Below are positions 1 through 64,000 of a stretch of DNA of 64,000 bases, piece by piece. Numbering within the stretch: position 1 is the first letter of the stretch; each line of letters starts with the position of its first letter. The position numbers were made by a program, and so were the translations under genes. The notes under the pieces are model-generated. The model was not told the DNA's origin. It worked only from the letters and a program-made list of their open reading frames with translations, and ran no database searches. The stretch is from positions 124,001 through 188,000 of IMG/VR virus record IMGVR_UViG_3300032245_001746. One strand, 5' to 3'.

Positions 1-2284
1 CAAGAGCAGTAGGTTTTCTTTGCAATGTCTTTTGACCAAACGCTATAAATCCTGTGTCTACGAATTGAATAATTGGATTGATAGCATTTCTGTTTCCATA
101 CATTGAATCTCTTTCTTCTAATGTAGGTCTGCTATAAACACCTGTTACTCCTGGCAATTGTCCTCTTGACATACCTGCTGGGGCAAACCAAGGTTCAGAT
201 AAAGCATCACTTCTTGCAATCATAGCCATTACAGATCCTGATGGTGGAACCCACACATCAATTCTGTTGAAATTATCACGAATCTTGACCCAGGGCCAAT
301 ACAATGCAGCAAAGTCACTATCAATCTTAGTCGAATTTAAAGGATGTGCTCCATTTTGCCATTTAATTATTTCATTTACGCCTAATCCAAATGGAGGATC
401 AATAATTGCCAAACAATCCATTCTATAGTTTTGACAAACATCAATTAATCCCAAAACAACACCTGTGCTAGAACGACCAGGAGCAGCAAGTAAGTCGATA
501 TCAATTTGTTCTGGATCGCTTAATGCGAACAAACCAGTTGAACCAACCACACTTCCGATAACTAAACTATCTTGAAGATCAGGATCAGATGGAATACCAT
601 CTGTTCCACCACTTAAAGAATAAGTTCCGTTTTTAGGTGGTGCAACTGCTAATGTATTATCAATTGCTGTTATGAAATCTGAATTTCTTATCAAATAAGT
701 TTCTACATAATATGTACTTGTTTGATCTTTAGTTAAATTACCATGACTTTCAACTTGAATACCATTGTTGTAGACTTCAATTTGAAAAGTTCCTTCTCTA
801 ACATCATTTTTTACTACAACTTGAGTTGTATTACCATCAATACCAGGACTATCAGCAGTAATTGTTAAACTATTGCTATCTGACACAGCAGAACCAGTTA
901 CAATTCCTAATTCTTGAATGTTTACATCACCAGTCACGCCTGAAGTTGTAGCTCCAGTAGATGTAGTTCCGTCAAAATCAAATATTTCAAATGCTGTAGA
1001 TTCTGATTTAACCAATATTTTAGCATCTTTTCCACTATGTAATGTGACTAAAGTTACATTATTTGCAGCATAAAGAGCGTGTGTTGTAAGGTTTACTGTT
1101 ACACCATTAATTACAGGTCCATTTGCAACTGATCCACCAACTGCGTAAAATCCGCCCATTATGGTTCCATCAGTGATTTGACTGTTAATTTCATTAACTA
1201 TGTCTGCAGTTGAGTTACTTAATCCTTCTAATGCTTCTAAATCAATTACTTGAACAGTATTATCAATTGCTGCATTTTCGCTACCATCTACTACAACTAA
1301 AAGTTGTAAATTTGAAGCACCAGTAAAATCCCAAGTTCCATCTACAGCATAACCAGTGCTGTATCCAGCAGCACCACTTGTTGTTTCTGCTTGAGTCATT
1401 TCTGTTCCTAAACTTATCATTCCAGAAAGTTTAGAATCTTTTTTAACTACGTGTGAATTACTCCAAGTTCTAGCTGCACCTAAAGTAATCGTATTTGTTG
1501 TGTAATTTACTGAAGTAATACTTGATGAAACGTTGTTTACAGTGATAGAATCGCCAGCGTAAAACATTGAAGCATCTGTAACTATCAAAGTTGTAGAGCT
1601 TGATCCTGAACCAACTGCAGTTGTACTAACTGTACCAGGAACTGCTTTTCCATATAATGAATTTTGAACACTGACTAATTCCAAAGAACTATCTGGTCCA
1701 TAAGAAAAAGTTGTTGAAACTTTTAATTTATTATCAGTTGAGCATGAAAATTCAATTCCGTCTACAGAAGATGATAATTGATCATTTAATTCTTCTACAA
1801 GTTCTGAACAAGTATATTTTCCAGCAGGAACTAACAATGTTTTAACAGATTCAATTCCGTTAAGTTTCCATTTAAAAAATGCATCAACATCAAAAACATA
1901 ACTTCCAGCAACGTTTGATTGTAAAACAATCGAAGCTCCAGCAACTGGAACATTCACAGATGCTGTTTTTGCAGCTTCATCATTTACAGAATTTGTTTCT
2001 GCAACTCTAACAATATAGAGTTCATTAGCAACAAGAAGATATTGTTCTGCAGCATATATCATGTATGGATCACCATTATCTGGGTGACCATAACCAAATA
2101 TTGTATGTAATTGTCTTGAAGATGCGATTGCAGTAGCTTTATTGATAGGTCCTTTGCTTGCAAATCCAACAAGTCCAGCACGATGAAAACTTTGTTGTGG
2201 ATTAACAAAACTTTCATCTTTTTCAATTATTCTAACTTGTGGTGATAATGTATTTGAAGGTGGAAAACCTTTTAGTATAGCCAT
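1..2284 (-). CDS. Contractile tail sheath protein (runs off window start; absent from ORF track)
   Basis: Manual translation from ATG at 2284: MAILKGFPPSNTLSPQVRIIEKDES...VGFASKGPINKA...FG...; downstream AALYWPWVKIRD..VWVPPSG..PWFAPAGMSRG..INPIIQF sheath motifs; GGGAGA RBS. Confidence 0.93.
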   Translation of the reverse strand, partial: MAILKGFPPSNTLSPQVRIIEKDESFVNPQQSFHRAGLVGFASKGPINKATAIASSRQLHTIFGYGHPDNGDPYMIYAAEQYLLVANELYIVRVAETNSVNDEAAKTASVNVPVAGASIVLQSNVAGSYVFDVDAFFKWKLNGIESVKTLLVPAGKYTCSELVEELNDQLSSSVDGIEFSCSTDNKLKVSTTFSYGPDSSLELVSVQNSLYGKAVPGTVSTTAVGSGSSSTTLIVTDASMFYAGDSITVNNVSSSITSVNYTTNTITLGAARTWSNSHVVKKDSKLSGMISLGTEMTQAETTSGAAGYSTGYAVDGTWDFTGASNLQLLVVVDGSENAAIDNTVQVIDLEALEGLSNSTADIVNEINSQITDGTIMGGFYAVGGSVANGPVINGVTVNLTTHALYAANNVTLVTLHSGKDAKILVKSESTAFEIFDFDGTTSTGATTSGVTGDVNIQELGIVTGSAVSDSNSLTITADSPGIDGNTTQVVVKNDVREGTFQIEVYNNGIQVESHGNLTKDQTSTYYVETYLIRNSDFITAIDNTLAVAPPKNGTYSLSGGTDGIPSDPDLQDSLVIGSVVGSTGLFALSDPEQIDIDLLAAPGRSSTGVVLGLIDVCQNYRMDCLAIIDPPFGLGVNEIIKWQNGAHPLNSTKIDSDFAALYWPWVKIRDNFNRIDVWVPPSGSVMAMIARSDALSEPWFAPAGMSRGQLPGVTGVYSRPTLEERDSMYGNRNAINPIIQFVDTGFIAFGQKTLQRKPTAL

Positions 2285-2296
2285 ATTTATTCTCCC

Positions 2297-2503
2297 TTAT
2301 TTGCCTTTAATAATTCTTTTTTGTTTAATAAAACCTGCTTTTTCAGCATTATCTACATGTTCTGTATGTCTTTCATCTTCAAGAAGATAAACATTTTTTC
2401 CAGCACCAATTCCTGGTATATTTAAAACAGTAAATTCTTTTCCAACTTTTTTTCTTATCAAAAGTTGAACTGGAGTTCTTGTTTTATTTGTTATTTCTAT
2501 CAT
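2297..2503 (-). CDS. Small hypothetical protein in tail operon
   Basis: 68-aa ORF tightly packed between gp15-like and sheath genes. Confidence 0.7.
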   Translation of the reverse strand: MIEITNKTRTPVQLLIRKKVGKEFTVLNIPGIGAGKNVYLLEDERHTEHVDNAEKAGFIKQKRIIKGK

Positions 2504-2504
2504 T

Positions 2505-3428
2505 TTATGTTTCTTGTCTATCGTAAGTTTGATTTATATCTAGTTCATTGGTACTGTTATGTATATCAGTTTTGATTTTCAAAACAGTTTTATTTCTTAT
2601 GATTGGTTGTGGTATATATGTTTTTGTTGTAAAATTAATTTGATATTTTACAACTCTTACTTCTTTATCACCAGGTTCATAATTAATATTGTTTGCAAAT
2701 GAATCTAAACTAACTGTTACTTCCCAAGGAACATTTTGTACTTTTATATATGCTTGAGGACTAAATTTTAAAATAATTTGTTCTAATATTTGGTTCATAT
2801 CTTCTACATACAAACTCCAAATATACATTGTATAAGATATATCTATTGGTATTCCGCGAGTAACTCCAAATATAGTGTCTTTATCTTTTAATTCACTTCT
2901 CATAGAATCTTTTACATAAAATTTTGCTTTATGATAAGTAAATCTTGACATATCAGGAGCCAAACCTGATGAATGTATTGCCATTAATGGTAATACAGGT
3001 CTATCTACAACCAAACTATTATCTTTTCTAACATTATTTGCTAATATATACGCAACTGCTTTTTCTTGATTTGCACCTATTATCGGAACAGGATGTGCTT
3101 TTCCATCTTCATCTAAAACTATTATGTCTTTAAATAAATCCTTCATGCCTTGATCACAACCTCTTAAAGCATTACTATAACGATTTATAACATTATTATT
3201 GACTGGTTTTGATATGTCGTTAATTATAGATCCAGATTGCATTGGATCTGTAGTTGCACTAATGCCTATTTTTTTCAATTTACCAAAATCTTTAAATAAT
3301 TTATTGTTGTCATTACCACAATGTAATGAAGCTTTTTCTTCATTTAAAGAATTTGTAACAAGATTTATTTCGCTACATTCTTTTGATGTATTACCATTAT
3401 GGTTGTTAATATTAAATATCTTAGGCAT
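2505..3428 (-). CDS. Tail terminator / sheath stabiliser (T4 gp15-like)
   Basis: VPII..QEK, LPLMAI, PIDISYTMYIW..EDMNQILEQIILKFSP pattern; position upstream of sheath. Confidence 0.8.
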   Translation of the reverse strand: MPKIFNINNHNGNTSKECSEINLVTNSLNEEKASLHCGNDNNKLFKDFGKLKKIGISATTDPMQSGSIINDISKPVNNNVINRYSNALRGCDQGMKDLFKDIIVLDEDGKAHPVPIIGANQEKAVAYILANNVRKDNSLVVDRPVLPLMAIHSSGLAPDMSRFTYHKAKFYVKDSMRSELKDKDTIFGVTRGIPIDISYTMYIWSLYVEDMNQILEQIILKFSPQAYIKVQNVPWEVTVSLDSFANNINYEPGDKEVRVVKYQINFTTKTYIPQPIIRNKTVLKIKTDIHNSTNELDINQTYDRQET

Positions 3429-3441
3429 TTATTCCTCAAAT

Positions 3442-3449
3442 TATTTATA
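3442..3449 (-). promoter_or_regulatory. T4-type late promoter TATAAATA
   Basis: Exact TATAAATA on minus strand just upstream of the GAGG RBS of the gp15-like gene. Confidence 0.5.
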
Positions 3450-3491
3450 ATAGTAAACTTTAATTTATTTACTAATTACTATTTATCTATT

Positions 3492-3647
3492 ATGAAACAT
3501 TTTAAAATTAGAAAAAAAGAAGAAAGAAAAAAATATAAAATTATTGAAAATATACAAAGTCTTTCTAAGCCCAGAATACCTTTTTATTTTTTCAAAAAAG
3601 TAAGAAAAATACAAAGATATGTTGAGGAAAATTTTAATATTAATTAA
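3492..3647 (+). CDS. Small basic hypothetical protein
   Basis: ATG at 3492 gives a 51-aa Lys-rich ORF filling the intergenic gap. Confidence 0.4.
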   Translation: MKHFKIRKKEERKKYKIIENIQSLSKPRIPFYFFKKVRKIQRYVEENFNIN

Positions 3648-4177
3648 AAAGGTTTAATGACTGGAGGACTTTTTTCTGTAACTTTGCCACTACTTGTTGT
3701 AATAGATTCTTGAAATTGTTTGCATATTAATATGGTTCTCATGTTTCCCCATAATTTAAATTCAGCATAATTTCTTTGAACAATTTCCCAATTTTCACCC
3801 AAATGTGGTGTATGAATTCTAGATCCTATTTTTGGCATGTGTCCAATTCTTTTAATTAAGTCATTAGTGTTGCACTCAATTGCAATTTCATTCATAGAAT
3901 CAAGACCAAATTGATTTAAAAAATTTTGCGATGCAACTGGATCATATAATCCCCAAAATTCAACAGGAAAATTAGAAAATATTTTTCCTCTAGCTTCATT
4001 ATAATCTGGATCTATTTCGCTATTAGCTATGAAAACTTCATAATAATAAATTGGACTACCAGATGACATTATAGTTTCTTGATCCCATAGATCAAACAAT
4101 TTTAATTGATTGTTTTTAGGATCAAATTGTCTTATACCCCCGCCAGCTTTGTATTCAGTTCCATCTGAATTTTTCAT
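3644..4177 (-). CDS. Neck / head-closure protein (T4 gp14-like)
   Basis: G.PIYYY, DPDYNE, QFGLDS.NE, PKIG.RI, WEIV pattern typical of gp14-like proteins; gene context. Confidence 0.65.
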   Translation of the reverse strand: MKNSDGTEYKAGGGIRQFDPKNNQLKLFDLWDQETIMSSGSPIYYYEVFIANSEIDPDYNEARGKIFSNFPVEFWGLYDPVASQNFLNQFGLDSMNEIAIECNTNDLIKRIGHMPKIGSRIHTPHLGENWEIVQRNYAEFKLWGNMRTILICKQFQESITTSSGKVTEKSPPVIKPF

Positions 4178-4698
4178 TTTTTAGGTCCTCGTTTTAGAGA
4201 AACTCCTTTTAATTTAGCAGAATGTCTGTCCGGTTCGTCTTTTAGAGAGAACATTAATTTTCTTGCTTCTGCTGTAATTTCTGCTGCCGAGTCACCAGAA
4301 CATTTTTTCTTATCTTGTAAAGATATTGTTTTTACATCTTTATTATAATATCCTTTTCCAATTATAAATGATCCACCACTATAATCAGGATGAAAATAAA
4401 TGATTCCAACCCATGTTCCATCTATCCAATTGTTTTTTGATACAATTATTCTTACAGGATCTTGTTCGTACACATGTTTAATGTGATATCCATTTTGTTT
4501 TAATGCTGCACCAACATAACCTAAAGAAATTTTAGCATATGCTTTTAAAATTTCTTTTAATTTACTTCTAAAATTCACTTCAATACTATAACGACCAGTT
4601 GTTTGTTCATTTAATATGTTGTTGTTAACACACCATTCATTTAAGGATGTGCTTTCATTAATTTTATTGAACATTGACCAATCTTTGTATGATTTCAT
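4174..4698 (-). CDS. Hypothetical protein with capsid-targeting-like leader
   Basis: N-terminus MKSYKDW...INE. Confidence 0.7.
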   Translation of the reverse strand: MKSYKDWSMFNKINESTSLNEWCVNNNILNEQTTGRYSIEVNFRSKLKEILKAYAKISLGYVGAALKQNGYHIKHVYEQDPVRIIVSKNNWIDGTWVGIIYFHPDYSGGSFIIGKGYYNKDVKTISLQDKKKCSGDSAAEITAEARKLMFSLKDEPDRHSAKLKGVSLKRGPKK

Positions 4699-4711
4699 TA
4701 TTTGTTATATA

Positions 4712-5236
4712 TTATCTTAATTCAATTTTTTTAGATTCACCAGCACTTGGAGAAAACACTAATTCTTTAATTTTTATTTTTTTACCAAAAAATTCTTTGT
4801 TGCCCACTAATTCTTGGCATTTTCCTTTTTTTACGTATGCTAGAGTACAATGAGGCTTATATCCATTATAAGTTGATGTATATTTTAAAGATTTTAATTT
4901 ATCATTTAATTTTCTTAATTTGTCGCTTTCAACTTCTATTTTTACAACATCATAATCATCATTTTCAAATTTACTTATTTTTCCTAATTTTATTTCAAAT
5001 TCTTTTTCGTCTTTAATTATTTCTTTAATTTCATCAAATTCTGTTGTGTGTAATCCGTATAATACAGTAACATGAGGTTCTGTTTCATATCCTGATTTAT
5101 TTTCTTTATAATATAAATCATCTTTAGAAATATTTTTTTTAGCCCAACTTAATATTTTATCATATTCTACTGTTGCCATTACACATGAATAAGTGTATGA
5201 TTCGTTTAAAACAACCCAATTTTTAAAATCTAACAT
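4712..5236 (-). CDS. 2H phosphoesterase, Acb1/T4 gp57B-like
   Basis: Two HxT motifs: EPHVTVLYG and YKPHCTLAY; leader MLDFKNW...LNE. Confidence 0.8.
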   Translation of the reverse strand: MLDFKNWVVLNESYTYSCVMATVEYDKILSWAKKNISKDDLYYKENKSGYETEPHVTVLYGLHTTEFDEIKEIIKDEKEFEIKLGKISKFENDDYDVVKIEVESDKLRKLNDKLKSLKYTSTYNGYKPHCTLAYVKKGKCQELVGNKEFFGKKIKIKELVFSPSAGESKKIELR

Positions 5237-5266
5237 GTTTTTATTTATTATTTAACAAGACAAAAT

Positions 5267-5506
5267 ATGCAAAAATTATCTGAAGAAAATAAAAAAATTA
5301 TTTTTCAATCAATTGTTGAATTGAAAAAAGTTTTAAATCAAAATCATTCTAAAATAAATAAAAAATCAAGAGGTGGAGCACAAGTTGGTTGTATTTGTGG
5401 AAATTCACAAACTTGTGTACCTTGTAGTGGTTTAGCATTTATTAAATCTGCTATCGTTTATAACGATAAAGAAATGCTTGAATTTATTGGAAAAACTTGT
5501 TTATGA
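5267..5506 (+). CDS. Small Cys-rich hypothetical protein
   Basis: CICG..CVPC cluster. Confidence 0.55.
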   Translation: MQKLSEENKKIIFQSIVELKKVLNQNHSKINKKSRGGAQVGCICGNSQTCVPCSGLAFIKSAIVYNDKEMLEFIGKTCL

Positions 5507-7137
5507 TTGATTTAGAAAAATTAGAAAAACCATATGAAAAATATACAATTAGATCAATAATTCCATTAATTTGTGATTATTGTGGTTGTTCATTTAGTAG
5601 AGTTAAAAAATCTATTGAAAGATTAAATGTTAATTGTAAAAAAGATAGTTGTGGCTCTAAAGAATGCACAAAATTAAAGAAAAATGATGTAAATGTTAAT
5701 TTATTTGGATCTGAAAATTACTTCACATCAGAGGTTTTTAAAGAAAAACAAAAAGAAACAAATTTAGAAAAATTTGGCACTGAAGAATATTTTGATTCTA
5801 ATGATTTTAAAAACAAGAGAAAAGAAACTTTAATCGAAAGATATGGAGTTGATTCCCCTCTTAAAGATGAATCAATTAAAGAAAAACAGAAAAATACAGT
5901 TTTAAGTTTGTATGGAAAAACAAATTATGCTCAAACTGATGAATATAAAGAAAAATTAAAATTAGTTGATATTAATTATGATGAACTCATAAAGAAAAGA
6001 GATCAAACATCTTTAAATAAATATGGTGTTACAAGTTATTGTAAAACTGACGAACATAAAAAAAGAAAAAAAGAAACATGTTTAAAAAAATATAGATTTG
6101 ATCACAGTTCTAAATCAGAATTAAATAGACAATTAGCAAAAGATACGTGTGTTAAAAAATATGATGAAATTAGTTATTCTAAAACAAATGAATTTAAAGA
6201 AAGATACAAAAACACATGTATGGAACGATATGGAGTGCCAACAGTTTTAATGTTGGCAAAAAATAGAATTTATGGCAAAACAGAAAATGAATTAAAAAAT
6301 TTTATTAACTCATTTGGTTTTGATTTTAAAAAAGATTTTTCTGTATTAAATGGAAAAGAATTAGATTTATATGATGAAACTAAAAAAATAGCAATTGAAT
6401 ATTGTGGATTATATTGGCACAATGAATTTTCTTCTCTTAAAAAAGATAAAAATTATCATTATAATAAATACAAAACATGTAAAGATCAAGGAATTCACTT
6501 AATTACCATATTTTCTGATGAATGGGATTATAAAAAAACTCAATGTAAAAATTTCATAAAATCTATTCTTGGAGTTTATGAAACAAAAATTTTCGCAAGA
6601 AAATGTGAAATTAAAGAAATTGATAAAAAAAACTGTTGCAATTTTTGTGATCTATATCATATACAAGGATCTGTTAAAAAACATAAAGTTAGTTATGGAA
6701 TTTTTTATCAAAATGAATTATTAGGAGTAATTTCACTTGGACAACACCATAGAAACACACGTGCAAATAACATTGTTTTAAATCGACTTTGTTTTAAAGA
6801 TGGTTTTCAAATTGTTGGTGGAGCAAGTAAATTATTTAAACATTGTATTAATTGGGCAAAATTAAATGGTTATGAAAGCATAATCTCTTGGAGCGATAAT
6901 AGATGGTCGGTTGGAAGTGTTTATAAAGCTTTAAATTTTCAATTAGATGAAGAGTTAAAACCAGATTATAGCTATGTAAATTTAAGAAATTGTAAAAAAA
7001 GATTATCAAAACAATCTCAAAAAAAATCATCATCAAACTGTCCTAAAAATAAAACAGAATATCAATGGGCAATAGAAAGAGGATTAGCAAGGATATGGGA
7101 TTGCGGAAAAATAAGATGGAAATATACTATCCCATAG
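5503..7137 (+). mobile_element. Free-standing homing endonuclease (Hef-like PD-(D/E)xK with T.L.KYG repeats)
   Basis: Repeated TxLxKYG units; ELDLY..KKIAIEYCGLYWH, LITIFSDEW, IFARKC, RIWDCG; opposite strand within neck gene cluster. Confidence 0.8.
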
Positions 7138-8005
7138 TAATTATACCTGGGTCTCCAAATTTATAAATTAAATCTTCCATCCATTGTTTTCTTTCTTCTT
7201 TTGCTTCTTGAATTAATTGATCTCCATCAAGTTGTATTCCACCATTAGGTCCAGGTAAATTTTTAATTCTTCCTCGAATACGTCCCAAAATTTCTTTGGC
7301 ATAGGATAACGCGCCTTCTGTCATTGCTTGTGTTACATTTTCCCAGTCTTTACATTTTTGTATATAATGAATAGCAACTTTGTTCATATTATATGGAACT
7401 GGATATAATTTAATGTGTTTATATCCACCTATAAATTCCCATCCACCTAAATTAGATGAAACTCTACTATACATAGTTTCATACGTTTTATATAATGTCC
7501 ACTCTCCCATTCGACCCCAAATTGGTTGTATTGGATCAATTAATCCGCCTTGTATAGAAGCATAATTTCCACCTGGGTAAAAATATTCAATAGGAATTGT
7601 TCCACCTAAATCTGTTGCTTGAAATGCAAAAGTTCCCATATTTTTATATTCTACACTTCTTACATAACCAATATCATCTGGCATTTCATAAATACTTTGT
7701 CCAGGTTTTGTGGTAAATGTATAATAAGAATAAAAATCTCTTGGAGCATAATCTTCTACTATTTTTAAAGCTTGATTGATACAAAAATCAATATTTTGTT
7801 CATCTAATTCTAATTGAATATTAGGAGCACCTAACATATTCAAGATATAATCTCTTATTTCTTCTCTAACTTTTTCTCTTTTAGGTCTAGGACCAACATT
7901 TTTACAACCACCAGATGGTCCAGAACATGATGTTGAACACATCACTGAATTAACACCTTGTGAGGTTGGTCTTCCTAAAGCTATAGTATTATTTCCGCAT
8001 GACAT
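7127..8005 (-). CDS. Neck protein (T4 gp13-like)
   Basis: DYIL.MLGAP.I.LELDEQ.ID.CI..AL and LPGPNGGIQLDG..L..EA.EE motifs. Confidence 0.85.
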   Translation of the reverse strand: MSCGNNTIALGRPTSQGVNSVMCSTSCSGPSGGCKNVGPRPKREKVREEIRDYILNMLGAPNIQLELDEQNIDFCINQALKIVEDYAPRDFYSYYTFTTKPGQSIYEMPDDIGYVRSVEYKNMGTFAFQATDLGGTIPIEYFYPGGNYASIQGGLIDPIQPIWGRMGEWTLYKTYETMYSRVSSNLGGWEFIGGYKHIKLYPVPYNMNKVAIHYIQKCKDWENVTQAMTEGALSYAKEILGRIRGRIKNLPGPNGGIQLDGDQLIQEAKEERKQWMEDLIYKFGDPGIITMG

Positions 8006-8051
8006 AATCCTATATAGTTTTTAATTTTTATTTTAAATAAGAAAGTTTTTT

Positions 8052-8339
8052 ATGAGTAATTGGATGCAACATTTAAGTAATTTATACTATAGACCAATAA
8101 GAAAAATTGTTTTTGATTTAGTTAAAAATAATTATAATTATGATAAAATTTTAGAATCTGTATCTAAAAGCATACAGAATAATGAAGATTATGAAAATTT
8201 TGGAAAAATGTTGTTAGCAATATATGAAGCTGGATATTTTAGAGCGATTGATGATCATAAAAGTGAATTGGCAAAATTAGGTTTAAAAATCAATTTAAAA
8301 CAAGTAGAAGAACCAAAAAAAGATAGTCCAATTTTTTAA
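8052..8339 (+). CDS. Hypothetical protein
   Basis: 95-aa ORF. Confidence 0.65.
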   Translation: MSNWMQHLSNLYYRPIRKIVFDLVKNNYNYDKILESVSKSIQNNEDYENFGKMLLAIYEAGYFRAIDDHKSELAKLGLKINLKQVEEPKKDSPIF

Positions 8340-8980
8340 AAACTTCTTTGTTCATTCGTTATTTCTGCATAAATCAAATATTCATCATCTTGTTGTTTTA
8401 TGTTTTTAATTTTCCACCATCTAAGCATTTCAAGTTTTTGTCCATTTTTATATTTACTTGGAAATATAATTGATTTTAAAGTTAAATTTTGTTGTTTAGT
8501 ATAAATGCATATTTCAATATCGCTTGAATCTACAATAAATCCTTCAAACATGTGTTTTTTACCATAAAGAACATTTTCATTGCTATTTATTGCTGGATGG
8601 CAATGTATCAATACAATTTGATCTTTTGGTATATCATTATCATTTAACTCTGAAGTTAATTCAATGCGTTCTTCAAAATGTTGTTCAACTACAATTTTTT
8701 CTTCAATTTCAACTTTTGGAATTTCTTTATTTTCGATTTTTACTTCTTCAATTTTAGTTTTTGGAATAATTTCTTCAAATTGTTCTTCTATTTCTGCATT
8801 TATTTCTTTAATATCTTCAACAGATATATTATTAAATTCTTCTAAATCAAATAAAACTGATTTCCATTTAAAATTATGAAATTCAAGTTGTTTTTTTGGT
8901 AACACAACTTGATCTTTAACTAAAGGATTAGGTTCACTAAATAATTTATATGGTTTACCGTCTTTATTTAATAGTGGCAT
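8336..8980 (-). CDS. Hypothetical protein
   Basis: 214-aa ORF; N-terminal N.DG..YK resembles the start of the gp14-like gene. Confidence 0.7.
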   Translation of the reverse strand: MPLLNKDGKPYKLFSEPNPLVKDQVVLPKKQLEFHNFKWKSVLFDLEEFNNISVEDIKEINAEIEEQFEEIIPKTKIEEVKIENKEIPKVEIEEKIVVEQHFEERIELTSELNDNDIPKDQIVLIHCHPAINSNENVLYGKKHMFEGFIVDSSDIEICIYTKQQNLTLKSIIFPSKYKNGQKLEMLRWWKIKNIKQQDDEYLIYAEITNEQRSF

Positions 8981-9107
8981 AGTGATATTTTAAACATGTA
9001 AAGAGTTTGTTATTAAATAAATCATAAAAAAATTAATTTCATTAACAAAAAATGGCTTATTGTTTTGTTCAATTAATGTTAATAATAAAAAATCAATTAA
9101 ATAATTT

Positions 9108-9428
9108 TTAATTTGTTGAAAATTTTGCATTAGCACTTCCTTTTAAAAATATGCATTTATTATATGTTTTTTTATTAACTATATTGGCTATACTTGCCTG
9201 AGAAACACTAAAAATTTTTGAAATTTCTTCTTGTGTTTTTCCATTATTATATAGATTTCTTATAATTTCTGCTTTTTTATGATTTAATTTGTTTGGTTGT
9301 TTTTTTATATTTGGTTGATACAATTCATATTTAATCAACCATCTTCTTATTGTTCTTTCACTTTTTTTAAAAAACAAAGATGCTTCTTTAATGTTATTCT
9401 TAAATTGTTCTAAATCTTTTTTTTCCAT
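9108..9428 (-). CDS. HTH DNA-binding protein
   Basis: SERTIRRW and TQEEISKIFSVSQASIANIV helix-turn-helix patterns. Confidence 0.65.
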   Translation of the reverse strand: MEKKDLEQFKNNIKEASLFFKKSERTIRRWLIKYELYQPNIKKQPNKLNHKKAEIIRNLYNNGKTQEEISKIFSVSQASIANIVNKKTYNKCIFLKGSANAKFSTN

Positions 9429-9503
9429 GTCAACATTATAAAATAGTTAATTTTTTTAAAAAAACCAATATATAATTTCAATTATTCTTAAAAGGAGATA
9501 AAA

Positions 9504-9905
9504 ATGGCATTACAAGCACCTACAGTTGGCGAAGTTGCATTATTGCAATATATTACAAATACAGTTGCACCAACACAATTAGTATTACATTTATATAATA
9601 ACGATCCTACAATTTCAGCATCAACAGTTATTACAAACATTACAGAAGTACCATCAGGTATTGGTTATGTTCCAATTACATTAGCTGGAACGAATTGGAC
9701 AACAACAACTCCTGGTGGGTTAGGTACAGCAGTACATTCTGAATGTACATTCTCATTTACAACAGCACACAGTGTTTACGGTTATTATATAACATCAACA
9801 TCTTCAACAAAATTGTTGTGGATGGAAAAATTCTCAGGAGCACCTTTCGTATTGCCAGCAGGCGGCGGAACAATTACAATTTCACCACGTGTTTCATTGC
9901 AGTAA
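9504..9905 (+). CDS. Probable virion structural protein
   Basis: Thr/Gly-rich beta protein (LHLYNND, VYGYYI, LLWMEKF); strong AAGGAG RBS; own terminator. Confidence 0.65.
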   Translation: MALQAPTVGEVALLQYITNTVAPTQLVLHLYNNDPTISASTVITNITEVPSGIGYVPITLAGTNWTTTTPGGLGTAVHSECTFSFTTAHSVYGYYITSTSSTKLLWMEKFSGAPFVLPAGGGTITISPRVSLQ

Positions 9906-9930
9906 TGATTTGTACACTATTTTAAATTTC

Positions 9931-9964
9931 AAAAAACCCATAATTTTAAAATTATGGGTTTTTT
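9931..9964. terminator. Intrinsic terminator (perfect 34-bp palindrome)
   Basis: AAAAAACCCATAATTTT/AAAATTATGGGTTTTTT. Confidence 0.8.
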
Positions 9965-10011
9965 ACTTTGTAGTTTTGCATAAGATAACTTTAATCAGAA
10001 AGAGTTTATTT

Positions 10012-10266
10012 ATGACAAAAGAAGAATTAGAAACATTGTATAAAAATTGTGACAGTGAAGATGATTTTGATTATGATAAATATGAAGAAACAATCAATGA
10101 TCGCAATGGAGCATGCTTTACATATAATAAAGAGGAAAGAAATGACACTTACGATCAAGCAATGATTGATTACATGGAAGAACAAGGATTTGTTATTTAT
10201 GATGATCCTTATTCTCAAAATATGTGTTGTAATGTTGGATGGGTAGTGTTTCCACCAATTAAATAA
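10012..10266 (+). CDS. Small acidic hypothetical protein
   Basis: ATG at 10012 preferred over the track start, which overlaps the terminator; ends GWVVFPPIK. Confidence 0.65.
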   Translation: MTKEELETLYKNCDSEDDFDYDKYEETINDRNGACFTYNKEERNDTYDQAMIDYMEEQGFVIYDDPYSQNMCCNVGWVVFPPIK

Positions 10267-11148
10267 TTAAAATGGTGGGTCATCTGGATCATTCTTAAAA
10301 GGCTTACTAATTTGTGGTTTAATTTTCTTTTTTCTTTTGTTTTTTAATAGTTGTCCACCTAGCAAATCCCATTTAATTTCTTTTGGATCTTCTTCATAAT
10401 CTTCATAACCATAATAATCCATTTCTGATTTTCGCAATCTATCTGCATCTGCGTATGGATTTGATCCTGCCCATAATGGATCTATTAAGACTAAAGATCC
10501 ATCTTTTCTTTGCATATAATTATTTTTGTTAAGATCAATATTTCCATTGAGTCCTGCTGTGGATATTATATAAAAAGCTTCAAATAATGGATATAATTTA
10601 GGATATTTTTCAAATAGTTCTATTTCTCTTTTATATACTTTTTCTTTTACTATTTCCCATTTATAATCTTTTCCTCTTCCTATTCTAGTTTGCTTTTCGA
10701 TTTCTTTATTTTCTTGACCATATTGTTTTGCTTCGAAATAAGAAATTGAATAGTCTATATTGTTAACAATTTGTTTCATTAATTCTTGATCATCAATTGG
10801 GTATAACAATTCAATTCTAGCAAGATAAATCATTGACGATGATTTCATTCTTTTGTAGAATGGCACAATTCTTTGTGGTGGACCATAAATTTTAGGAAAT
10901 GCAGGATGTGGATTTTTATATGCAAATCTAGCAAATCTTAAATAATATGGATCATCTTTAAAAGTTTTTACAACATAATTCCATTTTGGATGATAAAACA
11001 CTTCTCCACAACTTCCATTTCCAATATATTTTCCGCCTTCTGCATAGAATTCTTCCAATATTTCTTCTAATGATTTGTTTTTATTTAATGGATTTAAAAA
11101 CAAATCGGTTGGAGTGTCAAATGATTCATAAAAAAGTTTAAAATTCAT
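10267..11148 (-). CDS. Protein kinase-like protein with capsid-targeting-like leader
   Basis: IGNGSCGEVF Gly loop, YVVK lysine, DLNKNN catalytic loop, LIDP. Confidence 0.75.
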   Translation of the reverse strand: MNFKLFYESFDTPTDLFLNPLNKNKSLEEILEEFYAEGGKYIGNGSCGEVFYHPKWNYVVKTFKDDPYYLRFARFAYKNPHPAFPKIYGPPQRIVPFYKRMKSSSMIYLARIELLYPIDDQELMKQIVNNIDYSISYFEAKQYGQENKEIEKQTRIGRGKDYKWEIVKEKVYKREIELFEKYPKLYPLFEAFYIISTAGLNGNIDLNKNNYMQRKDGSLVLIDPLWAGSNPYADADRLRKSEMDYYGYEDYEEDPKEIKWDLLGGQLLKNKRKKKIKPQISKPFKNDPDDPPF

Positions 11149-11156
11149 GATATTTC

Positions 11157-11759
11157 CTAATAATAATGCACATTTGTGTTTTGATCTATATCATATGGAG
11201 TGTTCTTCAATATATTTATTGCCGTTCTAGTTTCAATTACTTTTGGGCTTATTAATGAAATAGGATTATCCCAATATACTTCTTCTACCGTTCCATGTTG
11301 TGGCATGTCAGTTGTTGTAAACATAATTGCAGAAATAGCTTCTGTCATATTTGCTTTTGTAAATCCTTTTGTTGTTAAATTTTTAAATTTTGGTTTTTCG
11401 AAATCTTTTGGATGAATTAGTTTATTAATATTTGATGCTTTATATATGCTAATGATATGATCAAATTGAACTTGAGGAACCCATTTTCCATACGTGCAAC
11501 TTATAGCAAAAACTCCTGCATTTCCGTAACCAAGTTTGTTTTCGTTAATAATTTTTTCAATATTTTCTTTTAAGGTAAAATGAATAAATTTATCTTTTTT
11601 TAATTCTAATTTGAAAAATTTTCTAGTATTATGTCTTTTCCAAAAATCTATTTGTTGAGAGTTATTTGGTTGTTTAGCCCAAATATTTTTACTAAATTCA
11701 CTTCCATGAAATTCTTCTTTGTCAAATTCTAAATTTTCAAACCACTTTTTAAAATTCAT
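11157..11759 (-). CDS. Putative ADP-ribosyltransferase-fold protein with leader
   Basis: FIHFT..NI.KI....L, GVFA, EEVYW spacing resembles H-class ARTs; leader MNFKKWFE. Confidence 0.4.
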   Translation of the reverse strand: MNFKKWFENLEFDKEEFHGSEFSKNIWAKQPNNSQQIDFWKRHNTRKFFKLELKKDKFIHFTLKENIEKIINENKLGYGNAGVFAISCTYGKWVPQVQFDHIISIYKASNINKLIHPKDFEKPKFKNLTTKGFTKANMTEAISAIMFTTTDMPQHGTVEEVYWDNPISLISPKVIETRTAINILKNTPYDIDQNTNVHYY

Positions 11760-12495
11760 TTGTTTTCCTTGTTATTTCAAAATTATTTCCATTCATTTTT
11801 AAATCCCAATCTTTATTGAAAAATCTATTAAATAATTTTTCATATACTGATGATCTTCTGTTTTTAATCATTTCAATTCCATGTTTGTAAGATGTAATTG
11901 CATTTCTTAATTCATTTGTGTTGAAATAAAATTCAAACGAATCTTTTTGAAGTTTATTAAAAATTGTTAAAATTTTGCCAAAATAAATGTTTATTTGATT
12001 TAAAAAATCTAAACAACTTGTGTCAGATTTTAAATTTGAAACTAATTCTTTGAAATAATTTATTATAATCAAATCTTGATTGTCAGTTTCATTTGTAATT
12101 TCTTCAAGTGATGAAAAAACTTTATTTTTTATTGGGTTTAAATTTATATTAGATATAATTTTTGAATCATTTTTATCTTCATAAGATTGAAAATATATTT
12201 TTTTAATATTGATCTCATCAGCTTTTTCTTTTATTAAATACAAAACTCCAGGTAATATTTCTGGATCTCTTCCAAGAATTTCGTTTCGTTCTGTTTTTTC
12301 ATATGATTCATTTACATAAAAAGACACTTCGTAAACTTGATCTTGTTTTTTAAAAAAAGTAACTTTAACTTCATTTTTTAATGAAGTTACAAAACTTAAT
12401 TCAATTATGTTATTACGAAATGATTTTTTTATAGAACCATTTGGCTTTCTTAATTCTACAATTTCATTTAATATCCATTTTTTAAATTCCAACAT
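11749..12495 (-). CDS. Hypothetical protein with leader
   Basis: MLEFKKWILNE start. Confidence 0.7.
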   Translation of the reverse strand: MLEFKKWILNEIVELRKPNGSIKKSFRNNIIELSFVTSLKNEVKVTFFKKQDQVYEVSFYVNESYEKTERNEILGRDPEILPGVLYLIKEKADEINIKKIYFQSYEDKNDSKIISNINLNPIKNKVFSSLEEITNETDNQDLIIINYFKELVSNLKSDTSCLDFLNQINIYFGKILTIFNKLQKDSFEFYFNTNELRNAITSYKHGIEMIKNRRSSVYEKLFNRFFNKDWDLKMNGNNFEITRKTNEF

Positions 12496-12546
12496 GTAAT
12501 ATTTATTTGTTTTAATATATAAATTCTAAAGAAAGGTTATAAAAAT

Positions 12547-12846
12547 ATGTTAACATTTAATAAAGTTTTAGAAAAAATTGATGAATCTCATTCTAATAAT
12601 TCTGAAGAATTTAATGATAAAGCAATTGCTACCATTAAAACTGGATTAAATTTGGATGAAGATTTTTGGGATAATTTTAAAAATATATGTAATTCGCCTG
12701 GTTTGGGAGAGTTATTGGGAGTGAGTAAAAACGTAATTTCAACATGGTATTCCAAAATAGATAAACATCTAAATAAAGTTGAAGAAATGGAATTAAATTC
12801 TTCTAAAAGAAATAAAATGATAAAAACTGGATACGAAGATGAATAA
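12547..12846 (+). CDS. Small protein with leader and possible HTH
   Basis: MLTFNKVLE..IDE; LGELLGVSKNVISTW. Confidence 0.65.
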   Translation: MLTFNKVLEKIDESHSNNSEEFNDKAIATIKTGLNLDEDFWDNFKNICNSPGLGELLGVSKNVISTWYSKIDKHLNKVEEMELNSSKRNKMIKTGYEDE

Positions 12847-13906
12847 AAATATTCAAACTGGACCTAAAATTGTTAAAGGGCTTTCTGTAGAACACATTAA
12901 TAAATTAAAGAATTTTAAAAACATGAAAGTTATAAATCAAAAAAATCAAAAAGTAGTTAAAAAACCATTAAAAACACAAGGGGTCACGCACCAATTTATA
13001 CCAAGACCAGACTCAAAATATCTTGTAAATCTAGCAGATAATGTTAAAAGAATTGAATTTCCAGAAAAAGGATCTTTTAATCCTGGATTGGTCAAGTTAC
13101 CAAACAGTAAAGATTACATTATGGTTTACAGACCAGATGAATATGGTTTTGTGGGATGTAAGTTGGATGAAAACTTAAATCCATATTCTGATTCATATTT
13201 CAAATTCAATGTAACAAATTGTGCAGATCCAAGAATAATATGGACTAATGATAATAAATTATTAATGGTTTATTCATCAACTACTGGAGTTGGATTAAAT
13301 TTAGAGTGCATTAGAGGCTCTATAATAATGGACTTAAATAAATCTGATTCTTTTATTAACACTGAACATTTTAGAATATCTCCTGAAGAATTAAACAGTA
13401 GACAAAAAAATTGGATACCTTTTTTGTTTAATGAAGAAATTTATTTAATCGCTTCAATATGTCCGCATATAATCTATAAATTTGATTTAGCTACTAAAAA
13501 ATGTACTAAAATATCTGAAGAGAAATGGTTTCATCCCTGGATTTATCCAGAACTCTTTTTAAGAGGAAACACGAATCCAGTTTTAATGGAAGATGGAAAT
13601 TTTTTATCAACTTTTCATACAGCAACTTGGTATGGAAAAACATGTTATTATGATAATGGTTGTTATGTCTTTGAAGGAAAGTTTCCTTTTAAGATACTTA
13701 GATGTTCCAATAGAACATATCTTCCTGCAGAAGGTGCTATAGAACCGCATTTTAGAAATTTGGGAAGAATTGCATGTACATTTCCTGTAGGAATGGTCTT
13801 GGAAAATAATGATTTATTAATCTCTTATGGAGATAATGATTCTGTTGTAAAAATAATGAGGGTTGATTTAAATAAGATGTTATCTTTAACTTTGGATATA
13901 TTTTAA
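12839..13906 (+). CDS. Beta-propeller glycosidase/phosphorylase (GH130-like)
   Basis: FNPG, ADPR, QKNWIPF, ISYGDND motifs. Confidence 0.65.
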   Translation: MNKNIQTGPKIVKGLSVEHINKLKNFKNMKVINQKNQKVVKKPLKTQGVTHQFIPRPDSKYLVNLADNVKRIEFPEKGSFNPGLVKLPNSKDYIMVYRPDEYGFVGCKLDENLNPYSDSYFKFNVTNCADPRIIWTNDNKLLMVYSSTTGVGLNLECIRGSIIMDLNKSDSFINTEHFRISPEELNSRQKNWIPFLFNEEIYLIASICPHIIYKFDLATKKCTKISEEKWFHPWIYPELFLRGNTNPVLMEDGNFLSTFHTATWYGKTCYYDNGCYVFEGKFPFKILRCSNRTYLPAEGAIEPHFRNLGRIACTFPVGMVLENNDLLISYGDNDSVVKIMRVDLNKMLSLTLDIF

Positions 13907-13908
13907 AA

Positions 13909-14883
13909 ATGATTACAATTACAATTCACACTGCATCTTTGGATAATTTTTTAATTTCTCAAGGAATACCAAGTTATTTTCAAGCCGTTGTAGATAATTT
14001 ATCACGTCAAACTTTTAAAAATTTTGAACTTGTATATATTGATACTTATTATGATGAAAATAAAGATAATTTTAGTCAAATTAAATCAAATTTTATAATT
14101 AAACATGTTCCAATACACAAAAATCACAGATACTGGTTTGATAAAGGACACGTTTATATTTCTGCTGCTAAAAATACAGGTATCATTTATGCAGACGGAG
14201 AGTTGATAATTTCATTTGATGATGGGGAATTCTTTCCAGAAACACTTTTATCAAATTATTGGGATCATTATAAAAATGGACATTTGATGCACGCATATCA
14301 TCATAGAATGAAATCTATAGATACCATTAATGGATTAGTTAAACATCCTGTTAATGGTGATATTTATATCAATGATAGTAGAAAATTTAATGCAGACTCT
14401 TGTTTTCACAGAAATGGTACATGGACATATGCAGGAACAAGTTTTTCTTTAGAGGATGCTTTAATATTAAATGGTTTTAATGAAAGATTAGATGGATATA
14501 AAAGTTTAGAAGATTGTGATTTTGGTCTAAGATTGGTGATGTTAAATAAAAAGTTTGTTATTGATAAGAAACTTGGATTTATCTACATTGTAGATCATCC
14601 TAGTTATGTTGATCAAAATAAAAAACAAATAAATGAATTTATAGCCATTGAAAATCATGGTTTATTAATGTGTGCAAAAGAATTATTTGAAATTGAAGCA
14701 AATAAATATCCTATTACAGATAAGCATTTAGAAATAATTAAAAGAGAAACGATTAAATACAGAAATTTCGATCCTTTAAGTAAAGGAAATGAAGATAAGT
14801 TAAAAGTTTGGTTAAAAACACCAACTTTTAATCTAAAACAGGAACGAGAAGAAATTAGAAAATCAAAAGATTGGAAATGGTAA
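13909..14883 (+). CDS. Glycosyltransferase (GT2-like)
   Basis: QTFKNFELVYID, SAAKNTG, FDD, NGFNE..G...ED.DFG.RL. Confidence 0.8.
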   Translation: MITITIHTASLDNFLISQGIPSYFQAVVDNLSRQTFKNFELVYIDTYYDENKDNFSQIKSNFIIKHVPIHKNHRYWFDKGHVYISAAKNTGIIYADGELIISFDDGEFFPETLLSNYWDHYKNGHLMHAYHHRMKSIDTINGLVKHPVNGDIYINDSRKFNADSCFHRNGTWTYAGTSFSLEDALILNGFNERLDGYKSLEDCDFGLRLVMLNKKFVIDKKLGFIYIVDHPSYVDQNKKQINEFIAIENHGLLMCAKELFEIEANKYPITDKHLEIIKRETIKYRNFDPLSKGNEDKLKVWLKTPTFNLKQEREEIRKSKDWKW

Positions 14884-14885
14884 TT

Positions 14886-15506
14886 ATGTCAACTTTAAAT
14901 AAAATACAACAAATATTGCCAACTATTCATGGTTGGTGTACTTTTGAAAAAGCATCAAAATTTTACAATTTTATTATAGAAGAAAAGCCAAATATATGTG
15001 TTGAAATAGGAGTTTTTGGTGGCTCATCTTTAATTCCTCAAGCTATAGCTTTAAAGGAAAATGGATCTGGTACAATTTTTGGCATTGATCCTTGGTCAAC
15101 AGATGCTGCTTTAGAATGCATGATTGATGAAGATAATAAAAAATGGTGGGGGCAATTAGATTTAGAAGATATTTATAAACATTGTCAAAATAACGTTAAC
15201 AAATATGAGCTTCAAAATTATTGCACACTGATTAAAGATAAAGCTGAAAATGCAGTTACAAGATTTGCAGACGAATCAATTGATTTGCTTCATATTGATG
15301 GAAACCATTCAGAAGATTTATCATATAAGGATGCTGTTTTATACTTACCTAAAGTAAAATCTGGTGGTTACATATTTTTTGATGATATTTATTGGACTGA
15401 AGGAGATAATCATGCAACCACAAGAAAAGCAATAGGATATTTACTTAAATCTTGTGATAAAGTAGAAGTTGTAAACAATGATTGTTTAATATTAAAAAAG
15501 AATTAA
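14886..15506 (+). CDS. Class I SAM methyltransferase (Methyltransf_24-like)
   Basis: VEIGVFGGSS, GIDPW, DLLHIDGNH, GGYIFFDD. Confidence 0.85.
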   Translation: MSTLNKIQQILPTIHGWCTFEKASKFYNFIIEEKPNICVEIGVFGGSSLIPQAIALKENGSGTIFGIDPWSTDAALECMIDEDNKKWWGQLDLEDIYKHCQNNVNKYELQNYCTLIKDKAENAVTRFADESIDLLHIDGNHSEDLSYKDAVLYLPKVKSGGYIFFDDIYWTEGDNHATTRKAIGYLLKSCDKVEVVNNDCLILKKN

Positions 15507-15510
15507 AAAC

Positions 15511-15870
15511 ATGAAAACATTTAAAGAATGGATGTTTAATGAAAATTTAAGTTTAATTCAAAGTTTTGCTCAACAAAATAATGTAGAATTAGATATTTAT
15601 GAATCATTTGATGACACAATAAAAATTTCAAGAATTTTTGTTCCTAAAGAATTGAGAAAACAAGGCTTGGGCACTAAAGTTCTCGAATTTGTTTGTAATT
15701 TTGCTGATTCTAATAATAAAATTATTTTATTGTCGCCATCAATTGATTTTGGTGCAACCTCGTTAAACAGATTATATTCTTTTTATTCAAAATTTGGATT
15801 TATTAAAAATAAAGGTAGAAAAAAGAATTATAAATACAGTGAAACTATGATTCGTTATCCAAATCGTTAA
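15511..15870 (+). CDS. GNAT acetyltransferase with leader
   Basis: VPKELRKQGLGT acetyl-CoA motif, FYSKFGF; leader MKTFKEWMFNE. Confidence 0.85.
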   Translation: MKTFKEWMFNENLSLIQSFAQQNNVELDIYESFDDTIKISRIFVPKELRKQGLGTKVLEFVCNFADSNNKIILLSPSIDFGATSLNRLYSFYSKFGFIKNKGRKKNYKYSETMIRYPNR

Positions 15871-15952
15871 ATTAAGAAAGTTTAAAGAACTGGATGGGTA
15901 GTTTTTCCTAAACCTAATTAATAAAAATATATTTGAATTAAATATATAAGTA

Positions 15953-16243
15953 ATGGAATATGTTTCACAAGGAATTTTAAATCTTAAATCTAGTGCTTCT
16001 TATTGTTTTTCAATAAAAAGGTTCTTTAAATATTCCATTAATGATTTTGTGTTTATTAAAGAAAAAGCTAAAATTGGCGTTTTAGATAGAGTATGTATTA
16101 AAAAATATTTTACTAATTTAGAATTAAATAAATATAAAGATACATTTAATAGAATTTGGTTTGAAGAAGAGTTAATTCCACATCAAGAAGCTATTAATTT
16201 ATCTATTGCGTTTTATGAAAGAAAAATTTTTGAAATTAATTAA
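15953..16243 (+). CDS. Hypothetical protein
   Basis: 96-aa ORF. Confidence 0.6.
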   Translation: MEYVSQGILNLKSSASYCFSIKRFFKYSINDFVFIKEKAKIGVLDRVCIKKYFTNLELNKYKDTFNRIWFEEELIPHQEAINLSIAFYERKIFEIN

Positions 16244-16247
16244 TAAC

Positions 16248-16619
16248 TTATTTATTAACAGGCATAATTTTCTTTAACTTATTAAGTTTAAAAATCATAT
16301 CACTATAATGTTTATATTTTTTAATTTCTTCATCTGTTAATCCACACTCAGAGTCATCAACAAATTCATTTGTACTTATAAAAGTATTTACATTTTTCAA
16401 TTTGTTTAATGATTGATAATAATCATCAAGAAGTTTTAATTTATCATCTTTAGTGCATTGGCTCGAAACATTAACAAAATGTCCATCTATATTTTTGATA
16501 TAATCGCCAGTTATTATAAAACAACCAGAAGAAATATATGTAAAAATATATTTTTTTATAAAATAATGATTTCCAAAATATTTAGATTTAAAATATGAAG
16601 ATTGAAAATGCATAATCAC
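16248..16619 (-). CDS. Hypothetical protein
   Basis: 123-aa ORF co-oriented with 16623..17069. Confidence 0.55.
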   Translation of the reverse strand: MIMHFQSSYFKSKYFGNHYFIKKYIFTYISSGCFIITGDYIKNIDGHFVNVSSQCTKDDKLKLLDDYYQSLNKLKNVNTFISTNEFVDDSECGLTDEEIKKYKHYSDMIFKLNKLKKIMPVNK

Positions 16620-16622
16620 CTT

Positions 16623-17069
16623 TTATAAATTAATATCAACAGCTATTCTTTCTCCTAAAGGAGTAGTGTCGGATTCAACCCTTGTAATAGATGGATTATT
16701 TATTGCTTTAAATCTTACAATATTGCCATCTATAGCAACCTCGCCTGCTAAAATTGATGCAATGATTTTAAGAGTGTCTTTTATGGATAAATTCCCTTCT
16801 ATTTCAATGTTATCAAGACCATTAGGCGATAATTGAGAAAGATTTACAGAAGTAAATGCTAAAACTTCATCATTTGAAGAATCGATAAATTTTATGCAAC
16901 CTTCAAAATCATTATTTAAATTATAATTCCATATATAAAATCCGCTTCCAATTTCTGTAAATCCTGTTGTAATCACAGAATCAACATTGTTTCCATCAAT
17001 ATCTGTTTTCTGAGCATTTAGGGTAATACCAGTTTTGCCTTTTCCTAAAGATAAAGAAAATACAGACAT
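16623..17069 (-). CDS. Probable virion structural protein
   Basis: C-terminal L..I.S.LAG...F......RV....G.R motif seen in phage structural proteins; AAGG RBS. Confidence 0.5.
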   Translation of the reverse strand: MSVFSLSLGKGKTGITLNAQKTDIDGNNVDSVITTGFTEIGSGFYIWNYNLNNDFEGCIKFIDSSNDEVLAFTSVNLSQLSPNGLDNIEIEGNLSIKDTLKIIASILAGEVAIDGNIVRFKAINNPSITRVESDTTPLGERIAVDINL

Positions 17070-17142
17070 TAAAATATTCCTTAATAAAAATTAATATATA
17101 CTATATAGTTATTTACATTAAATTTTAATTTGAAACTAAAAT

Positions 17143-20100
17143 ATGAATCAAGTATTTAGGGTGGTAACAAGATTACAAGATTTAGATGATTTTTATGGAT
17201 CATTAACTGATGATCAGTATTTATCATTTGATTCTTCGTTAGATAAATTTACATTAAAATCCTTCAATTTTATTCCAATAAGTGGTTATAACAATCCTAT
17301 TTCGCTAGGAAATTTGGGAGATTCTAATTCTGTTGATCCCTTACTCACAATATCCAGAACTATTTCATCTGGATCAACAAATGCTCATGCTTTTTCAGAT
17401 TCTTCAAATTTTATTCGTAATGGTTATGCCTATAATTCTTTTGATGCTAGAATTAATGCTGGATTTAGTGGTCATACATACGATCATTATGCAGCATTTC
17501 AATCTTTGCCAAATATAAATAATGGATCATGGTCTGATGTTTATGGATTTTATTCCTCAGCTACAGTAAATGGCAACATTACAAGATTCAATCATGCTTG
17601 GGTTGATGATTGTATTGGAACTGGAAGTATTACTACACAATATGGTTATTATTGTGCTTCATTAGCAAAAGCTACAAATAATTGGGCTTTTTATTCTGCT
17701 GGCAGTACGCCAAGTAGAATTGGGGAGCTATCTGTTGGTGATAAATTTTGGATTACTCCAACTAATACTTCTGTTGAAATTGGATATAATATACGTTATA
17801 AAAATGGAGATTGGTATCCTACAGAAACAAGTTCTTATTATTGTTTATTAGAACCTCATTATCCAAGCACAAATTCATTTGCTATATTTACTGGTACAAC
17901 ACCATCAGATGCAAACGCTCCAATTTCTGATTGGCATGTTAGTTTAAGATGTGCAAATGATTCTACAGCAATAGGACCATCTGGTCCATTTATATTTGGT
18001 ACTATATCTAATATGGTTCAAATTGGTGGAGTGTCATCATCATTCCCAGCAATTAAACGTAACGGCGCAGCAATTAATTTCAGAGTTGCTAACGACTCAG
18101 CAGATGCAGATATTACATCTAAAGGTCTTACAGCAAGTGGTCCTATATTATCTACTAACACATATACGTCTGCTACAAATTTTGAACAGCTTAGAATACG
18201 CTCTAATAGCACTCAATATGAAGTCAGTTCTATTGTTGGTTCTGCTGGTGGTAGCCCTAGACCTATTCAGATTGGACATACTAATGCTGCAGGAATTTTT
18301 AGTTCTGCTTTGAGTATTGCTATTGATGGTGGAGTTTTGGCTAGTGGCACTGTATCATCTGTCGGTTCCGTAGCGACAAGGTTCACCGCCGAACGAACAG
18401 CAACAGCAAACGCTCTAATCGAATTAAAGACATCTGCCGGTTCGATTTTTGTTGGTCAAGGTGCGTCCGGTATCTTCGGAGTCAGTAATGCACCAGATCT
18501 GACAGCCGCAGCGTTTAAAGTGACAACTTCAACAGGTGATGTGTCTGCCGGAGCTATCACAGCGAGCGGTAAAATAACTACCGGAACCTCAACCACATCC
18601 CAACAGGGACTGTTGACAAATCGAATTGACCCTATCGATCAGGGCGGAGTGCTGATAGGTTTTGGCAGCGGAAGTATCGGGACGATGATCGTTAATCAGT
18701 TCAATGTGGTATACCAGTCCACGACGCGGAAAGTTTTCTCCAGCACCACGAATTTGAATTCAACTGCTGACCTGTCCTACGGTCGGGACTCTGCGGGAGT
18801 GTTCGGGATTTATACGACTGCGGCGGGGTCAACAAAGGCGGCGTTGACTTGCGGGGCGATCACCGCATCATCTTTCAACTGGGTTCAAGCAGACTCTAGC
18901 GGGGGAAGAAACCGACTTATTGCGGGTGCGGCGAGTGGTATCGACATTCAAGCAAACGAAAACACGAATCCTTTATTTCGCATTACGTATGCTGGTACAG
19001 AATATCCTTTATCTATTACGCGAGCAGCAATTACTGCTAATGTGCCGATATTAGTTACAAATGTATATACATCTACGACGAATTTTGAACAACTTAGAAT
19101 TAGATCTAATAGCACGCAATACGAAATTAGCTCTATTATAGGGTCTGCTGGTGGTAGTAATCGCGATATAGTAATTGGTCATGTTGATGCTGCTGGTACA
19201 ATGACTGCCGCATTAACTGGTGTAACTATTTATGCTAGTGGACTTGTTGAATCCAGACGAGTGTATTTGTGGGAATCATTTCAAGGGCATTATTCGTTTG
19301 GGCGAAATGCGATTCTTGGTGCATCAAGTGCCGCAGGAGTTGTAGGTGGTGATTTTGGTATTACTGCAGCTACTAACGCTGCTGGCACAGTTGATACACG
19401 ACTTAGAAGACTTGGTAGCGGATCGCTTGGTCTTATTAGTGGGGATGCGAATTCTACGACATATGGAAGTTTTACTGCTGGAGCGATCACTGCTAATGGC
19501 TTAATAACAACCTCTGGGTCTGCTAACACTTACAGTGTAACATTACCAAACACTGTTGGTATTGCTGCTAGAAATTCAGGAAATACGGCGTGGAATCGCA
19601 TTCTCAACTACACTGCTGCGAATCAATGTGCCGTTGGCGATTTTGACGGCGGTGGCGGCGGCTTAGGGTTGTATGGATCTGGGGCTAATTTATGGACAAT
19701 CTCATCAGCCGGTCATCTAGCAGCAAGTGGCGCATTTAATATAACAACTACTGGCACTGTCACGGCACCAGTAGTTTCGTTCCCAAATACGACGACACCG
19801 GCATTCCCAGCTAGTGGCATTATAGCCTTCTGTCCGGGGTCTTCAGACCTATGGTTTCGATCTGCGTACGGAAGTAGTTACATCCAAATCGGCGGGGGCA
19901 GCACCACCACATTTGCATCTGCCGGAAATATGACGGTCTCTGGTGCTGGTGGGGTACGCCTGCAAAGCAATCCATTGTCGTCTGGACCGACAGTTTTTGC
20001 AAAAGTGCCATCAACAACAGCAATCAACTTCCGCAATAATGCAGATTCAGCGGACATCGATTTAACTGCGGGTGCGATCACAGTGAGTGGTCCTATACTT

Positions 20101-22128
20101 TCTACAAATCTTTATGTATCATCAACTAATTTTGAACGATTAAGTATAAAGTCAAATAGTACACAGTATGAAATAAGCTCTATAGTAGGTTCTGTTGGCG
20201 GAAGTAATAGAGCTATTCATATTGGACACACTAATGCTGCTGGAGCGTTTACTTCGACATTAACAGTTGCAACTAATGGAAATATTAGTGTCAATGTCGA
20301 TTCTGCTTCGTTCACATTTGGAAAAGTTGGTACTAATAGTTTAGTAGGACAAAATGGCGATCTTTCTGTATTGTCTGGAGGAAATAGAATTCTTTTATTA
20401 GGAGATAATGGAAGTGGGTTAGCATTAGCTAGTTCAGTTGGAATTAATTGGTCTTCCTCAACTTCAGATGCTTATTCTCCTATTGATTATAGATTGCGTA
20501 GAAATGCTGCTGGCCAACTTGATGCTAGGGGTGATGGTGGATTACGAATTCGTAATTTGGCAAACTCAGCAGATGCTCCATTAACCGTTGGCGCAATCAC
20601 GGCGAGTGGCGACATTACTTCAACAGGATTCAAAAGTGGAAATGGCGGGTTATTTTTTCCTGCTGGATATACTGTATTAAGAGATTATTCTGGAAATAAT
20701 GTTTTTGGGGTTAACGCTACAGCGAATATACCTGTATGTTCAACAAATGGATATGGGATAGGAGTCAATTATTATACTCCAGATGTTATCTTAACAAGAG
20801 ATAATGCAAATATTCTTGCTTTACGTAATACGACTAATGCACAAACATTAAGACTATATAATACATATACTTCATCTACTAACAATGAATTTTTACAAAT
20901 CAGAGCAGTAGCTGGAGCTAATTTTGAAATAGGACCACAAAATAGATCTATTGGCGGATCGCTTAGAGGATTAACTATTGGAGGATATGTTGCAGGTAGT
21001 AACACAATTACTCCTTGGATGAAATTTGAAGATGGATATAATTACTCTCATCAGCATTTAAATATGCAAGATAAAAGTATCTTCAATGTTTATCGCCTTG
21101 AAAATTCATCTCAAATGCTTATTAATAGCCCAGAAGTATTTTTCGAAACATCAAATATTAGATTCAAAAATAATTGTTTAAGAACAGATGCAACTTCATC
21201 AGATCCATTCATCTTATATATGGTTGGAAAAACTTATGATGAAAGTGATGATGAATTTATTTCAATTAAAACTGCGTCAACTAGTGATTTTGAGTTTGGA
21301 GTTGGTCACAATAGTGTTGGGTCTTCTGTACAAAGAGGGCTTATAATTGGTAGTTATGATTCCACAATTAATGATACAATTAATCCTTGGCTTAAATTTT
21401 CTACTACTGGTTCTGCTGAATTTTTTGATGCATCAGAATCAATAGTTAAAATAAGTTCTGGCGGTTTGTGTATACAATCAAATCAACTTTTAAAAATGTA
21501 TGATAATGTTGAAAATTCTTATATGTACATAACAGCATTAGACAATACGTTTTATATAAGAAATTTTGATAATGATAAAAATATAGATTTAGAAGCTAAA
21601 GAATTACGTGCTGGGTCAATTTGTACTTATAACACACTCACGCCAATGCCTATAGGGAATTTAACCGAAATCACCAGATTTTATGTTGATGGTGGAATAT
21701 CTGAATTTAATGGTGGAACTGCATTAAACGAAATTAAACATGCTAGAATTTGTCCTCCGACATATTCTAACAGCGTTTCATCTACAATAACTTCTGCTTC
21801 TTCTTTATGTATAGATGGACCGCCAATAGCGGGCACTAATGTGTCAATAACTAATAGTTATGCATTAAAAATTGAATCTGGAAATATATGCTTTTTTAAT
21901 GGTGTTAATATAGTTACAGATATAACTGTTGGTACAAAAATTGGAACAAGTTCTACTCAAAAATTAGGATTTTGGAATGCAACTCCAGTTACACAACCAA
22001 CTACATCGGTTGCTGCTGCAACTCGTGTTGGTAATGCTGGAACTACAATTACAACAGCCGATACTTTTGACGGATACACTATAGCCCAAGTAATTAAAGC
22101 TCTTAGATCTGTTGGGGTTTTAGCTTAA
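17143..22128 (+). CDS. Long tail fibre / receptor-binding protein
   Basis: 1661 aa, Gly/Ser/Thr/Ala-rich, internal repeats, C-terminal KLGFWNATPV..QP..AL..G fibre tip motif. Confidence 0.85.
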   Translation: MNQVFRVVTRLQDLDDFYGSLTDDQYLSFDSSLDKFTLKSFNFIPISGYNNPISLGNLGDSNSVDPLLTISRTISSGSTNAHAFSDSSNFIRNGYAYNSFDARINAGFSGHTYDHYAAFQSLPNINNGSWSDVYGFYSSATVNGNITRFNHAWVDDCIGTGSITTQYGYYCASLAKATNNWAFYSAGSTPSRIGELSVGDKFWITPTNTSVEIGYNIRYKNGDWYPTETSSYYCLLEPHYPSTNSFAIFTGTTPSDANAPISDWHVSLRCANDSTAIGPSGPFIFGTISNMVQIGGVSSSFPAIKRNGAAINFRVANDSADADITSKGLTASGPILSTNTYTSATNFEQLRIRSNSTQYEVSSIVGSAGGSPRPIQIGHTNAAGIFSSALSIAIDGGVLASGTVSSVGSVATRFTAERTATANALIELKTSAGSIFVGQGASGIFGVSNAPDLTAAAFKVTTSTGDVSAGAITASGKITTGTSTTSQQGLLTNRIDPIDQGGVLIGFGSGSIGTMIVNQFNVVYQSTTRKVFSSTTNLNSTADLSYGRDSAGVFGIYTTAAGSTKAALTCGAITASSFNWVQADSSGGRNRLIAGAASGIDIQANENTNPLFRITYAGTEYPLSITRAAITANVPILVTNVYTSTTNFEQLRIRSNSTQYEISSIIGSAGGSNRDIVIGHVDAAGTMTAALTGVTIYASGLVESRRVYLWESFQGHYSFGRNAILGASSAAGVVGGDFGITAATNAAGTVDTRLRRLGSGSLGLISGDANSTTYGSFTAGAITANGLITTSGSANTYSVTLPNTVGIAARNSGNTAWNRILNYTAANQCAVGDFDGGGGGLGLYGSGANLWTISSAGHLAASGAFNITTTGTVTAPVVSFPNTTTPAFPASGIIAFCPGSSDLWFRSAYGSSYIQIGGGSTTTFASAGNMTVSGAGGVRLQSNPLSSGPTVFAKVPSTTAINFRNNADSADIDLTAGAITVSGPILSTNLYVSSTNFERLSIKSNSTQYEISSIVGSVGGSNRAIHIGHTNAAGAFTSTLTVATNGNISVNVDSASFTFGKVGTNSLVGQNGDLSVLSGGNRILLLGDNGSGLALASSVGINWSSSTSDAYSPIDYRLRRNAAGQLDARGDGGLRIRNLANSADAPLTVGAITASGDITSTGFKSGNGGLFFPAGYTVLRDYSGNNVFGVNATANIPVCSTNGYGIGVNYYTPDVILTRDNANILALRNTTNAQTLRLYNTYTSSTNNEFLQIRAVAGANFEIGPQNRSIGGSLRGLTIGGYVAGSNTITPWMKFEDGYNYSHQHLNMQDKSIFNVYRLENSSQMLINSPEVFFETSNIRFKNNCLRTDATSSDPFILYMVGKTYDESDDEFISIKTASTSDFEFGVGHNSVGSSVQRGLIIGSYDSTINDTINPWLKFSTTGSAEFFDASESIVKISSGGLCIQSNQLLKMYDNVENSYMYITALDNTFYIRNFDNDKNIDLEAKELRAGSICTYNTLTPMPIGNLTEITRFYVDGGISEFNGGTALNEIKHARICPPTYSNSVSSTITSASSLCIDGPPIAGTNVSITNSYALKIESGNICFFNGVNIVTDITVGTKIGTSSTQKLGFWNATPVTQPTTSVAAATRVGNAGTTITTADTFDGYTIAQVIKALRSVGVLA
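18138..20245 (+). repeat. Three ~52-codon internal repeats in tail fibre (~18138, ~19042, ~20088)
   Basis: PILxTNxYxSxTNFExLxIxSNSTQYExSSIxGSxGGSxRxIxIGH occurs three times. Confidence 0.85.
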
Positions 22129-22131
22129 AAC

Positions 22132-22169
22132 TATTTTTCAAAATTAAAATTATTTTTCAAAATTAAAAT
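22132..22169. repeat. 19-bp tandem duplication
   Basis: TATTTTTCAAAATTAAAAT twice, immediately after the fibre stop codon. Confidence 0.8.
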
Positions 22170-22216
22170 TTAAGCCAAACTATATTAATTACACTCTTTT
22201 ATATAAGGTAAATAAA

Positions 22217-22570
22217 ATGGCATTAAGTTTAAAAGAAAATGAAAAATTAACAATTCCTGCAACTCAAGAGAAAATATTAGATAAATTATGGATTAGACAA
22301 ATAATTATTCAAACACCATCTCCTCTCGTAGAAGGAAGTGTTAAGATGGAATATGGACCTTGGTCTGGAAATATGGCAGAAGATGCTGTCTGGAGAGATG
22401 TAGACGGTAATGATATTACTAAGTTTATCAGCATTAATAATTTATATTCAACTATGATAGAATGTCCAGAATTAAAATTTGCTTTTGATGCAATTTTATC
22501 TGCAATTTTGCCTTTACAGGCATTTTTAGACGCAAAAGAATCAGAAGTTGAAGAATCAGAAGTTGTTTAA
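22217..22570 (+). CDS. Hypothetical protein, possible fibre chaperone
   Basis: Immediately downstream of tail fibre; AAGG RBS. Confidence 0.6.
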   Translation: MALSLKENEKLTIPATQEKILDKLWIRQIIIQTPSPLVEGSVKMEYGPWSGNMAEDAVWRDVDGNDITKFISINNLYSTMIECPELKFAFDAILSAILPLQAFLDAKESEVEESEVV

Positions 22571-22610
22571 TTTGTAAAATTTTAAATATGTTAAAAAAGA
22601 AAGGTAAATT

Positions 22611-22799
22611 ATGGAATTATTAATTAATAAAGAAGAACAACAACAATTGTTGTCATGTCTTGATGTTGCAATTAAGTCTGCTCAAAATAGTCTTCAAACA
22701 GCAAGTGTTTTGTTGCCTTTGGCAAGTAAAATTAGTCTTTTGAAAGATGATGAAGAAGAAGAAAAAAAATCTGATGGTAAAAATCCTAGAAAAAAATAA
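22611..22799 (+). CDS. Small hypothetical protein
   Basis: AAGG RBS; 62 aa. Confidence 0.65.
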   Translation: MELLINKEEQQQLLSCLDVAIKSAQNSLQTASVLLPLASKISLLKDDEEEEKKSDGKNPRKK

Positions 22800-22818
22800 T
22801 CAAATTAATTAAAATATA

Positions 22819-22858
22819 AAAAACCCTAATAAAAACCCTAATTTTTATTAGGGTTTTT
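22819..22858. terminator. Intrinsic terminator
   Basis: AAAAACCCTAATAAAAA-N6-TTTTTATTAGGGTTTTT. Confidence 0.75.
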
Positions 22859-22903
22859 ATTTTTTAAAATGTTCTTAATATATAATTTAAAAGGAGACGA
22901 TAT

Positions 22904-23350
22904 ATGAAAGTAGAAGCATTAGAAGTAAATGAATTTGTTAATTCTTTAAGCTTGGAAGTTCCAGCACCTGTTGGAACCGTTGTAGTTAATAATTTAAGTA
23001 TTAATTCTGTTATGGATAGCTTAAAATTAAAATGGGATGAATTTAAGAAAACAGCAAAAGAAAATGGTACATTTTCATCACAATCTGCAGTTAAATTTCT
23101 ATTTTTATCTCTTGATGCTTTAATTTTAGTTGTTGAAAAATTAATTCCTGGTGAAAAGGGTTCAGATAAAAAAGCTACTGTTTTATTGGCTATAAGTGGT
23201 TTGTATGATTATGTGATTAAACAATTTATGCCAGTATGGTTGAAACCTTTTTCTGGATATATTAAAAACTTTTTCGTTACAGTAGTATGTTCTATAGCTA
23301 TAGATTGGATTGTATCAAAATATAATAAAGGTACATGGTCATTGTCTTAA
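22904..23350 (+). CDS. Putative membrane / holin-like protein
   Basis: Hydrophobic helices, G.DKK motif, strong AAGGAG RBS. Confidence 0.45.
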   Translation: MKVEALEVNEFVNSLSLEVPAPVGTVVVNNLSINSVMDSLKLKWDEFKKTAKENGTFSSQSAVKFLFLSLDALILVVEKLIPGEKGSDKKATVLLAISGLYDYVIKQFMPVWLKPFSGYIKNFFVTVVCSIAIDWIVSKYNKGTWSLS

Positions 23351-23382
23351 TTGAAATTTAATTCATGTTGAAAGGAGTCAAT

Positions 23383-24324
23383 ATGTCAAAAAAAATAAAA
23401 TTTAAATTACCAAAAGTAATAAGAGAAGATATTTTACAATTGTCTTCAACTCAACAAATTGGTTGGAGTATTTCAGCATTTGGGGTCCCAGATGTTTGGA
23501 AACACACACAAGGAGAAGGTGTTAAAATTGCAATTTTAGATTCTGGATGTGATTTAGACCATCCAGATTTGAAAGATAATTTGCTTACTGGTATAAATTT
23601 TATAAATTTAAACAAATCTCCTGAAGATGATAATGGTCATGGTTCTCATACAACTGGCATTATTGTTGCATCTAATAATGAAATTGGCATGATTGGTGTT
23701 GCACCTAGAGCTAAAGTTATTCCAGTAAAAGTTTTAGATTCTAAAGGTTCTGGAGATTTAGAACATGTAGTTAAAGGAATTCGTTGGGCTGTAGACAACG
23801 GAGTAGATATCATTTCAATGTCTTTAGGCTGTCCATTTCCTATACAAAATGTAAGAAAAGCCATTCAATATGCAGATAAAAATGGAATTCCTGTTTTTTG
23901 TGCTGCAGGAAATGCTGGTAAAACAAAAGAACTTTTTTATCCATCAAATTATCCAGAAACTATAGCTGTTGGTTCTATTGATGAAACTTTAAGTAGATCA
24001 TCATTTTCCAACACTGGTGAGAATTTAGATTTCATGGCACCAGGTGGAAAAATATTTTCAACAATACCTGATAATTGGTATGGATATATGTCTGGAACAA
24101 GCATGGCATGTCCTTTTGTCGTCGGTCTGTCTGCACTTTGTTTATCATATCAAAGAATTAAATATCCTGATAAAAAATTATCAGGATCAAAAGATTTTAT
24201 TAACTTATTGAAAAAACATGTTGTTAACACAATAGATGTTGATGCAAACAACAAACAATTTTATCAAGGTTATGGAATAATTGATGTGAAAGCTTTAAAA
24301 GAAGAATTTTTAAAAAATAATTGA
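23383..24324 (+). CDS. Subtilisin-like serine protease (S8)
   Basis: Catalytic triad ILDSG, GHGSH, SGTSMA.P; AAGN oxyanion motif; AAGGAG RBS supports the 23383 start. Confidence 0.95.
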   Translation: MSKKIKFKLPKVIREDILQLSSTQQIGWSISAFGVPDVWKHTQGEGVKIAILDSGCDLDHPDLKDNLLTGINFINLNKSPEDDNGHGSHTTGIIVASNNEIGMIGVAPRAKVIPVKVLDSKGSGDLEHVVKGIRWAVDNGVDIISMSLGCPFPIQNVRKAIQYADKNGIPVFCAAGNAGKTKELFYPSNYPETIAVGSIDETLSRSSFSNTGENLDFMAPGGKIFSTIPDNWYGYMSGTSMACPFVVGLSALCLSYQRIKYPDKKLSGSKDFINLLKKHVVNTIDVDANNKQFYQGYGIIDVKALKEEFLKNN

Positions 24325-24918
24325 TTCATATTCTTTTAAAATTTTAGAAATAACATTGTTTATTTGTTTGATTTCATCAGGGTCAGATGAGTCTTTTAAG
24401 TCTAATTTAAGTTTTCTTAAAGCAATAATATCTTTTTTTAAGTTAAACATTAAAGATTGTTTTTTTTGTATTTCTTTTTCGTTATTTTCTATATAATCAT
24501 TTTTTATATCTGATTTTAATTTATTTAAAAATAACTTCAAATCTCTTAAAGTTATTTTTTTTGTTTTTTTAAATTTAATTTTTGAAAAAATTTTATTAAA
24601 GAATTTTTTCAATTTAAATATCCAATTTTCTTCCTCTTTCAGATCTTCATCTTCTAGAGATAGAACATTTACATTGTCAACGTTGATAGGCTTTATCAAA
24701 ATAGGAATTTGATTGATTAAATTTTGTTTTTTTGCAATTTCTTCATCATTTTTCTTTAACATTTCATGCACTTCATCCTTTGTTTCAGGAGTAACTGCAT
24801 ATTCCAATGCACATAATTTACAACAATAAAATTGTTCTTCTTGTTTATTTATTATTTCTGTAATAGAACAATTTTTTAATTCATTACATGGTTTTTTTGT
24901 AAATGGACAATTTGACAT
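24310..24918 (-). CDS. Zn-finger / coiled-coil protein, possibly McsA-like
   Basis: N-terminal C..C..ITEII....CKLCA and C-terminal coiled coil. Confidence 0.4.
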   Translation of the reverse strand: MSNCPFTKKPCNELKNCSITEIINKQEEQFYCCKLCALEYAVTPETKDEVHEMLKKNDEEIAKKQNLINQIPILIKPINVDNVNVLSLEDEDLKEEENWIFKLKKFFNKIFSKIKFKKTKKITLRDLKLFLNKLKSDIKNDYIENNEKEIQKKQSLMFNLKKDIIALRKLKLDLKDSSDPDEIKQINNVISKILKEYESIIF

Positions 24919-24931
24919 TTTTTTCCTAATT

Positions 24932-25774
24932 TTAAGTGGTTGAAGGATTTGGACTGCCTAAAATTTTTAATTTAAAACCCTCACCAGCAACTGATTCAGA
25001 GCTTGGCGGGACGGTTCTTTTTATCCATAGAGGAAATCCTTCTTCTGGATATAAATTTCCAATTGAAATAGTTGTTAAATTACTAGTTTCAAAGAAATTA
25101 ACATTATATGGTATGGTTGTGTCTACATCTAGTAAAGTTGGAATTGAATTAATTGGAGAACCAATTGAAGATTTTGTTACAGATGCCGTAATTGCTCCAA
25201 TCAAATTTGTTTTATCAATATTAAATAAATCATGACTTCTTTTATCATCTAATCCATCAAAATTAATTTTAAATTGAATATTATTAATTCCTAAATTAAA
25301 ATTAACAGTTACATTTTCAAGACTTTCGATAGATCTTAAAGCAGTTTGTAAATTTTCTGTCCAAATAACAGGATTTAAATCAAAATTTACATTTCTGTAT
25401 TCAATTTCTGTTTTTCCTAAAGGTTTGTAAGATATGGTAAAATAACCATTCGATATAACTCCTGTAATTATTACATCTTGTATTTCTTTTTCTGATCTTA
25501 TTCCTAATTCAATTGTAGAAATTGTATTTGCAATATTTAATGTATATAATTGCAAATTATAAATTGTATCAACAGAGTTATTGTTAAATATATAAATACA
25601 TCTGTAGCTCGTAGAACCTACAGACGCTTCTTCTCTTGCAACATTATCAAATAAGTTATTTAATTGACCTGTCACAGGATATGATGAAGGATCACCACCA
25701 ATGGATAAATTTGGATTAGAATTACTAGAACCTCCAGTTAAAGTAACGACTAAATCTGTTGATTTTGCAGCCAT
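24932..25774 (-). CDS. Probable virion structural protein
   Basis: GG.SN..P..S.GG, NLFDNV..EA..G...YRCIY..N, LWIKRTVP motifs. Confidence 0.6.
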   Translation of the reverse strand: MAAKSTDLVVTLTGGSSNSNPNLSIGGDPSSYPVTGQLNNLFDNVAREEASVGSTSYRCIYIFNNNSVDTIYNLQLYTLNIANTISTIELGIRSEKEIQDVIITGVISNGYFTISYKPLGKTEIEYRNVNFDLNPVIWTENLQTALRSIESLENVTVNFNLGINNIQFKINFDGLDDKRSHDLFNIDKTNLIGAITASVTKSSIGSPINSIPTLLDVDTTIPYNVNFFETSNLTTISIGNLYPEEGFPLWIKRTVPPSSESVAGEGFKLKILGSPNPSTT

Positions 25775-25860
25775 TTATTGTTTTTCCTTTTAAGTAATGA
25801 TTTATTTATTTTTTTTACACTATTTTTGCATAGTCTATTACAATATTAGAGGAATATTTG

Positions 25861-26622
25861 ATGTTATTTGAAGATAAAAAAATAATTTGGATAGAAGATA
25901 AACAAAAATTAAGACAAGCTTTTACAACTGGTGTCGAATATGCTTTTGTAAATTCTAAAAATTACCAAGCATGTCCTTTTGTATTTTGTAAAGATTTTCT
26001 GCAAGACGCACTCCATGCCAGAATTGTAAATGAAAAACGAGGAATACATGGTTTTTATTATGATCCATCTCAAAATAAAACTATAAATCTAAACAAAACA
26101 TTAATTTTAGTTACAAATTCTGAAGATGTATTGCTAGAGCAACGAATGGAAAGTTGTTTAGATTTTATACATCAATTAGAAGATAAATTTTCATTTAATA
26201 CTAAAACTAAAATATTAAAATGTCTGTCTCCTCCATTGAAATATATTAGATCTGGGGTTTTTTGTTTTGAAGCATCTAAAAGATGGATAATTGCTCCACC
26301 AATGATTTCTATGTATACGCTATTAATTAGAGTTGGTTTAGGTCATATAATTGGGCAAAAATTCAATAAAACTCTTGAAAAAATAGAATTGAAAGAGCAA
26401 AAGCCATATCAACATGTTGATGGACACAGAATACAACATGCCATAAAATCTATAAATTATATTATTTCTAAAGGAGATAAAAAAATATTTGGGAGTAAAA
26501 TTAAAGATAATTATCCAAAACATATTAAAACTTCTGTAATGCACAATGATCTTGGAATTATTGGATTTAGTAGAAAATTAACAAAAAATAAAATGCCTCA
26601 ATGGTTTAAGGAAAAAATATGA
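25861..26622 (+). CDS. Hypothetical protein coupled to COOH-NH2 ligase
   Basis: Overlapping ATGA junction with the ligase; GAGG RBS. Confidence 0.7.
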   Translation: MLFEDKKIIWIEDKQKLRQAFTTGVEYAFVNSKNYQACPFVFCKDFLQDALHARIVNEKRGIHGFYYDPSQNKTINLNKTLILVTNSEDVLLEQRMESCLDFIHQLEDKFSFNTKTKILKCLSPPLKYIRSGVFCFEASKRWIIAPPMISMYTLLIRVGLGHIIGQKFNKTLEKIELKEQKPYQHVDGHRIQHAIKSINYIISKGDKKIFGSKIKDNYPKHIKTSVMHNDLGIIGFSRKLTKNKMPQWFKEKI

Positions 26623-27545
26623 CAAAAATAGGCACAGATCCAGAATTTATGTTAGAAAAAGATGGAAAGATTTATTCTGCCATTCCGATTTTAAATAAAA
26701 AGAAAAAAATAAATTATTCTTCTTTTTATCATGATAATGTTTTGGCAGAGTGTACAGTCAAGCCTTCTTCTAATAAAGAAGAATTTTTAAATAATATTAA
26801 AGAATCTTTATGTAACTTTTCAAAACTAGTTCATCCTTATAAGTTAATTTCAAAATCTGCTCATTATTATGATAAATCAGAATTATCTTCAGAAAAATCG
26901 TTTGAAATATCATGCGATGCAGAAAAATGCGTTTATGACTTAAAAGTCATACATCAAGATGAACAGATTTTAAGATCTACTAATTTAAGAACAGCCGGTG
27001 GACACATTCATATTGGAGACAATATCTTAAAAGATAAATATAAATCTTTATCTTGTGTTAAAATGATGGATTTATTTGTTGGATTTACTTCAATTTATTT
27101 AGATAAAAATAAAGATGCTGTAGTCAGAAAAAAACTATTTGGCAAAGCTGGTAGATTCAGAGATAAAAATTATGGTATAGAATATAGAAGTATAAGTAAT
27201 TTTTGGCTTAACAATCCATATTATGCTGCATTTATATTTGATTTAAGTTGTTTTGTAGTTGATTTTATTAAAAGCAACAAAGATGAAGAATTGTGGAGTG
27301 TGAATATTTCAAAAATTGAAAATCCTAATAGTTGGCGTGATTTGTCTTTTAATGAAAAAGATTGTTATCAATGTAAAGGGTATGATCTACCATTATTGAT
27401 TGAATGTATTAATAATCATAAAAAGTGTAAAAAAATATTTAATTTTATTAAAAATATATTGCCTGCTAATCTGTTTGATAGATATCAAAATTTAATAAAC
27501 AACAAATTTTCTGATGATTTAATGTATAATTGGAATATTTATTAA
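26619..27545 (+). CDS. phiEco32-like COOH-NH2 ligase (glutamine synthetase fold)
   Basis: IGTDPEF, DNVLAE, LRTAGGHIHIG, GKAGRFR.K.YGIEYRS.SNFW. Confidence 0.85.
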   Translation: MTKIGTDPEFMLEKDGKIYSAIPILNKKKKINYSSFYHDNVLAECTVKPSSNKEEFLNNIKESLCNFSKLVHPYKLISKSAHYYDKSELSSEKSFEISCDAEKCVYDLKVIHQDEQILRSTNLRTAGGHIHIGDNILKDKYKSLSCVKMMDLFVGFTSIYLDKNKDAVVRKKLFGKAGRFRDKNYGIEYRSISNFWLNNPYYAAFIFDLSCFVVDFIKSNKDEELWSVNISKIENPNSWRDLSFNEKDCYQCKGYDLPLLIECINNHKKCKKIFNFIKNILPANLFDRYQNLINNKFSDDLMYNWNIY

Positions 27546-27602
27546 TAGTAATTCTGTTAAATTACTATTAATAAATAGTATTAAATCATTTTGGATATTA
27601 AC

Positions 27603-28496
27603 ATGAATATATTTGTAACTGGTGGTACTGGATTTATTGGAAATGCAATAGTGCAATGTCTGTCTAAAAATGCAAATAATAAAATATTTGTTTTAGGAAC
27701 TAATAATGAATTAAAATTACCAGTCAATTGTTTTTATTATGATTATAAAAATTTCAATTTAAATAATTTTTTAATTAAAAATAAAATAGATATTTTATAT
27801 CATCAAGCAGCAAATAATAATACTCAAGATAAAAATAAAAAACAAATGTTATTTGATAATTATTATTATTTTTGTGATTTTTTTGATAAATTTTACGAAA
27901 ATGGTTGTAAAAAATATGTTTACGCAAGTTCATGCGCAGTTTATGGAAACTCTAAATCTCCATATATTGAAAATTCAACAGAATTAAATCCTTTAACTTA
28001 TTATGGATTATCTAAAAAATTATTTGATGAATTTGCTATGAACTTCTATTCAGATGCCTCTGTTGTTGGTTTAAGATATTCAAACGTATATGGATTTAAT
28101 GAAAGCCATAAATCTCATAGAGCAAGTATGATTTATCAAATGATAAATAATTTAAGAAAAAATAAAAATCAAAAATTATTTAAAGATGGAAGCCAAAGTA
28201 GAGATTGGATTTTTATAGATGATGTTGTTTTAGCTAATTTATTAGCATTAAATTATAATGGTACTGCAATTTTTAATTGTGGTTCTGGAATTTCTACTTC
28301 ATTTTTAGAAATATTTAATTTTTTAAAAGAAGAATTAAATTCAAATTCTGAAATAGAATTTATATCAAATGATATTGAATCAACATATCAAAATTTTACA
28401 TGTTGTAATATTGATTTAATTAAATCGGCATTAGGATTTCAACCTAAATTTTCAATTTGGAATGGAATGAAAAAAGTCATATCAAATTTGATATGA
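27603..28496 (+). CDS. hldD: NAD-dependent epimerase, ADP-glyceromanno-heptose 6-epimerase-like
   Basis: TGGTGFIG, YASS.AVYG, YGLSK, LRYSNVYG.NESHK..RASM, YQ.FT. Confidence 0.75.
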   Translation: MNIFVTGGTGFIGNAIVQCLSKNANNKIFVLGTNNELKLPVNCFYYDYKNFNLNNFLIKNKIDILYHQAANNNTQDKNKKQMLFDNYYYFCDFFDKFYENGCKKYVYASSCAVYGNSKSPYIENSTELNPLTYYGLSKKLFDEFAMNFYSDASVVGLRYSNVYGFNESHKSHRASMIYQMINNLRKNKNQKLFKDGSQSRDWIFIDDVVLANLLALNYNGTAIFNCGSGISTSFLEIFNFLKEELNSNSEIEFISNDIESTYQNFTCCNIDLIKSALGFQPKFSIWNGMKKVISNLI

Positions 28497-28502
28497 CTTT
28501 TT
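28471..28502. terminator. Bidirectional terminator (perfect 32-bp palindrome)
   Basis: AAAAAGTCATATCAAA/TTTGATATGACTTTTT between convergent genes. Confidence 0.8.
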
Positions 28503-28525
28503 AGAATTTTAAGTTTTTTTATAAT

Positions 28526-29131
28526 TTATTTAATCACGTATCCAGTAATTGGATCGATTTTTGGAAGTTCTTCCAAGTTTTCATAATTGTAACTTTTTGG
28601 CAATTCCATCATTTTGCTTAAAGATTGTAAAAATTCAACATCTTCTTTTTTAACTTTTTTATCGTCACACTTTTCGTCTTTTTTGTCTTTTTCTTCTTTC
28701 TTTTCTTTTTTGTCTTTTTTATCGTCACACTTTTCGTCTTTTTTCATTTTCTTTTTCATGAAAAGTTTTTTATCACTTGATTCATCAGATTCATCTGAAT
28801 CTTCATCATCCATTTTATCTCTTAATTCATCATCTGACGATTCTTCGTCTTCTGGTGATTCTTCATTTCCTTTTTCATCATCTTTTTTAGGTAAATCTTT
28901 TTCAGATTTAGGTTTTACTGTTTCTCCGTCGCCTGTTGAATCTAATGGTTTTTCATCTTCTAATTCTTCACCACCATCTAATTCCATTTTCTTTTTCATT
29001 GCTTTCTTTTTTGCTTCTAAAATATCATAAAAAGCAGAAAGATTTGGATTAACAACGCTTTGGGCACTTTTTACACCTAATGATTGATCATAAGATTCAT
29101 TTATTTTTTGCCATTCTCTAAATGTTATCAT
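28526..29131 (-). CDS. Highly charged low-complexity protein with leader (possible head core protein)
   Basis: MITFREW..INE; D/E/K-rich; internal KKDEKCDDKK duplication with 60-bp period. Confidence 0.75.
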   Translation of the reverse strand: MITFREWQKINESYDQSLGVKSAQSVVNPNLSAFYDILEAKKKAMKKKMELDGGEELEDEKPLDSTGDGETVKPKSEKDLPKKDDEKGNEESPEDEESSDDELRDKMDDEDSDESDESSDKKLFMKKKMKKDEKCDDKKDKKEKKEEKDKKDEKCDDKKVKKEDVEFLQSLSKMMELPKSYNYENLEELPKIDPITGYVIK

Positions 29132-29179
29132 ATATTTTTTACCTTTAAATAAAATGTTTCTTTAACTATATATTTTATC

Positions 29180-30019
29180 ATGATTAAAAATGATTATTTA
29201 ATATTAATATTTTTTTCGTTTTTGATTTGTGCAAGTTTTTTATACAAAAAAAATACACAAATACACAAACCAGAATTGTTGGATATATCAAAACTTAATC
29301 AAAAAATAAGTGATAATATAAACAATATTGATTTTAATAAAGATTTAATTACTTCTTACAATATTAAAAAAAATAATATTAATTCTATTTATTATGAAAA
29401 CATTTCTTCAACAATTAATGGAATCAATATAAACTCAGAACTTATATATGAAAAGCCTTTAAATTTTAGAATGATTTCTAAATCTATTTTTGGAATAGAA
29501 ACAGATGTTGGTTCAAATGACAATTTTTTTTGGTTTTGGTCTAAAAGAATTGAAAACAAACCTCTTTATTATTCTGATCATAAAAACTTAAAAAAAACTT
29601 ATTTAAGAACAATTTTTAATCCATCTTGGATGAGTGAAATTTTAGGTATAAATGAAATAACAAGTGGAAAATTATTGTCATATAACACAAATTATTTAGC
29701 AAATATACAAGAAGATGTTAACAATACAGGAAGAAAAATAATTAAAGTTAAATTAATTGATTTGCATAAAAACGCATTATTTGGAAGTTATATTTATAAT
29801 ATGTATGATGAAATCATGATTTCAGCAGAAATCGTAGAATATCATTTAATTGAAGATAATTATTATCCTAAGAAAATTGTTATTAATTGGTTTGAAGAAA
29901 ACATTCAAATGAATTGGAATATGTCTATTCCTAAAATAAATCAAAAATTTAACAAAAATAATTTTTTAATACCAAATATAAAAAACAAAATTGATTTAAA
30001 AGATTATAAATTAAGATAA
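29180..30019 (+). CDS. Secreted/membrane protein, possibly LolA/DUF4292-like
   Basis: N-terminal hydrophobic segment; DVGSND..FWFW, PKKI.I.W. Confidence 0.45.
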   Translation: MIKNDYLILIFFSFLICASFLYKKNTQIHKPELLDISKLNQKISDNINNIDFNKDLITSYNIKKNNINSIYYENISSTINGININSELIYEKPLNFRMISKSIFGIETDVGSNDNFFWFWSKRIENKPLYYSDHKNLKKTYLRTIFNPSWMSEILGINEITSGKLLSYNTNYLANIQEDVNNTGRKIIKVKLIDLHKNALFGSYIYNMYDEIMISAEIVEYHLIEDNYYPKKIVINWFEENIQMNWNMSIPKINQKFNKNNFLIPNIKNKIDLKDYKLR

Positions 30020-30669
30020 ATTTTTCCATCTATAATTTTTAGGTCTTTAATAACTTGATTTTCTATCATTCTTTTTAAACAAGAAATTGCTGAATTTAAA
30101 GTTTTATAATGATGAGGAACTGTTTTTAATATTTCTTTAAGACTTAAACCTGGATTTAATTTTACATATTCTATAATAGCATATGATGTTTTTTTAAATA
30201 ATGTCCACTGCCTGCCACCAACCTGACCCGCCTCAGCATAATTTTCAGCTTTTGGATCTAATAATTTATCTATTTTATCATAACGTCTTGTTGTAAATTC
30301 TGGATTTGAATAACAACTAACCATATGATGGTTATAATTAAACAATTTGTGTTTAACTAAAAATGTTCCAATATTAAATTTTTGTGCAACTTGTAGTCCG
30401 AAATTCTGATTTTTATTTCTAATATCTGGAATTCCTATATAGATTCCATCTACTAAATAACTTTTTTCATACGCTTGTGATAAAACTGTCAAATTAAATT
30501 GTTTTTTACATTCAATTCCAATAATTTTTAATTTACTTTTTGAAGTTTCTTCTTGTTTAGTGGCTACAATATCTATATCACATATTTCTGGATAAACCTT
30601 CCAGCCATTATTTTTTAAATATTTTACAATTTCTGTAGCTAATTCTTTTTCTGATTGCCATTTATTCAT
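30004..30669 (-). CDS. PD-(D/E)xK nuclease-like protein (MmcB-like)
   Basis: E.EL, VYPEI..DIVA..IGIECK..QA. Confidence 0.55.
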   Translation of the reverse strand: MNKWQSEKELATEIVKYLKNNGWKVYPEICDIDIVATKQEETSKSKLKIIGIECKKQFNLTVLSQAYEKSYLVDGIYIGIPDIRNKNQNFGLQVAQKFNIGTFLVKHKLFNYNHHMVSCYSNPEFTTRRYDKIDKLLDPKAENYAEAGQVGGRQWTLFKKTSYAIIEYVKLNPGLSLKEILKTVPHHYKTLNSAISCLKRMIENQVIKDLKIIDGKIYLNL

Positions 30670-30681
30670 GATTTAAATTAG

Positions 30682-30909
30682 TTAAATTCTACCTAGTTTT
30701 TTGAGCAAAATTTCTCTTCTTTGTTTTTCTCTTGCTCTGTCAGCACTAGACAATCCTGATATATTCTGCGAAGATAAAGATTGAACTGTATTAGAAGAAT
30801 TGTTTGTTCCACTAACATTTGTGCTGCTAATATTGATTCTATTAGAATTTCTAGAAATTCTATTTTGAATTACGTTTTTAACTTTGTTTCCACCACATCC
30901 ACATCCCAT
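30682..30909 (-). CDS. Small basic protein (MGCGCGG start)
   Basis: Strong AGGAGG RBS. Confidence 0.75.
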   Translation of the reverse strand: MGCGCGGNKVKNVIQNRISRNSNRINISSTNVSGTNNSSNTVQSLSSQNISGLSSADRAREKQRREILLKKLGRI

Positions 30910-30993
30910 AAAGCCTCCTGATTATATCTATTTAATCAAGCCGTTTTAGTTTTTTTTAATACAAAATACTATTTTAATTTAAGAAAGGTAATT

Positions 30994-32523
30994 ATGGTAA
31001 AATTAAATGAATTAGCATTACAATCATTAGATGTAAATACAGTTATCAATAACGCAGTAGACAAAGCTGAAGAGTTGATTAGAGGAGGACATATTCCTGA
31101 AACTGAACTTGTTGTTAATCAATTGTTAATAGTTGATCCTAAAAACATTAAAGGATTACAACTTAAAGGATTAATTGAATATAAAAAAGGAAATTATCAA
31201 GATTCAATTAGTTATGTAAATAAAGTAATAAAACTAGATCCTGATAATTCAGAAAACTATAATAATATAGCATTAGCTTATTTACATAGTGGACAACAAT
31301 TAAAAGCTTTTGAATGTTGCTCTAAAGCGTTAGAATTAAATGATAATAACTTTAATTACATTTGTAACTTAGCGTTAATTTTAAGATCACTTAATAAAAA
31401 TGAAGATGCTTTAAAATATTATAATAAAGCTTTATCTTTAGATTCAAATAATCCTATGGTTTGGGAGTCTATTGGATCTATTTATGGTCAGGAAAAAAAA
31501 TATGACTTGGCTATTGAGTGTTTTCTGAAAGCAATTGAGAAAAATTCTTCTTTTTTAGATTCTAGAATTGACTTGGCATATGCATATCATTTAACAGGAC
31601 AGTGGGAAAAAGCCTGGGATGAATACGAATATAGAATTCCTTATTGGAGAGAGCAAGGCAGAGGTCCTGGTGCATTTTTAAATTTTTACAAAGCAGAAAA
31701 AGCGTGGAATGGAAAAGATGATCTAAACAACAAGGTTGTAGTTGTTTTTTGTGAACAAGGTCATGGGGATTTAATTCAGTTTTTACGTTTTATACCTGAA
31801 TTAAAAGCTAAAGGATGCAAAGTAATTGTAGAAACATCAGAAAATACATTTAGTATTGTAAACAAATTTGCAGATGAAGTCAGAACTTATTTCAATACTG
31901 TTGAATATGATTATCATTGTTCTATTTTAAGTTTACCATATTTGTTGAATTTAAAAACGCCAGATAAGTTTAAATCTGATAAACCATATATTTTAGTTGA
32001 TGAAATATATGATATGTCAAATTATAAAGATACATTTAATATTGGAATTTGCTGGGCTGGTAATCCTGGACATCCAAATGATGCTTTAAGATCATGTCAT
32101 TTATCTAATTTTAGAGAATTATCTAAAATTCCAAAAGTTAAATTGTTTTCATTACAAAAAGATCTTTCAAAAAGAATTTATGCAAATATGCCAAATTTAG
32201 AAATAGATCTGGCAGATAATTGTCAGGATTTGAATGTTGTGGATACATCTGAATTGATGTCTGATTTTGAATCCACTGCAAAATTAATTAAATCTCTTGA
32301 TTTAATCATTACTGTAGATACTTCTGTATTGCATTTATCAGGAGCAGTTGGAGCAAAAACATTTGGTTTAATAGCACTTAATCCAGATTGGAGATGGACA
32401 AGTCAAGGTAGTACTAATGTTTGGTATGATTCTGTTGAATTAATCAGACAAAAAGATTTTAATAATTGGGATTCTGTTTTTGAAGAAATTTGTGAAAAAG
32501 TCAGAAAGTTAATTAATGAATAA
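30994..32523 (+). CDS. TPR-containing glycosyltransferase (GT9-like)
   Basis: N-terminal TPRs; EQG.GD.IQF.RF, IGICWAGNP.H.ND..RS, LDLIITVDTSV.HL.GA, DWRW. Confidence 0.9.
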   Translation: MVKLNELALQSLDVNTVINNAVDKAEELIRGGHIPETELVVNQLLIVDPKNIKGLQLKGLIEYKKGNYQDSISYVNKVIKLDPDNSENYNNIALAYLHSGQQLKAFECCSKALELNDNNFNYICNLALILRSLNKNEDALKYYNKALSLDSNNPMVWESIGSIYGQEKKYDLAIECFLKAIEKNSSFLDSRIDLAYAYHLTGQWEKAWDEYEYRIPYWREQGRGPGAFLNFYKAEKAWNGKDDLNNKVVVVFCEQGHGDLIQFLRFIPELKAKGCKVIVETSENTFSIVNKFADEVRTYFNTVEYDYHCSILSLPYLLNLKTPDKFKSDKPYILVDEIYDMSNYKDTFNIGICWAGNPGHPNDALRSCHLSNFRELSKIPKVKLFSLQKDLSKRIYANMPNLEIDLADNCQDLNVVDTSELMSDFESTAKLIKSLDLIITVDTSVLHLSGAVGAKTFGLIALNPDWRWTSQGSTNVWYDSVELIRQKDFNNWDSVFEEICEKVRKLINE

Positions 32524-33331
32524 AGTTTATTACAGAATAAGTGATAATAGTTATAAAAAAATAAAAATTCCTGGTACAAATAAACAGATATGTTTAATAA
32601 ATTTTTTATCTAATTTTCAAAATTTTGAAATTAACATTATTGCCGATAATGTTAATGATAATACTTTTGATTTTATTAAAAATTTATCTTTACAATATCA
32701 AAATGTAAATATTGAAAGAACTAATTACAGTAATGCTGGATCTTTTAATTATTGTTTAGATTTAGCTTTAATGAATGATTTTGAAACTGTTAATTATTTT
32801 GTTGAAGATGATTATATTCATAGAGAAAATTCTGAATTGTGTATTTTAGAGGGTTTAGAAAAATCTGATTATGTCACTTTGTTTGACCATCCAGATAAAT
32901 ATCAATCTGAATATCAATATGGAGAAACTTGTAAAGTTTTTAAAAGTAAAAATTATATTTGGAAAACTACAATTTCTACATGTATGACTTTTGCTGTTAA
33001 AACTAAAACTTTAAAAAAAGATTATGCTATTTTTAAACATTATTTGCATAATCAACAACATCCTAATGATCATTTGATCTTTTGTGATTTAAAATCAAAA
33101 GGAAGAACGCTTTCGCTCCCTTTACCAGGATTTGCATATCATACTGATTTAACTTATTTTAAGGATAAAAAGATATCAGATGATTTAATAGATTCTTGGG
33201 TTTTAAAAGAATCGCAAAATTTTTGTTTAATCTATCTAAATAAATATAAAAATTTAGATTTAGAAATTGAAAAAAATGAAAATTATAAGCAAAATTTATC
33301 AATGTTAGATATTGTTTTGTCTAATTATTAA
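32516..33331 (+). CDS. Glycosyltransferase (GT-A fold)
   Basis: IIADN, YFVEDDYIH, DHPDKY. Confidence 0.65.
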   Translation: MNKVYYRISDNSYKKIKIPGTNKQICLINFLSNFQNFEINIIADNVNDNTFDFIKNLSLQYQNVNIERTNYSNAGSFNYCLDLALMNDFETVNYFVEDDYIHRENSELCILEGLEKSDYVTLFDHPDKYQSEYQYGETCKVFKSKNYIWKTTISTCMTFAVKTKTLKKDYAIFKHYLHNQQHPNDHLIFCDLKSKGRTLSLPLPGFAYHTDLTYFKDKKISDDLIDSWVLKESQNFCLIYLNKYKNLDLEIEKNENYKQNLSMLDIVLSNY

Positions 33332-33403
33332 ATAAATTTGTTCTAAATTTATTTGTTTATTTACTATATATCAATATAGTTTCTTTGTAAAGAGGGAAAA
33401 ATA

Positions 33404-33661
33404 ATGAGAACATTTACTAAATGGTTAGAAGATCACAAATTAGAGTTACCAACATTTTCTGATGTTGAACAAAATTCTGGTAAAGATATAAGTGAAAAAG
33501 CATCTAAAAACTTTGGATTTAACTATCCTGCTGCATACAAACGTGGTCAATATATGGATGACGAAAATTCTCCATCACCTTACTTTATGTCAAAAACAGC
33601 AGACGCACTTTATAAAATGACAGCAAAACCAAGAAAAGAAAAAGATACTGCTGCAAACTGA
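33404..33661 (+). CDS. Small protein with leader
   Basis: MRTFTKWLE; GAGG RBS; own terminator. Confidence 0.75.
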   Translation: MRTFTKWLEDHKLELPTFSDVEQNSGKDISEKASKNFGFNYPAAYKRGQYMDDENSPSPYFMSKTADALYKMTAKPRKEKDTAAN

Positions 33662-33681
33662 TTAAAAATAAATTTTTATTA

Positions 33682-33721
33682 AAAAAATAAAAGCGATTAA
33701 TTATAATCGCTTTTATTTTTT
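33682..33721. terminator. Bidirectional terminator
   Basis: 18-bp arms AAAAAATAAAAGCGATTA/TAATCGCTTTTATTTTTT between convergent genes. Confidence 0.8.
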
Positions 33722-33722
33722 A

Positions 33723-34052
33723 CTAATTTTTCTTATCTATTCTTTTGTTTTGATCTATTTTTGATATAGATTTTGGTTTTTTTGGCACTAATTCTGGAAC
33801 TCTTTCCCAATATGCAAATTGATCTTCTACTTTAGGATTTTGAAAAATCATTCCTTTATTATAATATTTTTGAATTATTTGCTCTGTTCTTACAATTGAT
33901 AAATTTGATTCTTTAGATAAAGCTGAAACGGATCTCCAAATATATTTGGGATGTCTAGCCAATGCAATAAAGAATCTTTGTTCTTCATCACCTTCTGTGG
34001 TTCCTTGAAGATAAACATCTATCCATTTCTTTGGAGAATAGTTATTATTCAT
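33723..34052 (-). CDS. Hypothetical protein (possible winged helix)
   Basis: WRSVSALSKESNLS. Confidence 0.65.
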   Translation of the reverse strand: MNNNYSPKKWIDVYLQGTTEGDEEQRFFIALARHPKYIWRSVSALSKESNLSIVRTEQIIQKYYNKGMIFQNPKVEDQFAYWERVPELVPKKPKSISKIDQNKRIDKKN

Positions 34053-34121
34053 ATTTGTCCTTTATAAAAGTTTTCTCTTTACTATGATATTTATATTTAT
34101 CATTTTAGTCAAGGAAAAAAC

Positions 34122-34589
34122 ATGAAACCTGTTATAAAAAGAAAACAAAATAAATCAGTAAGAGATAAATCTTCTACTTTTAAAGAAAATTCATTTAAAG
34201 GAAGTGGTTTGTATTTATTTAAAAATCACAAAAAATCAGAATTAATATTGCCAAAGCCAACTAAAGATGGCATAAATAATATACAAAGTGGACAAACTTG
34301 GGAAGGAGATGATTATTACTTTTGTTTAGTAAGATCAAATTTAGCTCAATTGGTAAGACAAGTTAAATCGCCCGAAGAACTCGAAAAAATTAAAGAGGAA
34401 AATATTATGGAAGAAAAATTAATTTTAGAACAAGATCCTTTTGTTACCGAAGAAGGTACAATTGAACACGTAGTCGTAAATCAAGAAACACAACTTCAAG
34501 AAACAAATGTGAAAAAAGGTGGAAGACCAAAGAAAGATAAAAAAGTTTTAATTACAGATAAAATTGATTCTGGAATTGAAATTTTCTAA
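34122..34589 (+). CDS. Hypothetical protein
   Basis: AAGGA RBS; 155 aa. Confidence 0.7.
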   Translation: MKPVIKRKQNKSVRDKSSTFKENSFKGSGLYLFKNHKKSELILPKPTKDGINNIQSGQTWEGDDYYFCLVRSNLAQLVRQVKSPEELEKIKEENIMEEKLILEQDPFVTEEGTIEHVVVNQETQLQETNVKKGGRPKKDKKVLITDKIDSGIEIF

Positions 34590-34599
34590 AAAAAATCAA

Positions 34600-34629
34600 G
34601 TTTACAAAAAAATAGATTGAGAATACAAT
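34600..34629 (+). promoter_or_regulatory. T4-early-like sigma70 promoter
   Basis: G-TTTACA-N17-TACAAT; the -10 lies in the loop of an AGATTGAGAA/TTCTCAATCT hairpin. Confidence 0.6.
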
Positions 34630-34663
34630 TTGAGGTTCTCAATCTTTTTTTTTGGACTTACCA

Positions 34664-35980
34664 ATGAGCAAATTAGTAGTTGAAGTTTGTCAAATTTCAA
34701 AAGTTTCTTCTCACCCTAATGCAGATAAACTTGATGTAATTCAAGTTAAAGGCTGGGATACAATTGTTTCAAAGGGTACGTTTAAAGAAGGTGATAAATG
34801 CATATTTTTCCCTCCAGATTCTGTACTTCAACCAGAACTTTATAATTCCCCAAATGATCCTATCACACCTGGAAGATTAAATAATTCAAATTATTTAAAA
34901 ACATTACCAACTGATTTTGAGGGAAATAAACCTAGTGGCAAAAGAGTTACTGCTTGTCGTCTAAGAGGCTCTGTGTCTTATGGATTGGCAATTCCTCTAG
35001 ATTTAAATTATGGCGATTTAGATTGGGATGTAGGCACTGATGTTTCTGAATTTTTTAAAGTAACTAAATACGAGCCACCAGTTGAATCTGTAATGGGCGA
35101 ATGTGAAAAGTTTAATTCAAGATTTTATCCATATAAAAGCATCGAACATTATGCTAATTTTACAGATCTATTTCAAGATGAAGAAGAAGTAATTTTTACC
35201 GAAAAGGTGCATGGAACCAATTCTAGAGTTGGATTAATTTTAGAACCAGACTCAACAGGAAATTCACAATGGACCTATGCCGCAGGTTCTCATTCTGTTA
35301 GAAGAAAAGAGTTTTCCAACATTGAAACCAGAGTTTTAGCTTCAAAACTTGAAGAAAAAAACATTAAAATTCTTAAAAAAGATGACGTTTCTTATTTTAA
35401 AGATGAAAATGGTATTTTTTGGATGATAAATCAAGAGATAATATCAGATATTGGTATGAAATATCAAGTCGTTCAAGTCAATTCAGATTTTGAATTGATT
35501 AAACGTAAATCTGATTATTGGTTACCATTAACAGAAAATATGAAAAATTTATTGAATTATTTAAAAGATAATTTTAAAACTGAAGAAACAATGCACTCTA
35601 TAATGATTTATGGAGAAATATACGGATTTGGAGTTCAAGATATGTGTTATGGTTTAAATCGTAAATCATACAAAGCTTTTGATATTGCTATTAATAATAT
35701 TTATCTTGATTATGATTATCAAATTGAATTATTTAATAAGTTTAACATTGAAGTTGTTCCTGTATTATATAGAGGACCATTTAGTCAAGAAAAAGTTAAA
35801 GAGTTTACTACTGGACCTACAACCATTTGTGATACAAAAAATGCTGGAAAATTTAAAGGAAGAGAAGGAATTGTGATTAAATCTGTTATTGAAAATAAAA
35901 TGTTTAACAAACCTAGAAAAATAGCAAAATCTGTTTCTGCTGATTATTTGTCAAGAGAAAATGGAACAGAGTTTCACTAA
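34664..35980 (+). CDS. RNA ligase (DRB0094/Rnl2-like with N-terminal OB domain)
   Basis: HPNADKL, RLRG..S.GL, TEKVHGTN (motif I), YGEIYG, AFDI, REGIVIK. Confidence 0.9.
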   Translation: MSKLVVEVCQISKVSSHPNADKLDVIQVKGWDTIVSKGTFKEGDKCIFFPPDSVLQPELYNSPNDPITPGRLNNSNYLKTLPTDFEGNKPSGKRVTACRLRGSVSYGLAIPLDLNYGDLDWDVGTDVSEFFKVTKYEPPVESVMGECEKFNSRFYPYKSIEHYANFTDLFQDEEEVIFTEKVHGTNSRVGLILEPDSTGNSQWTYAAGSHSVRRKEFSNIETRVLASKLEEKNIKILKKDDVSYFKDENGIFWMINQEIISDIGMKYQVVQVNSDFELIKRKSDYWLPLTENMKNLLNYLKDNFKTEETMHSIMIYGEIYGFGVQDMCYGLNRKSYKAFDIAINNIYLDYDYQIELFNKFNIEVVPVLYRGPFSQEKVKEFTTGPTTICDTKNAGKFKGREGIVIKSVIENKMFNKPRKIAKSVSADYLSRENGTEFH

Positions 35981-35989
35981 AGGAAAAAT

Positions 35990-36391
35990 ATGAAATTAGA
36001 ATCTTTTGGAACTTTACTTTATAGAAAAATTAATTCAAAAATAGAAGTTTTACTTGTACACCCATCAGGAAAGTCAGATCAAGCATGGTCTATTCCAAAA
36101 GGAAATAAAAATGATGGTGAAAAAGGAATCGAAGCAGCAGTAAGAGAAACTTTGGAAGAAACTGGAGTTTCAATCAACATTGAAGATTTACATTCATTTG
36201 GTTATGTTGTATATAAATCAAAGAAAGTCGTTCATTGTTATGCGGCTGAAGTGGGTCCAGAAATAAAACCAATTTGTAATTCTTGGGAAGTTGATAAAGC
36301 AGAATTTGTTGAAATAAATAAAACTTTAACAATTATTCATAAAAAACAAGCAGAATTTATTTCTAAATTAATACAACAATTGAAAGTTTAA
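35990..36391 (+). CDS. NUDIX hydrolase
   Basis: PKG.....E....AAVRETLEETG Nudix box; VLLVHP, EVDKAEF. Confidence 0.92.
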   Translation: MKLESFGTLLYRKINSKIEVLLVHPSGKSDQAWSIPKGNKNDGEKGIEAAVRETLEETGVSINIEDLHSFGYVVYKSKKVVHCYAAEVGPEIKPICNSWEVDKAEFVEINKTLTIIHKKQAEFISKLIQQLKV

Positions 36392-36395
36392 AATC

Positions 36396-37400
36396 ATGAA
36401 AATCAAAAAAGATTCTCTCGGAGACAGAATCAAATATTATGAGTCGTTTTGTACAAACACAAGATTATATCATACTATTCCAATTATTATAAGACTTGAT
36501 GGGTGCTCGTTTCATGTCTTTACGAAAGGTTTAAATAGACCATTTGATGAAAGACTTTCTCATTGTATGTTAGAAACAACAAAATTTCTTTGCAAAGAAG
36601 TTAATGCAACTATTGGATATACTCAATCTGACGAAATAACTCTTGTTTTAGGTACTCAAAATTTTGATAGTAAAGTATACTTTGATGCTAAACTTTTTAA
36701 ATTAACTTCTGTTTTAGCTTCTAAGGCAACAGTTAAATTTAACGAGTTGATACGTCAAAATTTACCAGAAAAAGCAAGTAAAAATCCAGTATTTGATTGC
36801 AGGATTTTTAACGTTCCTTCAGAAGAAGAGGCTATTAATTGTTTAATTTGGCGTCAAAATGATGCTAAAAGAAATGCTATTTCAATGGCAGCACAAGCAA
36901 AATTTTCTCACAAAGAATTGCATGGTAAATCTTCTAAGCAAATGTTGGAGATGTTAGAAGCTAAAAATGTTGATTTTAAAAAGTATCCAGGATTTTTCAA
37001 AAATGGAGTTTTTGTTAAAAAGAAAACTTTAACATTCTTAAAAGAATGTTTTGTTAAAATAAATCCAGACAACCTTGTTGTATCCAATAATAGTTTAACT
37101 TCTATTAAAGATTATAGATGGTATATTGAGGAAATTAATTCTAAAAAGTCTATAATTAGATACTCAGATGGATCAATTAATTTAAGTTCTGTAGCTGTAA
37201 CTTATTTAAAATCAGAACAAGAAGCTGAAGATTTAAAAAACTTTATATCTAATGTTTGTGCTAAATTTAGTTTAGAGGATTCTCCAGAATCTTTTACAAG
37301 AAATAATTGGGAAAATGTTTTTGAAGATTTAGAATTATCAAATCTTGAAAACAGAGTTGATTTTGTTTACCGAAACACTGATCCAATTTTTAAAAAGTGA
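36396..37400 (+). CDS. tRNA(His) guanylyltransferase Thg1-like
   Basis: IRLDGCSFH.FT, YTQSDEITL, FDCR, WRQ.DA.RN.I. Confidence 0.92.
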   Translation: MKIKKDSLGDRIKYYESFCTNTRLYHTIPIIIRLDGCSFHVFTKGLNRPFDERLSHCMLETTKFLCKEVNATIGYTQSDEITLVLGTQNFDSKVYFDAKLFKLTSVLASKATVKFNELIRQNLPEKASKNPVFDCRIFNVPSEEEAINCLIWRQNDAKRNAISMAAQAKFSHKELHGKSSKQMLEMLEAKNVDFKKYPGFFKNGVFVKKKTLTFLKECFVKINPDNLVVSNNSLTSIKDYRWYIEEINSKKSIIRYSDGSINLSSVAVTYLKSEQEAEDLKNFISNVCAKFSLEDSPESFTRNNWENVFEDLELSNLENRVDFVYRNTDPIFKK

Positions 37401-37446
37401 TTTACAATTGACACTGATTGCAAATAGAGTAGTTTGCAATCAGTGT
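37401..37446 (+). promoter_or_regulatory. Hairpin overlapping sigma70-like promoter upstream of nicotinamidase
   Basis: 14-bp arms ACACTGATTGCAAA/TTTGCAATCAGTGT; TTGACA at 37408 and TTTACA at 37401. Confidence 0.55.
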
Positions 37447-37470
37447 TTTGTTTTTATTAAAGGGTTTAAA

Positions 37471-38346
37471 ATGAGAAAAATAGATTTGGTAATTATTGAT
37501 CCGCAAAATTCATTTTGCAAAGTTGTTCCACAAGCAGATCAACAAGTTATCCATGATGGAGAACTCTGTGTTCCTGGTGCGTGGGAAAGTATGGCAGTTA
37601 GATTGCCAAAAATGATTGAAAAATCAAAAAAAATGTTTAAGTCAATTAGTGTTACTTTGGATAGCCATAATCCATTCCATATTGCACACCCTTGCTTATA
37701 TAAAGATTCAAAGGGAAATCAACCATCACCATTTACCATCATGCGACAAGAAAATGGTTCAATTATTGGTAGCGTGTTTAATGCATCAACCAATCAATTT
37801 GTTGATGTGGGAGAATATTTTGGTATTAAACCAAGTCTTCACAAAATAATTGTTGAATATTTGATTAAGCTTAAAGCTTTAAACAAATTTCCACATTGTA
37901 TTTGGCCACCACACTGTTTAATTGGAACTTCTGGTCATAATGTTGTACAACCTCTTGCACAAGCTTTGTTTGACTGGACCCAAAGAACAATTGCAAATGT
38001 TGATTATGTTACAAAAGGATCAAATCCTTTCGTTGAACATTTTTCTGCTGTTAAAGCAGAAGTAGAAGATCCGGGAGATCTATCAACACAATTGAATACA
38101 GATTTCATTAAGAAACTCGATGAATCTGACGAGATTGTGTTTGCTGGTGAGGCAAGAAGTCACTGTTTAAATAACACGGTTCGAGATATTGTAGATTCGT
38201 TTTCTGATGATTCTTTCGTTAAGAAATGCGTGTTGCTTCTTGACGCTTGTGATGACGTGCCTGGATTTGAATCATACGGAGAATCTTTTGTTAAAGATAT
38301 GACGGCACGTGGTATGAGAGTTGCTCAAACTACTGATTATGTATAA
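37471..38346 (+). CDS. pncA: Nicotinamidase (long isochorismatase family)
   Basis: IIDPQNSF, LDSH, WPPHC, TKG, AGEA.SHC; start moved to ATG 37471. Confidence 0.8.
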   Translation: MRKIDLVIIDPQNSFCKVVPQADQQVIHDGELCVPGAWESMAVRLPKMIEKSKKMFKSISVTLDSHNPFHIAHPCLYKDSKGNQPSPFTIMRQENGSIIGSVFNASTNQFVDVGEYFGIKPSLHKIIVEYLIKLKALNKFPHCIWPPHCLIGTSGHNVVQPLAQALFDWTQRTIANVDYVTKGSNPFVEHFSAVKAEVEDPGDLSTQLNTDFIKKLDESDEIVFAGEARSHCLNNTVRDIVDSFSDDSFVKKCVLLLDACDDVPGFESYGESFVKDMTARGMRVAQTTDYV

Positions 38347-38365
38347 TTTATAGAAAGGCATAGAA

Positions 38366-39091
38366 ATGTCTAGTGAAAATTTAAGTTCAGGTTTAGATTT
38401 AAATAAAGGTAAAACTTTTAATTTTTCTTCCACAAATATTAATGATCTAGGAGCAGACAGTTATACGCTTGTAACAATAGCTGTCGATACAAGCGGAAGC
38501 ACTTCTTGTTTCATTGATAAAATGGAAAAATTACTTAAAGAAATTGTAAGAGCATGCTCTTTAGATCCAAGAGCAGACAATTTAATGATAAGAATTGTCA
38601 CATTTGATTCACAAGTTTCTGAATTGCATGGCTTTAAACTTTTATCCTCTATCAATCAAGACGATTATCAAGGATCTTTAAGATCAGGCGGAATGACAGC
38701 ATTAAATGATGCTTCTGTCAATTCGATTGAAGGTATCAATAAATATGGAAGAGATTTGCTCGAAAAAGAATTTGGAGTAAACGGATTTTTTATCTGTATA
38801 ACAGATGGTCAAGATAATCAATCGGCTTTACCAGCCTCACGAGTTGCATCTTCTTTAAAAGAATCTGTCAATGGAGAAAACTTGGAATCAATGCTTTCAA
38901 TTTTAATTGAACTTGGTGATTCGACTGAATTGGACAGATTCTACAACGAAGTAGGATTTGATCAACATGTTAAAATTGAAGATGTAACCGAGTCTTCTTT
39001 TGCAAAACTTGCTGGATTTATTAGTAAATCAATCAGTAGTCAAAGCCAAGCCTTAAACAGTGGAGGACCAAGTAAGCCTCTTACATTTTAA
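38366..39091 (+). CDS. VWA domain protein (TerY-like)
   Basis: MIDAS DTSGS, T.L.DA, ITDG.DN.S. Confidence 0.85.
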   Translation: MSSENLSSGLDLNKGKTFNFSSTNINDLGADSYTLVTIAVDTSGSTSCFIDKMEKLLKEIVRACSLDPRADNLMIRIVTFDSQVSELHGFKLLSSINQDDYQGSLRSGGMTALNDASVNSIEGINKYGRDLLEKEFGVNGFFICITDGQDNQSALPASRVASSLKESVNGENLESMLSILIELGDSTELDRFYNEVGFDQHVKIEDVTESSFAKLAGFISKSISSQSQALNSGGPSKPLTF

Positions 39092-39175
39092 TTTTTGTAA
39101 ATAATAAATGTTATTACTCAGATATCTTATCAGATTCAACTATATAAAATTATATAATTTGATAAGGAGTTTAAT

Positions 39176-39923
39176 TTGATTAATTATAGATTTGGTGATT
39201 GGACGGTAATAAAAAAAGTAACAAATATTGAAAAAACAAAAAATTGTAAAACTTATTGGATTTGTCGTTGTAAGTGTGGTTTTGAAAGAAATTTCACTAC
39301 TTCTTACATTAATACAAATCAAGCAACATGTTGTGATCAATGTAAATTTGAAATTAAATTGTCTAAAGATAAAGAAATTCGCGAAAAATATTTAAATACC
39401 AAACATGGAACTTGGGAAGTAATTTCATATTGTGGTAAAAATAAGCATGGTAGTCGCATTTGGATGTGCAGATGCGAGTGTGGAAAAGAAAGAACTTTTT
39501 TAACATCTTATCTTTCTGGAAACGGAAAAAGATCTGCACAAATATGCAAAAATTGTGAATTGAAAAATTTAGAATTAGAAAATAGAATTTTTTTATATAC
39601 CTGATAGATTTTGGTATAAATTTACAAATTCATCACAACGCAGGAACAAATCTGTAGAGATAACAAAAGAACAAGCTAATGATATTTATTTGAAACAAAA
39701 TAAAAAATGTGCATATACGAATATAGATTTATATTTTACTAAATTTAATACTAATTTTAACAGATATACAAATGCATCAATTGATAGAATTGATTCTAGT
39801 AAACCATATACGCTGGAAAATATTCAGTGGGTTGATAAAAAAATTAATATTATGAAAAGTTCTTATAAATCAGAAGAATTTATTAAACTGTGCTGTTTGG
39901 TATCGAAAAAATTTACATTTTGA
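39176..39923 (+). pseudogene. HNH-type (His-Me finger) homing endonuclease split by a frameshift
   Basis: Two W.C.C.CG repeats, then a +1 shift at the T7 run 39588-39594 into IPDRFW...CAYT..SIDRIDSSKPY..NIQWV...N.MK. Confidence 0.75.
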
Positions 39924-39942
39924 TTTTTCAATCAATTGAAAC

Positions 39943-39984
39943 AAAGCCGTTCGAATGAGATTTACTTTTCATTCGAACGGCTTT
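39943..39984. terminator. Strong hairpin upstream of nadE
   Basis: 16-bp arms AAAGCCGTTCGAATGA/TCATTCGAACGGCTTT. Confidence 0.6.
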
Positions 39985-40031
39985 ATCATTTGGTGTCTGC
40001 TTTATTTGTTGAATTTTTAAGGAAATTGAAA

Positions 40032-42068
40032 ATGGAAGATCTTATTAGAGTTGCATGTTGTTCACCCGAAGTTTTTGTTTCTAATCCTGTTAAAAACAGA
40101 ATTGAAATATTGAAGGCAATAAATAAACATGCAAAAAATGCTGATGTTATCGTGTTTCCAGAATTATCTATTACAGGATATACTTGTAAAGATTTATTTC
40201 TTAAAGAAGAATTGTTAAATTCAAGTTTGAAAGAAGTTATAAATTTAGCAAAGGAAATTCCAAGAAACAAATTAGTATTTGTTGGTTGCCCATTACAATT
40301 AAGTAATGGCAAAATAGCTAATTGTGCATTTGGACTTAATGATGGAGTTATTAAAGGCATTGTTCCAAAACAATATTTGCCAAATTATAAAGAATTTGAA
40401 GAAAAAAGATGGTTCACTCAGGATTTAACGGAAGAAATTGATATTGTTTTAGAAAACAATTGTCATGTTCCTTTTGGTTCTAATATTATTTTTCTTTTTG
40501 GAAAAGCAAGAATGGCTGCAGAGGTATGTGAAGATTTATTTGCTCCAATTCCACCATCTACATTTACCGCTATGGCTGGAGCAAATATAATTGTAAATTT
40601 GAGTGCTTCAAATGAACTTATTGGAAAAGCAGAATATAGAAGAAAGTTGGTCGAACAACAAAGTGCCAGAACTCTATCTGCATATATTTATTGTTCTGCT
40701 GGTCCAACTGAATCAACCACCGATTTAGTTTTTGGTGGTCATAATATTATTTCAGAAAATGGTTCTATTTTAAAACAAAGTGAAAGATTTAAAGATTTTT
40801 CATATATCGAATATGATATTGATGTCCAGAAACTTAATCTTGAAAGAAGTGGTAATCCAACTTTTTCTGATTGTCAAAAAAGATTTGTTAAACCTGAAAA
40901 TTTCACATGGGTTCCTATTAATTTGAATCCAAATTTAAAACAAGATATTTTAAGACCAAAAGTTAAAAATCCATTTTTGTCTAATGACCCACAGGTGATG
41001 GAATCAGTATGTGATGAAATTATAAATATTCAAATATGTGCTTTAAAGAAAAGACTAAGTAGACTATCAAGTAGTAAAACTGTAATTGCGGTTTCTGGAG
41101 GATCTGATTCTACTGTAGCTTTATTGTCACTATGTGCAGCATATGATTCAATTGGATTTTCAAGAAAAGACATTTTGGGTATTACCATGCCAGGTTTTGG
41201 AACAAGTAACAGAACCAAAAATAATTCAGATGCTTTAATGGCGAGTCTTGGAATTACTCAAAAAGTAATTGATATTAAGCCAACAGCAACACAAACTTTC
41301 ATTGATATGAATCATATTCCATTCAAAGATTATAATATAACTATAGATGGAATAGAAATGAGCGTTGAAGAATATTTCAGAGGCAAACCTTCTAATTTAA
41401 CAGTTGAAGAAATTAGTAAAGTTCTAAATTATTTGCCTTCAAACGCTAAAGATTTAACGTTTGAAAATGTTCAAGCTAGACTTCGCACATTTTATGCAAT
41501 GAGTAGCGGATTTACTGTTGGAACTGGGGATTTATCAGAAGCAGCACTTGGTTGGTGTACATATAATGGTGATCATATGTCTATGTATAATCCTAATTGT
41601 ACTATTCCAAAAACATTGATTAAGTCATTAATTTTACATTTTGCTAATAATTATTCAAATTATTTCACTCAAGAACTTGGTGGAGATTTAAGTAAAATAT
41701 TAAATTCAATTTATGAAACTGTCATATCTCCAGAACTTTTGCCTTTAAAAGATGGCGAGATTGTTCAGTCTTCTGAAGAAAGTGTTGGATCTTACAACTT
41801 AAATGATTTTTTCTTATATAACTTTATCAGAAACAATTTTTGTTTTTCTAAAATATTAGATTATGCTGTACACTCATATGAAGATGAATATACTAAAGAA
41901 GAAATTGAAAAGTGGTTGAAGTTATTTTTTAAGAGATTTTTTCAGGCACAGTTTAAACGTTCTTGCTGTCCAGATGGACCAAAAGTAGGATCAGTAGGAT
42001 TATCACCAAGAGGTGATTGGAGAATGCCATCAGATGCAGATTTTGATTTATGGTGCAACAATGAATGA
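40032..42068 (+). CDS. nadE: Glutamine-dependent NAD+ synthetase
   Basis: Nitrilase domain (FPELSITGY, PKQYLPNY.EF.EKRWF, CEDL) plus synthetase domain (SGGSDST, ENVQARLR, SPELLP, QFKRS..PDGPK); start at ATG 40032. Confidence 0.96.
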   Translation: MEDLIRVACCSPEVFVSNPVKNRIEILKAINKHAKNADVIVFPELSITGYTCKDLFLKEELLNSSLKEVINLAKEIPRNKLVFVGCPLQLSNGKIANCAFGLNDGVIKGIVPKQYLPNYKEFEEKRWFTQDLTEEIDIVLENNCHVPFGSNIIFLFGKARMAAEVCEDLFAPIPPSTFTAMAGANIIVNLSASNELIGKAEYRRKLVEQQSARTLSAYIYCSAGPTESTTDLVFGGHNIISENGSILKQSERFKDFSYIEYDIDVQKLNLERSGNPTFSDCQKRFVKPENFTWVPINLNPNLKQDILRPKVKNPFLSNDPQVMESVCDEIINIQICALKKRLSRLSSSKTVIAVSGGSDSTVALLSLCAAYDSIGFSRKDILGITMPGFGTSNRTKNNSDALMASLGITQKVIDIKPTATQTFIDMNHIPFKDYNITIDGIEMSVEEYFRGKPSNLTVEEISKVLNYLPSNAKDLTFENVQARLRTFYAMSSGFTVGTGDLSEAALGWCTYNGDHMSMYNPNCTIPKTLIKSLILHFANNYSNYFTQELGGDLSKILNSIYETVISPELLPLKDGEIVQSSEESVGSYNLNDFFLYNFIRNNFCFSKILDYAVHSYEDEYTKEEIEKWLKLFFKRFFQAQFKRSCCPDGPKVGSVGLSPRGDWRMPSDADFDLWCNNE

Positions 42069-42312
42069 ATATGAAGACGAATCTTATTATCAAACTTATA
42101 TTGGATTGATAGAATATTTAAAACTTCATGATTATAAAAGAATCTATTTAGCTAACATGATGTCTCTCCACAAAGATGATATTAAAAAAATGAATTTGTT
42201 TATGTCATTTGATGAAATTCTTGTATCATCAAATGACCAAATAAATTTAACTATAGAAAAAATACAAAAAGCTTTTAATATTAATTTGAAAAAAGGAAAT
42301 GTTCAAATATGA
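42061..42312 (+). CDS. Small hypothetical protein
   Basis: Overlaps the nadE stop and the PP2C start. Confidence 0.6.
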   Translation: MNEYEDESYYQTYIGLIEYLKLHDYKRIYLANMMSLHKDDIKKMNLFMSFDEILVSSNDQINLTIEKIQKAFNINLKKGNVQI

Positions 42313-43109
42313 TTTTTAATCAAGATAATTTTTTATCAATTGGAAGTACGCATGAAATATGTCAAGATTATTCATTGCTTAATGATAAATTTATTGCCGT
42401 ATCAGATGGTTGTTCCGGAAGTAATTTAAGTGATTATGGATCTAGAATTATAACAAAATCTTCTTTAAATAATCAAAACAATTTTGAAGATAAAGAAGCT
42501 TTTGTTAAAACAACAATTAATTCTTCAAAAGAAATTATAAATCATCTTGAACTTCAAGAAGATTGTCTTTGTGCAACATTATTGGCTTGTAAGGCAAATG
42601 AAGATTTTTTTGATGTTTTAATTTGTGGTGATGGAACCATAGTTTGTGAAGATAAATCAAATAATTTGCATGTTTATGAATATTCATATGAATCAGGTGC
42701 TCCTTTTTACCCATTATATCTTCAAAATAAAGATTTAATAAAATTATATTTAGAAAAATTTGGATCATATCACACTTTGAATTATTATAAATATAATTTA
42801 ATAAATTTTGATTTGATTGAGTTTACAACTAGTAAAATTCCCATTAATGAAAATTTAAATACACATAAGTTTCCAACATCTGAATTTATTAGTGTTGCTT
42901 TATTTTCTGATGGTTTGAATTCATTTCAAGTGAAATCAAATAAAACGATTTATTCAAGCAAAAAAGTTCTACAGGATTTGTATGATTTTAAAGGATACAC
43001 TGGTAGATTCTTACTGAGAAGATGCAGAAAGCAGTTCTCTATTTTTGAACAAAATGGTATATCTCATTACGATGATTTTTCTATGGCTATGATAAGGACA
43101 TTAAATTGA
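42309..43109 (+). CDS. PP2C-like phosphatase (TerY-P type)
   Basis: G..H..CQD, AVSDGCS, ATLL, GDG, LFSDG, DD.S. Confidence 0.88.
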   Translation: MIFNQDNFLSIGSTHEICQDYSLLNDKFIAVSDGCSGSNLSDYGSRIITKSSLNNQNNFEDKEAFVKTTINSSKEIINHLELQEDCLCATLLACKANEDFFDVLICGDGTIVCEDKSNNLHVYEYSYESGAPFYPLYLQNKDLIKLYLEKFGSYHTLNYYKYNLINFDLIEFTTSKIPINENLNTHKFPTSEFISVALFSDGLNSFQVKSNKTIYSSKKVLQDLYDFKGYTGRFLLRRCRKQFSIFEQNGISHYDDFSMAMIRTLN

Positions 43110-43666
43110 AAAAAGTTGTTATCTTTGGAACATCTGGAAACCCAATCCATATTGGACATGAATTAATAATTAAAGAAATTTCTAAACATTTTGATGAAGT
43201 GTGGGTTTGTCCTTCTTATAAATCATCAATTAAAAATTTAATTGATTCAAAACACAGATTGAAAATGACTGAAATTTCGGTTAATTCGTTAAATAACGAT
43301 AAAGTTAAAATTTTTGACCATGAAATAAAAAATAAAATTTCCGTAAACACATATGATTTTTTAAAATATTTAAAATCCACTTTCTCAGATAAACAATTTT
43401 ACTTTGGTATAGGTGCAGATAACACTAAAGATATATTAAATTGGAAAAATTCAAATGATCTTATAAATGAAAACAACTTTTTAATCTTTAAAAGAAAAGG
43501 TTATGATTTAAATGTAAATATTTTTAAATCATATGAGACAATTGATGTTGAATTTATTGATGTGAGTTCTACTTATATAAGAAATAATATTAGAAATGAA
43601 AATGTTAAAAGTCTTCTGAATCCAGAAGTTTACAATTACATTGTTGAAAACAATCTCTATTTTTAG
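43106..43666 (+). CDS. nadD: Nicotinate-nucleotide adenylyltransferase
   Basis: NPIHIGH, HRL.M, IGADN...W, VSSTYIR, VYNYI..NLY. Confidence 0.9.
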   Translation: MKKVVIFGTSGNPIHIGHELIIKEISKHFDEVWVCPSYKSSIKNLIDSKHRLKMTEISVNSLNNDKVKIFDHEIKNKISVNTYDFLKYLKSTFSDKQFYFGIGADNTKDILNWKNSNDLINENNFLIFKRKGYDLNVNIFKSYETIDVEFIDVSSTYIRNNIRNENVKSLLNPEVYNYIVENNLYF

Positions 43667-43673
43667 GTGAATC

Positions 43674-45392
43674 ATGAAGTATTTTATAAAAGGTGGCGAC
43701 TCAGTAGATCTTTCTCAAAAAGATTTTATTGCATCTGGTGGTTTTGGCAAAGTTTATAAAAAAAATAATTTTGCATACAAAATATATGATAATCCATCCA
43801 ATATGCTTCCAATTGAAAAAATATCAGAATTAGCAGTATTAAAAGATCAAGATATAATAAAGCCAGAGAGAATAATTACAAATTCATCTAAAGAATTTGT
43901 AGGTTACACAATGCGTTACGTAAAAGGTTCTCCTATATGCAAAATGTTTACACACACTTTCAAAAAGAACAATAAAATAACAGACAAAATTTGTTTATCG
44001 CTTTTGAGCAAATTTTATACAAAAATAGAACATGTACATTCTAACAATATTTTGTTGGTAGACGTAAACGAACTTAATTTTTTAGTAAATGATTCGTTTA
44101 ACGAAATTTATTTTATAGATACAGATGGCTATCAAACTAAATCATTTAAAGCCACTGGCATAATGGATAGTATTAGAGATCGACATTGTCAAAATAATGA
44201 CTTTAATGAAAATACTGATTGGTTTTCTTGGGGAATACTTGCTTGTCAATTAATTACTGGACTCCACCCTTATCGTGGAGGGCATCCTGATTTTGACAAT
44301 ATTGATCTTGCTAAAAGAATGGATGCAAGAATGATTAAAAATATTTCTATTTTTAATTCAAAAACCAAACTTCCTCCTTTTATTAAAAATTTTGATAATA
44401 TTCCATCTGCACTTAAACAATGGTTTATTTCAGTTTTTGAAAATGGCAAAAGGATTAAACCTCCAAAAGACTTTGACTCAGTAATTATATTGACTCCAAT
44501 TAATGTAAAGGAAATAACAGGAACAAACTTATTTGATATATCTTTACTTTATTCTTTCAAACAAGAATTAATTAAATATAAAGAAATAAATGGAGATAAA
44601 TTTGCATTGTTGAATGATAAATTAATTTTTAACGATAAGTCTTACAATATTCCAAATGTAAAATCTGAATTGTTTTTTAATGTTCCATCTTCTTTAAATA
44701 AACCATTTGTTTATTACATAGAAAATGAAACATTAAAATGTTTTGATTGCATTTATCAAACAGAAATTGAATGTTCTTTAAAATCTACTGATATTTTTCA
44801 AGTTGATGATAGAATTTATTATGTAAATAAAGATAAATTTTATGAAATTGAAATTATTAAATTATCAAATAAAGTAATTGTTGAATCTAATTCTGTAGGA
44901 AATGCATTAGATATTCCTAATGCAACCAAATCATTTGATGGAACATTAATGCAAAACATGTTGGGAAGACATTATTTTTCAATTAATCCTAAATCTAGAT
45001 TCAGCTATCAAATAGGAATTAAAGAATTAGATTCTTATACAGTTATTGATGCGAAATATGAAAAAAATGTTTTAATAGTTTCTGCAATTACCAGAAAAGG
45101 TATTAATGAAAAATTTGTAATTAGATTTAATTCTAATTATACTTCTTATTCTTTAAGAAAGATATCTAATGTTCAAAATTCTGATGTTAATTTTACAGTA
45201 AATCAATCTGGAATTTGCATATTCCTAGTTGATGACTCAAATATAGAAATATTTTCTAATAATTCTGAGACAACTTCTGTTAAATCATTTAATGATCAAA
45301 GTATAGATACTAGTATGATCCTAACATCCAATGCATCAAAAGTAATGTTTGTAAAAGATAAATCAGTTTATTCTATATCTGTTAAAAACTAA
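43674..45392 (+). CDS. Ser/Thr kinase (TerY-P type) with C-terminal extension
   Basis: GGFGKVY, AYKIY, DVNELNFLV, IDTD.YQ, TDWFS...HPY.G. Confidence 0.88.
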   Translation: MKYFIKGGDSVDLSQKDFIASGGFGKVYKKNNFAYKIYDNPSNMLPIEKISELAVLKDQDIIKPERIITNSSKEFVGYTMRYVKGSPICKMFTHTFKKNNKITDKICLSLLSKFYTKIEHVHSNNILLVDVNELNFLVNDSFNEIYFIDTDGYQTKSFKATGIMDSIRDRHCQNNDFNENTDWFSWGILACQLITGLHPYRGGHPDFDNIDLAKRMDARMIKNISIFNSKTKLPPFIKNFDNIPSALKQWFISVFENGKRIKPPKDFDSVIILTPINVKEITGTNLFDISLLYSFKQELIKYKEINGDKFALLNDKLIFNDKSYNIPNVKSELFFNVPSSLNKPFVYYIENETLKCFDCIYQTEIECSLKSTDIFQVDDRIYYVNKDKFYEIEIIKLSNKVIVESNSVGNALDIPNATKSFDGTLMQNMLGRHYFSINPKSRFSYQIGIKELDSYTVIDAKYEKNVLIVSAITRKGINEKFVIRFNSNYTSYSLRKISNVQNSDVNFTVNQSGICIFLVDDSNIEIFSNNSETTSVKSFNDQSIDTSMILTSNASKVMFVKDKSVYSISVKN

Positions 45393-45393
45393 T

Positions 45394-45777
45394 TTATTTT
45401 AAGTTTTTCAATTTATAAACTGTTTTATAACTTAAAGCTATCATTTCGTCAAGAATATTTTGCAAATGACTATCTTCTAGAGATTTACTGTAATTCTTTG
45501 TTGTTTCAATAAATTTTTGTAAGTATGATACTACATCAGTAGCTTCTACATCTTTTATTTTATATGTTTTAATAATTCCATATTGACCTTGGTAGGTTTC
45601 AATAAAGTCATCTGTTAAATCTAAAATCTTTTCATAAAATTCATTTAGAGCCTTGTGTTCTGAATATGAATTTGTTTGCAAATGTTTAATGTGAATTTGA
45701 TTTCTTGCACTAAAAAGTAACGAAGCAAATTCTGTTATGTTAATTTTTTCTGATTTAAATTCATTAATTGTTTTCAT
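45394..45777 (-). CDS. Ferritin/Dps-like protein (DUF5856-like) with leader
   Basis: H..H.QT.SY.EHKAL..FY....D.F.E.YQG; N-terminus MKTINEFKSE. Confidence 0.75.
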   Translation of the reverse strand: MKTINEFKSEKINITEFASLLFSARNQIHIKHLQTNSYSEHKALNEFYEKILDLTDDFIETYQGQYGIIKTYKIKDVEATDVVSYLQKFIETTKNYSKSLEDSHLQNILDEMIALSYKTVYKLKNLK

Positions 45778-45785
45778 ATTTTTTC

Positions 45786-46592
45786 CTAGTAGTTAATCCA
45801 TAAGCATTCAACTTTTTGTTGCTTAACTTTACTTTGAGACGCATGGTTTGGTACAGTTTTCTTTACGCACTTCCATCCCTTATATAATCGTTTATATAAT
45901 GCAGATTGATAACCACTTAAAACAACTTTTCCTTTAAAGTTGTTTAAAACATGTGCAAGTTTAATATGTTGGTCAGTATCTAGCTCAAATTCATAGCATT
46001 CTTTTGCAACACGTGTATCTGGAAGATATGGTGGGTCTACATAGCAAAGTGTTTCTTTTTCATCAAATGCTTTAATTGCATCAAATGCATTTTTATTTAA
46101 TAAAAATGTTTCTTTTAATCTCTTTGAAATAATTGGTAGTTCTTCTAAAATTGTAATCCAAGCATTAACTTCTCCAGGATTGCCTCCTCTTGTGCGATCT
46201 GACCAAGAAAATGCTTTTTTTAATCCGCCTCTTGACATTCTTCTAATTACAAATTCATTTATTGCATAATCCAGATCGGAATTTTTAGAAGTTTTTTCAT
46301 ACAATGATTTTTCAAATGATTCTTTGCAATATTCTATTTTTTTTAATTTCTTTATAAAAACATTGTTTTCATCTCTCAAGGCTCTAAGTATTTGCACTAC
46401 GCCTGGATCTAAATCATTTAAGATTTCTGTTTTTGATGGCTTTTTATTCAAAAAAACACTTGCAGCACCACAAAATGGCTCTAAATAATTTAATTGTTCA
46501 TAATTTTCTGGGAAATTATCAATTATCCAACCGTGGAGATAATTTTTACCACCATGAATTTTAAAAGGTGGTCTAATTTTTTCTTTTGTCAT
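45786..46592 (-). CDS. DNA adenine methyltransferase (D12/Dam family)
   Basis: GGK, YLEPFCGAASV, LNDLD, DPPY; start likely ATG 46592. Confidence 0.9.
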   Translation of the reverse strand: MTKEKIRPPFKIHGGKNYLHGWIIDNFPENYEQLNYLEPFCGAASVFLNKKPSKTEILNDLDPGVVQILRALRDENNVFIKKLKKIEYCKESFEKSLYEKTSKNSDLDYAINEFVIRRMSRGGLKKAFSWSDRTRGGNPGEVNAWITILEELPIISKRLKETFLLNKNAFDAIKAFDEKETLCYVDPPYLPDTRVAKECYEFELDTDQHIKLAHVLNNFKGKVVLSGYQSALYKRLYKGWKCVKKTVPNHASQSKVKQQKVECLWINY

Positions 46593-46791
46593 TGCGTGCT
46601 TTCTGATCAAAATTGTGAATTGCACAATTGCAAATATGGCAATTTATATCAAAATTGCCATATTTATCTTGCCAGAACCAAGCGTTTTTTAATTGTTTAG
46701 AATTTTGACAACTTTCGCATATCGCAACTACAACTTGCTCTTCAAAAGGCACAGAATTGTCTATCCAAAAATAACATGGTTTATTGTGCAT
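46573..46791 (-). CDS. Small Zn-ribbon protein
   Basis: CESC and CHIC pairs. Confidence 0.55.
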   Translation of the reverse strand: MHNKPCYFWIDNSVPFEEQVVVAICESCQNSKQLKNAWFWQDKYGNFDINCHICNCAIHNFDQKARNDKRKN

Positions 46792-46807
46792 AAACAAATA
46801 ATAGTAA

Positions 46808-47335
46808 TTACTTTGCAGAAATCCACTTTAAAAATTCAGATTCTGATCTATTTCCTACTATAGTTTTTCCAATTTGAGTTCCATCACTTTTCAAATGAAT
46901 GAAAGTTGGTATAGCTTGAATTTTAAATTGAGTAGTTAATTCACGATTATTATCAGTGTTAATAACAACATAGTGATAATTCTTCAATTCTTTTTTTACA
47001 TTTTCTTTTGAAAGAGTATTGGATTTCATTTGTTTACAAGAAGAACACCATTCAGCAGTAAAAAATAAAATTATTTCTTTTTGATCTTTTTTTGCTTTTT
47101 CCAATACTTGTGAATACTCCTCGCCAGAATATTCTCTCCATTCTTCACTTTCTTCAGGTTTAATTGGATCTGTTTCTTTAGGTGGTTGTGATTCTTGCTC
47201 TTGATGATGCTGCGGCTCTTGTATCGGCAAATTATTCTTTAAATCATCCATTTGCATCTTGGTATTATAAGAAATCATAGTACCAATGACTAATATTGCA
47301 AGCGACATGTTGTGTGTACTCCTTTTCACGATCAA
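46808..47335 (-). CDS. Membrane-anchored thioredoxin-like protein
   Basis: N-terminal hydrophobic segment; FTAEWCSSC, IPT; AGGAGG RBS. Confidence 0.85.
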   Translation of the reverse strand: MIVKRSTHNMSLAILVIGTMISYNTKMQMDDLKNNLPIQEPQHHQEQESQPPKETDPIKPEESEEWREYSGEEYSQVLEKAKKDQKEIILFFTAEWCSSCKQMKSNTLSKENVKKELKNYHYVVINTDNNRELTTQFKIQAIPTFIHLKSDGTQIGKTIVGNRSESEFLKWISAK

Positions 47336-47433
47336 ATCCTCCTGTCAAACCGATTCTACAACAATATTTATGATTTTGAAGTAAAAAAAACTCTTTTTAT
47401 AATAAATAAAATAAGTTTTAAAGCGGAGCAACA

Positions 47434-48309
47434 ATGAAAACATTTAGTAAATATATAGAAAATCAAAATATTGAAGGTAAAATTGTACAAATAGCTACAA
47501 TATTGTCAGAATCTAATTTAGAGCCAAATATCTTTTTAAAAACATGGTTTGACAAAAATGATCCTGATTTATCCTTAGTATTAACTGAAGCTGGAATGTG
47601 GGATGGTATAAAACAAGGAATAGGCGCAGTTGGTGCTGGTCTCAAACAAGGATTTCAAAATTTTAAAAATAATGCTTTCGGACCAGAAACACATTATACA
47701 AATGCGGTCACATCATTAAATAAACTTCTTAATTTCATTGAAGCAGATCCAAATTTAAAACAAAATTATTCAAGATTTACAAATAACATTAGCGGAATAT
47801 TAAATGATTTAAAAGCAAATCAAGGTGATGTTCCAATGAGCAATAATGGTCAATGGACATCAAGAAATCAAAATTCTTTCAATAATGTTAATCCTCAACA
47901 ACCAGTTCAGCCACAGCCTAATGTTCAACAACAATCACAACCTCAACAACCTGCTCCTGTGCAACAACAATCTAATTCGATGTATGATGTGAACGCAAGA
48001 GCAAAAGCTAAAAGAGCAGGACAAAATCAACCTCAGTTTCAATCACAATCACAACAAGTGAATCAACAACTTCCACAGTCTCACCAACAACAAAATCAAT
48101 TGCCACCTGGACTACAACCAGTTAGTGGCTTAACAAGTGGATCGCATCCAGATAATTATGCTTGGAACCCAAATTCTAATACTTATATGTTTAAAAAATG
48201 GAATCCAAAAACAAAAAGTTATTCTTGGGAACGCACCAATAGAATAATGGGTAATAATCATAATAACAACAAAGTTCAGAGCGATATTGAATGGCTTAGA
48301 AATCAATAA
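47434..48309 (+). CDS. Gln/Asn-rich protein with leader
   Basis: MKTFSKYIE; internal LTE-AG; QP-rich tail. Confidence 0.75.
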   Translation: MKTFSKYIENQNIEGKIVQIATILSESNLEPNIFLKTWFDKNDPDLSLVLTEAGMWDGIKQGIGAVGAGLKQGFQNFKNNAFGPETHYTNAVTSLNKLLNFIEADPNLKQNYSRFTNNISGILNDLKANQGDVPMSNNGQWTSRNQNSFNNVNPQQPVQPQPNVQQQSQPQQPAPVQQQSNSMYDVNARAKAKRAGQNQPQFQSQSQQVNQQLPQSHQQQNQLPPGLQPVSGLTSGSHPDNYAWNPNSNTYMFKKWNPKTKSYSWERTNRIMGNNHNNNKVQSDIEWLRNQ

Positions 48310-48317
48310 AGGAAAAC

Positions 48318-48491
48318 ATGTTATTAACATATAAACAATGGTGCGAAAATATGTGGGGAAACACTCCATCTAACATGAGAAAACCTTCTGATGGTTGGGC
48401 ATGTAAACAGAGTTATTCTTCGAATAGTTCTTCAGCAGGTAGTGGTAGTCAACCAATGCAAAAAAGTATGAAAAAGAAAATGAAGAAATAA
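48318..48491 (+). CDS. 57-aa protein with leader (below ORF-track cutoff)
   Basis: AAGGA RBS; MLLTYKQWCE...SMKKKMKK; stop abuts terminator. Confidence 0.7.
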   Translation: MLLTYKQWCENMWGNTPSNMRKPSDGWACKQSYSSNSSSAGSGSQPMQKSMKKKMKK

Positions 48492-48520
48492 AAAAAGCCA
48501 CAGTTAACTGTGGCTTTTTT
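48491..48520. terminator. Bidirectional terminator (perfect 30-bp palindrome)
   Basis: AAAAAAGCCACAGTT/AACTGTGGCTTTTTT. Confidence 0.85.
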
Positions 48521-48543
48521 GTTTAGTTTGATTTCAAATAAAA

Positions 48544-48882
48544 TTATTCAACAAAAGGTACACCTGTTGAAACAACGATATAGTTGTGAACAACATTACC
48601 ACCAGTAATTGTGAAAGAAACGAAATTTGAATCAGAATTGTTTGTTTTAGCAACAACAGGAAGTGTTGAGCCAGAAGCAGCAGTTACAACAACTGCATAC
48701 TTAGTATGATCGCCAGTCAAAGGTGCTGGAAATGTTACAGTTGCTGTTCCACCGCTAAGTGTAACAACGCCTGCTGTAATAACACGTGGACTCAAAAGAG
48801 GTACGAAATTGTTTCTTCCATTTTTTGGACCTTTGTGTTTAGCTGCTCCTAAACCTTTTCCTGTTACAGATGTAGCACTCAT
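48544..48882 (-). CDS. Probable virion structural / decoration protein
   Basis: Small V/T/G-rich beta protein, strong AGGAG RBS. Confidence 0.6.
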   Translation of the reverse strand: MSATSVTGKGLGAAKHKGPKNGRNNFVPLLSPRVITAGVVTLSGGTATVTFPAPLTGDHTKYAVVVTAASGSTLPVVAKTNNSDSNFVSFTITGGNVVHNYIVVSTGVPFVE

Positions 48883-48976
48883 ATTATAAATCTCCTATAA
48901 AAAGTTAAATTATATATCATTATCTTTTTTATTTTTATTGTTTTTGGAAAAAATTTTTTCCAATCTATATAAATAT

Positions 48977-49525
48977 ATGCATTTAATAAATCCCCAAATA
49001 AATACAAGAATTTGTCAGATAATAAAAGGTACAATATTAGGCGGCTCATCTTTGATTTATTCTAAAAATTCAAATTGTCCTTACTTATCAATGAGATCAA
49101 AAAATTATTCATGGCTTTATTACAAAGCTTCAGAATTATCTATATTATCATCTAATAAGTGTATAATTGAAGATAAAACAAATAGATGGCATTCAATGTG
49201 CTACCCAATTTTTAAAGAAATTCATAATATATTTTATTCAAATAAATTAAAATTACTTAAAAATAATGCGTTAGATGATTTGCATGATATAGCTTATATG
49301 ATTTGGTTTGGAGATTCTGGATCATTAAAAAATAACATTTTAAATTTAAATATTATGAATTGGAAACAGTCTTCTGATATTATTTGTAAATATTTCAAAG
49401 AAAGTGGATTTAATTTCACTTTAAATAAAAATTATAAATTAACTTTTGATGAAAAATCTTCTTTAAAAATAATGAACATAATTTCACCTCATTTTCCTTC
49501 ATTTTTTAAGTTGAAAAAAATTTGA
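48977..49525 (+). CDS. Degenerate LAGLIDADG-like protein
   Basis: QIIKGTILGGSS and IWFGDSGS resemble the two LAGLIDADG helices with acidic residues lost. Confidence 0.55.
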   Translation: MHLINPQINTRICQIIKGTILGGSSLIYSKNSNCPYLSMRSKNYSWLYYKASELSILSSNKCIIEDKTNRWHSMCYPIFKEIHNIFYSNKLKLLKNNALDDLHDIAYMIWFGDSGSLKNNILNLNIMNWKQSSDIICKYFKESGFNFTLNKNYKLTFDEKSSLKIMNIISPHFPSFFKLKKI

Positions 49526-49629
49526 AAAACTTCTTTACTTTATTGAAGTAATTACTAATATAAAATCGAACTTGAATCACAGTGATCTAGTTCAAAACTA
49601 TATTTTTTCAAAATAGTAAAGGAGATTTT

Positions 49630-50145
49630 ATGAGTAATGAATTAAAGCCGTTTTCTGCAAATCCGCTATTTTCAAATAGCGACATTTCTTTATTTAGAAA
49701 TGACATGTTTGATGTGTTCACAAATCATTTTAACAGTTATTTTGATAATTTGAGAACGCAGCTATCTTCTTCTGATTCTTTTGGAAAACTTTTATCCAAA
49801 TCATCTTATCCTAAAATGGATATTTTCAAAAGTGATGGTAAATTAACTATGAAAGCTGCTGTACCAGGAGTTAAGCCTGAAGATGTAAAGGTAGAAATTT
49901 CTTCTGATGGTATAGTTAAAGTTAGTGGATCTTCTTCTGAAGAAAATCATAAACAAGAAGGTGCATCTTATATTTCAAAAGAATTAAAAATGTCTCAATT
50001 TTCAAGATCTTTTCAGTTGCCTTCAAACTTAAAAGATCAAAATCCAGTTGCTGAAATTAAAGATGGAATTTTAACTTTAACTTGGGATCAAGTTGATGTT
50101 AAATCTAAAGAAAATGTTCGTGTTATTGAAGTTAAAAAAACTTAA
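49630..50145 (+). CDS. Small heat-shock protein (Hsp20)
   Basis: YPKMDI, VPGVKPEDV.V, FSRSFQLP, A.IKDGILTL. Confidence 0.93.
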   Translation: MSNELKPFSANPLFSNSDISLFRNDMFDVFTNHFNSYFDNLRTQLSSSDSFGKLLSKSSYPKMDIFKSDGKLTMKAAVPGVKPEDVKVEISSDGIVKVSGSSSEENHKQEGASYISKELKMSQFSRSFQLPSNLKDQNPVAEIKDGILTLTWDQVDVKSKENVRVIEVKKT

Positions 50146-50166
50146 ATAGATTAATGTTTGAATTTT

Positions 50167-50203
50167 GAAAATGCATGATGAAAATTTTTCATCATGCATT
50201 TTC
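50167..50203. terminator. Bidirectional terminator
   Basis: 18-bp arms GAAAATGCATGATGAAAA/TTTTCATCATGCATTTTC. Confidence 0.75.
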
Positions 50204-50548
50204 GTTATAATGAAATAAAATTTGATTAGCTATTTTTTTACTAGAATTGTTTTTTATTTTTAGCAACAAATTGTATAATTCTTTATAATTCTTTTTATCT
50301 AAGTATCTTAAACAAGCTGCTGTTAAAGATCCAATTGGAGACTTTTCTGTTATTCTACTACCAGTCATTACTTTAATTTTTTCAATTGATAATGGAAATT
50401 TAAATAAAAATAACTCCCCAGACAGATCTTGCATGTGCTGTGCAGAAATAGGATTTCGCAATATTTTTTGCATTAAACTTTCATCAGGAGAATCATACCA
50501 ATCTTCTGATTCCTCTTTGTAAAACCAAGATTTAAATGAAACAATCAT
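50192..50548 (-). CDS. Hypothetical protein with leader
   Basis: MIVSFKSWFYKEE. Confidence 0.7.
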   Translation of the reverse strand: MIVSFKSWFYKEESEDWYDSPDESLMQKILRNPISAQHMQDLSGELFLFKFPLSIEKIKVMTGSRITEKSPIGSLTAACLRYLDKKNYKELYNLLLKIKNNSSKKIANQILFHYNENA

Positions 50549-50592
50549 AGTTTTTTATATATTGTTTTAATATATAAAAAACTATGATTGTT
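50540..50592. repeat. Perfect 24-bp inverted repeat covering both start codons of a divergent gene pair
   Basis: AACAATCATAGTTTTTTATATATT-GTTTT-AATATATAAAAAACTATGATTGTT. Confidence 0.9.
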
Positions 50593-51600
50593 CTTGATTT
50601 TAAATTATTTATAGAAAACGAAAAAATGGAAAATATACCTAAAGGAAAACTTTTTGGTTTAGACGCGAAACGTGTATCTACTCAAGAATTAGAATTGGTG
50701 GTACAAGAATTAAGAAAATTAATTGGAAGTAATTTTTCTTATTTTGAAAGAGTTGATTCGTTAAAAGAAAAACATGATCATGGAGATATAGATATTTTGG
50801 TAATTCCTCCATTGAATATTAAACAATTATTAAATGATTCAATTCCCGAAAAAGTTTTAAAATTTTCTAAAAATGATTGCGTAAATTCATTTTTGTTTCA
50901 ATCTGAATATGTGAACAAAAATGTTCATGTTGATTTAATAACTTGTGAAAATAAAGAAAAATTACAATCTAAGAAATATTATTATGGATTAAACGATTTT
51001 TCAGCTTTGGTTGGAGTTTTATCTAAAAAATTAAACTTTAAATATGGAACTGAAGGGTTTTTCAAAAGGTTTAAAGATAAAAAAGGAAATTGGCATGATG
51101 TTTTTATTACTTTTAATTTATTAAAAGGACTAGAAATATTGGGATTTGATATATCTTTATATAATAAAATTAAAAATTATAATGATATAGCAGAATTTGT
51201 GCTTACAAGTCCATTGTTTGATTATAGATTTTTTACACAAGATGCTTTATTAGCTAGAGATAGAGTCTCACTTGGAAGGCGTCCTAATTTAGAACAAATG
51301 ATTAATTTTGTAATTAAATCAAATAAAACCGCAACTATTACTGATGAAGATCATTTCTTTAAGAAATTAATGCCAGAACAATATAAAAAATGTCAAGAAG
51401 AAATGAAAGAAATAAATAATAAAACTTATGAAATTGCAAATAAATACAATGGATCTTGGTTAATGTTAAATTTTGGCTTAAAGCCAGGTCCAGATGTCGG
51501 CAAAATCTTGAAATTAATGAATGATAAATTTAAAGAAAATTTACCAAATGCTGATGAGCAAGAAGTAGTTAATTTCGTAAAATTAAATTTAAACAAATAA
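50584..51600 (+). CDS. Pol-beta-family nucleotidyltransferase with leader
   Basis: HGDIDIL and VHVDLI catalytic Asp residues; C-terminal NG..LM..GLKPGPDVGKIL as in CCA/poly(A) polymerase tails. Confidence 0.75.
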   Translation: MIVLDFKLFIENEKMENIPKGKLFGLDAKRVSTQELELVVQELRKLIGSNFSYFERVDSLKEKHDHGDIDILVIPPLNIKQLLNDSIPEKVLKFSKNDCVNSFLFQSEYVNKNVHVDLITCENKEKLQSKKYYYGLNDFSALVGVLSKKLNFKYGTEGFFKRFKDKKGNWHDVFITFNLLKGLEILGFDISLYNKIKNYNDIAEFVLTSPLFDYRFFTQDALLARDRVSLGRRPNLEQMINFVIKSNKTATITDEDHFFKKLMPEQYKKCQEEMKEINNKTYEIANKYNGSWLMLNFGLKPGPDVGKILKLMNDKFKENLPNADEQEVVNFVKLNLNK

Positions 51601-51627
51601 TTATTTTAATAAAGGATATAATTATAC

Positions 51628-51984
51628 ATGAAAAGTTTTTCAAAATGGGTTAAAGACAATTTTAATGAATCTATAAATGATTTATCTTATTCTGATGATA
51701 AGAGAGTGAACCAAAGAAGTGTTGATTTCACAAATGATGATAATTCGGATCATTATGCTAAAGATATTAATTTAGCAAAAGAAATTATAAAAGATTTAAA
51801 ATATCAAATAATTGATGTTAATGAAGCTACTTCTAAATTAATTAATGCAGTTAAAAATTCTATTAACCCATCAGTGGTTTATTCAAACATAGTAGATGAT
51901 TTGAGGTTTGAATATAAAGAAATTTTAAGAACTATAGCACTTAATGTTCCTTCTGTAAGAAACATTTGGGCAAATGTTTCTTAA
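51628..51984 (+). CDS. Hypothetical protein with leader
   Basis: MKSFSKW....FNE. Confidence 0.7.
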   Translation: MKSFSKWVKDNFNESINDLSYSDDKRVNQRSVDFTNDDNSDHYAKDINLAKEIIKDLKYQIIDVNEATSKLINAVKNSINPSVVYSNIVDDLRFEYKEILRTIALNVPSVRNIWANVS

Positions 51985-52017
51985 TATTTTATTCCACTAT
52001 CAATTTATGGTACATAA

Positions 52018-54153
52018 ATGAAATTGCTTTTTTTCAAAGAATGGTTTAATTTATATGAAGGTAAATTCGAAGATCAATCTTTATCAATATTGAATAAAGA
52101 TGAAGAGTTGTTTAATTTATTAGCTTCAAAAGCACCAGAACCTAAATATTTACCAATTATTTCTTATTTTTATAAACAATCAGGCAATTTAAATGTTTTG
52201 AAAGATTTAATAAATAAATATAAAGAATTTGTTGATAAGAAAAAGCTGTCAATGATTCAAATAACAAACAAAGGAGCTTTTTTAAATAATCAAGAAATTA
52301 ATTATGTTAAATTTGCTGAAATTATACACGCCGCAGAATCAAATAATCGAATTGTTAAAACAAACATAGATACAAACGCATCTGGATTGAAACCTATTTT
52401 TACTATTAAAGATAAAATAGAAATTTATAAAGCTAAAGATTCTAGAGAATGTGTCCTTTTAGGAAAAGGATATACCTTCTGTATAAGTAATCCTAATGCC
52501 GGTCTAAATATGTGGAATACATATAGAAATTCATATGAATCAACTTTTTACTTTGTTTTTGAAAAAACAAGAAGACAAGATGATCCATTAAGAATTGTTG
52601 TTGTAGATGCTCGAAGAGATGGCGATTTTGCACTTACTGATGCTAATAATAAAACTGGAACAATTAGTGAATTTAACCATTTTGATGAGTATTTTGGATA
52701 TCTTAATTCTGTTTATAAAATAAATTCTGATTCTTTATTTATCAATGAGCCACTAACACAGCAAGAAAGAAAAGATAATGCAATAGTAGATCAAAAAATA
52801 ATGACATTAGATAATTTTAAAAAATTGACATTATCACAAAAAGAAAAATATATTGGGAATGGACACGAACTCACCAATGAACAATTTAATTACATTTTTG
52901 ATAACAATATGGTTAATTTTATTATTCAATATATAAACACTGGAATTAAATTGGATAATGATCAATTAAAAAAAATATTTAAAAATCCATCTTATAAAAA
53001 AACTTATTTAAGACAAAGACTTGAAGTTCAAAGACATCTCCATAGACCAGATATTGGAAGATTTGAATATTTAAATTTGGATGATAATTCTAAAAGACAA
53101 ATTGATTTAAACAAAGTTGATAAAAAACAATGGTTTTTAGAAGCTGCGTATTTGGGAGATGAAGAGTATGTTTCGAATACAATTCAAAACTTAAAAGGAA
53201 ATCCTGATGACGATGGCACATTAACATCAGCATATTTGGAAGCTGTAAAATCTAAAAATTTAAATATTGTTAAAATGATAGATGAAAAATTTGATAAATC
53301 TCATGCATTAAGTAAAACTGCCATTGGATGGATATTTGATGATATTACAAAATATAGTACAATTGAAATTTTAGATTATTTTGTTAAAAAATATCATAAA
53401 CATTATAATATTGGATTTGGATTTCAAAACGTTGCAAAAAGAAATGAAGTTGCAATGGTTAAATATTTTATTGATAATTTTGAAATGAAAGATTATGAAT
53501 ATAGTTTAGCATTATATTCATCTGTTAAAAATAATGCTATTGATTCTTTAAATATTATTTTAGACAGCCCAGAATTAGAAAACGAACATACTGTATTAAA
53601 CACCGCTATGAGTATAGCTGCAGAACATGGAAATCTTAAAGTTGCAAAATTAATTTTAGACAAACATAAAATTAATTTTTATGATGCAACTTTAAATGCA
53701 ATAGAACATAAACAATATCAATTTTTAGAATTTATCTTTAAAGCCAGAAAAGATTTTCCTGAAAAATGGCTAGTGGATTTTTTGAAAACTGCAATTAAAG
53801 CTAAAAGCTTACCAATTTTCAAATTGATATTAAGCCAATCATCTGATTCTGAAAAACTACTTAGAAATAATTTGTTAGATTATATTGAAAATTATAAAGA
53901 AGATAATGATGAATTATATAACTTCATTAAAAAGAAAGATTTTGAATTTTATTTTAATTCAGGAATTAATTTAGCAAAATCTTCTGACATAAATTCAAAA
54001 TCAAAAAATGAAATTAAATATTTTTTTAATATGATTAGAGATAATGGAATTAAAGATTTTTCAGAAATTAAAAAGGCTGCAAAAGAAGCTGGAAATATCC
54101 ATACATATAATGTTTTAAATGATATTCCATTTTTGAGAAGTAATTATGAATAA
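52018..54153 (+). CDS. Large protein with leader, possible PcfJ/GNAT-like domain and ankyrin-like repeats
   Basis: MKLLFFKEW..LYE; LG.G..FCIS..W..Y..FYF; repeats such as AAEHGNLKVAKLIL and AVKSKNLNIVK. Confidence 0.6.
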   Translation: MKLLFFKEWFNLYEGKFEDQSLSILNKDEELFNLLASKAPEPKYLPIISYFYKQSGNLNVLKDLINKYKEFVDKKKLSMIQITNKGAFLNNQEINYVKFAEIIHAAESNNRIVKTNIDTNASGLKPIFTIKDKIEIYKAKDSRECVLLGKGYTFCISNPNAGLNMWNTYRNSYESTFYFVFEKTRRQDDPLRIVVVDARRDGDFALTDANNKTGTISEFNHFDEYFGYLNSVYKINSDSLFINEPLTQQERKDNAIVDQKIMTLDNFKKLTLSQKEKYIGNGHELTNEQFNYIFDNNMVNFIIQYINTGIKLDNDQLKKIFKNPSYKKTYLRQRLEVQRHLHRPDIGRFEYLNLDDNSKRQIDLNKVDKKQWFLEAAYLGDEEYVSNTIQNLKGNPDDDGTLTSAYLEAVKSKNLNIVKMIDEKFDKSHALSKTAIGWIFDDITKYSTIEILDYFVKKYHKHYNIGFGFQNVAKRNEVAMVKYFIDNFEMKDYEYSLALYSSVKNNAIDSLNIILDSPELENEHTVLNTAMSIAAEHGNLKVAKLILDKHKINFYDATLNAIEHKQYQFLEFIFKARKDFPEKWLVDFLKTAIKAKSLPIFKLILSQSSDSEKLLRNNLLDYIENYKEDNDELYNFIKKKDFEFYFNSGINLAKSSDINSKSKNEIKYFFNMIRDNGIKDFSEIKKAAKEAGNIHTYNVLNDIPFLRSNYE

Positions 54154-54672
54154 TTAGCAAACAGATTTACAAAAATCATACATTACTATTCCACTAGCAG
54201 TGCCAACATTAAGTGAACGAACAGATCCATATTGTTTTATGTAAAGAAATTCATGACATATTGCTTTCAATTCATCTGTTAATCCAACATTTTCTTCTCC
54301 AAACACAAACAAAATATGTTTGTCACTTGGATAAACATATTTTTCTATTGGTTTTGATTCTTGAATGTTATCAATTCCTATTATATAATAATTTTCTGGA
54401 AAAATAAGTTGTTCAACTTCTTTTACATGCTTTATGTTTTCGTAATTATACGTTCCAACAGTTCCTCTTTTATCATATTGCCTGTGCCCATAGATTATCA
54501 CTTCTTTTGCTAAGAATGCATTAGAATTTCTTATGACGACACCTAAATTAAAATCCCTTATTACGTTTTGAACTAATACCGAGAAGTTATTTCTTTTTTG
54601 ATCTAAATTGGTTTTTATTGCTTCTATATCCCAGTATTTGTAATAATCTATTACATTTCTATTGTCAGTCAT
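54154..54672 (-). CDS. SpoU/TrmH RNA methyltransferase
   Basis: NLG..IR...AF, VFGEE..GL, I.QYG...SLNV..A. Confidence 0.9.
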   Translation of the reverse strand: MTDNRNVIDYYKYWDIEAIKTNLDQKRNNFSVLVQNVIRDFNLGVVIRNSNAFLAKEVIIYGHRQYDKRGTVGTYNYENIKHVKEVEQLIFPENYYIIGIDNIQESKPIEKYVYPSDKHILFVFGEENVGLTDELKAICHEFLYIKQYGSVRSLNVGTASGIVMYDFCKSVC

Positions 54673-55423
54673 TGACTAAACTTTCATTTTTTGGAAATAT
54701 CAATTTTAATTCACCACTATAATCTTCAATTATTGCAGAACAGGATTCAACCCAATCTCCACAATTGTAATAATTTATTTCATCTATTTTTTTAATTACT
54801 GGTGTGTGTATATGACCACATATTATTCCAGAACACTCTTTGTTTAAAGTATATTGGACAACAGATTGTTCAAAGTCATTCACAAAATTTACTGCTTTTT
54901 TTACACTTTGTTTTAATTTTGAACTTAATGAATAATATTCATATCCAAACAATTTTCTTATTTTGTTGAAAAGTAAATTTGTCCACATTGCAAATGAATA
55001 TGCTTTGTCTCCTAGATAATACAACCACTTGGATTTAACAGTGATATTATCAAATATATCTCCATGAATAATAAGTAATTTTTCTTTATTTAAAGTCTCA
55101 TAAACATATTCATTTAATATTTCTACATTTCCAAAGTTAACTCCAGAATATTTTCTCATAAATTCATCATGGTTTCCAGTTATGTAATAAACCTTGGTTC
55201 CATGTTTAATCATTCCTAATATTCTTTTGAATATCATTGTATATTCATCAGTCCAATATATTTTGTTTTTCATTTTCCAACCATCAATTATATCTCCAAC
55301 TAAAAATAAATTTTCTGGTTCAACAGATTTGAGAAAATTTAAAAGATGATCTGATTTTGCATGACTACATCCTAAATGGGAATCTGATATAAATAAAGAT
55401 TTAACTTTTAATCGGTTTTTCAT
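54665..55423 (-). CDS. LpxH-like metallophosphoesterase
   Basis: ISDSHLG, LVGDIIDGW, GNHD, HGD.FD, CGHIH, NCGDWVE. Confidence 0.88.
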   Translation of the reverse strand: MKNRLKVKSLFISDSHLGCSHAKSDHLLNFLKSVEPENLFLVGDIIDGWKMKNKIYWTDEYTMIFKRILGMIKHGTKVYYITGNHDEFMRKYSGVNFGNVEILNEYVYETLNKEKLLIIHGDIFDNITVKSKWLYYLGDKAYSFAMWTNLLFNKIRKLFGYEYYSLSSKLKQSVKKAVNFVNDFEQSVVQYTLNKECSGIICGHIHTPVIKKIDEINYYNCGDWVESCSAIIEDYSGELKLIFPKNESLVND

Positions 55424-56487
55424 TAATTCTCCAATAAATAACTATTTATTAAAGTAACAGCTTGATCTGCCCCGTTAATTTTTGATGAATTTTTAGTTTT
55501 AAATTCATTTAAAAAATCTTGAATTAATTCAAAATTTAGATCTTTTAAATAACAAAAAGTGCCAGCATTCATTTTTTGAATAAAAAATGCATTAATATAT
55601 TGCTCTGCTTGATTGTGTTCTGGAATTGTAAATATTGGTTTTCCACAATAAATTCCTTCTCCTATAAGCTGATTGCCAGATGCACAAAATAAATAAGAAC
55701 AATTAGCCAAATCATTTAAGAAATTATAATTTGATATATCATTATATTCAATATTTGAATACATTCTTTTTTCTTTTGGACATCCATATACTTTGATTTT
55801 ATATTTTGATGATATCTTATTTAATTGTTCTAAAATCTGATCACCACTAGATTTTTTATAATACACTAAAATAAAATTATTATCTTTAATTTCCATCTTT
55901 TCTAAAGAAGATCTTATAAAACAATTTGCTAAAAAAGTTGATTTTGATTTCTTTTTTATTTTAGAATGATAAAAAGTTGAAATAAGAATTCCACTTGGAT
56001 TTGGAACTAATAATTCTGTATACAATCCCATTATCCAAGAATAAAATTTTAATTTTAAACTCAAATCTTCTGTATAACATCTACTAAATTTATGTTGATT
56101 ATCAATACTTAAATATTTAATATTTAGTTTTTTTGCAATCCTTGGAAGAATCGGTTCAAAATCAGAAATTATTAAATCCGGATTTAGATCTATAATAATA
56201 TTTTTAATATCATTAAAGCTTTTTTTATATTTTTTTATAAAGTGAAAAAAATTATTAATAGTTTTAGGAATACTGATGGTTCCAGATTTACTTCTTCCAA
56301 ATGGTAATTCTGCTTCTATTTTATAAAGATGAGGATAATTTTGTTCTTTAAAAAAATTGTAAGCCTCACCCCAAGTGAATATATGAACTTTAATTGAAGG
56401 ATCTAGTTTTTCCAAAACAGAATAAGTTCTTGTCGCGTGACCTAAACCCTCGCCAGGTAAACTATAACATATTGTTTTTTCAATCAT
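55423..56487 (-). CDS. Glycosyltransferase (MJ1255-like, GT-B)
   Basis: GEGLGHATR, ISDFEP, IDNQH, G.QL..E....KP...P...EQ..NA. Confidence 0.85.
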   Translation of the reverse strand: MIEKTICYSLPGEGLGHATRTYSVLEKLDPSIKVHIFTWGEAYNFFKEQNYPHLYKIEAELPFGRSKSGTISIPKTINNFFHFIKKYKKSFNDIKNIIIDLNPDLIISDFEPILPRIAKKLNIKYLSIDNQHKFSRCYTEDLSLKLKFYSWIMGLYTELLVPNPSGILISTFYHSKIKKKSKSTFLANCFIRSSLEKMEIKDNNFILVYYKKSSGDQILEQLNKISSKYKIKVYGCPKEKRMYSNIEYNDISNYNFLNDLANCSYLFCASGNQLIGEGIYCGKPIFTIPEHNQAEQYINAFFIQKMNAGTFCYLKDLNFELIQDFLNEFKTKNSSKINGADQAVTLINSYLLEN

Positions 56488-56489
56488 TT

Positions 56490-56801
56490 TTAAACTTTCT
56501 TAACAGTAAATACAAATTGTGCTGGATAATCTGAATGTGACTCATAATATGCTGGCTTTTGATAAGTGACTTTCCATCCACTTTCTTCATAAAATGGTTC
56601 TATATCAAGATATTTGTTTTTATACACATCATCTTCACTTATGTTCATAACTTTTTTTATCTCGCAAACAACTTTATCTTGATAAACAATAGATTTATTA
56701 TTGTTAAAATTTTTAGCAATTTCTTTATTGAAAATTTCAATTATTCTTTCATCAATAAATTTATTTTCAATAACTTCTTTTGGAGTAATTGGTTTAATCA
56801 T
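56490..56801 (-). CDS. Hypothetical phage protein
   Basis: KPITP, LDIE..Y...GWKV.Y.KP.Y.E pattern. Confidence 0.7.
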   Translation of the reverse strand: MIKPITPKEVIENKFIDERIIEIFNKEIAKNFNNNKSIVYQDKVVCEIKKVMNISEDDVYKNKYLDIEPFYEESGWKVTYQKPAYYESHSDYPAQFVFTVKKV

Positions 56802-57804
56802 GACTAATCAATTCTAACTTTTCAAAAGGACAATTTTTTGTTGTTTGATAATATTTAATTCTACCGTCTAAAGTTTGAACTAAATACTTGCTATTTATTC
56901 GAACTTTCCAAATATCTCTTTTTTCAGATGAAGAAAGATCTGATGCCAACCCTTCAACATGATTGAAATCGTTTGCTAAAAATATATTTGCTGGTAATTC
57001 TTTAGTGTTTAAATAAAAATTTCTATCTTGTTTAGGTCTAGCTGTATAAAGAGTAAGTGTTTTTGATTTCGATGCCGTTGGATTTCTAAGCTTTTCAATT
57101 AAACTAAAATAATCAGATTGAATTTTTGCATCTTTGAAAAAATCTTCATCGCCACCTTCCAATATATCATCTATTTCTATTTCGTTATTTTTAATAAAAA
57201 TTGTAAAACTTGTATTCCTAGAACGATCTAAAATAATTTCTGCTGTAGTTGATGCATCTAAACTTAAAGAATTAAATTCATTTTTCCCAAGATATGGTCT
57301 TATAATTATCTCAGACAAATTCCAATTTTCTATTAAATTTATAGCATTTATTATTTTTGTCTTTAATGCTTCCATTATTAATTTTGTTTCATTCATTGCT
57401 AATGCAGCTTTATTTTTTGCTTCTGTAAGCTCATTTTCTAATCCAGAACTTGTAGATAAAGTATCCATGTAAACAAATATTTGGTTGCTTATTTCACGCA
57501 ATTTGCTTGATATTTTATAATCTTGAGATAAGATCCAATCTCTCAATTGTTTTTGTTGATCAAAAATATAATTTATATTTTTAGATTTTATACTATTTAA
57601 TAAATTGTTTAATTTTGGATAATTAAACAATTTAGAATTTATTGTATTAATGAAATTTTCAAAATTAAAATTTTTAATTTTTTCATAATAATCTTCTATG
57701 CGATTTAAATATTCTTCTAAAGCTTGATTGATAGAAGTCTCATATTGTTTGTAATCAATGATTATTTTATTATCAAACGATTCTATCCAAATTTTAAAAT
57801 TCAT
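56794..57804 (-). CDS. Protein with leader and putative C-terminal ADP-ribosyltransferase-like domain
   Basis: MNFKIWIE; TLYTAR...IFLAND....A...IWKVRI spacing. Confidence 0.4.
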   Translation of the reverse strand: MNFKIWIESFDNKIIIDYKQYETSINQALEEYLNRIEDYYEKIKNFNFENFINTINSKLFNYPKLNNLLNSIKSKNINYIFDQQKQLRDWILSQDYKISSKLREISNQIFVYMDTLSTSSGLENELTEAKNKAALAMNETKLIMEALKTKIINAINLIENWNLSEIIIRPYLGKNEFNSLSLDASTTAEIILDRSRNTSFTIFIKNNEIEIDDILEGGDEDFFKDAKIQSDYFSLIEKLRNPTASKSKTLTLYTARPKQDRNFYLNTKELPANIFLANDFNHVEGLASDLSSSEKRDIWKVRINSKYLVQTLDGRIKYYQTTKNCPFEKLELISHD

Positions 57805-57805
57805 T

Positions 57806-57952
57806 TTAATCTCTACATGTTAAATTAATTAAAACATAAGGACCTGTTAATAAACATTTCATAACATGAAACGGTGTTATCTCAATTTTATTGAAAATAC
57901 TATATAATATTGAAAAAAGTCCAATTATTATCCATAAAATAAAAATTTCCAT
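57806..57952 (-). CDS. 48-aa membrane protein (below ORF-track cutoff)
   Basis: AAGGAGG RBS; MEIFILWIIIGLFSILYSIF. Confidence 0.65.
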   Translation of the reverse strand: MEIFILWIIIGLFSILYSIFNKIEITPFHVMKCLLTGPYVLINLTCRD

Positions 57953-57980
57953 AAAAACCTCCTTGGTTTTATTTTTACTT

Positions 57981-59547
57981 TATTTATTAATCTAATGATG
58001 GAATTTTTATTGTTTAAAATTTAATTAAGACTTATTTTTTATTCCAATTTTAATGTTATTTATTTCTGTTTCTGTCCATGTACTAGATGTATTTGGATTT
58101 ACATTAAATATTTCTGTATGATATGGAGTAGTTGATTGCAAAGTCCCATTCACAGTTTTATTTGATCCAACTTCGTTGTTATTAATTACAAATTTTGTAA
58201 TTCCATCAACAGCAGCTTGAGACTCAGCAAATAATGAATTTAATTGAATTCCTTTAATATTATTAATTGTTGATAAATTTTTTATATTAAATTGAGATAC
58301 ATCGCCGTTAACACTTGATGTAATAAATTTAGTTATATTACTATGTACTTGTGACATTTCTCTAGCATTTAAAGAATTAGTGTAATCAAGTGACCAATCA
58401 TCCATGTAAATTGCTGCTGTATGTGGTCCAAATTTAATCGTACTTGGAGAAGTTAAATTAAAAGTAAATTGCTGATATGTAGTTGTAACATTAATCGTTG
58501 ATTGAACATTATTTATTGTGATTGGATATGAAGTTGATGGCTGTCCAACACCAACTCTAGCCCAAAATGAAAAAATACTTGCATTTGTATCAAATTGAAA
58601 CCAACAAGAAGTATTTATAATAGACAATCCTGCCGGAGTAGTTCTGACAACCGAACCAGAAGTTTCTCTTATAATACCTCTATTACCAGAAGTAATTTCA
58701 TTTAAATAACTAATATTTGTACATCCAAGTGGAATTAAAAATTCATGCGGGTCAGTAAATGATGTAGTAAACGATGTTGATAATACGGTTCCATTAGCGT
58801 TACCAAAATTTGAAGTATCATCAGTTATTGGTATTAATGTTTCTATTCTTGGAATATACAATTCAGTTCCAATTTTAACGTTATTTGCTGCACCAGTGTC
58901 ATCAAGAATATAAAAATCATCAATTAAATATGTTGAATATAAACCAACAGCCAAAGTAAAAGTTCCATCATAACTCATTGATGTGGCACTTGTTGCTCGC
59001 TCCGTGCCATTAATGTAAAGACGAATTGGATTTCCAACCGAAGGAGTAATTGGAATTAACATTTCAATATGTGCCCAATTATTGAACATGACTGAACTTG
59101 GTTGTGTATACAAAAGAACATTATTTAAATAAATTATATGATTTCCACTCGAATTATTATAAAGTATTTTAAGTCCTTTGGTATTATCGTTAGCACCATT
59201 TGATAATCTAATTTCAAAATTTAAAGCTGATGTAACTTTAATGTTAAATCCCAATATAAAATGAGAAATACCTGTTGCAGATATTGCTTTTTTTAAAAAA
59301 CCAGCATTTTTAGGACTTGTTATTTGAACAGCACTACCACTAAATCTTCCAGGTTTAGCAATCCACGATCCAGATACAGTTGTCCAATTCCTAGCCAATC
59401 CTGTTGTGACATTATCCGTTGGATCATTTGATGATGTGTTTAATTGAAAATTTCCATAATTATCAAATCCCTCTAAAAATCTAATTGCCATTTATACTCC
59501 AATTAATTTGTATAATAAATATATTTATTAATCTAATGATGGAATTT
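57981..59547. repeat. Exact 26-bp direct repeats (57981-58006 and 59522-59547) flanking one gene
   Basis: TATTTATTAATCTAATGATGGAATTT at both sites. Confidence 0.9.
58025..59491 (-). CDS. Probable virion appendage / tail protein (lectin-like beta sandwich)
   Basis: F.EGFD.Y start, W.HIE..., LYING, IDDFYILD.TG..NN, NP.T...WT. Confidence 0.6.
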   Translation of the reverse strand: MAIRFLEGFDNYGNFQLNTSSNDPTDNVTTGLARNWTTVSGSWIAKPGRFSGSAVQITSPKNAGFLKKAISATGISHFILGFNIKVTSALNFEIRLSNGANDNTKGLKILYNNSSGNHIIYLNNVLLYTQPSSVMFNNWAHIEMLIPITPSVGNPIRLYINGTERATSATSMSYDGTFTLAVGLYSTYLIDDFYILDDTGAANNVKIGTELYIPRIETLIPITDDTSNFGNANGTVLSTSFTTSFTDPHEFLIPLGCTNISYLNEITSGNRGIIRETSGSVVRTTPAGLSIINTSCWFQFDTNASIFSFWARVGVGQPSTSYPITINNVQSTINVTTTYQQFTFNLTSPSTIKFGPHTAAIYMDDWSLDYTNSLNAREMSQVHSNITKFITSSVNGDVSQFNIKNLSTINNIKGIQLNSLFAESQAAVDGITKFVINNNEVGSNKTVNGTLQSTTPYHTEIFNVNPNTSSTWTETEINNIKIGIKNKS

Positions 59548-60292
59548 CTGATTGTTTTACATCTCTTCCATACTTTCTTGAGTGTCCAAAATCAAAAGAT
59601 TGTAATTTATTTTTATTATTTAATCCCAAATTGTCAGGAGACCAATCATGTCCTATGGAATATCCAGTTTTTTTAAACACCTTTTCCATTAATTTTATAA
59701 TTTGATTTGCAAAATCCAAAACCATTGGATCTTCTGGGCGTCCAGCCATCCAATAATTAAATTCTTTTATGTTAAATTTGGTTGGAACTTTAGTTTTATC
59801 TTTGTTTTCATCTTCTAAATCAGAAATAAATTGATAAACTAAATAAGTTGCATCATGTATTTCAATATCTATTTTTTTAAAATCAGTATTTAACTCTTTC
59901 ATTGCAATTAAATACATTCCCTGATATGTAATAACATCAACAACCGGAAAGCTTGCATCTCCTTTCATTAAATAAGCTATATTTGCCTCATCTACTCCTT
60001 TTGTAAATTTAACTACATATTTATTTCCTAAAAACAATACGCATCCTTCCATTCCACACTTGGTTTTATTATGTGATCCAGGAATAAATTTTGAATTAAA
60101 TTTTCTAATCCAATTACATAAGGTTCCACAAGAATTTCCATCCATTAATTCTTGTGGAACCTTAGATATTACATTATCTTCATTAAAAACATCTGAAGAA
60201 TAGAGTTTTTTCAAACCAAACACCACCCTCTCAGCAGTTTGCATTAAAAAACTTGTTTGTCTTTCTGTTATTAACCATTCTTTGAAATTCAT
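59528..60292 (-). CDS. Kinase-like protein with leader (paralog of 62319..63101)
   Basis: G.EG.V, VVKF..EA, HDWSPDNLG, FDFG. Confidence 0.7.
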   Translation of the reverse strand: MNFKEWLITERQTSFLMQTAERVVFGLKKLYSSDVFNEDNVISKVPQELMDGNSCGTLCNWIRKFNSKFIPGSHNKTKCGMEGCVLFLGNKYVVKFTKGVDEANIAYLMKGDASFPVVDVITYQGMYLIAMKELNTDFKKIDIEIHDATYLVYQFISDLEDENKDKTKVPTKFNIKEFNYWMAGRPEDPMVLDFANQIIKLMEKVFKKTGYSIGHDWSPDNLGLNNKNKLQSFDFGHSRKYGRDVKQSEIPSLD

Positions 60293-60302
60293 AATTTATA
60301 TA

Positions 60303-61583
60303 TTAAACAAGTATATTTTTTATTATTTTTCCACCATCAACAATTTCAATTGGTCGTCCACCTGGTGCCATTAATTCCTTGTCTGCATTAATTCCAATTC
60401 TATCATAAATAGTTGCAGCCCAATCTTCAATTTCAACCGGATTATCTTGAGGTTCTGATGCTGTAGAATTTGAAGATCCATATACCATCCCTCGTTTAAT
60501 ACCACCACCAGCAAGTATTGTACTAAATACTTTTGGCCAATGATCACGACCCGAAGTGTTATTTATTTTCGGAGTTCTTCCGAATTCACTAGAAACACAA
60601 ACTAATGTTTCATTTAAAATTCCCCGTTCTTCTAAATCATTAATTAATTTAGCAAACGCTTGATCAAATGCTGGAACTTGATTATTCATTCCAACCGCTA
60701 TGTTATCATGCATATCCCAACCGCCATAAGTTAATGTAACAAAACGTACACCAGATTCTATTAATCTACGTGCCATTAACATTCTGCTTCCTGCTGTGTT
60801 CCTTCCATATTCATCTTTTGTTTTATCAGTTTCTTTACTTAAATCAAAAGCTTCTTTGGCTTGAGGAGAATCTAATAAATTATATGCTTTTTCATAAAAA
60901 GTATTCATTGCAACAAAATTGTCAGATTCTGATTTAAATCCTGAATTTACTATTTCTAATGCTTTTTTTCTTTTATTAAATCTGATTTCATCAATTCCTT
61001 GAGGAAGACTTAAATCTCTAACTGCAAAGTTTGGATCTGCTGGATCAGAACCTAAACTAAATGGTGCAAAAGATGAACTTAAATAACCTGTTCCAGCAAA
61101 TTCATTTGGTTGATTTGGTATACAAACATATTGTGGTAAATTATTTCTGACTGCATATTCATGAGAAATTACACTTCCAATACTTGGATAATTTAAAGCT
61201 GGACTTGGCTTGTAACCAGTAAATAAATTGTGTGTTCCACGCTCATGTGCTGCTTCTCCATGAGTCATAGAATTAATAATTGTTATTTTATCCATAACAG
61301 TTGCTGTATTTTTCCAATTTTCACTCAAATAAATTCCACCTACATTTGTTTGAATTGAAGAAAATGGTCCTCTATATTCAATTGGAGCATTTGGTTTTGG
61401 ATCAAAACTTTCTTGATGTGCCATTCCTCCTGGAAGAAATATAAATATTACAGATTTAGCTGGTCCATCTTTTGATTCATGATTTTTAATGTCTCCAAAT
61501 GACTTTAATGCAAAAAAATTAGATAATGATAATCCAATTCCTCCACAAAAACCCGCTTGTATAAAATTTCTTCTTTTTATCAT
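60303..61583 (-). CDS. DUF1501 family protein with Tat-like signal
   Basis: RRNFI signal; AKSVIFIFL.GG.AH.ESFDPKP, LMARRL.E.GVRFV, GWDMH, EFGRTP, GRDHW. Confidence 0.9.
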   Translation of the reverse strand: MIKRRNFIQAGFCGGIGLSLSNFFALKSFGDIKNHESKDGPAKSVIFIFLPGGMAHQESFDPKPNAPIEYRGPFSSIQTNVGGIYLSENWKNTATVMDKITIINSMTHGEAAHERGTHNLFTGYKPSPALNYPSIGSVISHEYAVRNNLPQYVCIPNQPNEFAGTGYLSSSFAPFSLGSDPADPNFAVRDLSLPQGIDEIRFNKRKKALEIVNSGFKSESDNFVAMNTFYEKAYNLLDSPQAKEAFDLSKETDKTKDEYGRNTAGSRMLMARRLIESGVRFVTLTYGGWDMHDNIAVGMNNQVPAFDQAFAKLINDLEERGILNETLVCVSSEFGRTPKINNTSGRDHWPKVFSTILAGGGIKRGMVYGSSNSTASEPQDNPVEIEDWAATIYDRIGINADKELMAPGGRPIEIVDGGKIIKNILV

Positions 61584-62248
61584 TTTTGATCCTTTAATTT
61601 TTCTTTTAATTCTTTTAAATCTGAATCATAAACCGTTTTTTTCAAACCTTTTAATTTATTGGCTATTGGCTCTTTGAATAATCCATGATCATGTAAATAT
61701 TTTAACCTGACCATACCTCTTATCCATACCTTTTCATTTTCAAATAATAAATCATCTTCTAAAGTAATAAAAATTACAAATTTATTATTTAATATTTTAT
61801 CATCACTTGTGAAAATATGTTCATCCAAACCTCCAGGACCAAATTTGTTTTTATATTGAAAAGTCCAAGATTCATTAGCTAAATCATTAGTACCTCTTCT
61901 TACGAATGAACAATTTCTTTGTGTAGTTGATTTTACTGCAAATTTTTCTCCAACATCTTCTTGCCAGCTTTTTTCTAAAGGTTTATATACTTTTGTATCA
62001 ATTTCAATATTATTTATTATTTTCAACTCTTCTTTTAACCATTTATATGCTATAAATTCTGCTGCCTTTGAATATGCGTCTTGTTTTGACAGTTTTCTTG
62101 GATCTGCATTACGTTTTATGCACAAATAATTGTTAAATGCAGATTTTTCTTGAGTATAATTGTTACAACAATCAATTAAATTTTGACTTAAAAAGTAACA
62201 ACATTTATCTTCTAAATAAATTAAATTTCGTTCTGTTTCTGTCATCAT
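61580..62248 (-). CDS. Hypothetical protein, possibly restriction-endonuclease fold
   Basis: K.AE...D......VKS spacing. Confidence 0.45.
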   Translation of the reverse strand: MMTETERNLIYLEDKCCYFLSQNLIDCCNNYTQEKSAFNNYLCIKRNADPRKLSKQDAYSKAAEFIAYKWLKEELKIINNIEIDTKVYKPLEKSWQEDVGEKFAVKSTTQRNCSFVRRGTNDLANESWTFQYKNKFGPGGLDEHIFTSDDKILNNKFVIFITLEDDLLFENEKVWIRGMVRLKYLHDHGLFKEPIANKLKGLKKTVYDSDLKELKEKLKDQK

Positions 62249-62318
62249 ATAGAATCATTTCTTTAAAAATACAAAATTATTGTACGAATACATCAAGGCT
62301 TTTCAATAAATATTCAGT

Positions 62319-63101
62319 ATGAATTTTAAAGAATGGTTAATAAATGAAAGAAATAACGATGCATTTGAAATAAGAATGAAAAAAATAACTTCATTTTTAT
62401 TAAAACTTTATTATGGAATTCAATTTAACGAAATTGCTGAAGTCCCACGTGAATTGTTTTCAGATAATAAATCTAGTAAATTATTTAATTGGATTAAAAG
62501 ATTTGATCCAAATTTTAAATCTGCTGATGGACTAAAAATAAAATCTGGAACGGAAAGTTCCGTGTTGTTTTTAGGAAATGGTATTGTAATTAAATTCAAT
62601 GATAATCCAAGTGAAGCCAATATCGCCTTTTTAATAAAGGGAGACCCAGATTTTCCAGTTTTAGATGTTGGCTCTTTTAATGATAACAATAATTTAATTT
62701 ATGTAATAGCAATGAAAGAATTAAAAGTGTCTTTTAATGAATTGAAACAAGATGTTGAGTCAGCTTTGAATTTGGTCCATATGTTTCAATATAAATTAAA
62801 AGAAATAAATAAATTAAATTCTAAAAAAGTTGTATCTGAATTTAATGAATATAATTTTTTTAGATGGCTATCTTCATATAAAGGAAGAGAAAATCGTTCG
62901 TATCAAATATTGGTTTATTGTATACAACTAATAAAATTATATAATAAATTACATGATAAAACAGGATATTATTCTGCAAACGATATTCATGATGGAAATT
63001 TCGGTCTTACAGATAAAAACACATTGTCTACATTTGATTATGGTTATTCTGATTTAGTTGATCCAAAAAAATCCAAAAACATTGAAATCGATGGTGTTTA
63101 A
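62319..63101 (+). CDS. Kinase-like protein with leader (paralog of 59528..60292)
   Basis: GTES.V, VIKF..EA, DIHDGNFG, FDYG. Confidence 0.75.
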   Translation: MNFKEWLINERNNDAFEIRMKKITSFLLKLYYGIQFNEIAEVPRELFSDNKSSKLFNWIKRFDPNFKSADGLKIKSGTESSVLFLGNGIVIKFNDNPSEANIAFLIKGDPDFPVLDVGSFNDNNNLIYVIAMKELKVSFNELKQDVESALNLVHMFQYKLKEINKLNSKKVVSEFNEYNFFRWLSSYKGRENRSYQILVYCIQLIKLYNKLHDKTGYYSANDIHDGNFGLTDKNTLSTFDYGYSDLVDPKKSKNIEIDGV

Positions 63102-63352
63102 TTGAGTTTTTGTCGACAAACTCCACAAAACTTACGGTTTTTCATGTTTTCAATAGAGCAATTTATTGTTAAACCACAATATAAACAATAAGGTTCTCCT
63201 TTTGAAGAAACAGACCAACCTTTTCGTTCAACCATTTCAATATCTTCATCTGAAACTTCGTCTGGATCACATCCGAATAAAACGTGTAAGTTTTCAGTTT
63301 CGTCATAATAAGATTTCATAAAGTTTTCCTTAAAAAAGGAATCATACTTCAT
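63098..63352 (-). CDS. Small Zn-ribbon protein
   Basis: CLYC and CGVC pairs. Confidence 0.55.
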   Translation of the reverse strand: MKYDSFFKENFMKSYYDETENLHVLFGCDPDEVSDEDIEMVERKGWSVSSKGEPYCLYCGLTINCSIENMKNRKFCGVCRQKLN

Positions 63353-63368
63353 TTTGAATTAAAGTGAA

Positions 63369-64000
63369 CTAAATAATTAGCTCCCACTTGTCATTTCCAC
63401 AATCAAACACTCTTTCGTAATGATTTAAACTCATTATTTCATGTTCAGATAGTTTTTCATCATAGTATGGCATATTTTTAATTGATTTTTTTGTAAAATT
63501 CATTCTATTAAATACTTTTTTGTTCTTTAAGTTGAAATAAAAGTAGCCGGGTTGAGATGAACCGATATATGAAAATCCTAGTTTTTTATAAAGATTTCCA
63601 TTTGACCATCTTTTATCTGAATAAGATATCAATTTTCCATGATATTTTTTCTTAAATTCTTTTAACAATTTTCCTGCTGCTCCTATAACATTTGTATTTA
63701 ATTTAGAACAATATCTTATTAATTCATAATCATATTGTTTGTTAAATCTGGGTAGTCCAAAAGTCATGCAAGCAACTAATTCATTTTCATATACCAATCC
63801 GAAATAAATTGTTGAATTATCAATTCCTTGTATGTGATTTTTATTTAAAAATAAATTTTTTTCTTCTTTTGTTAAAGTTATAATTTTACATTTTCTGGCA
63901 AAGATTTTATTGTTGTTGCCAATTAAACTTTTAATTCTCGATTTAACTATTTCTTGTTTTTCATTCCATTCATGTTCAAATATTTGAATCAACTTTATTT
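63369..64000 (-). mobile_element. Hef-like homing endonuclease, C-terminal part (starts beyond window)
   Basis: IQIFEHEW, IFARKC, NHIQG, ELIRYC, SYSDKRWS, RVFDCG; paralog of 5503..7137. Confidence 0.8.

What the first reader, a model, noticed from the sequence alone, without database searches (positions are those of the whole stretch)
35990..43666. Deamidating NAD+ reconstitution route (NUDIX, PncA, NadD, NadE), distinct from NARP1/NARP2
Seen: co-oriented NUDIX, nicotinamidase, glutamine-dependent NadE and NadD. Known: SIR2/TIR/SEFIR defences split NAD+ into ADP-ribose and nicotinamide, and the described phage countermeasures use Adps+Namat (NARP1) or Nampt+Nmnat (NARP2). Inference: here nicotinamide goes to nicotinate (PncA), NaMN, NaAD (NadD) and NAD (NadE), with the NUDIX recycling ADP-ribose to ribose-5-P. 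This would be a Preiss-Handler-type third route whose deamidated intermediates may escape NADases. The PncB step is missing from this window.
Basis: partly seen in the sequence, partly recalled or inferred. Interest (0 to 1): 0.8.

Follow-up and report, generated by a model that had tools for sequence, protein, structure and literature searches.

The report
Huge-phage NAD salvage module lacking PncB
This huge phage carries most of a four-step pathway that rebuilds the cofactor NAD+ from nicotinamide, interleaved with a kinase/phosphatase/vWA trio; close relatives carry the full set, but this phage has lost one enzyme (PncB), and similar phage gene clusters have already been reported.

Summary
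The four genes are present, intact and co-oriented, in a 320-kb IMG/VR huge-phage record. NadE (glutamine-dependent) and NadD pass curated cut-offs. The "PncA" misses the Pfam and NCBIfam cut-offs. Profile, fold and residue evidence still identify it as a nicotinamidase-type enzyme with a ~75-residue insertion.

Across 45 non-redundant loci the conserved order is PncA-like, vWA, [PncB], [NadE], PP2C, [NadD], Ser/Thr kinase. The three nearest relatives (70-75% PncA identity) have PncB exactly where this window has a frameshifted HNH cassette. Contigs from three other samples lack both HNH and PncB there, so the loss is real. No PncB, Nampt, Prs or PnuC is found in the held 320 kb.

In Myxococcota and Desulfatibacillum the same PncA-like gene or module sits beside NrtR, the NAD-salvage regulator.

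It resembles Ap4A hydrolases and lies in an RNA ligase-NUDIX-Thg1 unit closed by a terminator hairpin.

It is not a new "third route": NARP3 exists, and pncB-nadD-nadE clusters in jumbo phages were reported in 2024. The conserved embedding of a TerY-P-like phospho-switch, and its cellular NrtR-linked counterpart, appear undescribed. Any counter-defence role is untested.

The parts
34652..35980 (+). RNA ligase (RNA_ligase plus PHA02142 OB domain). First gene of the upstream RNA-repair unit, not part of the NAD module.
   Evidence: Pfam PF09414 and PF21189; phrog_968. Found upstream of the module in 8 of 45 loci.
35990..36391 (+). Small NUDIX hydrolase (133 aa) of the Ap4A-hydrolase/NUDT2/MutT1 type. 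Most likely part of the RNA ligase-Thg1 unit rather than an ADP-ribose pyrophosphatase.
   Evidence: PF00293. Best PDB hits are Ap4A hydrolases 3i7u and 1kt9 and NUDT2. All NCBIfam equivalogs are below cut-off. Gaps of 9 nt and 4 nt to its neighbours.
36396..37400 (+). Thg1-like 3'-5' nucleotidyltransferase (tRNA 5'-end repair type).
   Evidence: PF04446 E 1.2e-30; phrog_4717 E 1e-81.
37410..37457 (+). Terminator-like hairpin (16-bp stem, then a T-run) separating the RNA-repair unit from the NAD module.
   Evidence: Scan hit. Fold -23.7 kcal/mol, z = -5.7, 0 of 200 shuffles as good.
37471..38346 (+). PncA-like nicotinamidase (291 aa) with a ~75-residue insertion. Predicted step: nicotinamide to nicotinate.
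   Evidence: Conserved residues D10, D64, H66, H70, W145-P146-x-H148-C149, K182, H231, C232. The profile hits only Pnc1 (7.7e-8) and Mtb PncA in the PDB, aligning H148/K182/C232 to Pnc1 H94/K122/C167 and D64/H66 to D51/H53. AF2 pLDDT 93. The Foldseek top 8 are all nicotinamidases.
38366..39091 (+). Stand-alone vWA protein with an intact MIDAS motif and a conserved Ser-rich C-terminal tail (TerY-like).
   Evidence: MIDAS D41-x-S43-x-S45...T111...D147 conserved at 92-100%. The profile hits integrin I-domains. 13 of 31 family members hit Pfam VWA.
39092..39923 (+). Polymorphic HNH endonuclease cassette, split by a frameshift near 39595 into ORFs 39176-39604 and 39690-39923. It occupies the slot where relatives have PncB. 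It is flanked by the direct repeat CTTACATTTT(A/G)ATTTTT at 39080-39096 and 39910-39926.
   Evidence: phrog_374 HNH. The two ORFs match residues 6-147 and 147-251 of single ORFs in L013 and L002, in different frames. Contigs in runs X2, X3 and X6 join 39049 to 39913 without the cassette. Repeat read directly from the sequence.
39943..39984 (+). Strong 18-bp hairpin upstream of NadE (terminator or regulatory element).
   Evidence: Fold -35.2 kcal/mol, z = -6.95.
40032..42068 (+). Glutamine-dependent NAD+ synthetase NadE (nitrilase-type glutaminase plus synthetase domain). Predicted step: NaAD to NAD+.
   Evidence: NF002730, 730.7 bits against a cut-off of 473. E45/K114/C167 and S356-G-G-x-D-S361 invariant in 9 long homologues.
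42013..42312 (+). Small conserved ORF of unknown function between NadE and PP2C (likely start ATG 42061). It overlaps the ends of both neighbours.
   Evidence: ORF list. ORFs of 94-110 aa lie at the same position in L055, L075 and L077.
42309..43109 (+). PP2C-family protein phosphatase, catalytically competent.
   Evidence: PF13672. D20, D33-G34, D108-G109, D201-G202 and D255-D256 are 100% conserved in 36 homologues.
43106..43666 (+). NadD, nicotinate-mononucleotide adenylyltransferase. Predicted step: NaMN to NaAD.
   Evidence: TIGR00482, 126.4 bits against a cut-off of 112.45. Full-length match to S. aureus, B. subtilis and B. anthracis NadD structures. H18 and R159 invariant.
43674..45392 (+). 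Eukaryotic-type Ser/Thr protein kinase (residues 1-265) fused to a C-terminal all-beta, propeller-like domain (287-572).
   Evidence: PF00069. G22, G23, K36, E52, D130, N135 and D149 conserved. AF2 pLDDT 89. Foldseek hits protein kinases and WD40 domains.

Best explanation
The interval holds two adjacent units of a huge phage found in wastewater and river samples.

Unit 1 is RNA ligase, NUDIX and Thg1-like. It is an RNA/tRNA-end repair operon closed by a terminator hairpin. The NUDIX belongs here.

Unit 2 is a deamidating NAD+ salvage module that is conserved across huge phages. Its full form reads PncA-like, vWA, PncB, NadE, PP2C, NadD, Ser/Thr kinase.

The predicted chemistry runs in four steps:
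1. Nicotinamide to nicotinate (PncA-like).
2. Nicotinate to NaMN (PncB, using PRPP).
3. NaMN to NaAD (NadD, using ATP).
4. NaAD to NAD+ (NadE, using glutamine and ATP).

This phage lineage has lost PncB. A polymorphic, frameshifted HNH cassette now lies in that slot. Step 2 must therefore come from the host, and the phage supplies the entry step and the last two steps.

The vWA/PP2C/kinase trio resembles TerY-P in domain composition. It is inferred to be a phosphorylation switch acting on or with the pathway, and the Ser-rich vWA tail is a candidate target.

The likely benefit is to keep NAD+ available in the infected cell, including after NADase-type defences release nicotinamide.

Shown here: gene identities, conserved catalytic residues, synteny, loss of PncB and the NrtR linkage. 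Inferred: enzyme activities, reliance on host PncB, the role of the trio and any counter-defence effect.
For: - NadE and NadD are above curated cut-offs and have their catalytic motifs.
- The PncA-like protein has the nicotinamidase triad and metal ligands, a confident fold and nicotinamidases as its top 8 structural matches.
- Among 45 non-redundant loci, vWA occurs in 40, PP2C in 36, the kinase in 36, PncB in 22, NadE in 17 and NadD in 11. Nine loci have the whole set.
- Loci with the full set are scattered over the PncA tree, and the window is sister to a full-set locus with 100/100 support.
- The nearest relatives have PncB between vWA and NadE.
- G000 has no PncB, Nampt, Prs or PnuC.
- An allele lacking both HNH and PncB is seen in three independent samples.
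- Start and stop codons overlap from NadE through the small ORF, PP2C and NadD to the kinase.
- In Myxococcota and Desulfatibacillum the PncA-like gene or module is followed by NrtR, the ADP-ribose-sensing regulator of NAD salvage.
- Terminator hairpin between Thg1 and PncA.
Against: - No enzyme activity or NAD+ measurement exists.
- The PncA-like protein fails the Pfam and NCBIfam cut-offs, and its ~75-residue insertion could change the substrate (for example NR, NMN or another amide).
- Without PncB the phage route is incomplete, and the host is unknown.
- 13 of 45 loci have the PncA-like gene and the trio but none of PncB, NadE or NadD within 10 kb. The core could therefore have a function that does not need them, although two such phages carry those genes elsewhere.
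- The record is only about 63% complete, so a PncB elsewhere in the genome cannot be excluded.
- Coverage by RNA-library contigs does not prove transcription.
Confidence: 0.65

Rival explanations
1. A self-contained third NAD+ reconstitution route in which the NUDIX turns ADP-ribose into ribose-5-P and AMP to feed PRPP, and deamidated intermediates evade NADases.
For: The four genes are co-oriented within 7.7 kb. One relative has a Macro-domain gene directly upstream of the orthologous NUDIX, which hints at ADP-ribose chemistry.
Against: The NUDIX is Ap4A-hydrolase-like, not AdpP/NudF-like. It lies in a different transcription unit. It is near the module in only 4 of 45 loci. The record has no Prs and no PncB. 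Evasion of NADases by NaAD or NaMN is pure conjecture.
Confidence: 0.08
2. The conserved core (PncA-like plus vWA, PP2C and kinase) is a signalling or stress module whose amidase acts on something other than nicotinamide. NadE, NadD and PncB are independent metabolic genes that happen to have lodged in it.
For: The core occurs without PncB, NadE or NadD within 10 kb in 13 of 45 loci. The PncA-like protein is below family cut-offs and has a large insertion. vWA+PP2C+kinase triads occur elsewhere with no NAD link (PMC11090510, PMC7159879).
Against: All six nicotinamidase-specific residues are conserved, including the metal site that other isochorismatase-family amidases lack. PncB is the most frequent extra gene (22 of 45 loci). 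The interleaved order is the same in distant clades. NrtR lies next to the module in bacteria.
Confidence: 0.12
3. Removing nicotinamide is the point, not making NAD+. The PncA-like enzyme would destroy nicotinamide, for example to relieve product inhibition of NAD-consuming phage enzymes or to starve competing phages' Nam-dependent NARP pathways. NadD and NadE would simply boost the host's last two steps.
For: This lineage keeps PncA, NadD and NadE intact although PncB is gone. Yeast Pnc1 is known to act by clearing nicotinamide (established knowledge).
Against: Most relatives pair PncA with PncB, the classical salvage couple. No Nam-inhibited enzyme such as Sir2, or NAD-dependent LigA, was found in the record: LigA is absent and Sir2 was not searched.
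Confidence: 0.07
4. In this phage the module is a decaying remnant. Loss of PncB broke the pathway, and the remaining genes are on their way out.
For: PncB is lost. A mobile HNH gene, itself frameshifted, sits in the slot.
Against: All remaining ORFs are full-length with invariant catalytic residues. The PncB-less allele is found at 95-99% identity in wastewater and river samples from different studies, so it persists. Host PncB is common in bacteria (8 of 14 control genomes).
Confidence: 0.08

Closest known systems
Preiss-Handler gene clusters of 'NAD-jumbo phages' (pncB-nadD-nadE, e.g. Kuafu_71; PMC11662467)
   Same: Huge or jumbo phages carry clustered nadD and nadE of bacterial type. In relatives of this window pncB is in the same cluster. 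The pathway logic is the same (Na to NaMN to NaAD to NAD+). That report is computational only, as is this one.
   Different: The window lacks pncB. It adds a divergent PncA-like entry enzyme, so the route starts from nicotinamide. The enzymes are interleaved with vWA, PP2C and a kinase, which that paper does not discuss: its text has no occurrence of 'kinase' or 'vWA', and pncA appears only in passing.
NARP1 (Adps+Namat), NARP2 (Nampt+Nmnat) and NARP3 (PnuC+NadR) phage NAD+ reconstitution pathways (bioRxiv 10.1101/2024.02.11.579819; PMC13464706)
   Same: Phage-encoded rebuilding of NAD+. Nicotinamide is the presumed starting material, as in NARP1 and NARP2.
   Different: No PRPS-like, NAPRTase-family or PnuC gene is in the record. 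The route runs through deamidated intermediates and needs four enzymes, two ATP and glutamine. No experimental counter-defence evidence exists.
Bacterial PncA-PncB-NadD-NadE salvage under NrtR control (pyridine nucleotide cycle)
   Same: Same four enzyme families. Cellular homologues of this PncA-like gene lie beside NrtR.
   Different: The PncA here is a distinct ~291-aa subfamily with a ~75-residue insertion. It is almost always coupled to a vWA protein and a kinase.
TerY-P triad (vWA TerY + PP2C + Ser/Thr kinase; Anantharaman 2012 as cited in PMC11090510; stand-alone defence system of Gao 2020)
   Same: Same three domain types in one operon. MIDAS, PP2C and kinase catalytic residues are intact.
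   Different: The kinase carries a beta-propeller-like C-terminus, not a zinc ribbon or OB fold. No PADLOC TerY-P model matches. The genes are phage-encoded and interleaved with NAD enzymes.

Membership tests
Nicotinamidase (PncA/Pnc1) | Isochorismatase-like alpha/beta fold closest to solved nicotinamidases | tested here: met
   AF2 pLDDT 93.1, pTM 0.90. Foldseek ranks 1-8 are Pnc1, A. baumannii PncA, and the Drosophila, P. horikoshii and Leishmania nicotinamidases.
Nicotinamidase (PncA/Pnc1) | Catalytic triad Asp-Lys-Cys | tested here: met
   D10 is invariant; K182 and C232 are conserved at >=90%. K182 and C232 align to Pnc1 K122 and C167. D10 maps to the Mtb PncA motif IVDVQNDF.
Nicotinamidase (PncA/Pnc1) | Metal site D-x-H ... 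H within WPxHC | tested here: met
   D64, H66 and H148 are invariant and align to Pnc1 D51, H53 and H94. WPPHC aligns to Mtb PncA WPPHCVSGTPG.
Nicotinamidase (PncA/Pnc1) | Score above curated family cut-off | tested here: not met
   PF00857 17.3 bits against 27. NF008623 22.8 bits against 174. A minority of homologues carry PF00857.
Nicotinamidase (PncA/Pnc1) | Hydrolysis of nicotinamide to nicotinate | not testable with these tools
   Needs an enzyme assay. Indirect support comes from PncB adjacency in 22 of 45 loci and NrtR adjacency in bacteria.
Glutamine-dependent NAD+ synthetase (NadE) | Curated equivalog score, nitrilase triad and SGGxDS ATP-PPase loop | tested here: met
   NF002730 730.7 bits against 473. 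E45/K114/C167 and S356-G357-G358-x-D360-S361 invariant.
NadD (NaMN adenylyltransferase) | Curated equivalog score; HxGH and SxTxxR motifs | tested here: met
   TIGR00482 126.4 bits against 112.45. GNPIHIGH and SSTYIR are read in the sequence. H18 and R159 invariant. Full-length match to NadD structures.
NadD (NaMN adenylyltransferase) | Preference for NaMN over NMN | not testable with these tools
   Needs kinetics.
ADP-ribose pyrophosphatase (NudF/AdpP-type NUDIX) | Nudix box plus the subfamily markers (Pro 16 residues downstream; AdpP/YffH model) | tested here: not met
   The Nudix box is present (G38-V60; residues counted by hand in the translation), but residue +16 is Lys. TIGR00052 13.5 bits against 79.55 and NudE 17.8 against 169. 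The nearest solved proteins are Ap4A hydrolases.
Complete Preiss-Handler cluster ('NAD-jumbo phage' criterion, PMC11662467) | pncB + nadD + nadE all phage-encoded | tested here: not met
   nadD and nadE are present. pncB is absent from the 320-kb record and from the syntenic slot in three other samples. The record is about 63% complete.
NARP1 | Adps (PRPS-like) + Namat (NAPRTase-like) | tested here: not met
   No match to PF13793 or PF04095 in G000.
NARP2 | Nampt + Nmnat | tested here: not met
   No NAPRTase-family gene. The only NAD-type adenylyltransferase is NadD-type. The second CTP_transf gene is HldE-like.
NARP3 | PnuC transporter + NadR | tested here: not met
   No match to PF04973. The NadR model gives only E 0.004, 16 bits against a cut-off of 341.
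TerY-P triad | vWA with MIDAS + PP2C + Ser/Thr kinase in one operon | tested here: met
TerY-P triad | Kinase C-terminal zinc ribbon or OB fold; match to the TerY-P defence models | tested here: not met
   The C-terminus is an all-beta, propeller-like domain. No PADLOC hit for vWA or PP2C; the kinase hits only PD-T4-6 and mad6 weakly.

The most novel reading that the evidence does not exclude
The seven-gene block (PncA-like, vWA, PncB, NadE, PP2C, NadD, kinase) is a single, phospho-regulated NAD+ reconstitution system of huge phages, in effect a 'NARP4'. In this reading the TerY-P-like switch senses NAD+ collapse or ADP-ribose-related signals and switches the deamidating pathway on. It would share ancestry with an NrtR-controlled PncA-vWA-kinase module of Myxococcota. 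The window would be a natural PncB-less variant that parasitises host PncB.
Probability: 0.25. Interest if true: 0.8.

Novelty: new variant of a known kind. Interest (0 to 1): 0.55.

Why it matters
NAD+ depletion is a major anti-phage strategy. Three phage rebuilding routes have experimental support, and none of them uses deamidated intermediates.

This work defines a widespread huge-phage module: more than 2,700 PncA-like homologues and about 45 distinct loci examined. The module would convert nicotinamide, the universal NADase product, to NAD+ through four classical enzymes. It is always wired to a vWA protein, a PP2C phosphatase and a kinase.

That gives a concrete, cloneable candidate for a fourth, regulated route. 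It also offers natural experiments: full, PncB-less and core-only variants. Finally, it links the module to an NrtR-associated counterpart in Myxococcota, which could reveal post-translational control of NAD salvage in bacteria.

For this particular window the message is more modest. It is an incomplete member of a partly described class.

Tried and rejected
- Megablast of 12 kb against GenBank phages found nothing. Only protein-level relatives exist.
- Rfam and tRNA scans of the window found nothing. The GC-rich island at 18-20 kb is a Gly/Ala/Ser/Thr-rich ORF, not rRNA.
- Alternative genetic codes are not needed. Code 11 gives 96% ORF coverage.
- I looked for a PncB remnant in the HNH slot and genome-wide at E<=10 and found none.
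- I first assumed the HNH cassette had replaced PncB. This was rejected, because HNH-less contigs join vWA directly to the NadE leader without PncB.
- I considered that the second cytidylyltransferase in the genome might be an NMNAT. It is PfkB-fused and HldE-like.
- I recalled the trio as Aravind's 'ternary system'. On reading, that term means MoxR-vWA-VMAP. The right comparison is the TerY-P triad, and PADLOC models do not match it.
- LigA, Tpt1, Prs and PnuC were not found, and there is only a weak Macro-like match.
- RNA-library contigs cover the genes, but the tool warns that this does not show transcription.


Full report
**Source.** The window is bases 124001-188000 of a 319,857-bp linear IMG/VR virus record. 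CheckV estimates it at 63% complete. GC is 28% and the standard code fits. No nucleotide-level relative exists among GenBank phages. The protein relatives are on 460-600-kb 'uncultured phage' genomes and many large metagenomic contigs. Near-identical DNA occurs in wastewater, river and activated-sludge runs.

**Observation.**
- NUDIX: 35990-36391 (PF00293).
- Isochorismatase-like ORF: real start ATG 37471, end 38346.
- Long glutamine-dependent NadE: real start ATG 40032, end 42068. NF002730 scores 730 bits against a cut-off of 473.
- NadD: 43106-43666. TIGR00482 scores 126 against 112, with full-length matches to solved NadD proteins.

- a Thg1-like gene (36396-37400);
- a vWA gene (38366-39091);
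- an HNH gene in two frames (39176-39604 and 39690-39923);
- a small ORF (42013-42312);
- a PP2C phosphatase (42309-43109);
- immediately after NadD, a Ser/Thr kinase (43674-45392).

An RNA ligase (34652-35980) precedes the NUDIX.

**Is the 'PncA' a nicotinamidase?** Single-sequence family searches are sub-threshold.
- The protein belongs to a tight family of more than 2,700 proteins of about 291 aa. Some are labelled 'nicotinamidase-related amidase' by JGI.
- In a 32-sequence alignment the conserved residues are D10, D64, H66, H70, W145-P146-x-H148-C149, K182, H231 and C232.
- A profile of that alignment hits only two PDB sequences, yeast Pnc1 (7.7e-8) and M. tuberculosis PncA.
- The printed alignments put H148, K182 and C232 on Pnc1 H94, K122 and C167, and D64 and H66 on D51 and H53. 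They match WPPHC to the Mtb WPPHCVSGTPG motif.
- From established structural work, these are the catalytic triad and zinc ligands of nicotinamidases.
- The AlphaFold model is confident (pLDDT 93). Its eight best PDB matches are all nicotinamidases.
- Relative to classical PncA there is an insertion of about 75 residues (roughly 75-140), made of beta-hairpins and a helix. Its meaning is unknown.

**Gene context.**
- tblastn and iterated HMM searches covered 54 related loci, plus the window itself (45 non-redundant in all). They show a fixed order: PncA-like, (small ORF), vWA, [PncB], [NadE], PP2C, [NadD], kinase.
- Counts within 10 kb are vWA 40, PP2C 36, kinase 36, PncB 22, NadE 17 and NadD 11. 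Nine loci have everything. The window is the only one with NadE and NadD but no PncB.
- On a PncA tree the full-set loci are scattered through several clades. The window is sister (100/100) to a full-set locus. The complete block is therefore probably ancestral, with repeated loss or relocation.
- Two 'core-only' phages do carry NAD synthase and NAPRTase genes elsewhere.
- The three nearest relatives by PncA identity (75%, 73% and 70%) all have a 391-396-aa NAPRTase (PncB) between vWA and NadE. So do a 546-kb contig and a 219-kb contig.

**The PncB slot in this phage.**
- No PncB is detectable anywhere in the record (PF04095; nine phage PncBs by tblastn at E<=10).
- The slot holds an HNH endonuclease gene. 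Its two ORFs match residues 6-147 and 147-251 of single ORFs in relatives, in different frames, so it is frameshifted near 39595.
- Contigs from two DNA runs and one RNA-library run from other samples join 39049 to 39913, skipping 863 bp.
- Read against the sequence, that allele ends the vWA gene with the same KPLTF-stop. It then continues straight into the NadE leader.
- The cassette is flanked by the direct repeat CTTACATTTT(A/G)ATTTTT.
- So the HNH gene is a polymorphic insertion. The absence of PncB is a genuine feature of this lineage and not an assembly artefact.
- In another relative the same slot holds a TnpB gene.

**Integrity of the other genes.** All catalytic signatures are conserved across homologues:
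- vWA MIDAS: D41-x-S43-x-S45, T111, D147;
- PP2C metal-binding aspartates;
- kinase: G-loop, K36, E52, D130, N135, D149;
- NadE: E45/K114/C167 and SGGxDS;
- NadD: H18 and R159.

The vWA identity is confirmed by profile hits to integrin I-domains and by Pfam VWA hits in 13 of 31 family members. The kinase model is a eukaryotic-type protein kinase plus a C-terminal beta-propeller-like domain. NadE, the small ORF, PP2C, NadD and the kinase have overlapping or abutting starts and stops, so they form an operon.

**Independent link to NAD.**
- The same PncA-like subfamily occurs in cellular genomes.
- In Myxococcota it is again followed by vWA, sometimes PP2C, and the kinase. A full-length NrtR (NUDIX plus NrtR winged helix) then follows on the same strand.
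- In Desulfatibacillum alkenivorans DSM 16219 the PncA-like gene lies close to NrtR.
- One such locus continues into lepA, and another lies in a 9.4-Mb chromosome, so these are chromosomal contexts.
- NrtR is the ADP-ribose-responsive repressor of NAD salvage regulons (established knowledge).
- This ties both the enzyme and the trio to NAD metabolism, independently of the phage data.

**The NUDIX.**
- It has a canonical Nudix box. Its closest solved relatives are Ap4A hydrolases, NUDT2 and MutT1.
- ADP-ribose pyrophosphatase models score far below cut-off. The proline expected 16 residues after the box in ADP-ribose pyrophosphatases is a lysine.
- It is packed between RNA ligase and Thg1 with gaps of 9 and 4 nt.
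- A 16-bp hairpin with a T-run (37410-37457; z = -5.7) separates that unit from PncA.
- It accompanies the module in only 4 of 45 loci.
- One relative has a Macro gene beside it, so an ADP-ribose-related role cannot be excluded.
- The better reading is an RNA-end repair operon.

**Literature.**
- NARP1 and NARP2 are described in bioRxiv 10.1101/2024.02.11.579819, which does not mention PncA or NadE.
- NARP3 is PnuC plus NadR (PMC13464706).
- An extension of NARP1 uses a Macro phosphatase.
- 'NAD-jumbo phages' with salvage or Preiss-Handler gene sets, including a pncB-nadD-nadE cluster, were reported from gut metagenomes (PMC11662467). That paper does not analyse a PncA, vWA or kinase linkage.
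- The survey by Iyer et al. does not mention nicotinamidase or NadE.
- Phage G has a PncA-like gene annotated with unknown role.
- vWA+PP2C+kinase triads (TerY-P) are known from bacteria and as a defence system. The window's trio matches them in domain composition only.
- I found no paper on a deamidating 'NARP4'.

**Verdict.**
- This is a deamidating NAD+ salvage module. In this phage it lacks PncB and must lean on the host.
- The NUDIX is probably unrelated to the pathway.
- The pathway class has already been noted computationally, so it is not a new 'third route'.
- What appears new is the conserved seven-gene architecture with an embedded phospho-switch, and its NrtR-linked bacterial counterpart.
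- The counter-defence function is plausible but untested.

Noticed in passing
L062-L068, L071, L074 (bacterial loci): In Myxococcota chromosomes and MAGs, the PncA-like, vWA, (PP2C) and kinase genes are followed on the same strand by a full-length NrtR regulator. In Desulfatibacillum alkenivorans the PncA-like gene lies near NrtR. Phage locus L016 also carries NrtR and two PncA-like paralogues.
   Followed up: partly
window 39092-39923; L075:9116-10267; L002, L013, L031, L053: The intergenic slot between vWA and NadE is a landing pad for mobile genes. The window has a polymorphic, frameshifted HNH cassette with flanking 17-nt direct repeats. Other relatives have HNH genes there, and L075/L076 have a TnpB (OrfB_IS605).
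   Followed up: yes
window 38366-39091 (residues 214-241): The vWA protein ends in a nearly invariant Ser-rich tail (S220, S222, S224, S225, S227). It is a candidate substrate for the neighbouring kinase and PP2C.
   Followed up: no
window 39943-39984: An 18-bp perfect hairpin (-35 kcal/mol, z = -6.9) lies in the NadE leader. It is retained in the HNH-less allele. It could be a terminator or a regulatory element.
   Followed up: partly
G000 302.5-303.1 kb (L078:1038-1583, minus strand): A second, 181-aa NUDIX gene with a slightly degenerate Nudix box (GFPGG...RELIEE). From memory it resembles NUDT16-type enzymes. Its substrate class was not examined.
   Followed up: no
G000 43.9-45.2 kb (L056:1893-3248, minus strand): A PfkB kinase fused to a cytidylyltransferase (HldE/RfaE-like, ADP-heptose type), near glycosyltransferase-rich regions. 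This suggests the phage makes sugar nucleotides.
   Followed up: partly
window 17143-22128: A 1,661-aa Gly/Ala/Ser/Thr-rich ORF with no Pfam match creates a 46% GC island in a 26% GC genome. It contains an internal duplication: the NFEQLRIRSNSTQYE...GSAGGS segment occurs twice. It is probably a fibre or surface protein.
   Followed up: partly
G000 3' end: The record ends in a run of (AATC)n, which suggests an assembly break at a simple repeat.
   Followed up: no
window 5497-7137; 60303-61583 (minus strand); 45786-46625 (minus strand): A DUF7487 plus Mom-family protein, a DUF1501 protein and a Dam-type (D12) methyltransferase. Together these suggest possible DNA-modification functions.
   Followed up: no
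L055:4208-5851; L077:1090-2751: Close relatives encode a Ro60/TROVE-vWA protein and a sigma-70 region-2 protein a few kb upstream of the Thg1-PncA region. This adds to the RNA-repair flavour of the neighbourhood.
   Followed up: no

What the first reader, a model, noticed from the sequence alone, without database searches (positions are those of the whole stretch)
37471..45392. TerY-P-like VWA-PP2C-kinase triad interleaved with NAD salvage enzymes in a phage
Seen: order pncA, VWA, (endonuclease), nadE, small ORF, PP2C, nadD, kinase, with overlapping stop/start junctions from nadE to nadD. Known: VWA+PP2C+kinase triads (TerY-P) are bacterial stress and anti-phage modules. Inference: the alternation points to a single system in which a phosphorylation switch controls, or responds to, NAD salvage. 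Alternatively it is a captured defence module used against competing phages.
Basis: partly seen in the sequence, partly recalled or inferred. Interest (0 to 1): 0.78.

Follow-up and report, generated by a model that had tools for sequence, protein, structure and literature searches.

The report
Phosphorylation-linked NAD salvage module in phage
A jumbo phage carries a widespread but apparently undescribed four-gene unit (an unusually long nicotinamidase, a VWA protein, a PP2C phosphatase and a kinase with a beta-propeller) with NAD-synthesis genes spliced into it, which suggests that recycling of nicotinamide into NAD is placed under a phosphorylation switch.

Summary
The gene order and the overlapping junctions are real. 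The window is part of a 320-kb T4-like jumbo phage from wastewater and river metagenomes.

- **Core unit:** the conserved core is four genes, not a triad: long-type nicotinamidase PncA (I), VWA/MIDAS protein (V), PP2C (P) and a Ser/Thr kinase fused to a 7-bladed beta-propeller (K).
- **Conservation:** I-V-P-K is complete in 68 of 69 phage or metagenome loci and in 29 of 36 bacterial loci with enough flank.
- **Attached genes:** PncB, NadE, NadD, NrtR, NADAR, ARH, PARG and Tpt1 attach to it again and again, in many different orders. PncB/NadE insert at four different positions, with at least 26 gains or losses.
- **Long versus short PncA:** the long PncA clade goes with V/P/K. Short PncA next to PncB in other phages never does.
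- **Not TerY-P:** no PADLOC match, and the kinase has a propeller instead of a zinc ribbon or OB fold.
- **The endonuclease:** it is a frameshifted mobile HNH insertion that related strains lack.

The mechanism (phosphorylation gating of the first salvage step) is inferred, not shown. I found no description of this module in the literature.

The parts
37410..37447 (+). Terminator-like hairpin (16-bp stem followed by a T run) between the Thg1-like gene and pncA. It marks the upstream edge of the unit.
   Evidence: one of only two terminator-like sites in 34-46 kb; sequence.
37471..38346 (+). I: long-type nicotinamidase PncA (291 aa). Catalytic D10, K182 and C232 and the metal site D64, H66 and H148 are invariant. 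The long-type-specific insert covers about residues 113-141.
   Evidence: (profile hits Pnc1 2h0r at 8.9e-16, also P. horikoshii and M. tuberculosis PncA).
38366..39091 (+). V: VWA-domain protein (241 aa) with an intact MIDAS motif (D41-x-S-x-S45, T111, D147) and an invariant Ser-rich C-terminal helix and tail (F218, S220, S222, S224, S227, G233).
   Evidence: 17 of 34 family members hit VWA_2; AF2 pLDDT 88.5; Foldseek: ITIH1, CMG2, integrin I and ArnB VWA domains.
39176..39923 (+). Intruder, not part of the system: an HNH homing endonuclease broken by a +1 frameshift near 39600. It is a mobile insertion at the 3' end of the VWA gene, flanked by TTACATTTT, and is absent in related strains.
   Evidence: the two pieces match residues 1-137 and 141-240 of a 245-aa homologue; contigs of three runs skip 39049->39913.
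39943..39984 (+). Perfect 18-bp hairpin just upstream of nadE. It may be a terminator or attenuator, or the end of the HNH insertion.
   Evidence: dG -36.9 kcal/mol, z -6.2, 0 of 200 shuffles fold as well.
40032..42068 (+). NadE: glutamine-dependent NAD+ synthetase (CN_hydrolase plus NAD_synthase domains).
   Evidence: NF002730, 730.7 bits, cut-off 473; ATG at 40032.
42061..42312 (+). orf83: small ORF that overlaps both neighbours. It has no detectable homologue, even in syntenic phages, and its function is unknown.
42309..43109 (+). P: PP2C-type Ser/Thr phosphatase (266 aa). The metal-binding Asp motifs are invariant (D20, D33-G34, G107-D108-G109, D201-G202, D255-D256).
43106..43666 (+). NadD: nicotinate-mononucleotide adenylyltransferase (186 aa), with a TTG start that overlaps the PP2C stop.
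   Evidence: (TIGR00482, 126.4 bits, cut-off 112.45).
43674..45392 (+). K: Hanks-type Ser/Thr kinase (residues 1-270) fused to a 7-bladed beta-propeller (residues 285-572). Conserved kinase residues: K36, E52, D130-x4-N135, D149, activation-loop T155 and T161, and the D182-W-F-S motif.
   Evidence: AF2 pLDDT 87.5, 28 strands; top hits LRRK2 kinase-WD40 and the Vps18, clathrin and Nup133 propellers.

Best explanation
The region is one NAD-salvage unit built around a conserved four-gene module, I-V-P-K: long-type nicotinamidase PncA, a VWA/MIDAS protein, a PP2C phosphatase and a Ser/Thr kinase with a beta-propeller.

**Shown.**
- The four genes form an almost obligate, co-directional unit in uncultivated jumbo phages and in Acidobacteriota, Armatimonadota and other bacteria.
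- All four keep their catalytic or metal-binding residues.
- The long PncA clade occurs with V/P/K, and short PncA does not.
- Genes of the Preiss-Handler route (PncB, NadD, NadE) and of ADP-ribose handling (NrtR, NADAR, ARH, PARG, Tpt1) join the module repeatedly and independently.

**Inferred.**
- In this phage, PncA converts nicotinamide to nicotinate. Nicotinamide is the product of NAD-cleaving host defences and of NAD-consuming enzymes.
- A PncB, from the host or from elsewhere in the genome, then makes NaMN. The phage's NadD and NadE finish NAD+.
- The kinase and PP2C form a reversible switch that gates this entry step through the VWA protein.
- The likeliest version: the propeller docks the invariant C-terminal tail of V, the kinase phosphorylates its Ser-rich last helix, and V binds PncA through the long-type insert.

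The net role in the phage is to keep or rebuild NAD+ during infection, as NARP1-3 do, but by a regulated deamidated route.
For: **Conservation of the core.**
- Kinase-anchored loci: I-V-P-K complete in 68 of 69 phage or metagenome loci and in 29 of 36 genome loci with enough flank.
- PncA-anchored metagenome loci: V in 49 of 52, V plus K in 22 of 23, V plus P plus K in 20 of 23.

**Long-type PncA goes with V/P/K.**
- PncB-anchored phage loci: all 10 long PncA have V/P/K. All 22 short PncA (median 218 aa) have none and form one clade with 99% support, a single change on a 145-sequence tree.

**Attachment of NAD genes.**
- PncB, NadE or NadD lie within 10 kb in 52% of phage loci and 44% of genome loci. 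Some NAD- or ADP-ribose-related gene is present in 70% and 78%.
- PncB/NadE are placed upstream, between V and P, between P and K, or downstream in different kinase clades. This needs at least 26 gains or losses and 29 placement changes.
- Two NadE types (about 265-300 aa and about 600-700 aa) and two PncB size classes were recruited.
- In bacteria NrtR (NUDIX plus NrtR_WHD) lies directly upstream. L090 reads NrtR-PncA-VWA-NADAR-ARH-kinase-PncB-PARG.

**Active sites intact.** PncA, MIDAS, PP2C, kinase.

**Gene spacing.**
- I-V is the tightest junction. Median gaps in bacteria are 24, 61 and -4 bp for I-V, V-P and P-K. In phages insertions go into V|P and P|K but rarely into I|V.
- The window has overlapping start and stop codons from nadE to nadD.

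**Expression hint.** Contigs from three wastewater metatranscriptome libraries cover nadE to the kinase, and one bridges nadE-orf83-PP2C.

**Background from the literature.** NAD-cleaving defences release ADPR and nicotinamide, and phages rebuild NAD+ (10.1101/2024.02.11.579819, PMC13464706). Jumbo phages carry Preiss-Handler genes (PMC11662467).
Against: - There is no direct evidence that anything is phosphorylated, that V binds PncA or the propeller, or that nicotinamidase activity is regulated. No consistent gene fusions support an interaction.
- PncB, needed between PncA and NadD, is absent from the 64-kb window. This contig is not among the best 80 of 377 viral PncB loci.
- About half of the phage loci have no PncB, NadE or NadD within 10 kb. 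The core may therefore serve something other than full salvage.
- PP2C is missing in several bacterial lineages and is replaced by NADAR plus ARH in two. This fits an ADP-ribosylation circuit as well as a salvage switch.
- The RNA-library contigs are unstranded and may derive from DNA.
- Family assignment used HMMs built iteratively from these same loci. The locus counts include 11 near-duplicates.
Confidence: 0.55

Rival explanations
1. ADP-ribosylation circuit. I-V-P-K would be part of a system that writes, reads or erases protein or nucleic-acid ADP-ribosylation rather than a salvage regulator. PncA would remove nicotinamide, the product inhibitor of ADP-ribosyltransferases, sirtuins and NADases. 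The VWA protein would bind modified targets. Ser phosphorylation by K would compete or cross-talk with ADP-ribosylation.
For: - NADAR (14 loci), ARH (11), Tpt1 (11) and PARG (5) are recurrent neighbours.
- In L090 and L100, NADAR plus ARH occupy the place of PP2C between V and K.
- NrtR, which responds to ADP-ribose, lies upstream in bacteria.
- PMC9503650 proposes VWA 'peptide-binding chaperones' in ARH-centred, NrtR-regulated bacterial systems.
Against: - No ADP-ribosyltransferase or sirtuin was found as a conserved partner among the families scored.
- The most frequent partners are biosynthetic: PncB in 43% and 42% of phage and genome loci, NadE in 36% of phage loci.
- The window itself has NadE and NadD but no ARH, NADAR or PARG in the unit.
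- The ARH-centred systems of PMC9503650 are described without PncA, PP2C or a kinase.
Confidence: 0.2
2. Conflict module analogous to TerY-P. The VWA-PP2C-kinase triad would be a defence, counter-defence or exclusion switch whose kinase acts on host or competitor proteins, with PncA as its effector or accessory. The phage would have captured it from bacteria, as in the reader's alternative.
For: - VWA-PP2C-STK triads are known as signalling switches attached to defence systems, and stand-alone TerY-P-like triads protect against phage (PMC11090510).
- The kinase domain weakly resembles the PD-T4-6 defence kinase (E 7.7e-07).
- The region lies beside an RNA-repair (counter-defence-like) cluster of RNA ligase, NUDIX and Thg1.
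- The module moves between phages and bacteria.
Against: - No V-family member (0 of 34) matches a VWA or TerY model in PADLOC, and the window's PP2C matches no PADLOC model.
- The kinase has a beta-propeller, not the zinc ribbon or OB fold of TerY-P kinases.
- Bacterial copies follow taxonomy (Capsulimonadaceae, Chthonomonadaceae and Pyrinomonadaceae clades). They sit beside ordinary chromosomal genes and NAD genes, not restriction or abortive-infection genes.
- This reading does not explain the obligate, clade-specific long nicotinamidase.
Confidence: 0.17
3. Coincidence. Unrelated accessory genes would have piled up in a variable region of a large phage genome and been inherited together.
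For: - The closest relatives (L003, L010, L013, L080) share much of the same order, which could reflect common descent.
- Homing endonucleases and other small ORFs also accumulate here.
Against: - Linkage holds across kinases only 23-45% identical, in phages and in several bacterial phyla.
- NAD genes are inserted at four different positions, with at least 26 gains or losses.
- Non-orthologous NadE and PncB types are used.
- Independent anchoring on PncA and on PncB gives the same result.
Confidence: 0.03

Closest known systems
TerY-P triad (TerY-like VWA, PP2C and Ser/Thr kinase; Anantharaman et al. 2012, Gao et al. 2020, as summarised in PMC11090510)
   Same: It has the same three-part logic: a MIDAS-type VWA protein, a PP2C phosphatase and a Hanks-type kinase encoded together. 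It is thought to act as a phosphorylation switch attached to variable partner genes.
   Different: - There is no detectable sequence membership.
- The kinase carries a 7-bladed beta-propeller instead of a zinc ribbon or OB fold.
- There is a fourth obligate gene, a long nicotinamidase.
- The partners are NAD and ADP-ribose enzymes, not Ter, McrBC or CoCoNuT components.
Phage NAD+ reconstitution pathways NARP1 (Adps plus Namat), NARP2 (NadV plus NMNAT) and NARP3 (PnuC plus NadR-like)
   Same: These are phage-encoded routes that restore NAD+, using nicotinamide or related precursors, in the conflict with NAD-depleting defences (10.1101/2024.02.11.579819; PMC13464706).
   Different: - The chemistry differs: the deamidated Preiss-Handler route through PncA, (PncB), NadD and NadE.
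- None of the NARP enzymes is in the unit.
- The known pathways have no kinase, phosphatase or VWA component.
- Counter-defence activity is untested here.
'NAD-jumbo phages' that carry salvage or Preiss-Handler genes (PMC11662467)
   Same: They are jumbo phages that encode PncB, NadD and NadE-type enzymes.
   Different: - That survey does not mention a kinase, phosphatase, VWA protein or nicotinamidase.
- This study separates two phage PncA types. The short type sits next to PncB without V/P/K. The long type always has V/P/K.
NrtR regulon of bacterial NAD metabolism (Nudix-related, ADP-ribose-responsive repressor)
   Same: In Acidobacteriota and Armatimonadota, NrtR lies directly upstream of I-V-P-K, often with PncB. 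This fits the usual placement of NrtR next to the salvage genes it controls.
   Different: - VWA, PP2C and kinase genes inside such operons were not found described in the searched literature.
- NrtR binding sites were not examined.
Canonical nicotinamidases (yeast Pnc1, M. tuberculosis and P. horikoshii PncA)
   Same: The Asp-Lys-Cys triad and the Asp/His/His metal site align residue for residue.
   Different: The protein is about 265-300 aa instead of about 180-220 aa. It has a conserved insert before the WPxHC motif (window residues about 113-141) and further long-type blocks.

Membership tests
TerY-P triad | TerY-like VWA protein | tested here: not met
   The fold is VWA with a MIDAS motif. 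However, 0 of 34 family members match any VWA or TerY model in PADLOC, and none of the listed Pfam matches is the TerF-like vWA family. That PADLOC v2 holds TerY-P models is my own knowledge and was not checked.
TerY-P triad | PP2C-like phosphatase encoded with the VWA protein and kinase | tested here: met
   PP2C_2 at 45.1 bits against a cut-off of 24. The metal-binding Asp motifs are invariant. It is adjacent to the kinase in most loci.
TerY-P triad | Ser/Thr kinase with a C-terminal zinc ribbon (or an OB fold in the stand-alone defence form) | tested here: not met
   The C-terminal 285-572 is a 7-bladed beta-propeller with 28 strands. Foldseek hits are LRRK2 kinase-WD40 and the Vps18, clathrin and Nup133 propellers. 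Definition taken from PMC11090510.
TerY-P triad | Anti-phage or tellurite-stress function | not testable with these tools
   This needs infection assays.
Nicotinamidase (PncA/Pnc1, isochorismatase superfamily) | Asp-Lys-Cys catalytic triad | tested here: met
   D10, K182 and C232 are invariant in 32 sequences. They align to Pnc1 and to P. horikoshii and M. tuberculosis PncA.
Nicotinamidase (PncA/Pnc1, isochorismatase superfamily) | Asp/His/His metal site (DxH ... H) | tested here: met
   D64 and H66 ('LDSH') and H148 ('WPPHC') are invariant. They align to 'RDWH' and 'WPVHC' of Pnc1.
Nicotinamidase (PncA/Pnc1, isochorismatase superfamily) | Nicotinamide deamidase activity | not testable with these tools
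   This needs an enzyme assay. The single-sequence Pfam and NCBIfam scores are below the curated cut-offs.
VWA / MIDAS domain | DxSxS ... T ... D metal-ion-dependent adhesion site on a Rossmann-like fold | tested here: met
   D41, S45, T111 and D147 are invariant. The AF2 model has pLDDT 88.5 and pTM 0.86. All top Foldseek hits are VWA domains.
Hanks-type Ser/Thr protein kinase | Gly-rich loop, catalytic Lys and Glu, catalytic-loop D-x4-N, Mg-binding Asp, and the helical GHI lobe | tested here: met
   G22-G23, K36 and E52, D130 to N135, D149, D182-W-F-S and R219 are conserved. Pkinase scores 34 bits against a cut-off of 31.7. Structural hits are protein kinases. The HRD His-Arg is not conserved.
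Preiss-Handler NAD pathway (PncA, PncB, NadD, NadE) | All four enzymes present | tested here: inconclusive
   PncA, NadD and NadE are present. No PncB lies in the 64-kb window. The rest of the 320-kb contig could not be read, and the contig is not among the best 80 viral PncB loci. Relatives L003, L010, L013 and L080 have PncB between V and NadE.
NARP1 / NARP2 / NARP3 | Adps plus Namat; NadV plus NMNAT; or PnuC plus NadR-like | tested here: not met
   None of these families appears in the Pfam or NCBIfam results for the genes of 34-49 kb. Definitions are and PMC13464706.

The most novel reading that the evidence does not exclude
I-V-P-K would be a previously unrecognised, widespread signalling device that puts the first step of nicotinamide recycling under reversible Ser/Thr phosphorylation. 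The VWA protein would be the phospho-regulated adaptor of a dedicated long nicotinamidase, and the kinase's propeller the docking or sensing part. Jumbo phages would use it as the regulated core of a fourth kind of NAD+ reconstitution pathway against NAD-depleting immunity. Acidobacteriota and Armatimonadota would use it inside the NrtR regulon. This would be the first post-translational control of NAD salvage described in prokaryotes or their viruses.
Probability: 0.3. Interest if true: 0.88.

Novelty: new variant of a known kind. Interest (0 to 1): 0.78.

Why it matters
NAD+ depletion is a major arm of bacterial immunity, and phage NAD+ reconstitution (NARP1-3) is a young field. All known pathways are plain enzyme pairs.

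- **Regulation:** a deamidated route whose entry enzyme is obligately tied to a kinase, a phosphatase and a VWA protein would add regulation and perhaps sensing to this conflict.
- **A concrete partner for the triad:** VWA-PP2C-kinase triads are still poorly understood. Here the triad has a biochemically tractable partner, an enzyme with a simple assay, so its logic can be tested directly.
- **Scale:** the module occurs in at least 583 metagenome stretches, 70 IMG/VR contigs and at least 109 species-representative genomes. It is unannotated beyond 'hypothetical protein' or 'protein kinase' and is absent from cultured phages in GenBank.
- **Annotation:** the split between short and long phage PncA types is useful for annotating 'NAD-jumbo phages'.

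Tried and rejected
- **DNA search of GenBank phages with the whole region:** no match. The protein search with the kinase found only three unannotated huge-phage records.
- **Single-protein scans of IMG/VR:** these returned only the window's own contig. The alignment-based scans were needed.
- **PADLOC:** nothing for I, V or P. The kinase domain gave only generic kinase similarity.
- **PDB sequence search with the VWA profile:** nothing meaningful. The fold had to be shown by prediction.
- **Promoter scan:** uninformative in this AT-rich DNA (76 sites found, 76.2 expected).
- **orf83:** no homologue in any locus, no similarity to the ORF at the same position in L003, and no atlas lead.
- **Rosetta-stone fusions among I, V, P and K:** only one doubtful hybrid ORF, in L083.
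- **PncB elsewhere in this phage:** not resolved.
- **Anantharaman et al. 2012 on TerY-P:** not held in the library. I used the summary in PMC11090510.
- **Giant eukaryotic virus origin:** considered because of the 26% GC, and rejected. The window has a T4-type tail sheath stabiliser, HNH and LAGLIDADG elements, an IMG/VR origin and relatives with T4 gp13.
- **Small-molecule kinase:** considered and judged unlikely. The model has the full protein-kinase C-lobe, and the nearest structures are protein kinases.

Full report
**What the window is.** The window is part of IMGVR_UViG_3300032245_001746, a 319,857-bp viral contig.
- It has about 26% GC.
- It carries phage hallmarks: a T4-type tail sheath stabiliser, and HNH and LAGLIDADG homing endonucleases.
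- Relatives encode T4 gp13-like proteins.
- The same sequence, or close strains, occurs in wastewater, river and activated-sludge metagenomes.
- It has no near relative among GenBank phages.

| Gene | Coordinates |
|---|---|
| pncA-like | 37471-38346 |
| VWA | 38366-39091 |
| HNH endonuclease | 39176-39923 |
| nadE | 40032-42068 |
| small ORF (orf83) | 42061-42312 |
| PP2C | 42309-43109 |
| nadD | 43106-43666 |
| kinase | 43674-45392 |

- NadE and NadD pass NCBIfam equivalog cut-offs (730.7 against 473 bits; 126.4 against 112.45 bits). PP2C_2 and Pkinase pass Pfam cut-offs.
- The junctions are ATGAATGA, ATGA and TTGA overlaps, then a 7-nt spacer with AGGTGA.
- A terminator-like hairpin precedes pncA at 37410-37447. 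A perfect 18-bp hairpin precedes nadE at 39943-39984 (z -6.2).
- The next gene downstream is on the other strand.

**The two weakly annotated genes.**
- *pncA-like.* A profile of 32 family members hits solved nicotinamidases: yeast Pnc1 at 8.9e-16, and P. horikoshii and M. tuberculosis PncA. The alignment runs through the catalytic Asp, Lys and Cys and the Asp/His/His metal site, all invariant in the family.
- *VWA.* The 241-aa protein has no Pfam hit on its own, but half of its relatives hit VWA_2 or VWA. The MIDAS residues are invariant. The AlphaFold model (pLDDT 88.5) matches VWA domains only. Its last helix and tail are Ser-rich and almost invariant (F218, S220, S222, S224, S227, G233).
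- *PP2C.* It keeps all metal-binding Asp motifs.

**The kinase.** It has several hundred full-length relatives at 35-54% identity.
- The model (pLDDT 87.5) is a protein-kinase domain followed by 28 strands, which form a 7-bladed beta-propeller. LRRK2 (kinase plus WD40) and the Vps18, clathrin and Nup133 propellers are the best matches.
- The catalytic Lys and Glu, D-x4-N, the Mg-binding Asp and two activation-loop Thr residues are conserved.

**The endonuclease is an intruder.**
- Its two ORFs match residues 1-137 and 141-240 of an intact 245-aa homologue in different frames.
- Contigs from two metatranscriptome libraries and one DNA run of related strains jump from 39049 to 39913. They keep the VWA C-terminus and omit the endonuclease.
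- The insertion is flanked by TTACATTTT.
- Without it, VWA is followed almost directly by the hairpin and nadE.

**Linkage elsewhere.** I aligned 25 kinases and fetched 70 IMG/VR loci and 80 of at least 109 loci in species-representative genomes, each with 10-kb flanks. I then classified all ORFs with iteratively built HMMs.
- The result is a conserved co-directional unit, PncA-VWA-PP2C-kinase (I-V-P-K).
- It is complete in 68 of 69 phage or metagenome loci and in 29 of 36 genome loci with enough flank.
- The bacterial carriers are mainly Acidobacteriota (Pyrinomonadaceae, Blastocatellia) and Armatimonadota (Capsulimonadaceae, Chthonomonadaceae), with some Myxococcota, Spirochaetota and CPR. 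Several sit on chromosomes of 4-6 Mb.
- The one bacterial flank I scanned (L091) holds ordinary chromosomal genes.
- In bacteria the operon is compact, with median gaps of 24, 61 and -4 bp.

**Anchoring on other genes gives the same answer.**
- *Anchored on long PncA in JGI metagenomes.* At least 583 stretches were found. V follows in 49 of 52 loci with room, V plus K in 22 of 23, and V plus P plus K in 20 of 23.
- *Anchored on PncB in IMG/VR.* PncA next to PncB is of two kinds. The short kind (median 218 aa, n=22) has no V/P/K and forms one clade with 99% support. The long kind (267-301 aa, n=10) always has V/P/K. This is a single change on a 145-sequence tree.
- The long type has a conserved insert before the WPxHC motif, at window residues about 113-141.
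- So the triad depends on the long nicotinamidase, while NAD salvage clusters can exist without the triad.

**The company the module keeps.**
- PncB lies within 10 kb in 43% of phage loci and 42% of genome loci. In phage loci NadE is present in 36% and NadD in 23%.
- Clustering of the unassigned neighbours added NADAR (14 loci), Tpt1/KptA (11), ADP-ribosylglycohydrolase (11) and PARG (5).
- The Nudix proteins upstream in bacteria are true NrtR regulators, with NUDIX plus NrtR_WHD domains.
- L090 reads NrtR-PncA-VWA-NADAR-ARH-kinase-PncB-PARG.
- On the kinase tree, PncB/NadE sit upstream of I, between V and P, between P and K, or downstream of K in different clades. This needs at least 26 gains or losses.
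- Two NadE types and two PncB size classes are used. This rules out a single inherited accident.
- In the window's own clade the order is I-V-PncB-NadE-P-NadD-K. Here PncB is missing where the endonuclease now sits.

**Mechanism.**
- *Shown:* intact active sites, obligate co-occurrence, the tight I-V and P-K pairs, and translational coupling in the window.
- *Inferred:* PncA feeds nicotinamide into the Preiss-Handler route, which NadD and NadE complete. The kinase and PP2C reversibly modify the VWA protein, whose Ser-rich C-terminus is the best candidate substrate and whose invariant tail may dock the propeller. V in turn controls or scaffolds the long PncA.
- The biological setting is the NAD+ conflict. 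Many defences cleave NAD+ to ADPR and nicotinamide, and phages rebuild it (10.1101/2024.02.11.579819; PMC13464706).
- An ADP-ribosylation-centred reading remains a serious rival, because of the ARH, NADAR, PARG and Tpt1 neighbours and the swap of PP2C for NADAR plus ARH.

**Comparison with what is known.**
- *TerY-P* (VWA, PP2C, and a kinase with a zinc ribbon or OB fold; PMC11090510) is an analogue, not the family. There are no PADLOC matches, and the kinase C-terminus differs.
- *NARP1-3* use other enzymes and have no signalling genes.
- *The 'NAD-jumbo phage' survey* reports Preiss-Handler genes but does not mention a kinase, phosphatase, VWA protein or nicotinamidase.
- *Two broad comparative papers* on viral NAD/ADPr systems and on jumbo phages do not describe this module.
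- No cultured phage in GenBank has the kinase.

**Limits.**
- Everything on function is comparative.
- Locus sets contain near-duplicates (11 removed for the tree), and some phage contigs are binned as MAGs.
- The trees are FastTree with a midpoint root.
- The RNA-library contigs are unstranded and may be DNA.
- Only 64 kb of the phage genome was readable.

Noticed in passing
window 39049-39923: The HNH homing endonuclease is frameshifted (+1 near 39600). It is a population-polymorphic insertion at the very 3' end of the VWA gene, flanked by TTACATTTT. Its own C-terminus (..FTF) mimics the VWA C-terminus (..LTF). The same HNH family sits beside the VWA gene in several other phages (L008, L020, L021, L028, L057, L077).
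   Followed up: yes
window 34652-37400: An RNA-repair-like trio lies directly upstream: RNA ligase (PHA02142 OB plus RNA_ligase), a small NUDIX protein and a Thg1-like 3'-5' nucleotidyltransferase. It is syntenic with the module in L006 and L010. Together with the NAD unit it looks like a counter-defence island.
   Followed up: partly
window 17143-22128: A 1661-aa Gly/Ser/Thr/Ala-rich ORF with internal repeats (for example 'NFEQLRIRSNSTQYE.SSI.GSAGGS') explains the local GC spike (46% against about 26%). It has no Pfam or PHROG match and is probably a fibre or other structural protein.
   Followed up: partly
whole contig (kinase P0001; loci L080, L240): The identical kinase is also recorded on a 530,789-bp contig. 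The closest relative lies on a 546-kb contig binned as a Bacteriovoracaceae MAG, with the same V-PncB-NadE-P-NadD-K order. These are probably megaphage genomes, and the MAG assignment is doubtful.
   Followed up: no
L090:5458-13761 and L100:149-8486: In two Armatimonadota loci, NADAR plus ADP-ribosylglycohydrolase replace PP2C between the VWA gene and the kinase. L090 reads NrtR-PncA-VWA-NADAR-ARH-kinase-PncB-PARG; L100 reads PncA-VWA-NADAR-ARH-kinase-PncB followed by the methyltransferase-domain protein. Several Blastocatellia loci lack PP2C altogether (I-V-K).
   Followed up: partly
L082:1773-4001 and 21 other bacterial loci: A protein of about 740 aa, with an N-terminal SAM methyltransferase domain and a long unknown C-terminal part, follows the kinase in 22 bacterial loci and in no phage locus.
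   Followed up: partly
L020:1016-12429: This phage locus has Tpt1/KptA (NAD-dependent RNA 2'-phosphotransferase) between PP2C and the kinase. It also has a full NrtR (NUDIX plus NrtR winged helix) that overlaps the kinase stop, so a phage carries the bacterial NAD regulator.
   Followed up: partly
window 45394-49525: The downstream block is syntenic with L003: a DUF5856 / phrog_858 'starvation-inducible regulator'-like protein, a D12 adenine methyltransferase, thioredoxin and a LAGLIDADG endonuclease.
   Followed up: no
window 60303-61583: A DUF1501 protein with a very strong Pfam score (374.6 bits) is encoded in a phage. It lies beside glycosyltransferases and TPR and ankyrin proteins elsewhere in the window, which is unusual cargo and might hint at the host.
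   Followed up: no
window 42061-42312: orf83 overlaps both nadE and PP2C yet has no homologue. Relatives have unrelated small ORFs at the same spot (98 aa in L003, 170 aa in L010, 114 aa in L008), so this is a variable slot just upstream of PP2C.
   Followed up: partly

What the first reader, a model, noticed from the sequence alone, without database searches (positions are those of the whole stretch)
50540..50592. Perfect inverted duplication gives two divergent genes the same promoter, start and first codons
Seen: 24-bp perfect arms with a 5-nt spacer. Each arm holds AATATATAA, an A-tract and ATG ATT GTT, so two unrelated proteins both start MIV and continue into the leader. Neither has a Shine-Dalgarno. 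Inference: a snapshot of how new cargo is recruited, in which fold-back duplication of a promoter+start module grafts late expression onto a neighbouring ORF. It could also form a cruciform.
Basis: partly seen in the sequence, partly recalled or inferred. Interest (0 to 1): 0.62.

Follow-up and report, generated by a model that had tools for sequence, protein, structure and literature searches.

The report
Self-correcting palindrome spanning two phage gene starts
In a huge AT-rich phage, two back-to-back genes share a perfect 53-bp palindrome that contains a promoter-like box, the start codon and the first codons of both genes; relatives show it arose once by inverted copying and has since been kept perfectly symmetric, a clear natural case of a known replication copying error shaping gene starts, not a snapshot of new-gene capture.

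Summary
Arms 50540-50563 and 50569-50592 are 24 nt and 100% complementary, with a 5-nt spacer. This is the longest perfect hairpin repeat in the 320-kb phage record. Each arm carries AATATATAA, six bases, then ATG ATT GTT, with no Shine-Dalgarno.

It is not an assembly artefact: independent assemblies cross it, and three related lineages carry their own versions.

It is also neither a snapshot nor cargo capture:
- The gene pair (118-aa unknown protein, 338-aa Pol X-fold nucleotidyltransferase) predates the palindrome.
- Palindrome-bearing loci form one clade (support 99/97). In the sister clade the nucleotidyltransferase gene has its own AAGGA Shine-Dalgarno and a different start, while the small gene already has an arm-like module. 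An inverted copy of the small gene's 5' module therefore overwrote the neighbour's 5' end.
- Since then 10 of 24 arm positions have changed between lineages, always mirrored, with no mismatch. The spacer stays 5 nt but varies freely, and it is inverted between 98-99% identical strains.

Arm homogenisation plus spacer inversion are the published signatures of replication template switching at inverted repeats. AATATATAA is a recurrent promoter-like box (19% of gene upstreams against 5.5% of controls). "Late" timing is unsupported. A second, younger twin-start palindrome lies elsewhere in the same genome.

The parts
50540..50563 (-). Left arm. Read on the minus strand it is the 5' module of the 118-aa gene: box AATATATAA (50563-50555), six bases, ATG (50548-50546), then codons ATT GTT.
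50564..50568 (.). 5-nt spacer (loop), GTTTT on the + strand. It is inverted (AAAAC) in the 98-99% identical strain L002, has a different sequence in every lineage, and is always 5 nt long.
50569..50592 (+). Right arm, the 5' module of the 338-aa gene: box AATATATAA (50569-50577), six bases, ATG (50584-50586), then ATT GTT.
50192..50548 (-). 118-aa protein of unknown function. Homologues (42-51% identity) sit in the same divergent position only in the 7-member clade. The AF2 model has pLDDT 85 with residues 3-15 disordered. No Pfam, PHROG or PDB fold match.
50584..51600 (+). 338-aa Pol beta / Pol X-fold nucleotidyltransferase (GDIDIL motif). It belongs to a large metagenomic phage family. The AF2 model has pLDDT 89 with residues 1-21 disordered; best fold matches are ASFV Pol X and Pol lambda/mu/beta.
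50167..50203 (.). Separate perfect hairpin (18-nt arms, 1-nt spacer) between the convergent ends of Hsp20 and the 118-aa gene. It is terminator-like in position and is not part of the twin-start palindrome.

Best explanation
The palindrome is a pair of back-to-back, identical 5' expression modules. Each is a -10-like promoter box (AATATATAA), a 6-nt gap, an ATG without Shine-Dalgarno, and the first two codons. The modules drive two unrelated divergent genes, probably as leaderless or near-leaderless mRNAs. Because the two boxes are only 14 bp apart centre to centre, they probably cannot be occupied by RNA polymerase at the same time. The palindrome arose once, in the common ancestor of one clade of huge phages, when an inverted copy of the small gene's module overwrote the Shine-Dalgarno-led 5' end of the neighbouring nucleotidyltransferase gene. 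It has since been kept perfectly symmetric by recurrent strand or template switching at the hairpin during replication. This process copies one arm from the other (arm homogenisation) and occasionally flips the loop (spacer inversion). The disordered N-termini of both proteins tolerate the overwriting of codons 2-5. Shown: the derived state, the mirrored changes, the spacer inversion, the recurrence of the box, and the absence of an SD. Inferred: that the box is a promoter, where transcription starts, mutual exclusion of polymerase binding, and the replication mechanism itself.
For: (1) Polarity. Palindrome-bearing loci form a clade (99/97), sister (95/99) to L009+L127, which have no palindrome. 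In those outgroups the small-gene side closely resembles the arm of the L005 group, while the nucleotidyltransferase side has AAAGGA and MKTF/METF starts. (2) Concerted evolution. There are four distinct arm/spacer versions: window 24 nt, L005-8 25 nt, L124/125 27 nt, L126 25 nt. In a centre-anchored comparison 10 of 24 arm positions differ between lineages, every difference is mirrored, and there are zero mismatches. The mirrored changes include a 3-nt indel, a T>C at -1, and a 6-nt deletion in L124 that lengthens the arms, so both proteins there start MLEFK. (3) The spacer is always 5 nt, free in sequence, and inverted between the window (also X1 and L131) and L002, each as an unbranched through-contig. 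Words diagnostic of both orientations occur in run X3. (4) Published mechanism: template switching between short inverted repeats gives arm homogenisation and spacer inversion (PMC8604942) and expands inverted repeats at promoters (PMC13100816). (5) Box. There are 37 exact copies, 21 of them intergenic (11% of the genome is intergenic) and 17 within 60 nt upstream of a same-strand start. With up to 1 mismatch the box lies upstream of 76/400 genes, against 5.5% of coding control windows. Distances are bimodal: 3-10 nt with no SD, or about 13-34 nt with an SD in between. (6) A second twin-start palindrome lies at G000 73162-73205. It is perfect here, has one arm mismatch in a 95% strain, and is absent in 51% relatives. 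(7) AF2 models show both N-termini disordered.
Against: No transcription start is mapped. All available runs are contigs, and the one RNA-library contig that covers the site spans the whole palindrome (50443-50810). If that contig is not DNA carry-over, it would mean a transcript starting upstream of the box. There is no canonical sigma-70 -35/-10 pair (3 hits against 4.8 expected), so which polymerase or sigma reads the box is unknown. Perfect symmetry in every sampled lineage, with no decayed palindrome inside the clade, could also reflect direct selection on symmetry. Co-occurrence of both spacer orientations within run X3 could come from fold-back chimeras made during library preparation and cannot be settled without raw reads.
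Confidence: 0.6

Rival explanations
1. The symmetry itself is the selected feature. The palindrome would be a regulatory element, either an operator for a dimeric regulator that controls both genes at once or a supercoiling-dependent cruciform that gates both promoters. Selection, not a copying mechanism, would keep the arms complementary.
For: Every sampled lineage in the clade keeps a perfect palindrome with exactly 5 nt between the arms. The inner 11 nt of the arms are nearly conserved between lineages. The AT-rich stem folds strongly as single-stranded DNA. The palindrome has persisted through about 35% protein divergence.
Against: 24-27 nt perfect half-sites are far longer than any operator needs. 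The outer half of each arm, which includes coding sequence, changes freely between lineages as long as it is mirrored. A mirrored 3-nt indel and a mirrored 6-nt event are easy by copying and hard by independent compensatory mutation. The spacer is inverted between near-identical strains and is not conserved. No regulator has been identified. The conserved inner part equals a box that recurs upstream of many unpaired genes.
Confidence: 0.2
2. The box is not a promoter but an A/U-rich, Shine-Dalgarno-independent ribosome-loading element. Transcripts would start further upstream, inside the opposite gene, and so contain the whole palindrome as an RNA hairpin that masks the start codon.
For: A contig from a metatranscriptome library spans 50443-50810 across the palindrome. 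There is no sigma-70-type -35 element.
Against: The same box also lies 13-34 nt upstream of many genes that have a normal GGAG-type SD between the box and the ATG. That arrangement fits a -10 element and not a ribosome site. DNA carry-over in the RNA library is not excluded, and depth is only about 5.
Confidence: 0.1
3. The palindrome is a DNA-processing site, such as a replication origin, a telomere-resolution or packaging site, or a homing-endonuclease target, that only happens to overlap two gene starts.
For: It is the longest hairpin in the record. It lies within a broad local maximum of cumulative GC skew at 172-182 kb. A free-standing LAGLIDADG gene lies 1 kb away.
Against: The skew feature is broad, follows the switch in gene strand, and would be terminus-like, not origin-like. 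The centre is an asymmetric, variable 5-nt spacer, unlike dyad-centred resolution sites. LAGLIDADG presence does not track the palindrome: it is present in L009-12 without a palindrome and absent in L005/L007 with one. A second, unrelated twin-start palindrome exists in the same genome.
Confidence: 0.05
4. Assembly fold-back artefact.
For: Several short-read assemblies break exactly at the palindrome (L001+L013, L003, L004).
Against: A 38.9-kb Logan contig of the likely source run at depth 34 crosses it with no difference. A 530-kb scaffold (L131) and L002 from another sample also cross it. Three further lineages in seven assemblies carry their own perfect versions at the orthologous position.
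Confidence: 0.01

Closest known systems
Template-switch (quasipalindrome) homogenisation of short inverted repeats with spacer inversion (Ripley 1982 in phage T4, as cited in PMC8604942; E. coli quasipalindrome hotspots, PMC7202029; yeast coding genes, PMC8604942; maintenance of hairpins, PMC8794818)
   Same: A perfect inverted repeat in the derived lineage against none in the outgroup. Clustered multinucleotide changes that make one arm the complement of the other. A short spacer. Spacer inversion between close strains. Amino-acid replacements as a by-product.
   Different: The published yeast coding-sequence cases have shorter arms (arm lengths of 10-16 bp are given in the passages read) and lie inside single genes. 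Here the arms are 24-27 bp and span an intergenic region plus the starts of two different genes. The repeat has been tracked as continuously perfect across lineages with about 35% protein divergence.
Inverted-repeat expansion at promoters by template switching (yeast GRE2; PMC13100816)
   Same: Inverted-repeat growth in a promoter region, with possible consequences for expression.
   Different: In yeast the repeat affects transcription-factor sites of one gene. Here each arm is a whole promoter-like box plus start codon, so one event re-equipped a second gene with a new 5' end and removed its Shine-Dalgarno.
Overlapping divergent promoters with leaderless mRNAs in phage switches (for example lambda PRM/cI; from my own knowledge)
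   Same: Back-to-back promoters in a very short intergenic region, and an ATG at or next to the transcript 5' end without a Shine-Dalgarno.
   Different: Known switches are not perfect palindromes, do not share start codons and first codons, and use repressor operators. No regulator is evident here.
Minute hairpin-loop inversions in chloroplast non-coding DNA (from my own knowledge; reviews found were not read)
   Same: Recurrent flipping of a few-nt loop between perfect inverted-repeat stems among close relatives.
   Different: Those hairpins are mostly 3' stem-loops in non-coding DNA, not promoter and start modules of two genes.

Membership tests
Template-switch-homogenised inverted repeat | Perfect inverted repeat in the derived lineage, imperfect or absent repeat in the outgroup | tested here: met
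   The palindrome clade (99/97) is sister to L009+L127, which show only chance pairing.
Template-switch-homogenised inverted repeat | Changes between lineages are mirrored on both arms (arm homogenisation), including multinucleotide changes and indels | tested here: met
   10 of 24 positions differ, all are mirrored, and there are 0 mismatches. A 3-nt indel and an arm-extending 6-nt deletion are also mirrored.
Template-switch-homogenised inverted repeat | Spacer inversion between close relatives with unchanged arms | tested here: met
   GTTTT in the window, X1 and L131; AAAAC in L002. Each is an unbranched contig with both unique flanks.
Template-switch-homogenised inverted repeat | Direct demonstration that polymerase switches template at this site | not testable with these tools
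   This needs replication or mutation-accumulation experiments.
Divergent promoter pair giving leaderless mRNAs | A recurrent upstream motif with constrained distance to gene starts | tested here: met
   Box upstream of 76/400 genes against 5.5% of controls, with bimodal distances.
Divergent promoter pair giving leaderless mRNAs | Mapped transcription start at or within a few nt of the ATG | not testable with these tools
   Only Logan contigs are available. The RNA-library contig is uninformative about 5' ends.
Divergent promoter pair giving leaderless mRNAs | No Shine-Dalgarno between the box and the ATG | tested here: met
   No G in the 15 nt before either ATG, while the genome otherwise uses SD.
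Canonical sigma-70 promoter | TTGACA-like -35 element 16-18 nt upstream of a TATAAT-like -10 element | tested here: not met
   3 weak hits in the region against 4.8 expected, and none serves either ATG.
T4-type late promoter | TATAAATA box upstream of late (structural) genes, with a gp55-type sigma factor | tested here: inconclusive
   The arms hold 7/8 matches only. The box is absent from the 70 nt upstream of the tail sheath and prohead protease genes. A 174-aa sigma70-region-2 ORF exists, but its role is unknown.
Telomere-resolution or origin palindrome | Dyad symmetry through the centre, with a position at a genome end or a replication skew switch | tested here: not met
   The 5-nt spacer is asymmetric and variable, and there is no specific skew extremum.
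Assembly artefact | Not reproducible in independent assemblies or samples | tested here: not met
   The palindrome is crossed in X1, L131 and L002. Orthologous palindromes are found in L005-8 and L124-126.

The most novel reading that the evidence does not exclude
The palindrome is a working genetic toggle and not a passive product. The 5-nt loop flips at appreciable frequency in phage populations. Either this flip (placing GTTTT next to one box and AAAAC next to the other) or supercoil-driven cruciform extrusion would decide which of the two mutually exclusive promoters fires. That would give a recombinase-free, replication-driven phase switch between the small protein and the Pol X-like enzyme.
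Probability: 0.08. Interest if true: 0.75.

Novelty: new variant of a known kind. Interest (0 to 1): 0.45.

Why it matters
This locus shows, with an outgroup and four diverged ingroup versions, that one inverted-copy event can replace a gene's whole 5' end, exchanging a Shine-Dalgarno-led start for a box-plus-ATG start. It also shows that hairpin-templated copying can then hold two unrelated genes' promoters, start codons and first codons in lock-step for a long evolutionary time. This extends template-switch mutagenesis, known from T4 rII, E. coli and yeast, to the evolution of regulatory and start modules in huge phages. There are two practical consequences. First, such palindromes break short-read assemblies, so the spacer orientation in a consensus sequence should not be trusted. 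Second, identical N-terminal residues in neighbouring proteins can be a DNA-level by-product and need not reflect protein function.

Tried and rejected
Searches that found nothing useful:
- A DNA search of the phage collection found nothing.
- tblastn gave only distant Pol-beta-like hits for the 338-aa protein and none for the 118-aa protein.
- Single-protein scans of IMG/VR found no relatives. The family profile was needed.
- The 118-aa protein has no Pfam, PHROG or PDB fold match.
- Rfam has nothing at the site.
- The generic sigma-70 and terminator scan gave fewer hits than shuffles.
- The literature search for a described perfect-palindrome, leaderless, divergent-promoter arrangement in phages found none.

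Method problems:
- The MAFFT alignment of the palindromes (A3) mis-registered the mirrored indels, and one of my coordinate ranges was shifted. I replaced it with a centre-anchored count.
- P0079, the 73% relative at the second palindrome, has no DNA on hand.

Ideas considered and rejected:
- Origin of replication: no specific skew extremum.
- LAGLIDADG target site: no co-occurrence.
- Other divergent pairs in the genome: among 46 pairs, no other start-spanning repeat above 12 nt appeared using my first-ATG gene calls. The second case emerged only from the genome-wide hairpin list.
- Within-sample coexistence of both spacer isomers in X3: I do not claim it as proven, because fold-back chimeras would give the same words.

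Not run: complex prediction (no binding claim is made) and the large representative protein search (not needed).

Full report
**Context.** The window is G000:C1:124001-188000 of a single 319,857-bp IMG/VR virus record with 28% G+C. CheckV estimates it at 63% complete. The same locus also lies on a 530,789-bp scaffold (L131). The record encodes a tail sheath, a T4 gp23-type capsid protein (296 bits), a gp21-type prohead protease (92 bits), Hsp20, an RNA ligase, a Mom-like protein, a LAGLIDADG endonuclease and a small sigma70-region-2 ORF. It is therefore a huge AT-rich myovirus from wastewater, river and sludge samples, not a eukaryotic virus. Table 11 was used throughout.

**Observation.** The arms are 50540-50563 and 50569-50592. 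They are 24 nt long and 100% complementary, with the spacer GTTTT between them. Read outwards, each arm is AATATATAA, six bases, then ATG ATT GTT. The flanking ORFs are 50192..50548 (-, 118 aa) and 50584..51600 (+, 338 aa), and both start MIV. BLASTP finds no significant similarity between the two proteins (E = 1.6). There is no G in the 15 nt before either ATG, while the genome overall shows clear G enrichment at -11..-8. The palindrome is the longest perfect hairpin repeat in the record. Composition-matched simulations reach only 11-13 nt arms, and window shuffles expect 0.01 matches to the arm. The ATG at 50584 is the true start, because the conserved N-terminal block M..FK.F.E of the family lies upstream of the next in-frame ATG.

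**Not an artefact.**
- A 38.9-kb Logan contig of the probable source run crosses the site at depth 34 without a single difference.
- The 530-kb scaffold L131 and L002, from another sample, also cross it.
- Other short-read assemblies break exactly there: L001 and L013 (same sample, one from each side), L003 and L004. This is a practical warning for assemblers, not evidence against the structure.

**The gene pair is older than the palindrome.** The 338-aa protein has a large metagenomic family (76 clusters). It has a Pol beta/Pol X nucleotidyltransferase fold (AF2 pLDDT 89; best matches ASFV Pol X and Pol lambda/mu/beta). Other hits are a PHROG annotated as DNA polymerase and a weak C-terminal match to poly(A) polymerase/CCA-enzyme tails. 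The 118-aa protein looked like an orphan in the word search. It is nevertheless 42-51% identical to the small divergent genes that sit in the same position in relatives. Those relatives share the synteny Hsp20 / small gene (-) / nucleotidyltransferase (+) / ankyrin protein. Small-protein homologues are detectable only in a 7-member clade of the nucleotidyltransferase tree.

**One origin, with clear polarity.** About 100 further loci that carry the nucleotidyltransferase gene, including L009-12 and L127, have no hairpin of 8 nt or more spanning that gene's start. Palindrome-bearing loci (window, L005-8, L124/125, L126) form a clade with 99/97 support. That clade is sister, at 95/99, to L009+L127. 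In L009 and L127 the nucleotidyltransferase gene has an AAAGGA Shine-Dalgarno and starts MKTF or METF. Their small gene already has an AATAAATAA-type box a few bases from ATG TTA AAT TTT, which closely matches the arm of the L005 group. The simplest reading is that an inverted copy of the small gene's 5' module replaced the neighbour's Shine-Dalgarno-led 5' end.

**Concerted evolution since then.** Each lineage has its own version, and every version is perfect:

| Lineage | Arm length | Spacer | Both proteins start |
|---|---|---|---|
| Window | 24 nt | GTTTT | MIV |
| L005-8 | 25 nt | GTTGA | MLEF |
| L124/125 | 27 nt | GCTGT | MLEFK |
| L126 | 25 nt | ACTAC | MLEF |

Anchored on the centre, 10 of 24 arm positions differ between lineages. 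Every difference is mirrored on the other arm, and no lineage has a mismatch. In a gapped reading the mirrored events include a 3-nt indel and a T>C at -1 of the ATG. In L124 a 6-nt deletion in the nucleotidyltransferase gene lengthens the palindrome. The spacer is always 5 nt but is free in sequence.

**Spacer inversion.** Between 98-99% identical strains the spacer is inverted. It reads GTTTT towards the nucleotidyltransferase gene in G000, X1, L131, L001+L013 and L004, and AAAAC in L002. Both X1 and L002 are unbranched contigs at k = 31 that include both unique flanks. Each orientation is therefore the dominant real form in its own sample. In run X3 two contigs begin with the same 30-mer (one arm base, GTTTT, the arm) and then continue into different genes. 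That shows words of both orientations in one run. Library fold-back chimeras would give the same words, so I leave within-sample coexistence open.

**Mechanism.** Arm homogenisation together with spacer inversion is what polymerase template switching between short inverted repeats produces (PMC8604942, read; see also PMC7202029 and PMC8794818). The same process is reported to expand inverted repeats at yeast promoters (PMC13100816). A loop that cannot be copied from the partner arm explains the constant 5-nt spacer with unconstrained sequence. Single-stranded DNA of the region folds into the full 24-bp hairpin at -20.8 kcal/mol (z = -10). Both AF2 models have disordered N-termini, residues 1-21 and 3-15. 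This explains why overwriting codons 2-5 is tolerated.

**What the arms do.**
- AATATATAA occurs 37 times in the record. 21 copies are intergenic, although only 11% of the genome is intergenic, and 17 lie within 60 nt upstream of a same-strand start.
- With one mismatch allowed, the box precedes 76 of 400 predicted genes, against 5.5% of coding control windows.
- The distance from box to ATG is bimodal. At 25 genes it is 1-10 nt with no Shine-Dalgarno. At the others it is about 13-34 nt with a GGAG-type site in between.
- That pattern fits a -10-like promoter element with a start a few bases downstream. In the close arrangement this gives leaderless or near-leaderless mRNAs. It fits an A/U-rich ribosome site poorly.
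- There is no sigma-70-type -35 element, and the box is not upstream of the tail sheath or prohead protease genes.
- The two boxes are 14 bp apart centre to centre, so simultaneous occupation by two polymerases is unlikely. This last point is inference.

**Why a quasi-palindrome existed to begin with.** 27 of 400 genes start M-x(0-5)-[FYW]-K-x-[FWY], against 2 at an internal control position. Both palindrome genes belong to this class. Many genes also share the box-ATG arrangement. Any two such genes placed head to head are already partly palindromic.

**A second case.** A second twin-start palindrome lies at G000 73162-73205, with 17-nt arms and a 10-nt spacer. Its two genes begin MNLEFKKF and MNNLNFKFW. 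It is perfect here. In a 95% identical strain (L135) it has one arm mismatch. In 51% relatives it is absent, although each gene there has its own box.

**Rivals.**
- Direct selection on symmetry (an operator or a cruciform switch) remains possible. It is disfavoured by the length of the arms, by the free but mirrored change of their outer half, by the mirrored indels, and by the unconserved, flipping spacer.
- Reading the box as a ribosome site rests on a single low-depth RNA-library contig across the site.
- The origin, resolution-site and endonuclease-target ideas fail on the skew profile, on the asymmetric centre, and on the lack of co-occurrence with the LAGLIDADG gene.

**Verdict.** It is wrong about time and meaning, because the event is old and maintained, and neither gene was new cargo. 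The mechanism belongs to a known kind. The twin-start arrangement and its long, traceable maintenance in huge phages appear to be new, since the literature search found no description.

Noticed in passing
whole record G000; in the window e.g. 4174-4698(-), 4712-5236(-), 11157-11759(-), 15511-15870(+), 52018-54153(+), 59528-60292(-), 62319-63101(+): 27 of 400 predicted genes, 86 to 853 aa long, start M-x(0-5)-[FYW]-K-x-[FWY], often followed by acidic residues (for example MNFKEWL..E); only 2 match at an internal control position. The phage has a T4 gp21-type prohead protease and a gp23-type capsid protein. From memory, the motif resembles the T4 capsid targeting sequence of internal proteins; the concept is cited in PMC3012670, but the sequence itself is not given there. 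These may be proteins packaged into the head. This was not tested.
   Followed up: partly
G000:C1:73162-73205 (outside the window; locus L132 1663-1706): A second twin-start palindrome with 17-nt arms and a 10-nt spacer. Each arm ends in ATG AAT, and the divergent genes start MNLEFKKF and MNNLNFKFW. There is one arm mismatch in a 95% strain (L135) and no palindrome in 51% relatives (L133/L134). The first-ATG call for the minus gene (73188) is probably 21 nt too long.
   Followed up: yes
window 50167-50203: Perfect 18-nt-arm hairpin with a 1-nt spacer between the convergent ends of Hsp20 and the 118-aa gene, overlapping the latter's stop codon. Contigs in runs X2 and X3 carry an extra T at its centre (after 50184).
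   Followed up: no
whole record G000: 31 perfect hairpin repeats with arms of 16 nt or more, against none in five simulated genomes. Most are intergenic at gene ends, and many have A-runs and T-runs on either side, like bidirectional terminators despite their low G+C.
   Followed up: partly
G000:C1:107036-107075 (outside the window): 16-nt-arm palindrome whose arms each contain a CATATATAA box. The + gene's ATG lies at the arm/spacer boundary, and no minus-strand gene is evident.
   Followed up: no
run X3, record 9 (17.5-kb contig), laid at window 50564-50581: Another contig in a river metagenome shares the 18 nt at window 50564-50581 (spacer plus box plus A-run) and then continues TATG AAA TAT TTA AAA TAC TTT (MKYLKYF). 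The same start module therefore precedes a different gene in a related phage or at another locus.
   Followed up: no
window 50344-50810 and 50891-51390, run X5: Wastewater metatranscriptome contigs cover the 5' half of the small gene, the palindrome and most of the nucleotidyltransferase gene, but not Hsp20. One 153-nt contig changes strand at 50449-50472. DNA carry-over is not excluded.
   Followed up: no
window 48938-49525: A free-standing LAGLIDADG_2 endonuclease gene is present here and in L001, L003 and L009-12, but absent from the syntenic region of L005 and L007. This is mobile-gene presence/absence next to the locus.
   Followed up: partly
G000 record as a whole; L131: The record is estimated at 63% complete, and the identical locus sits at 257 kb of a 530,789-bp scaffold. 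The phage is probably a genome of about 0.5 Mb.
   Followed up: no
window 12495-12547: The intergenic region contains TTGTTTTAATATATAAATT, which shares 17 nt with the palindrome centre (spacer plus box). Here it lies 24 nt upstream of an SD-led gene. A T-rich or C-ending pentamer precedes most boxes.
   Followed up: partly
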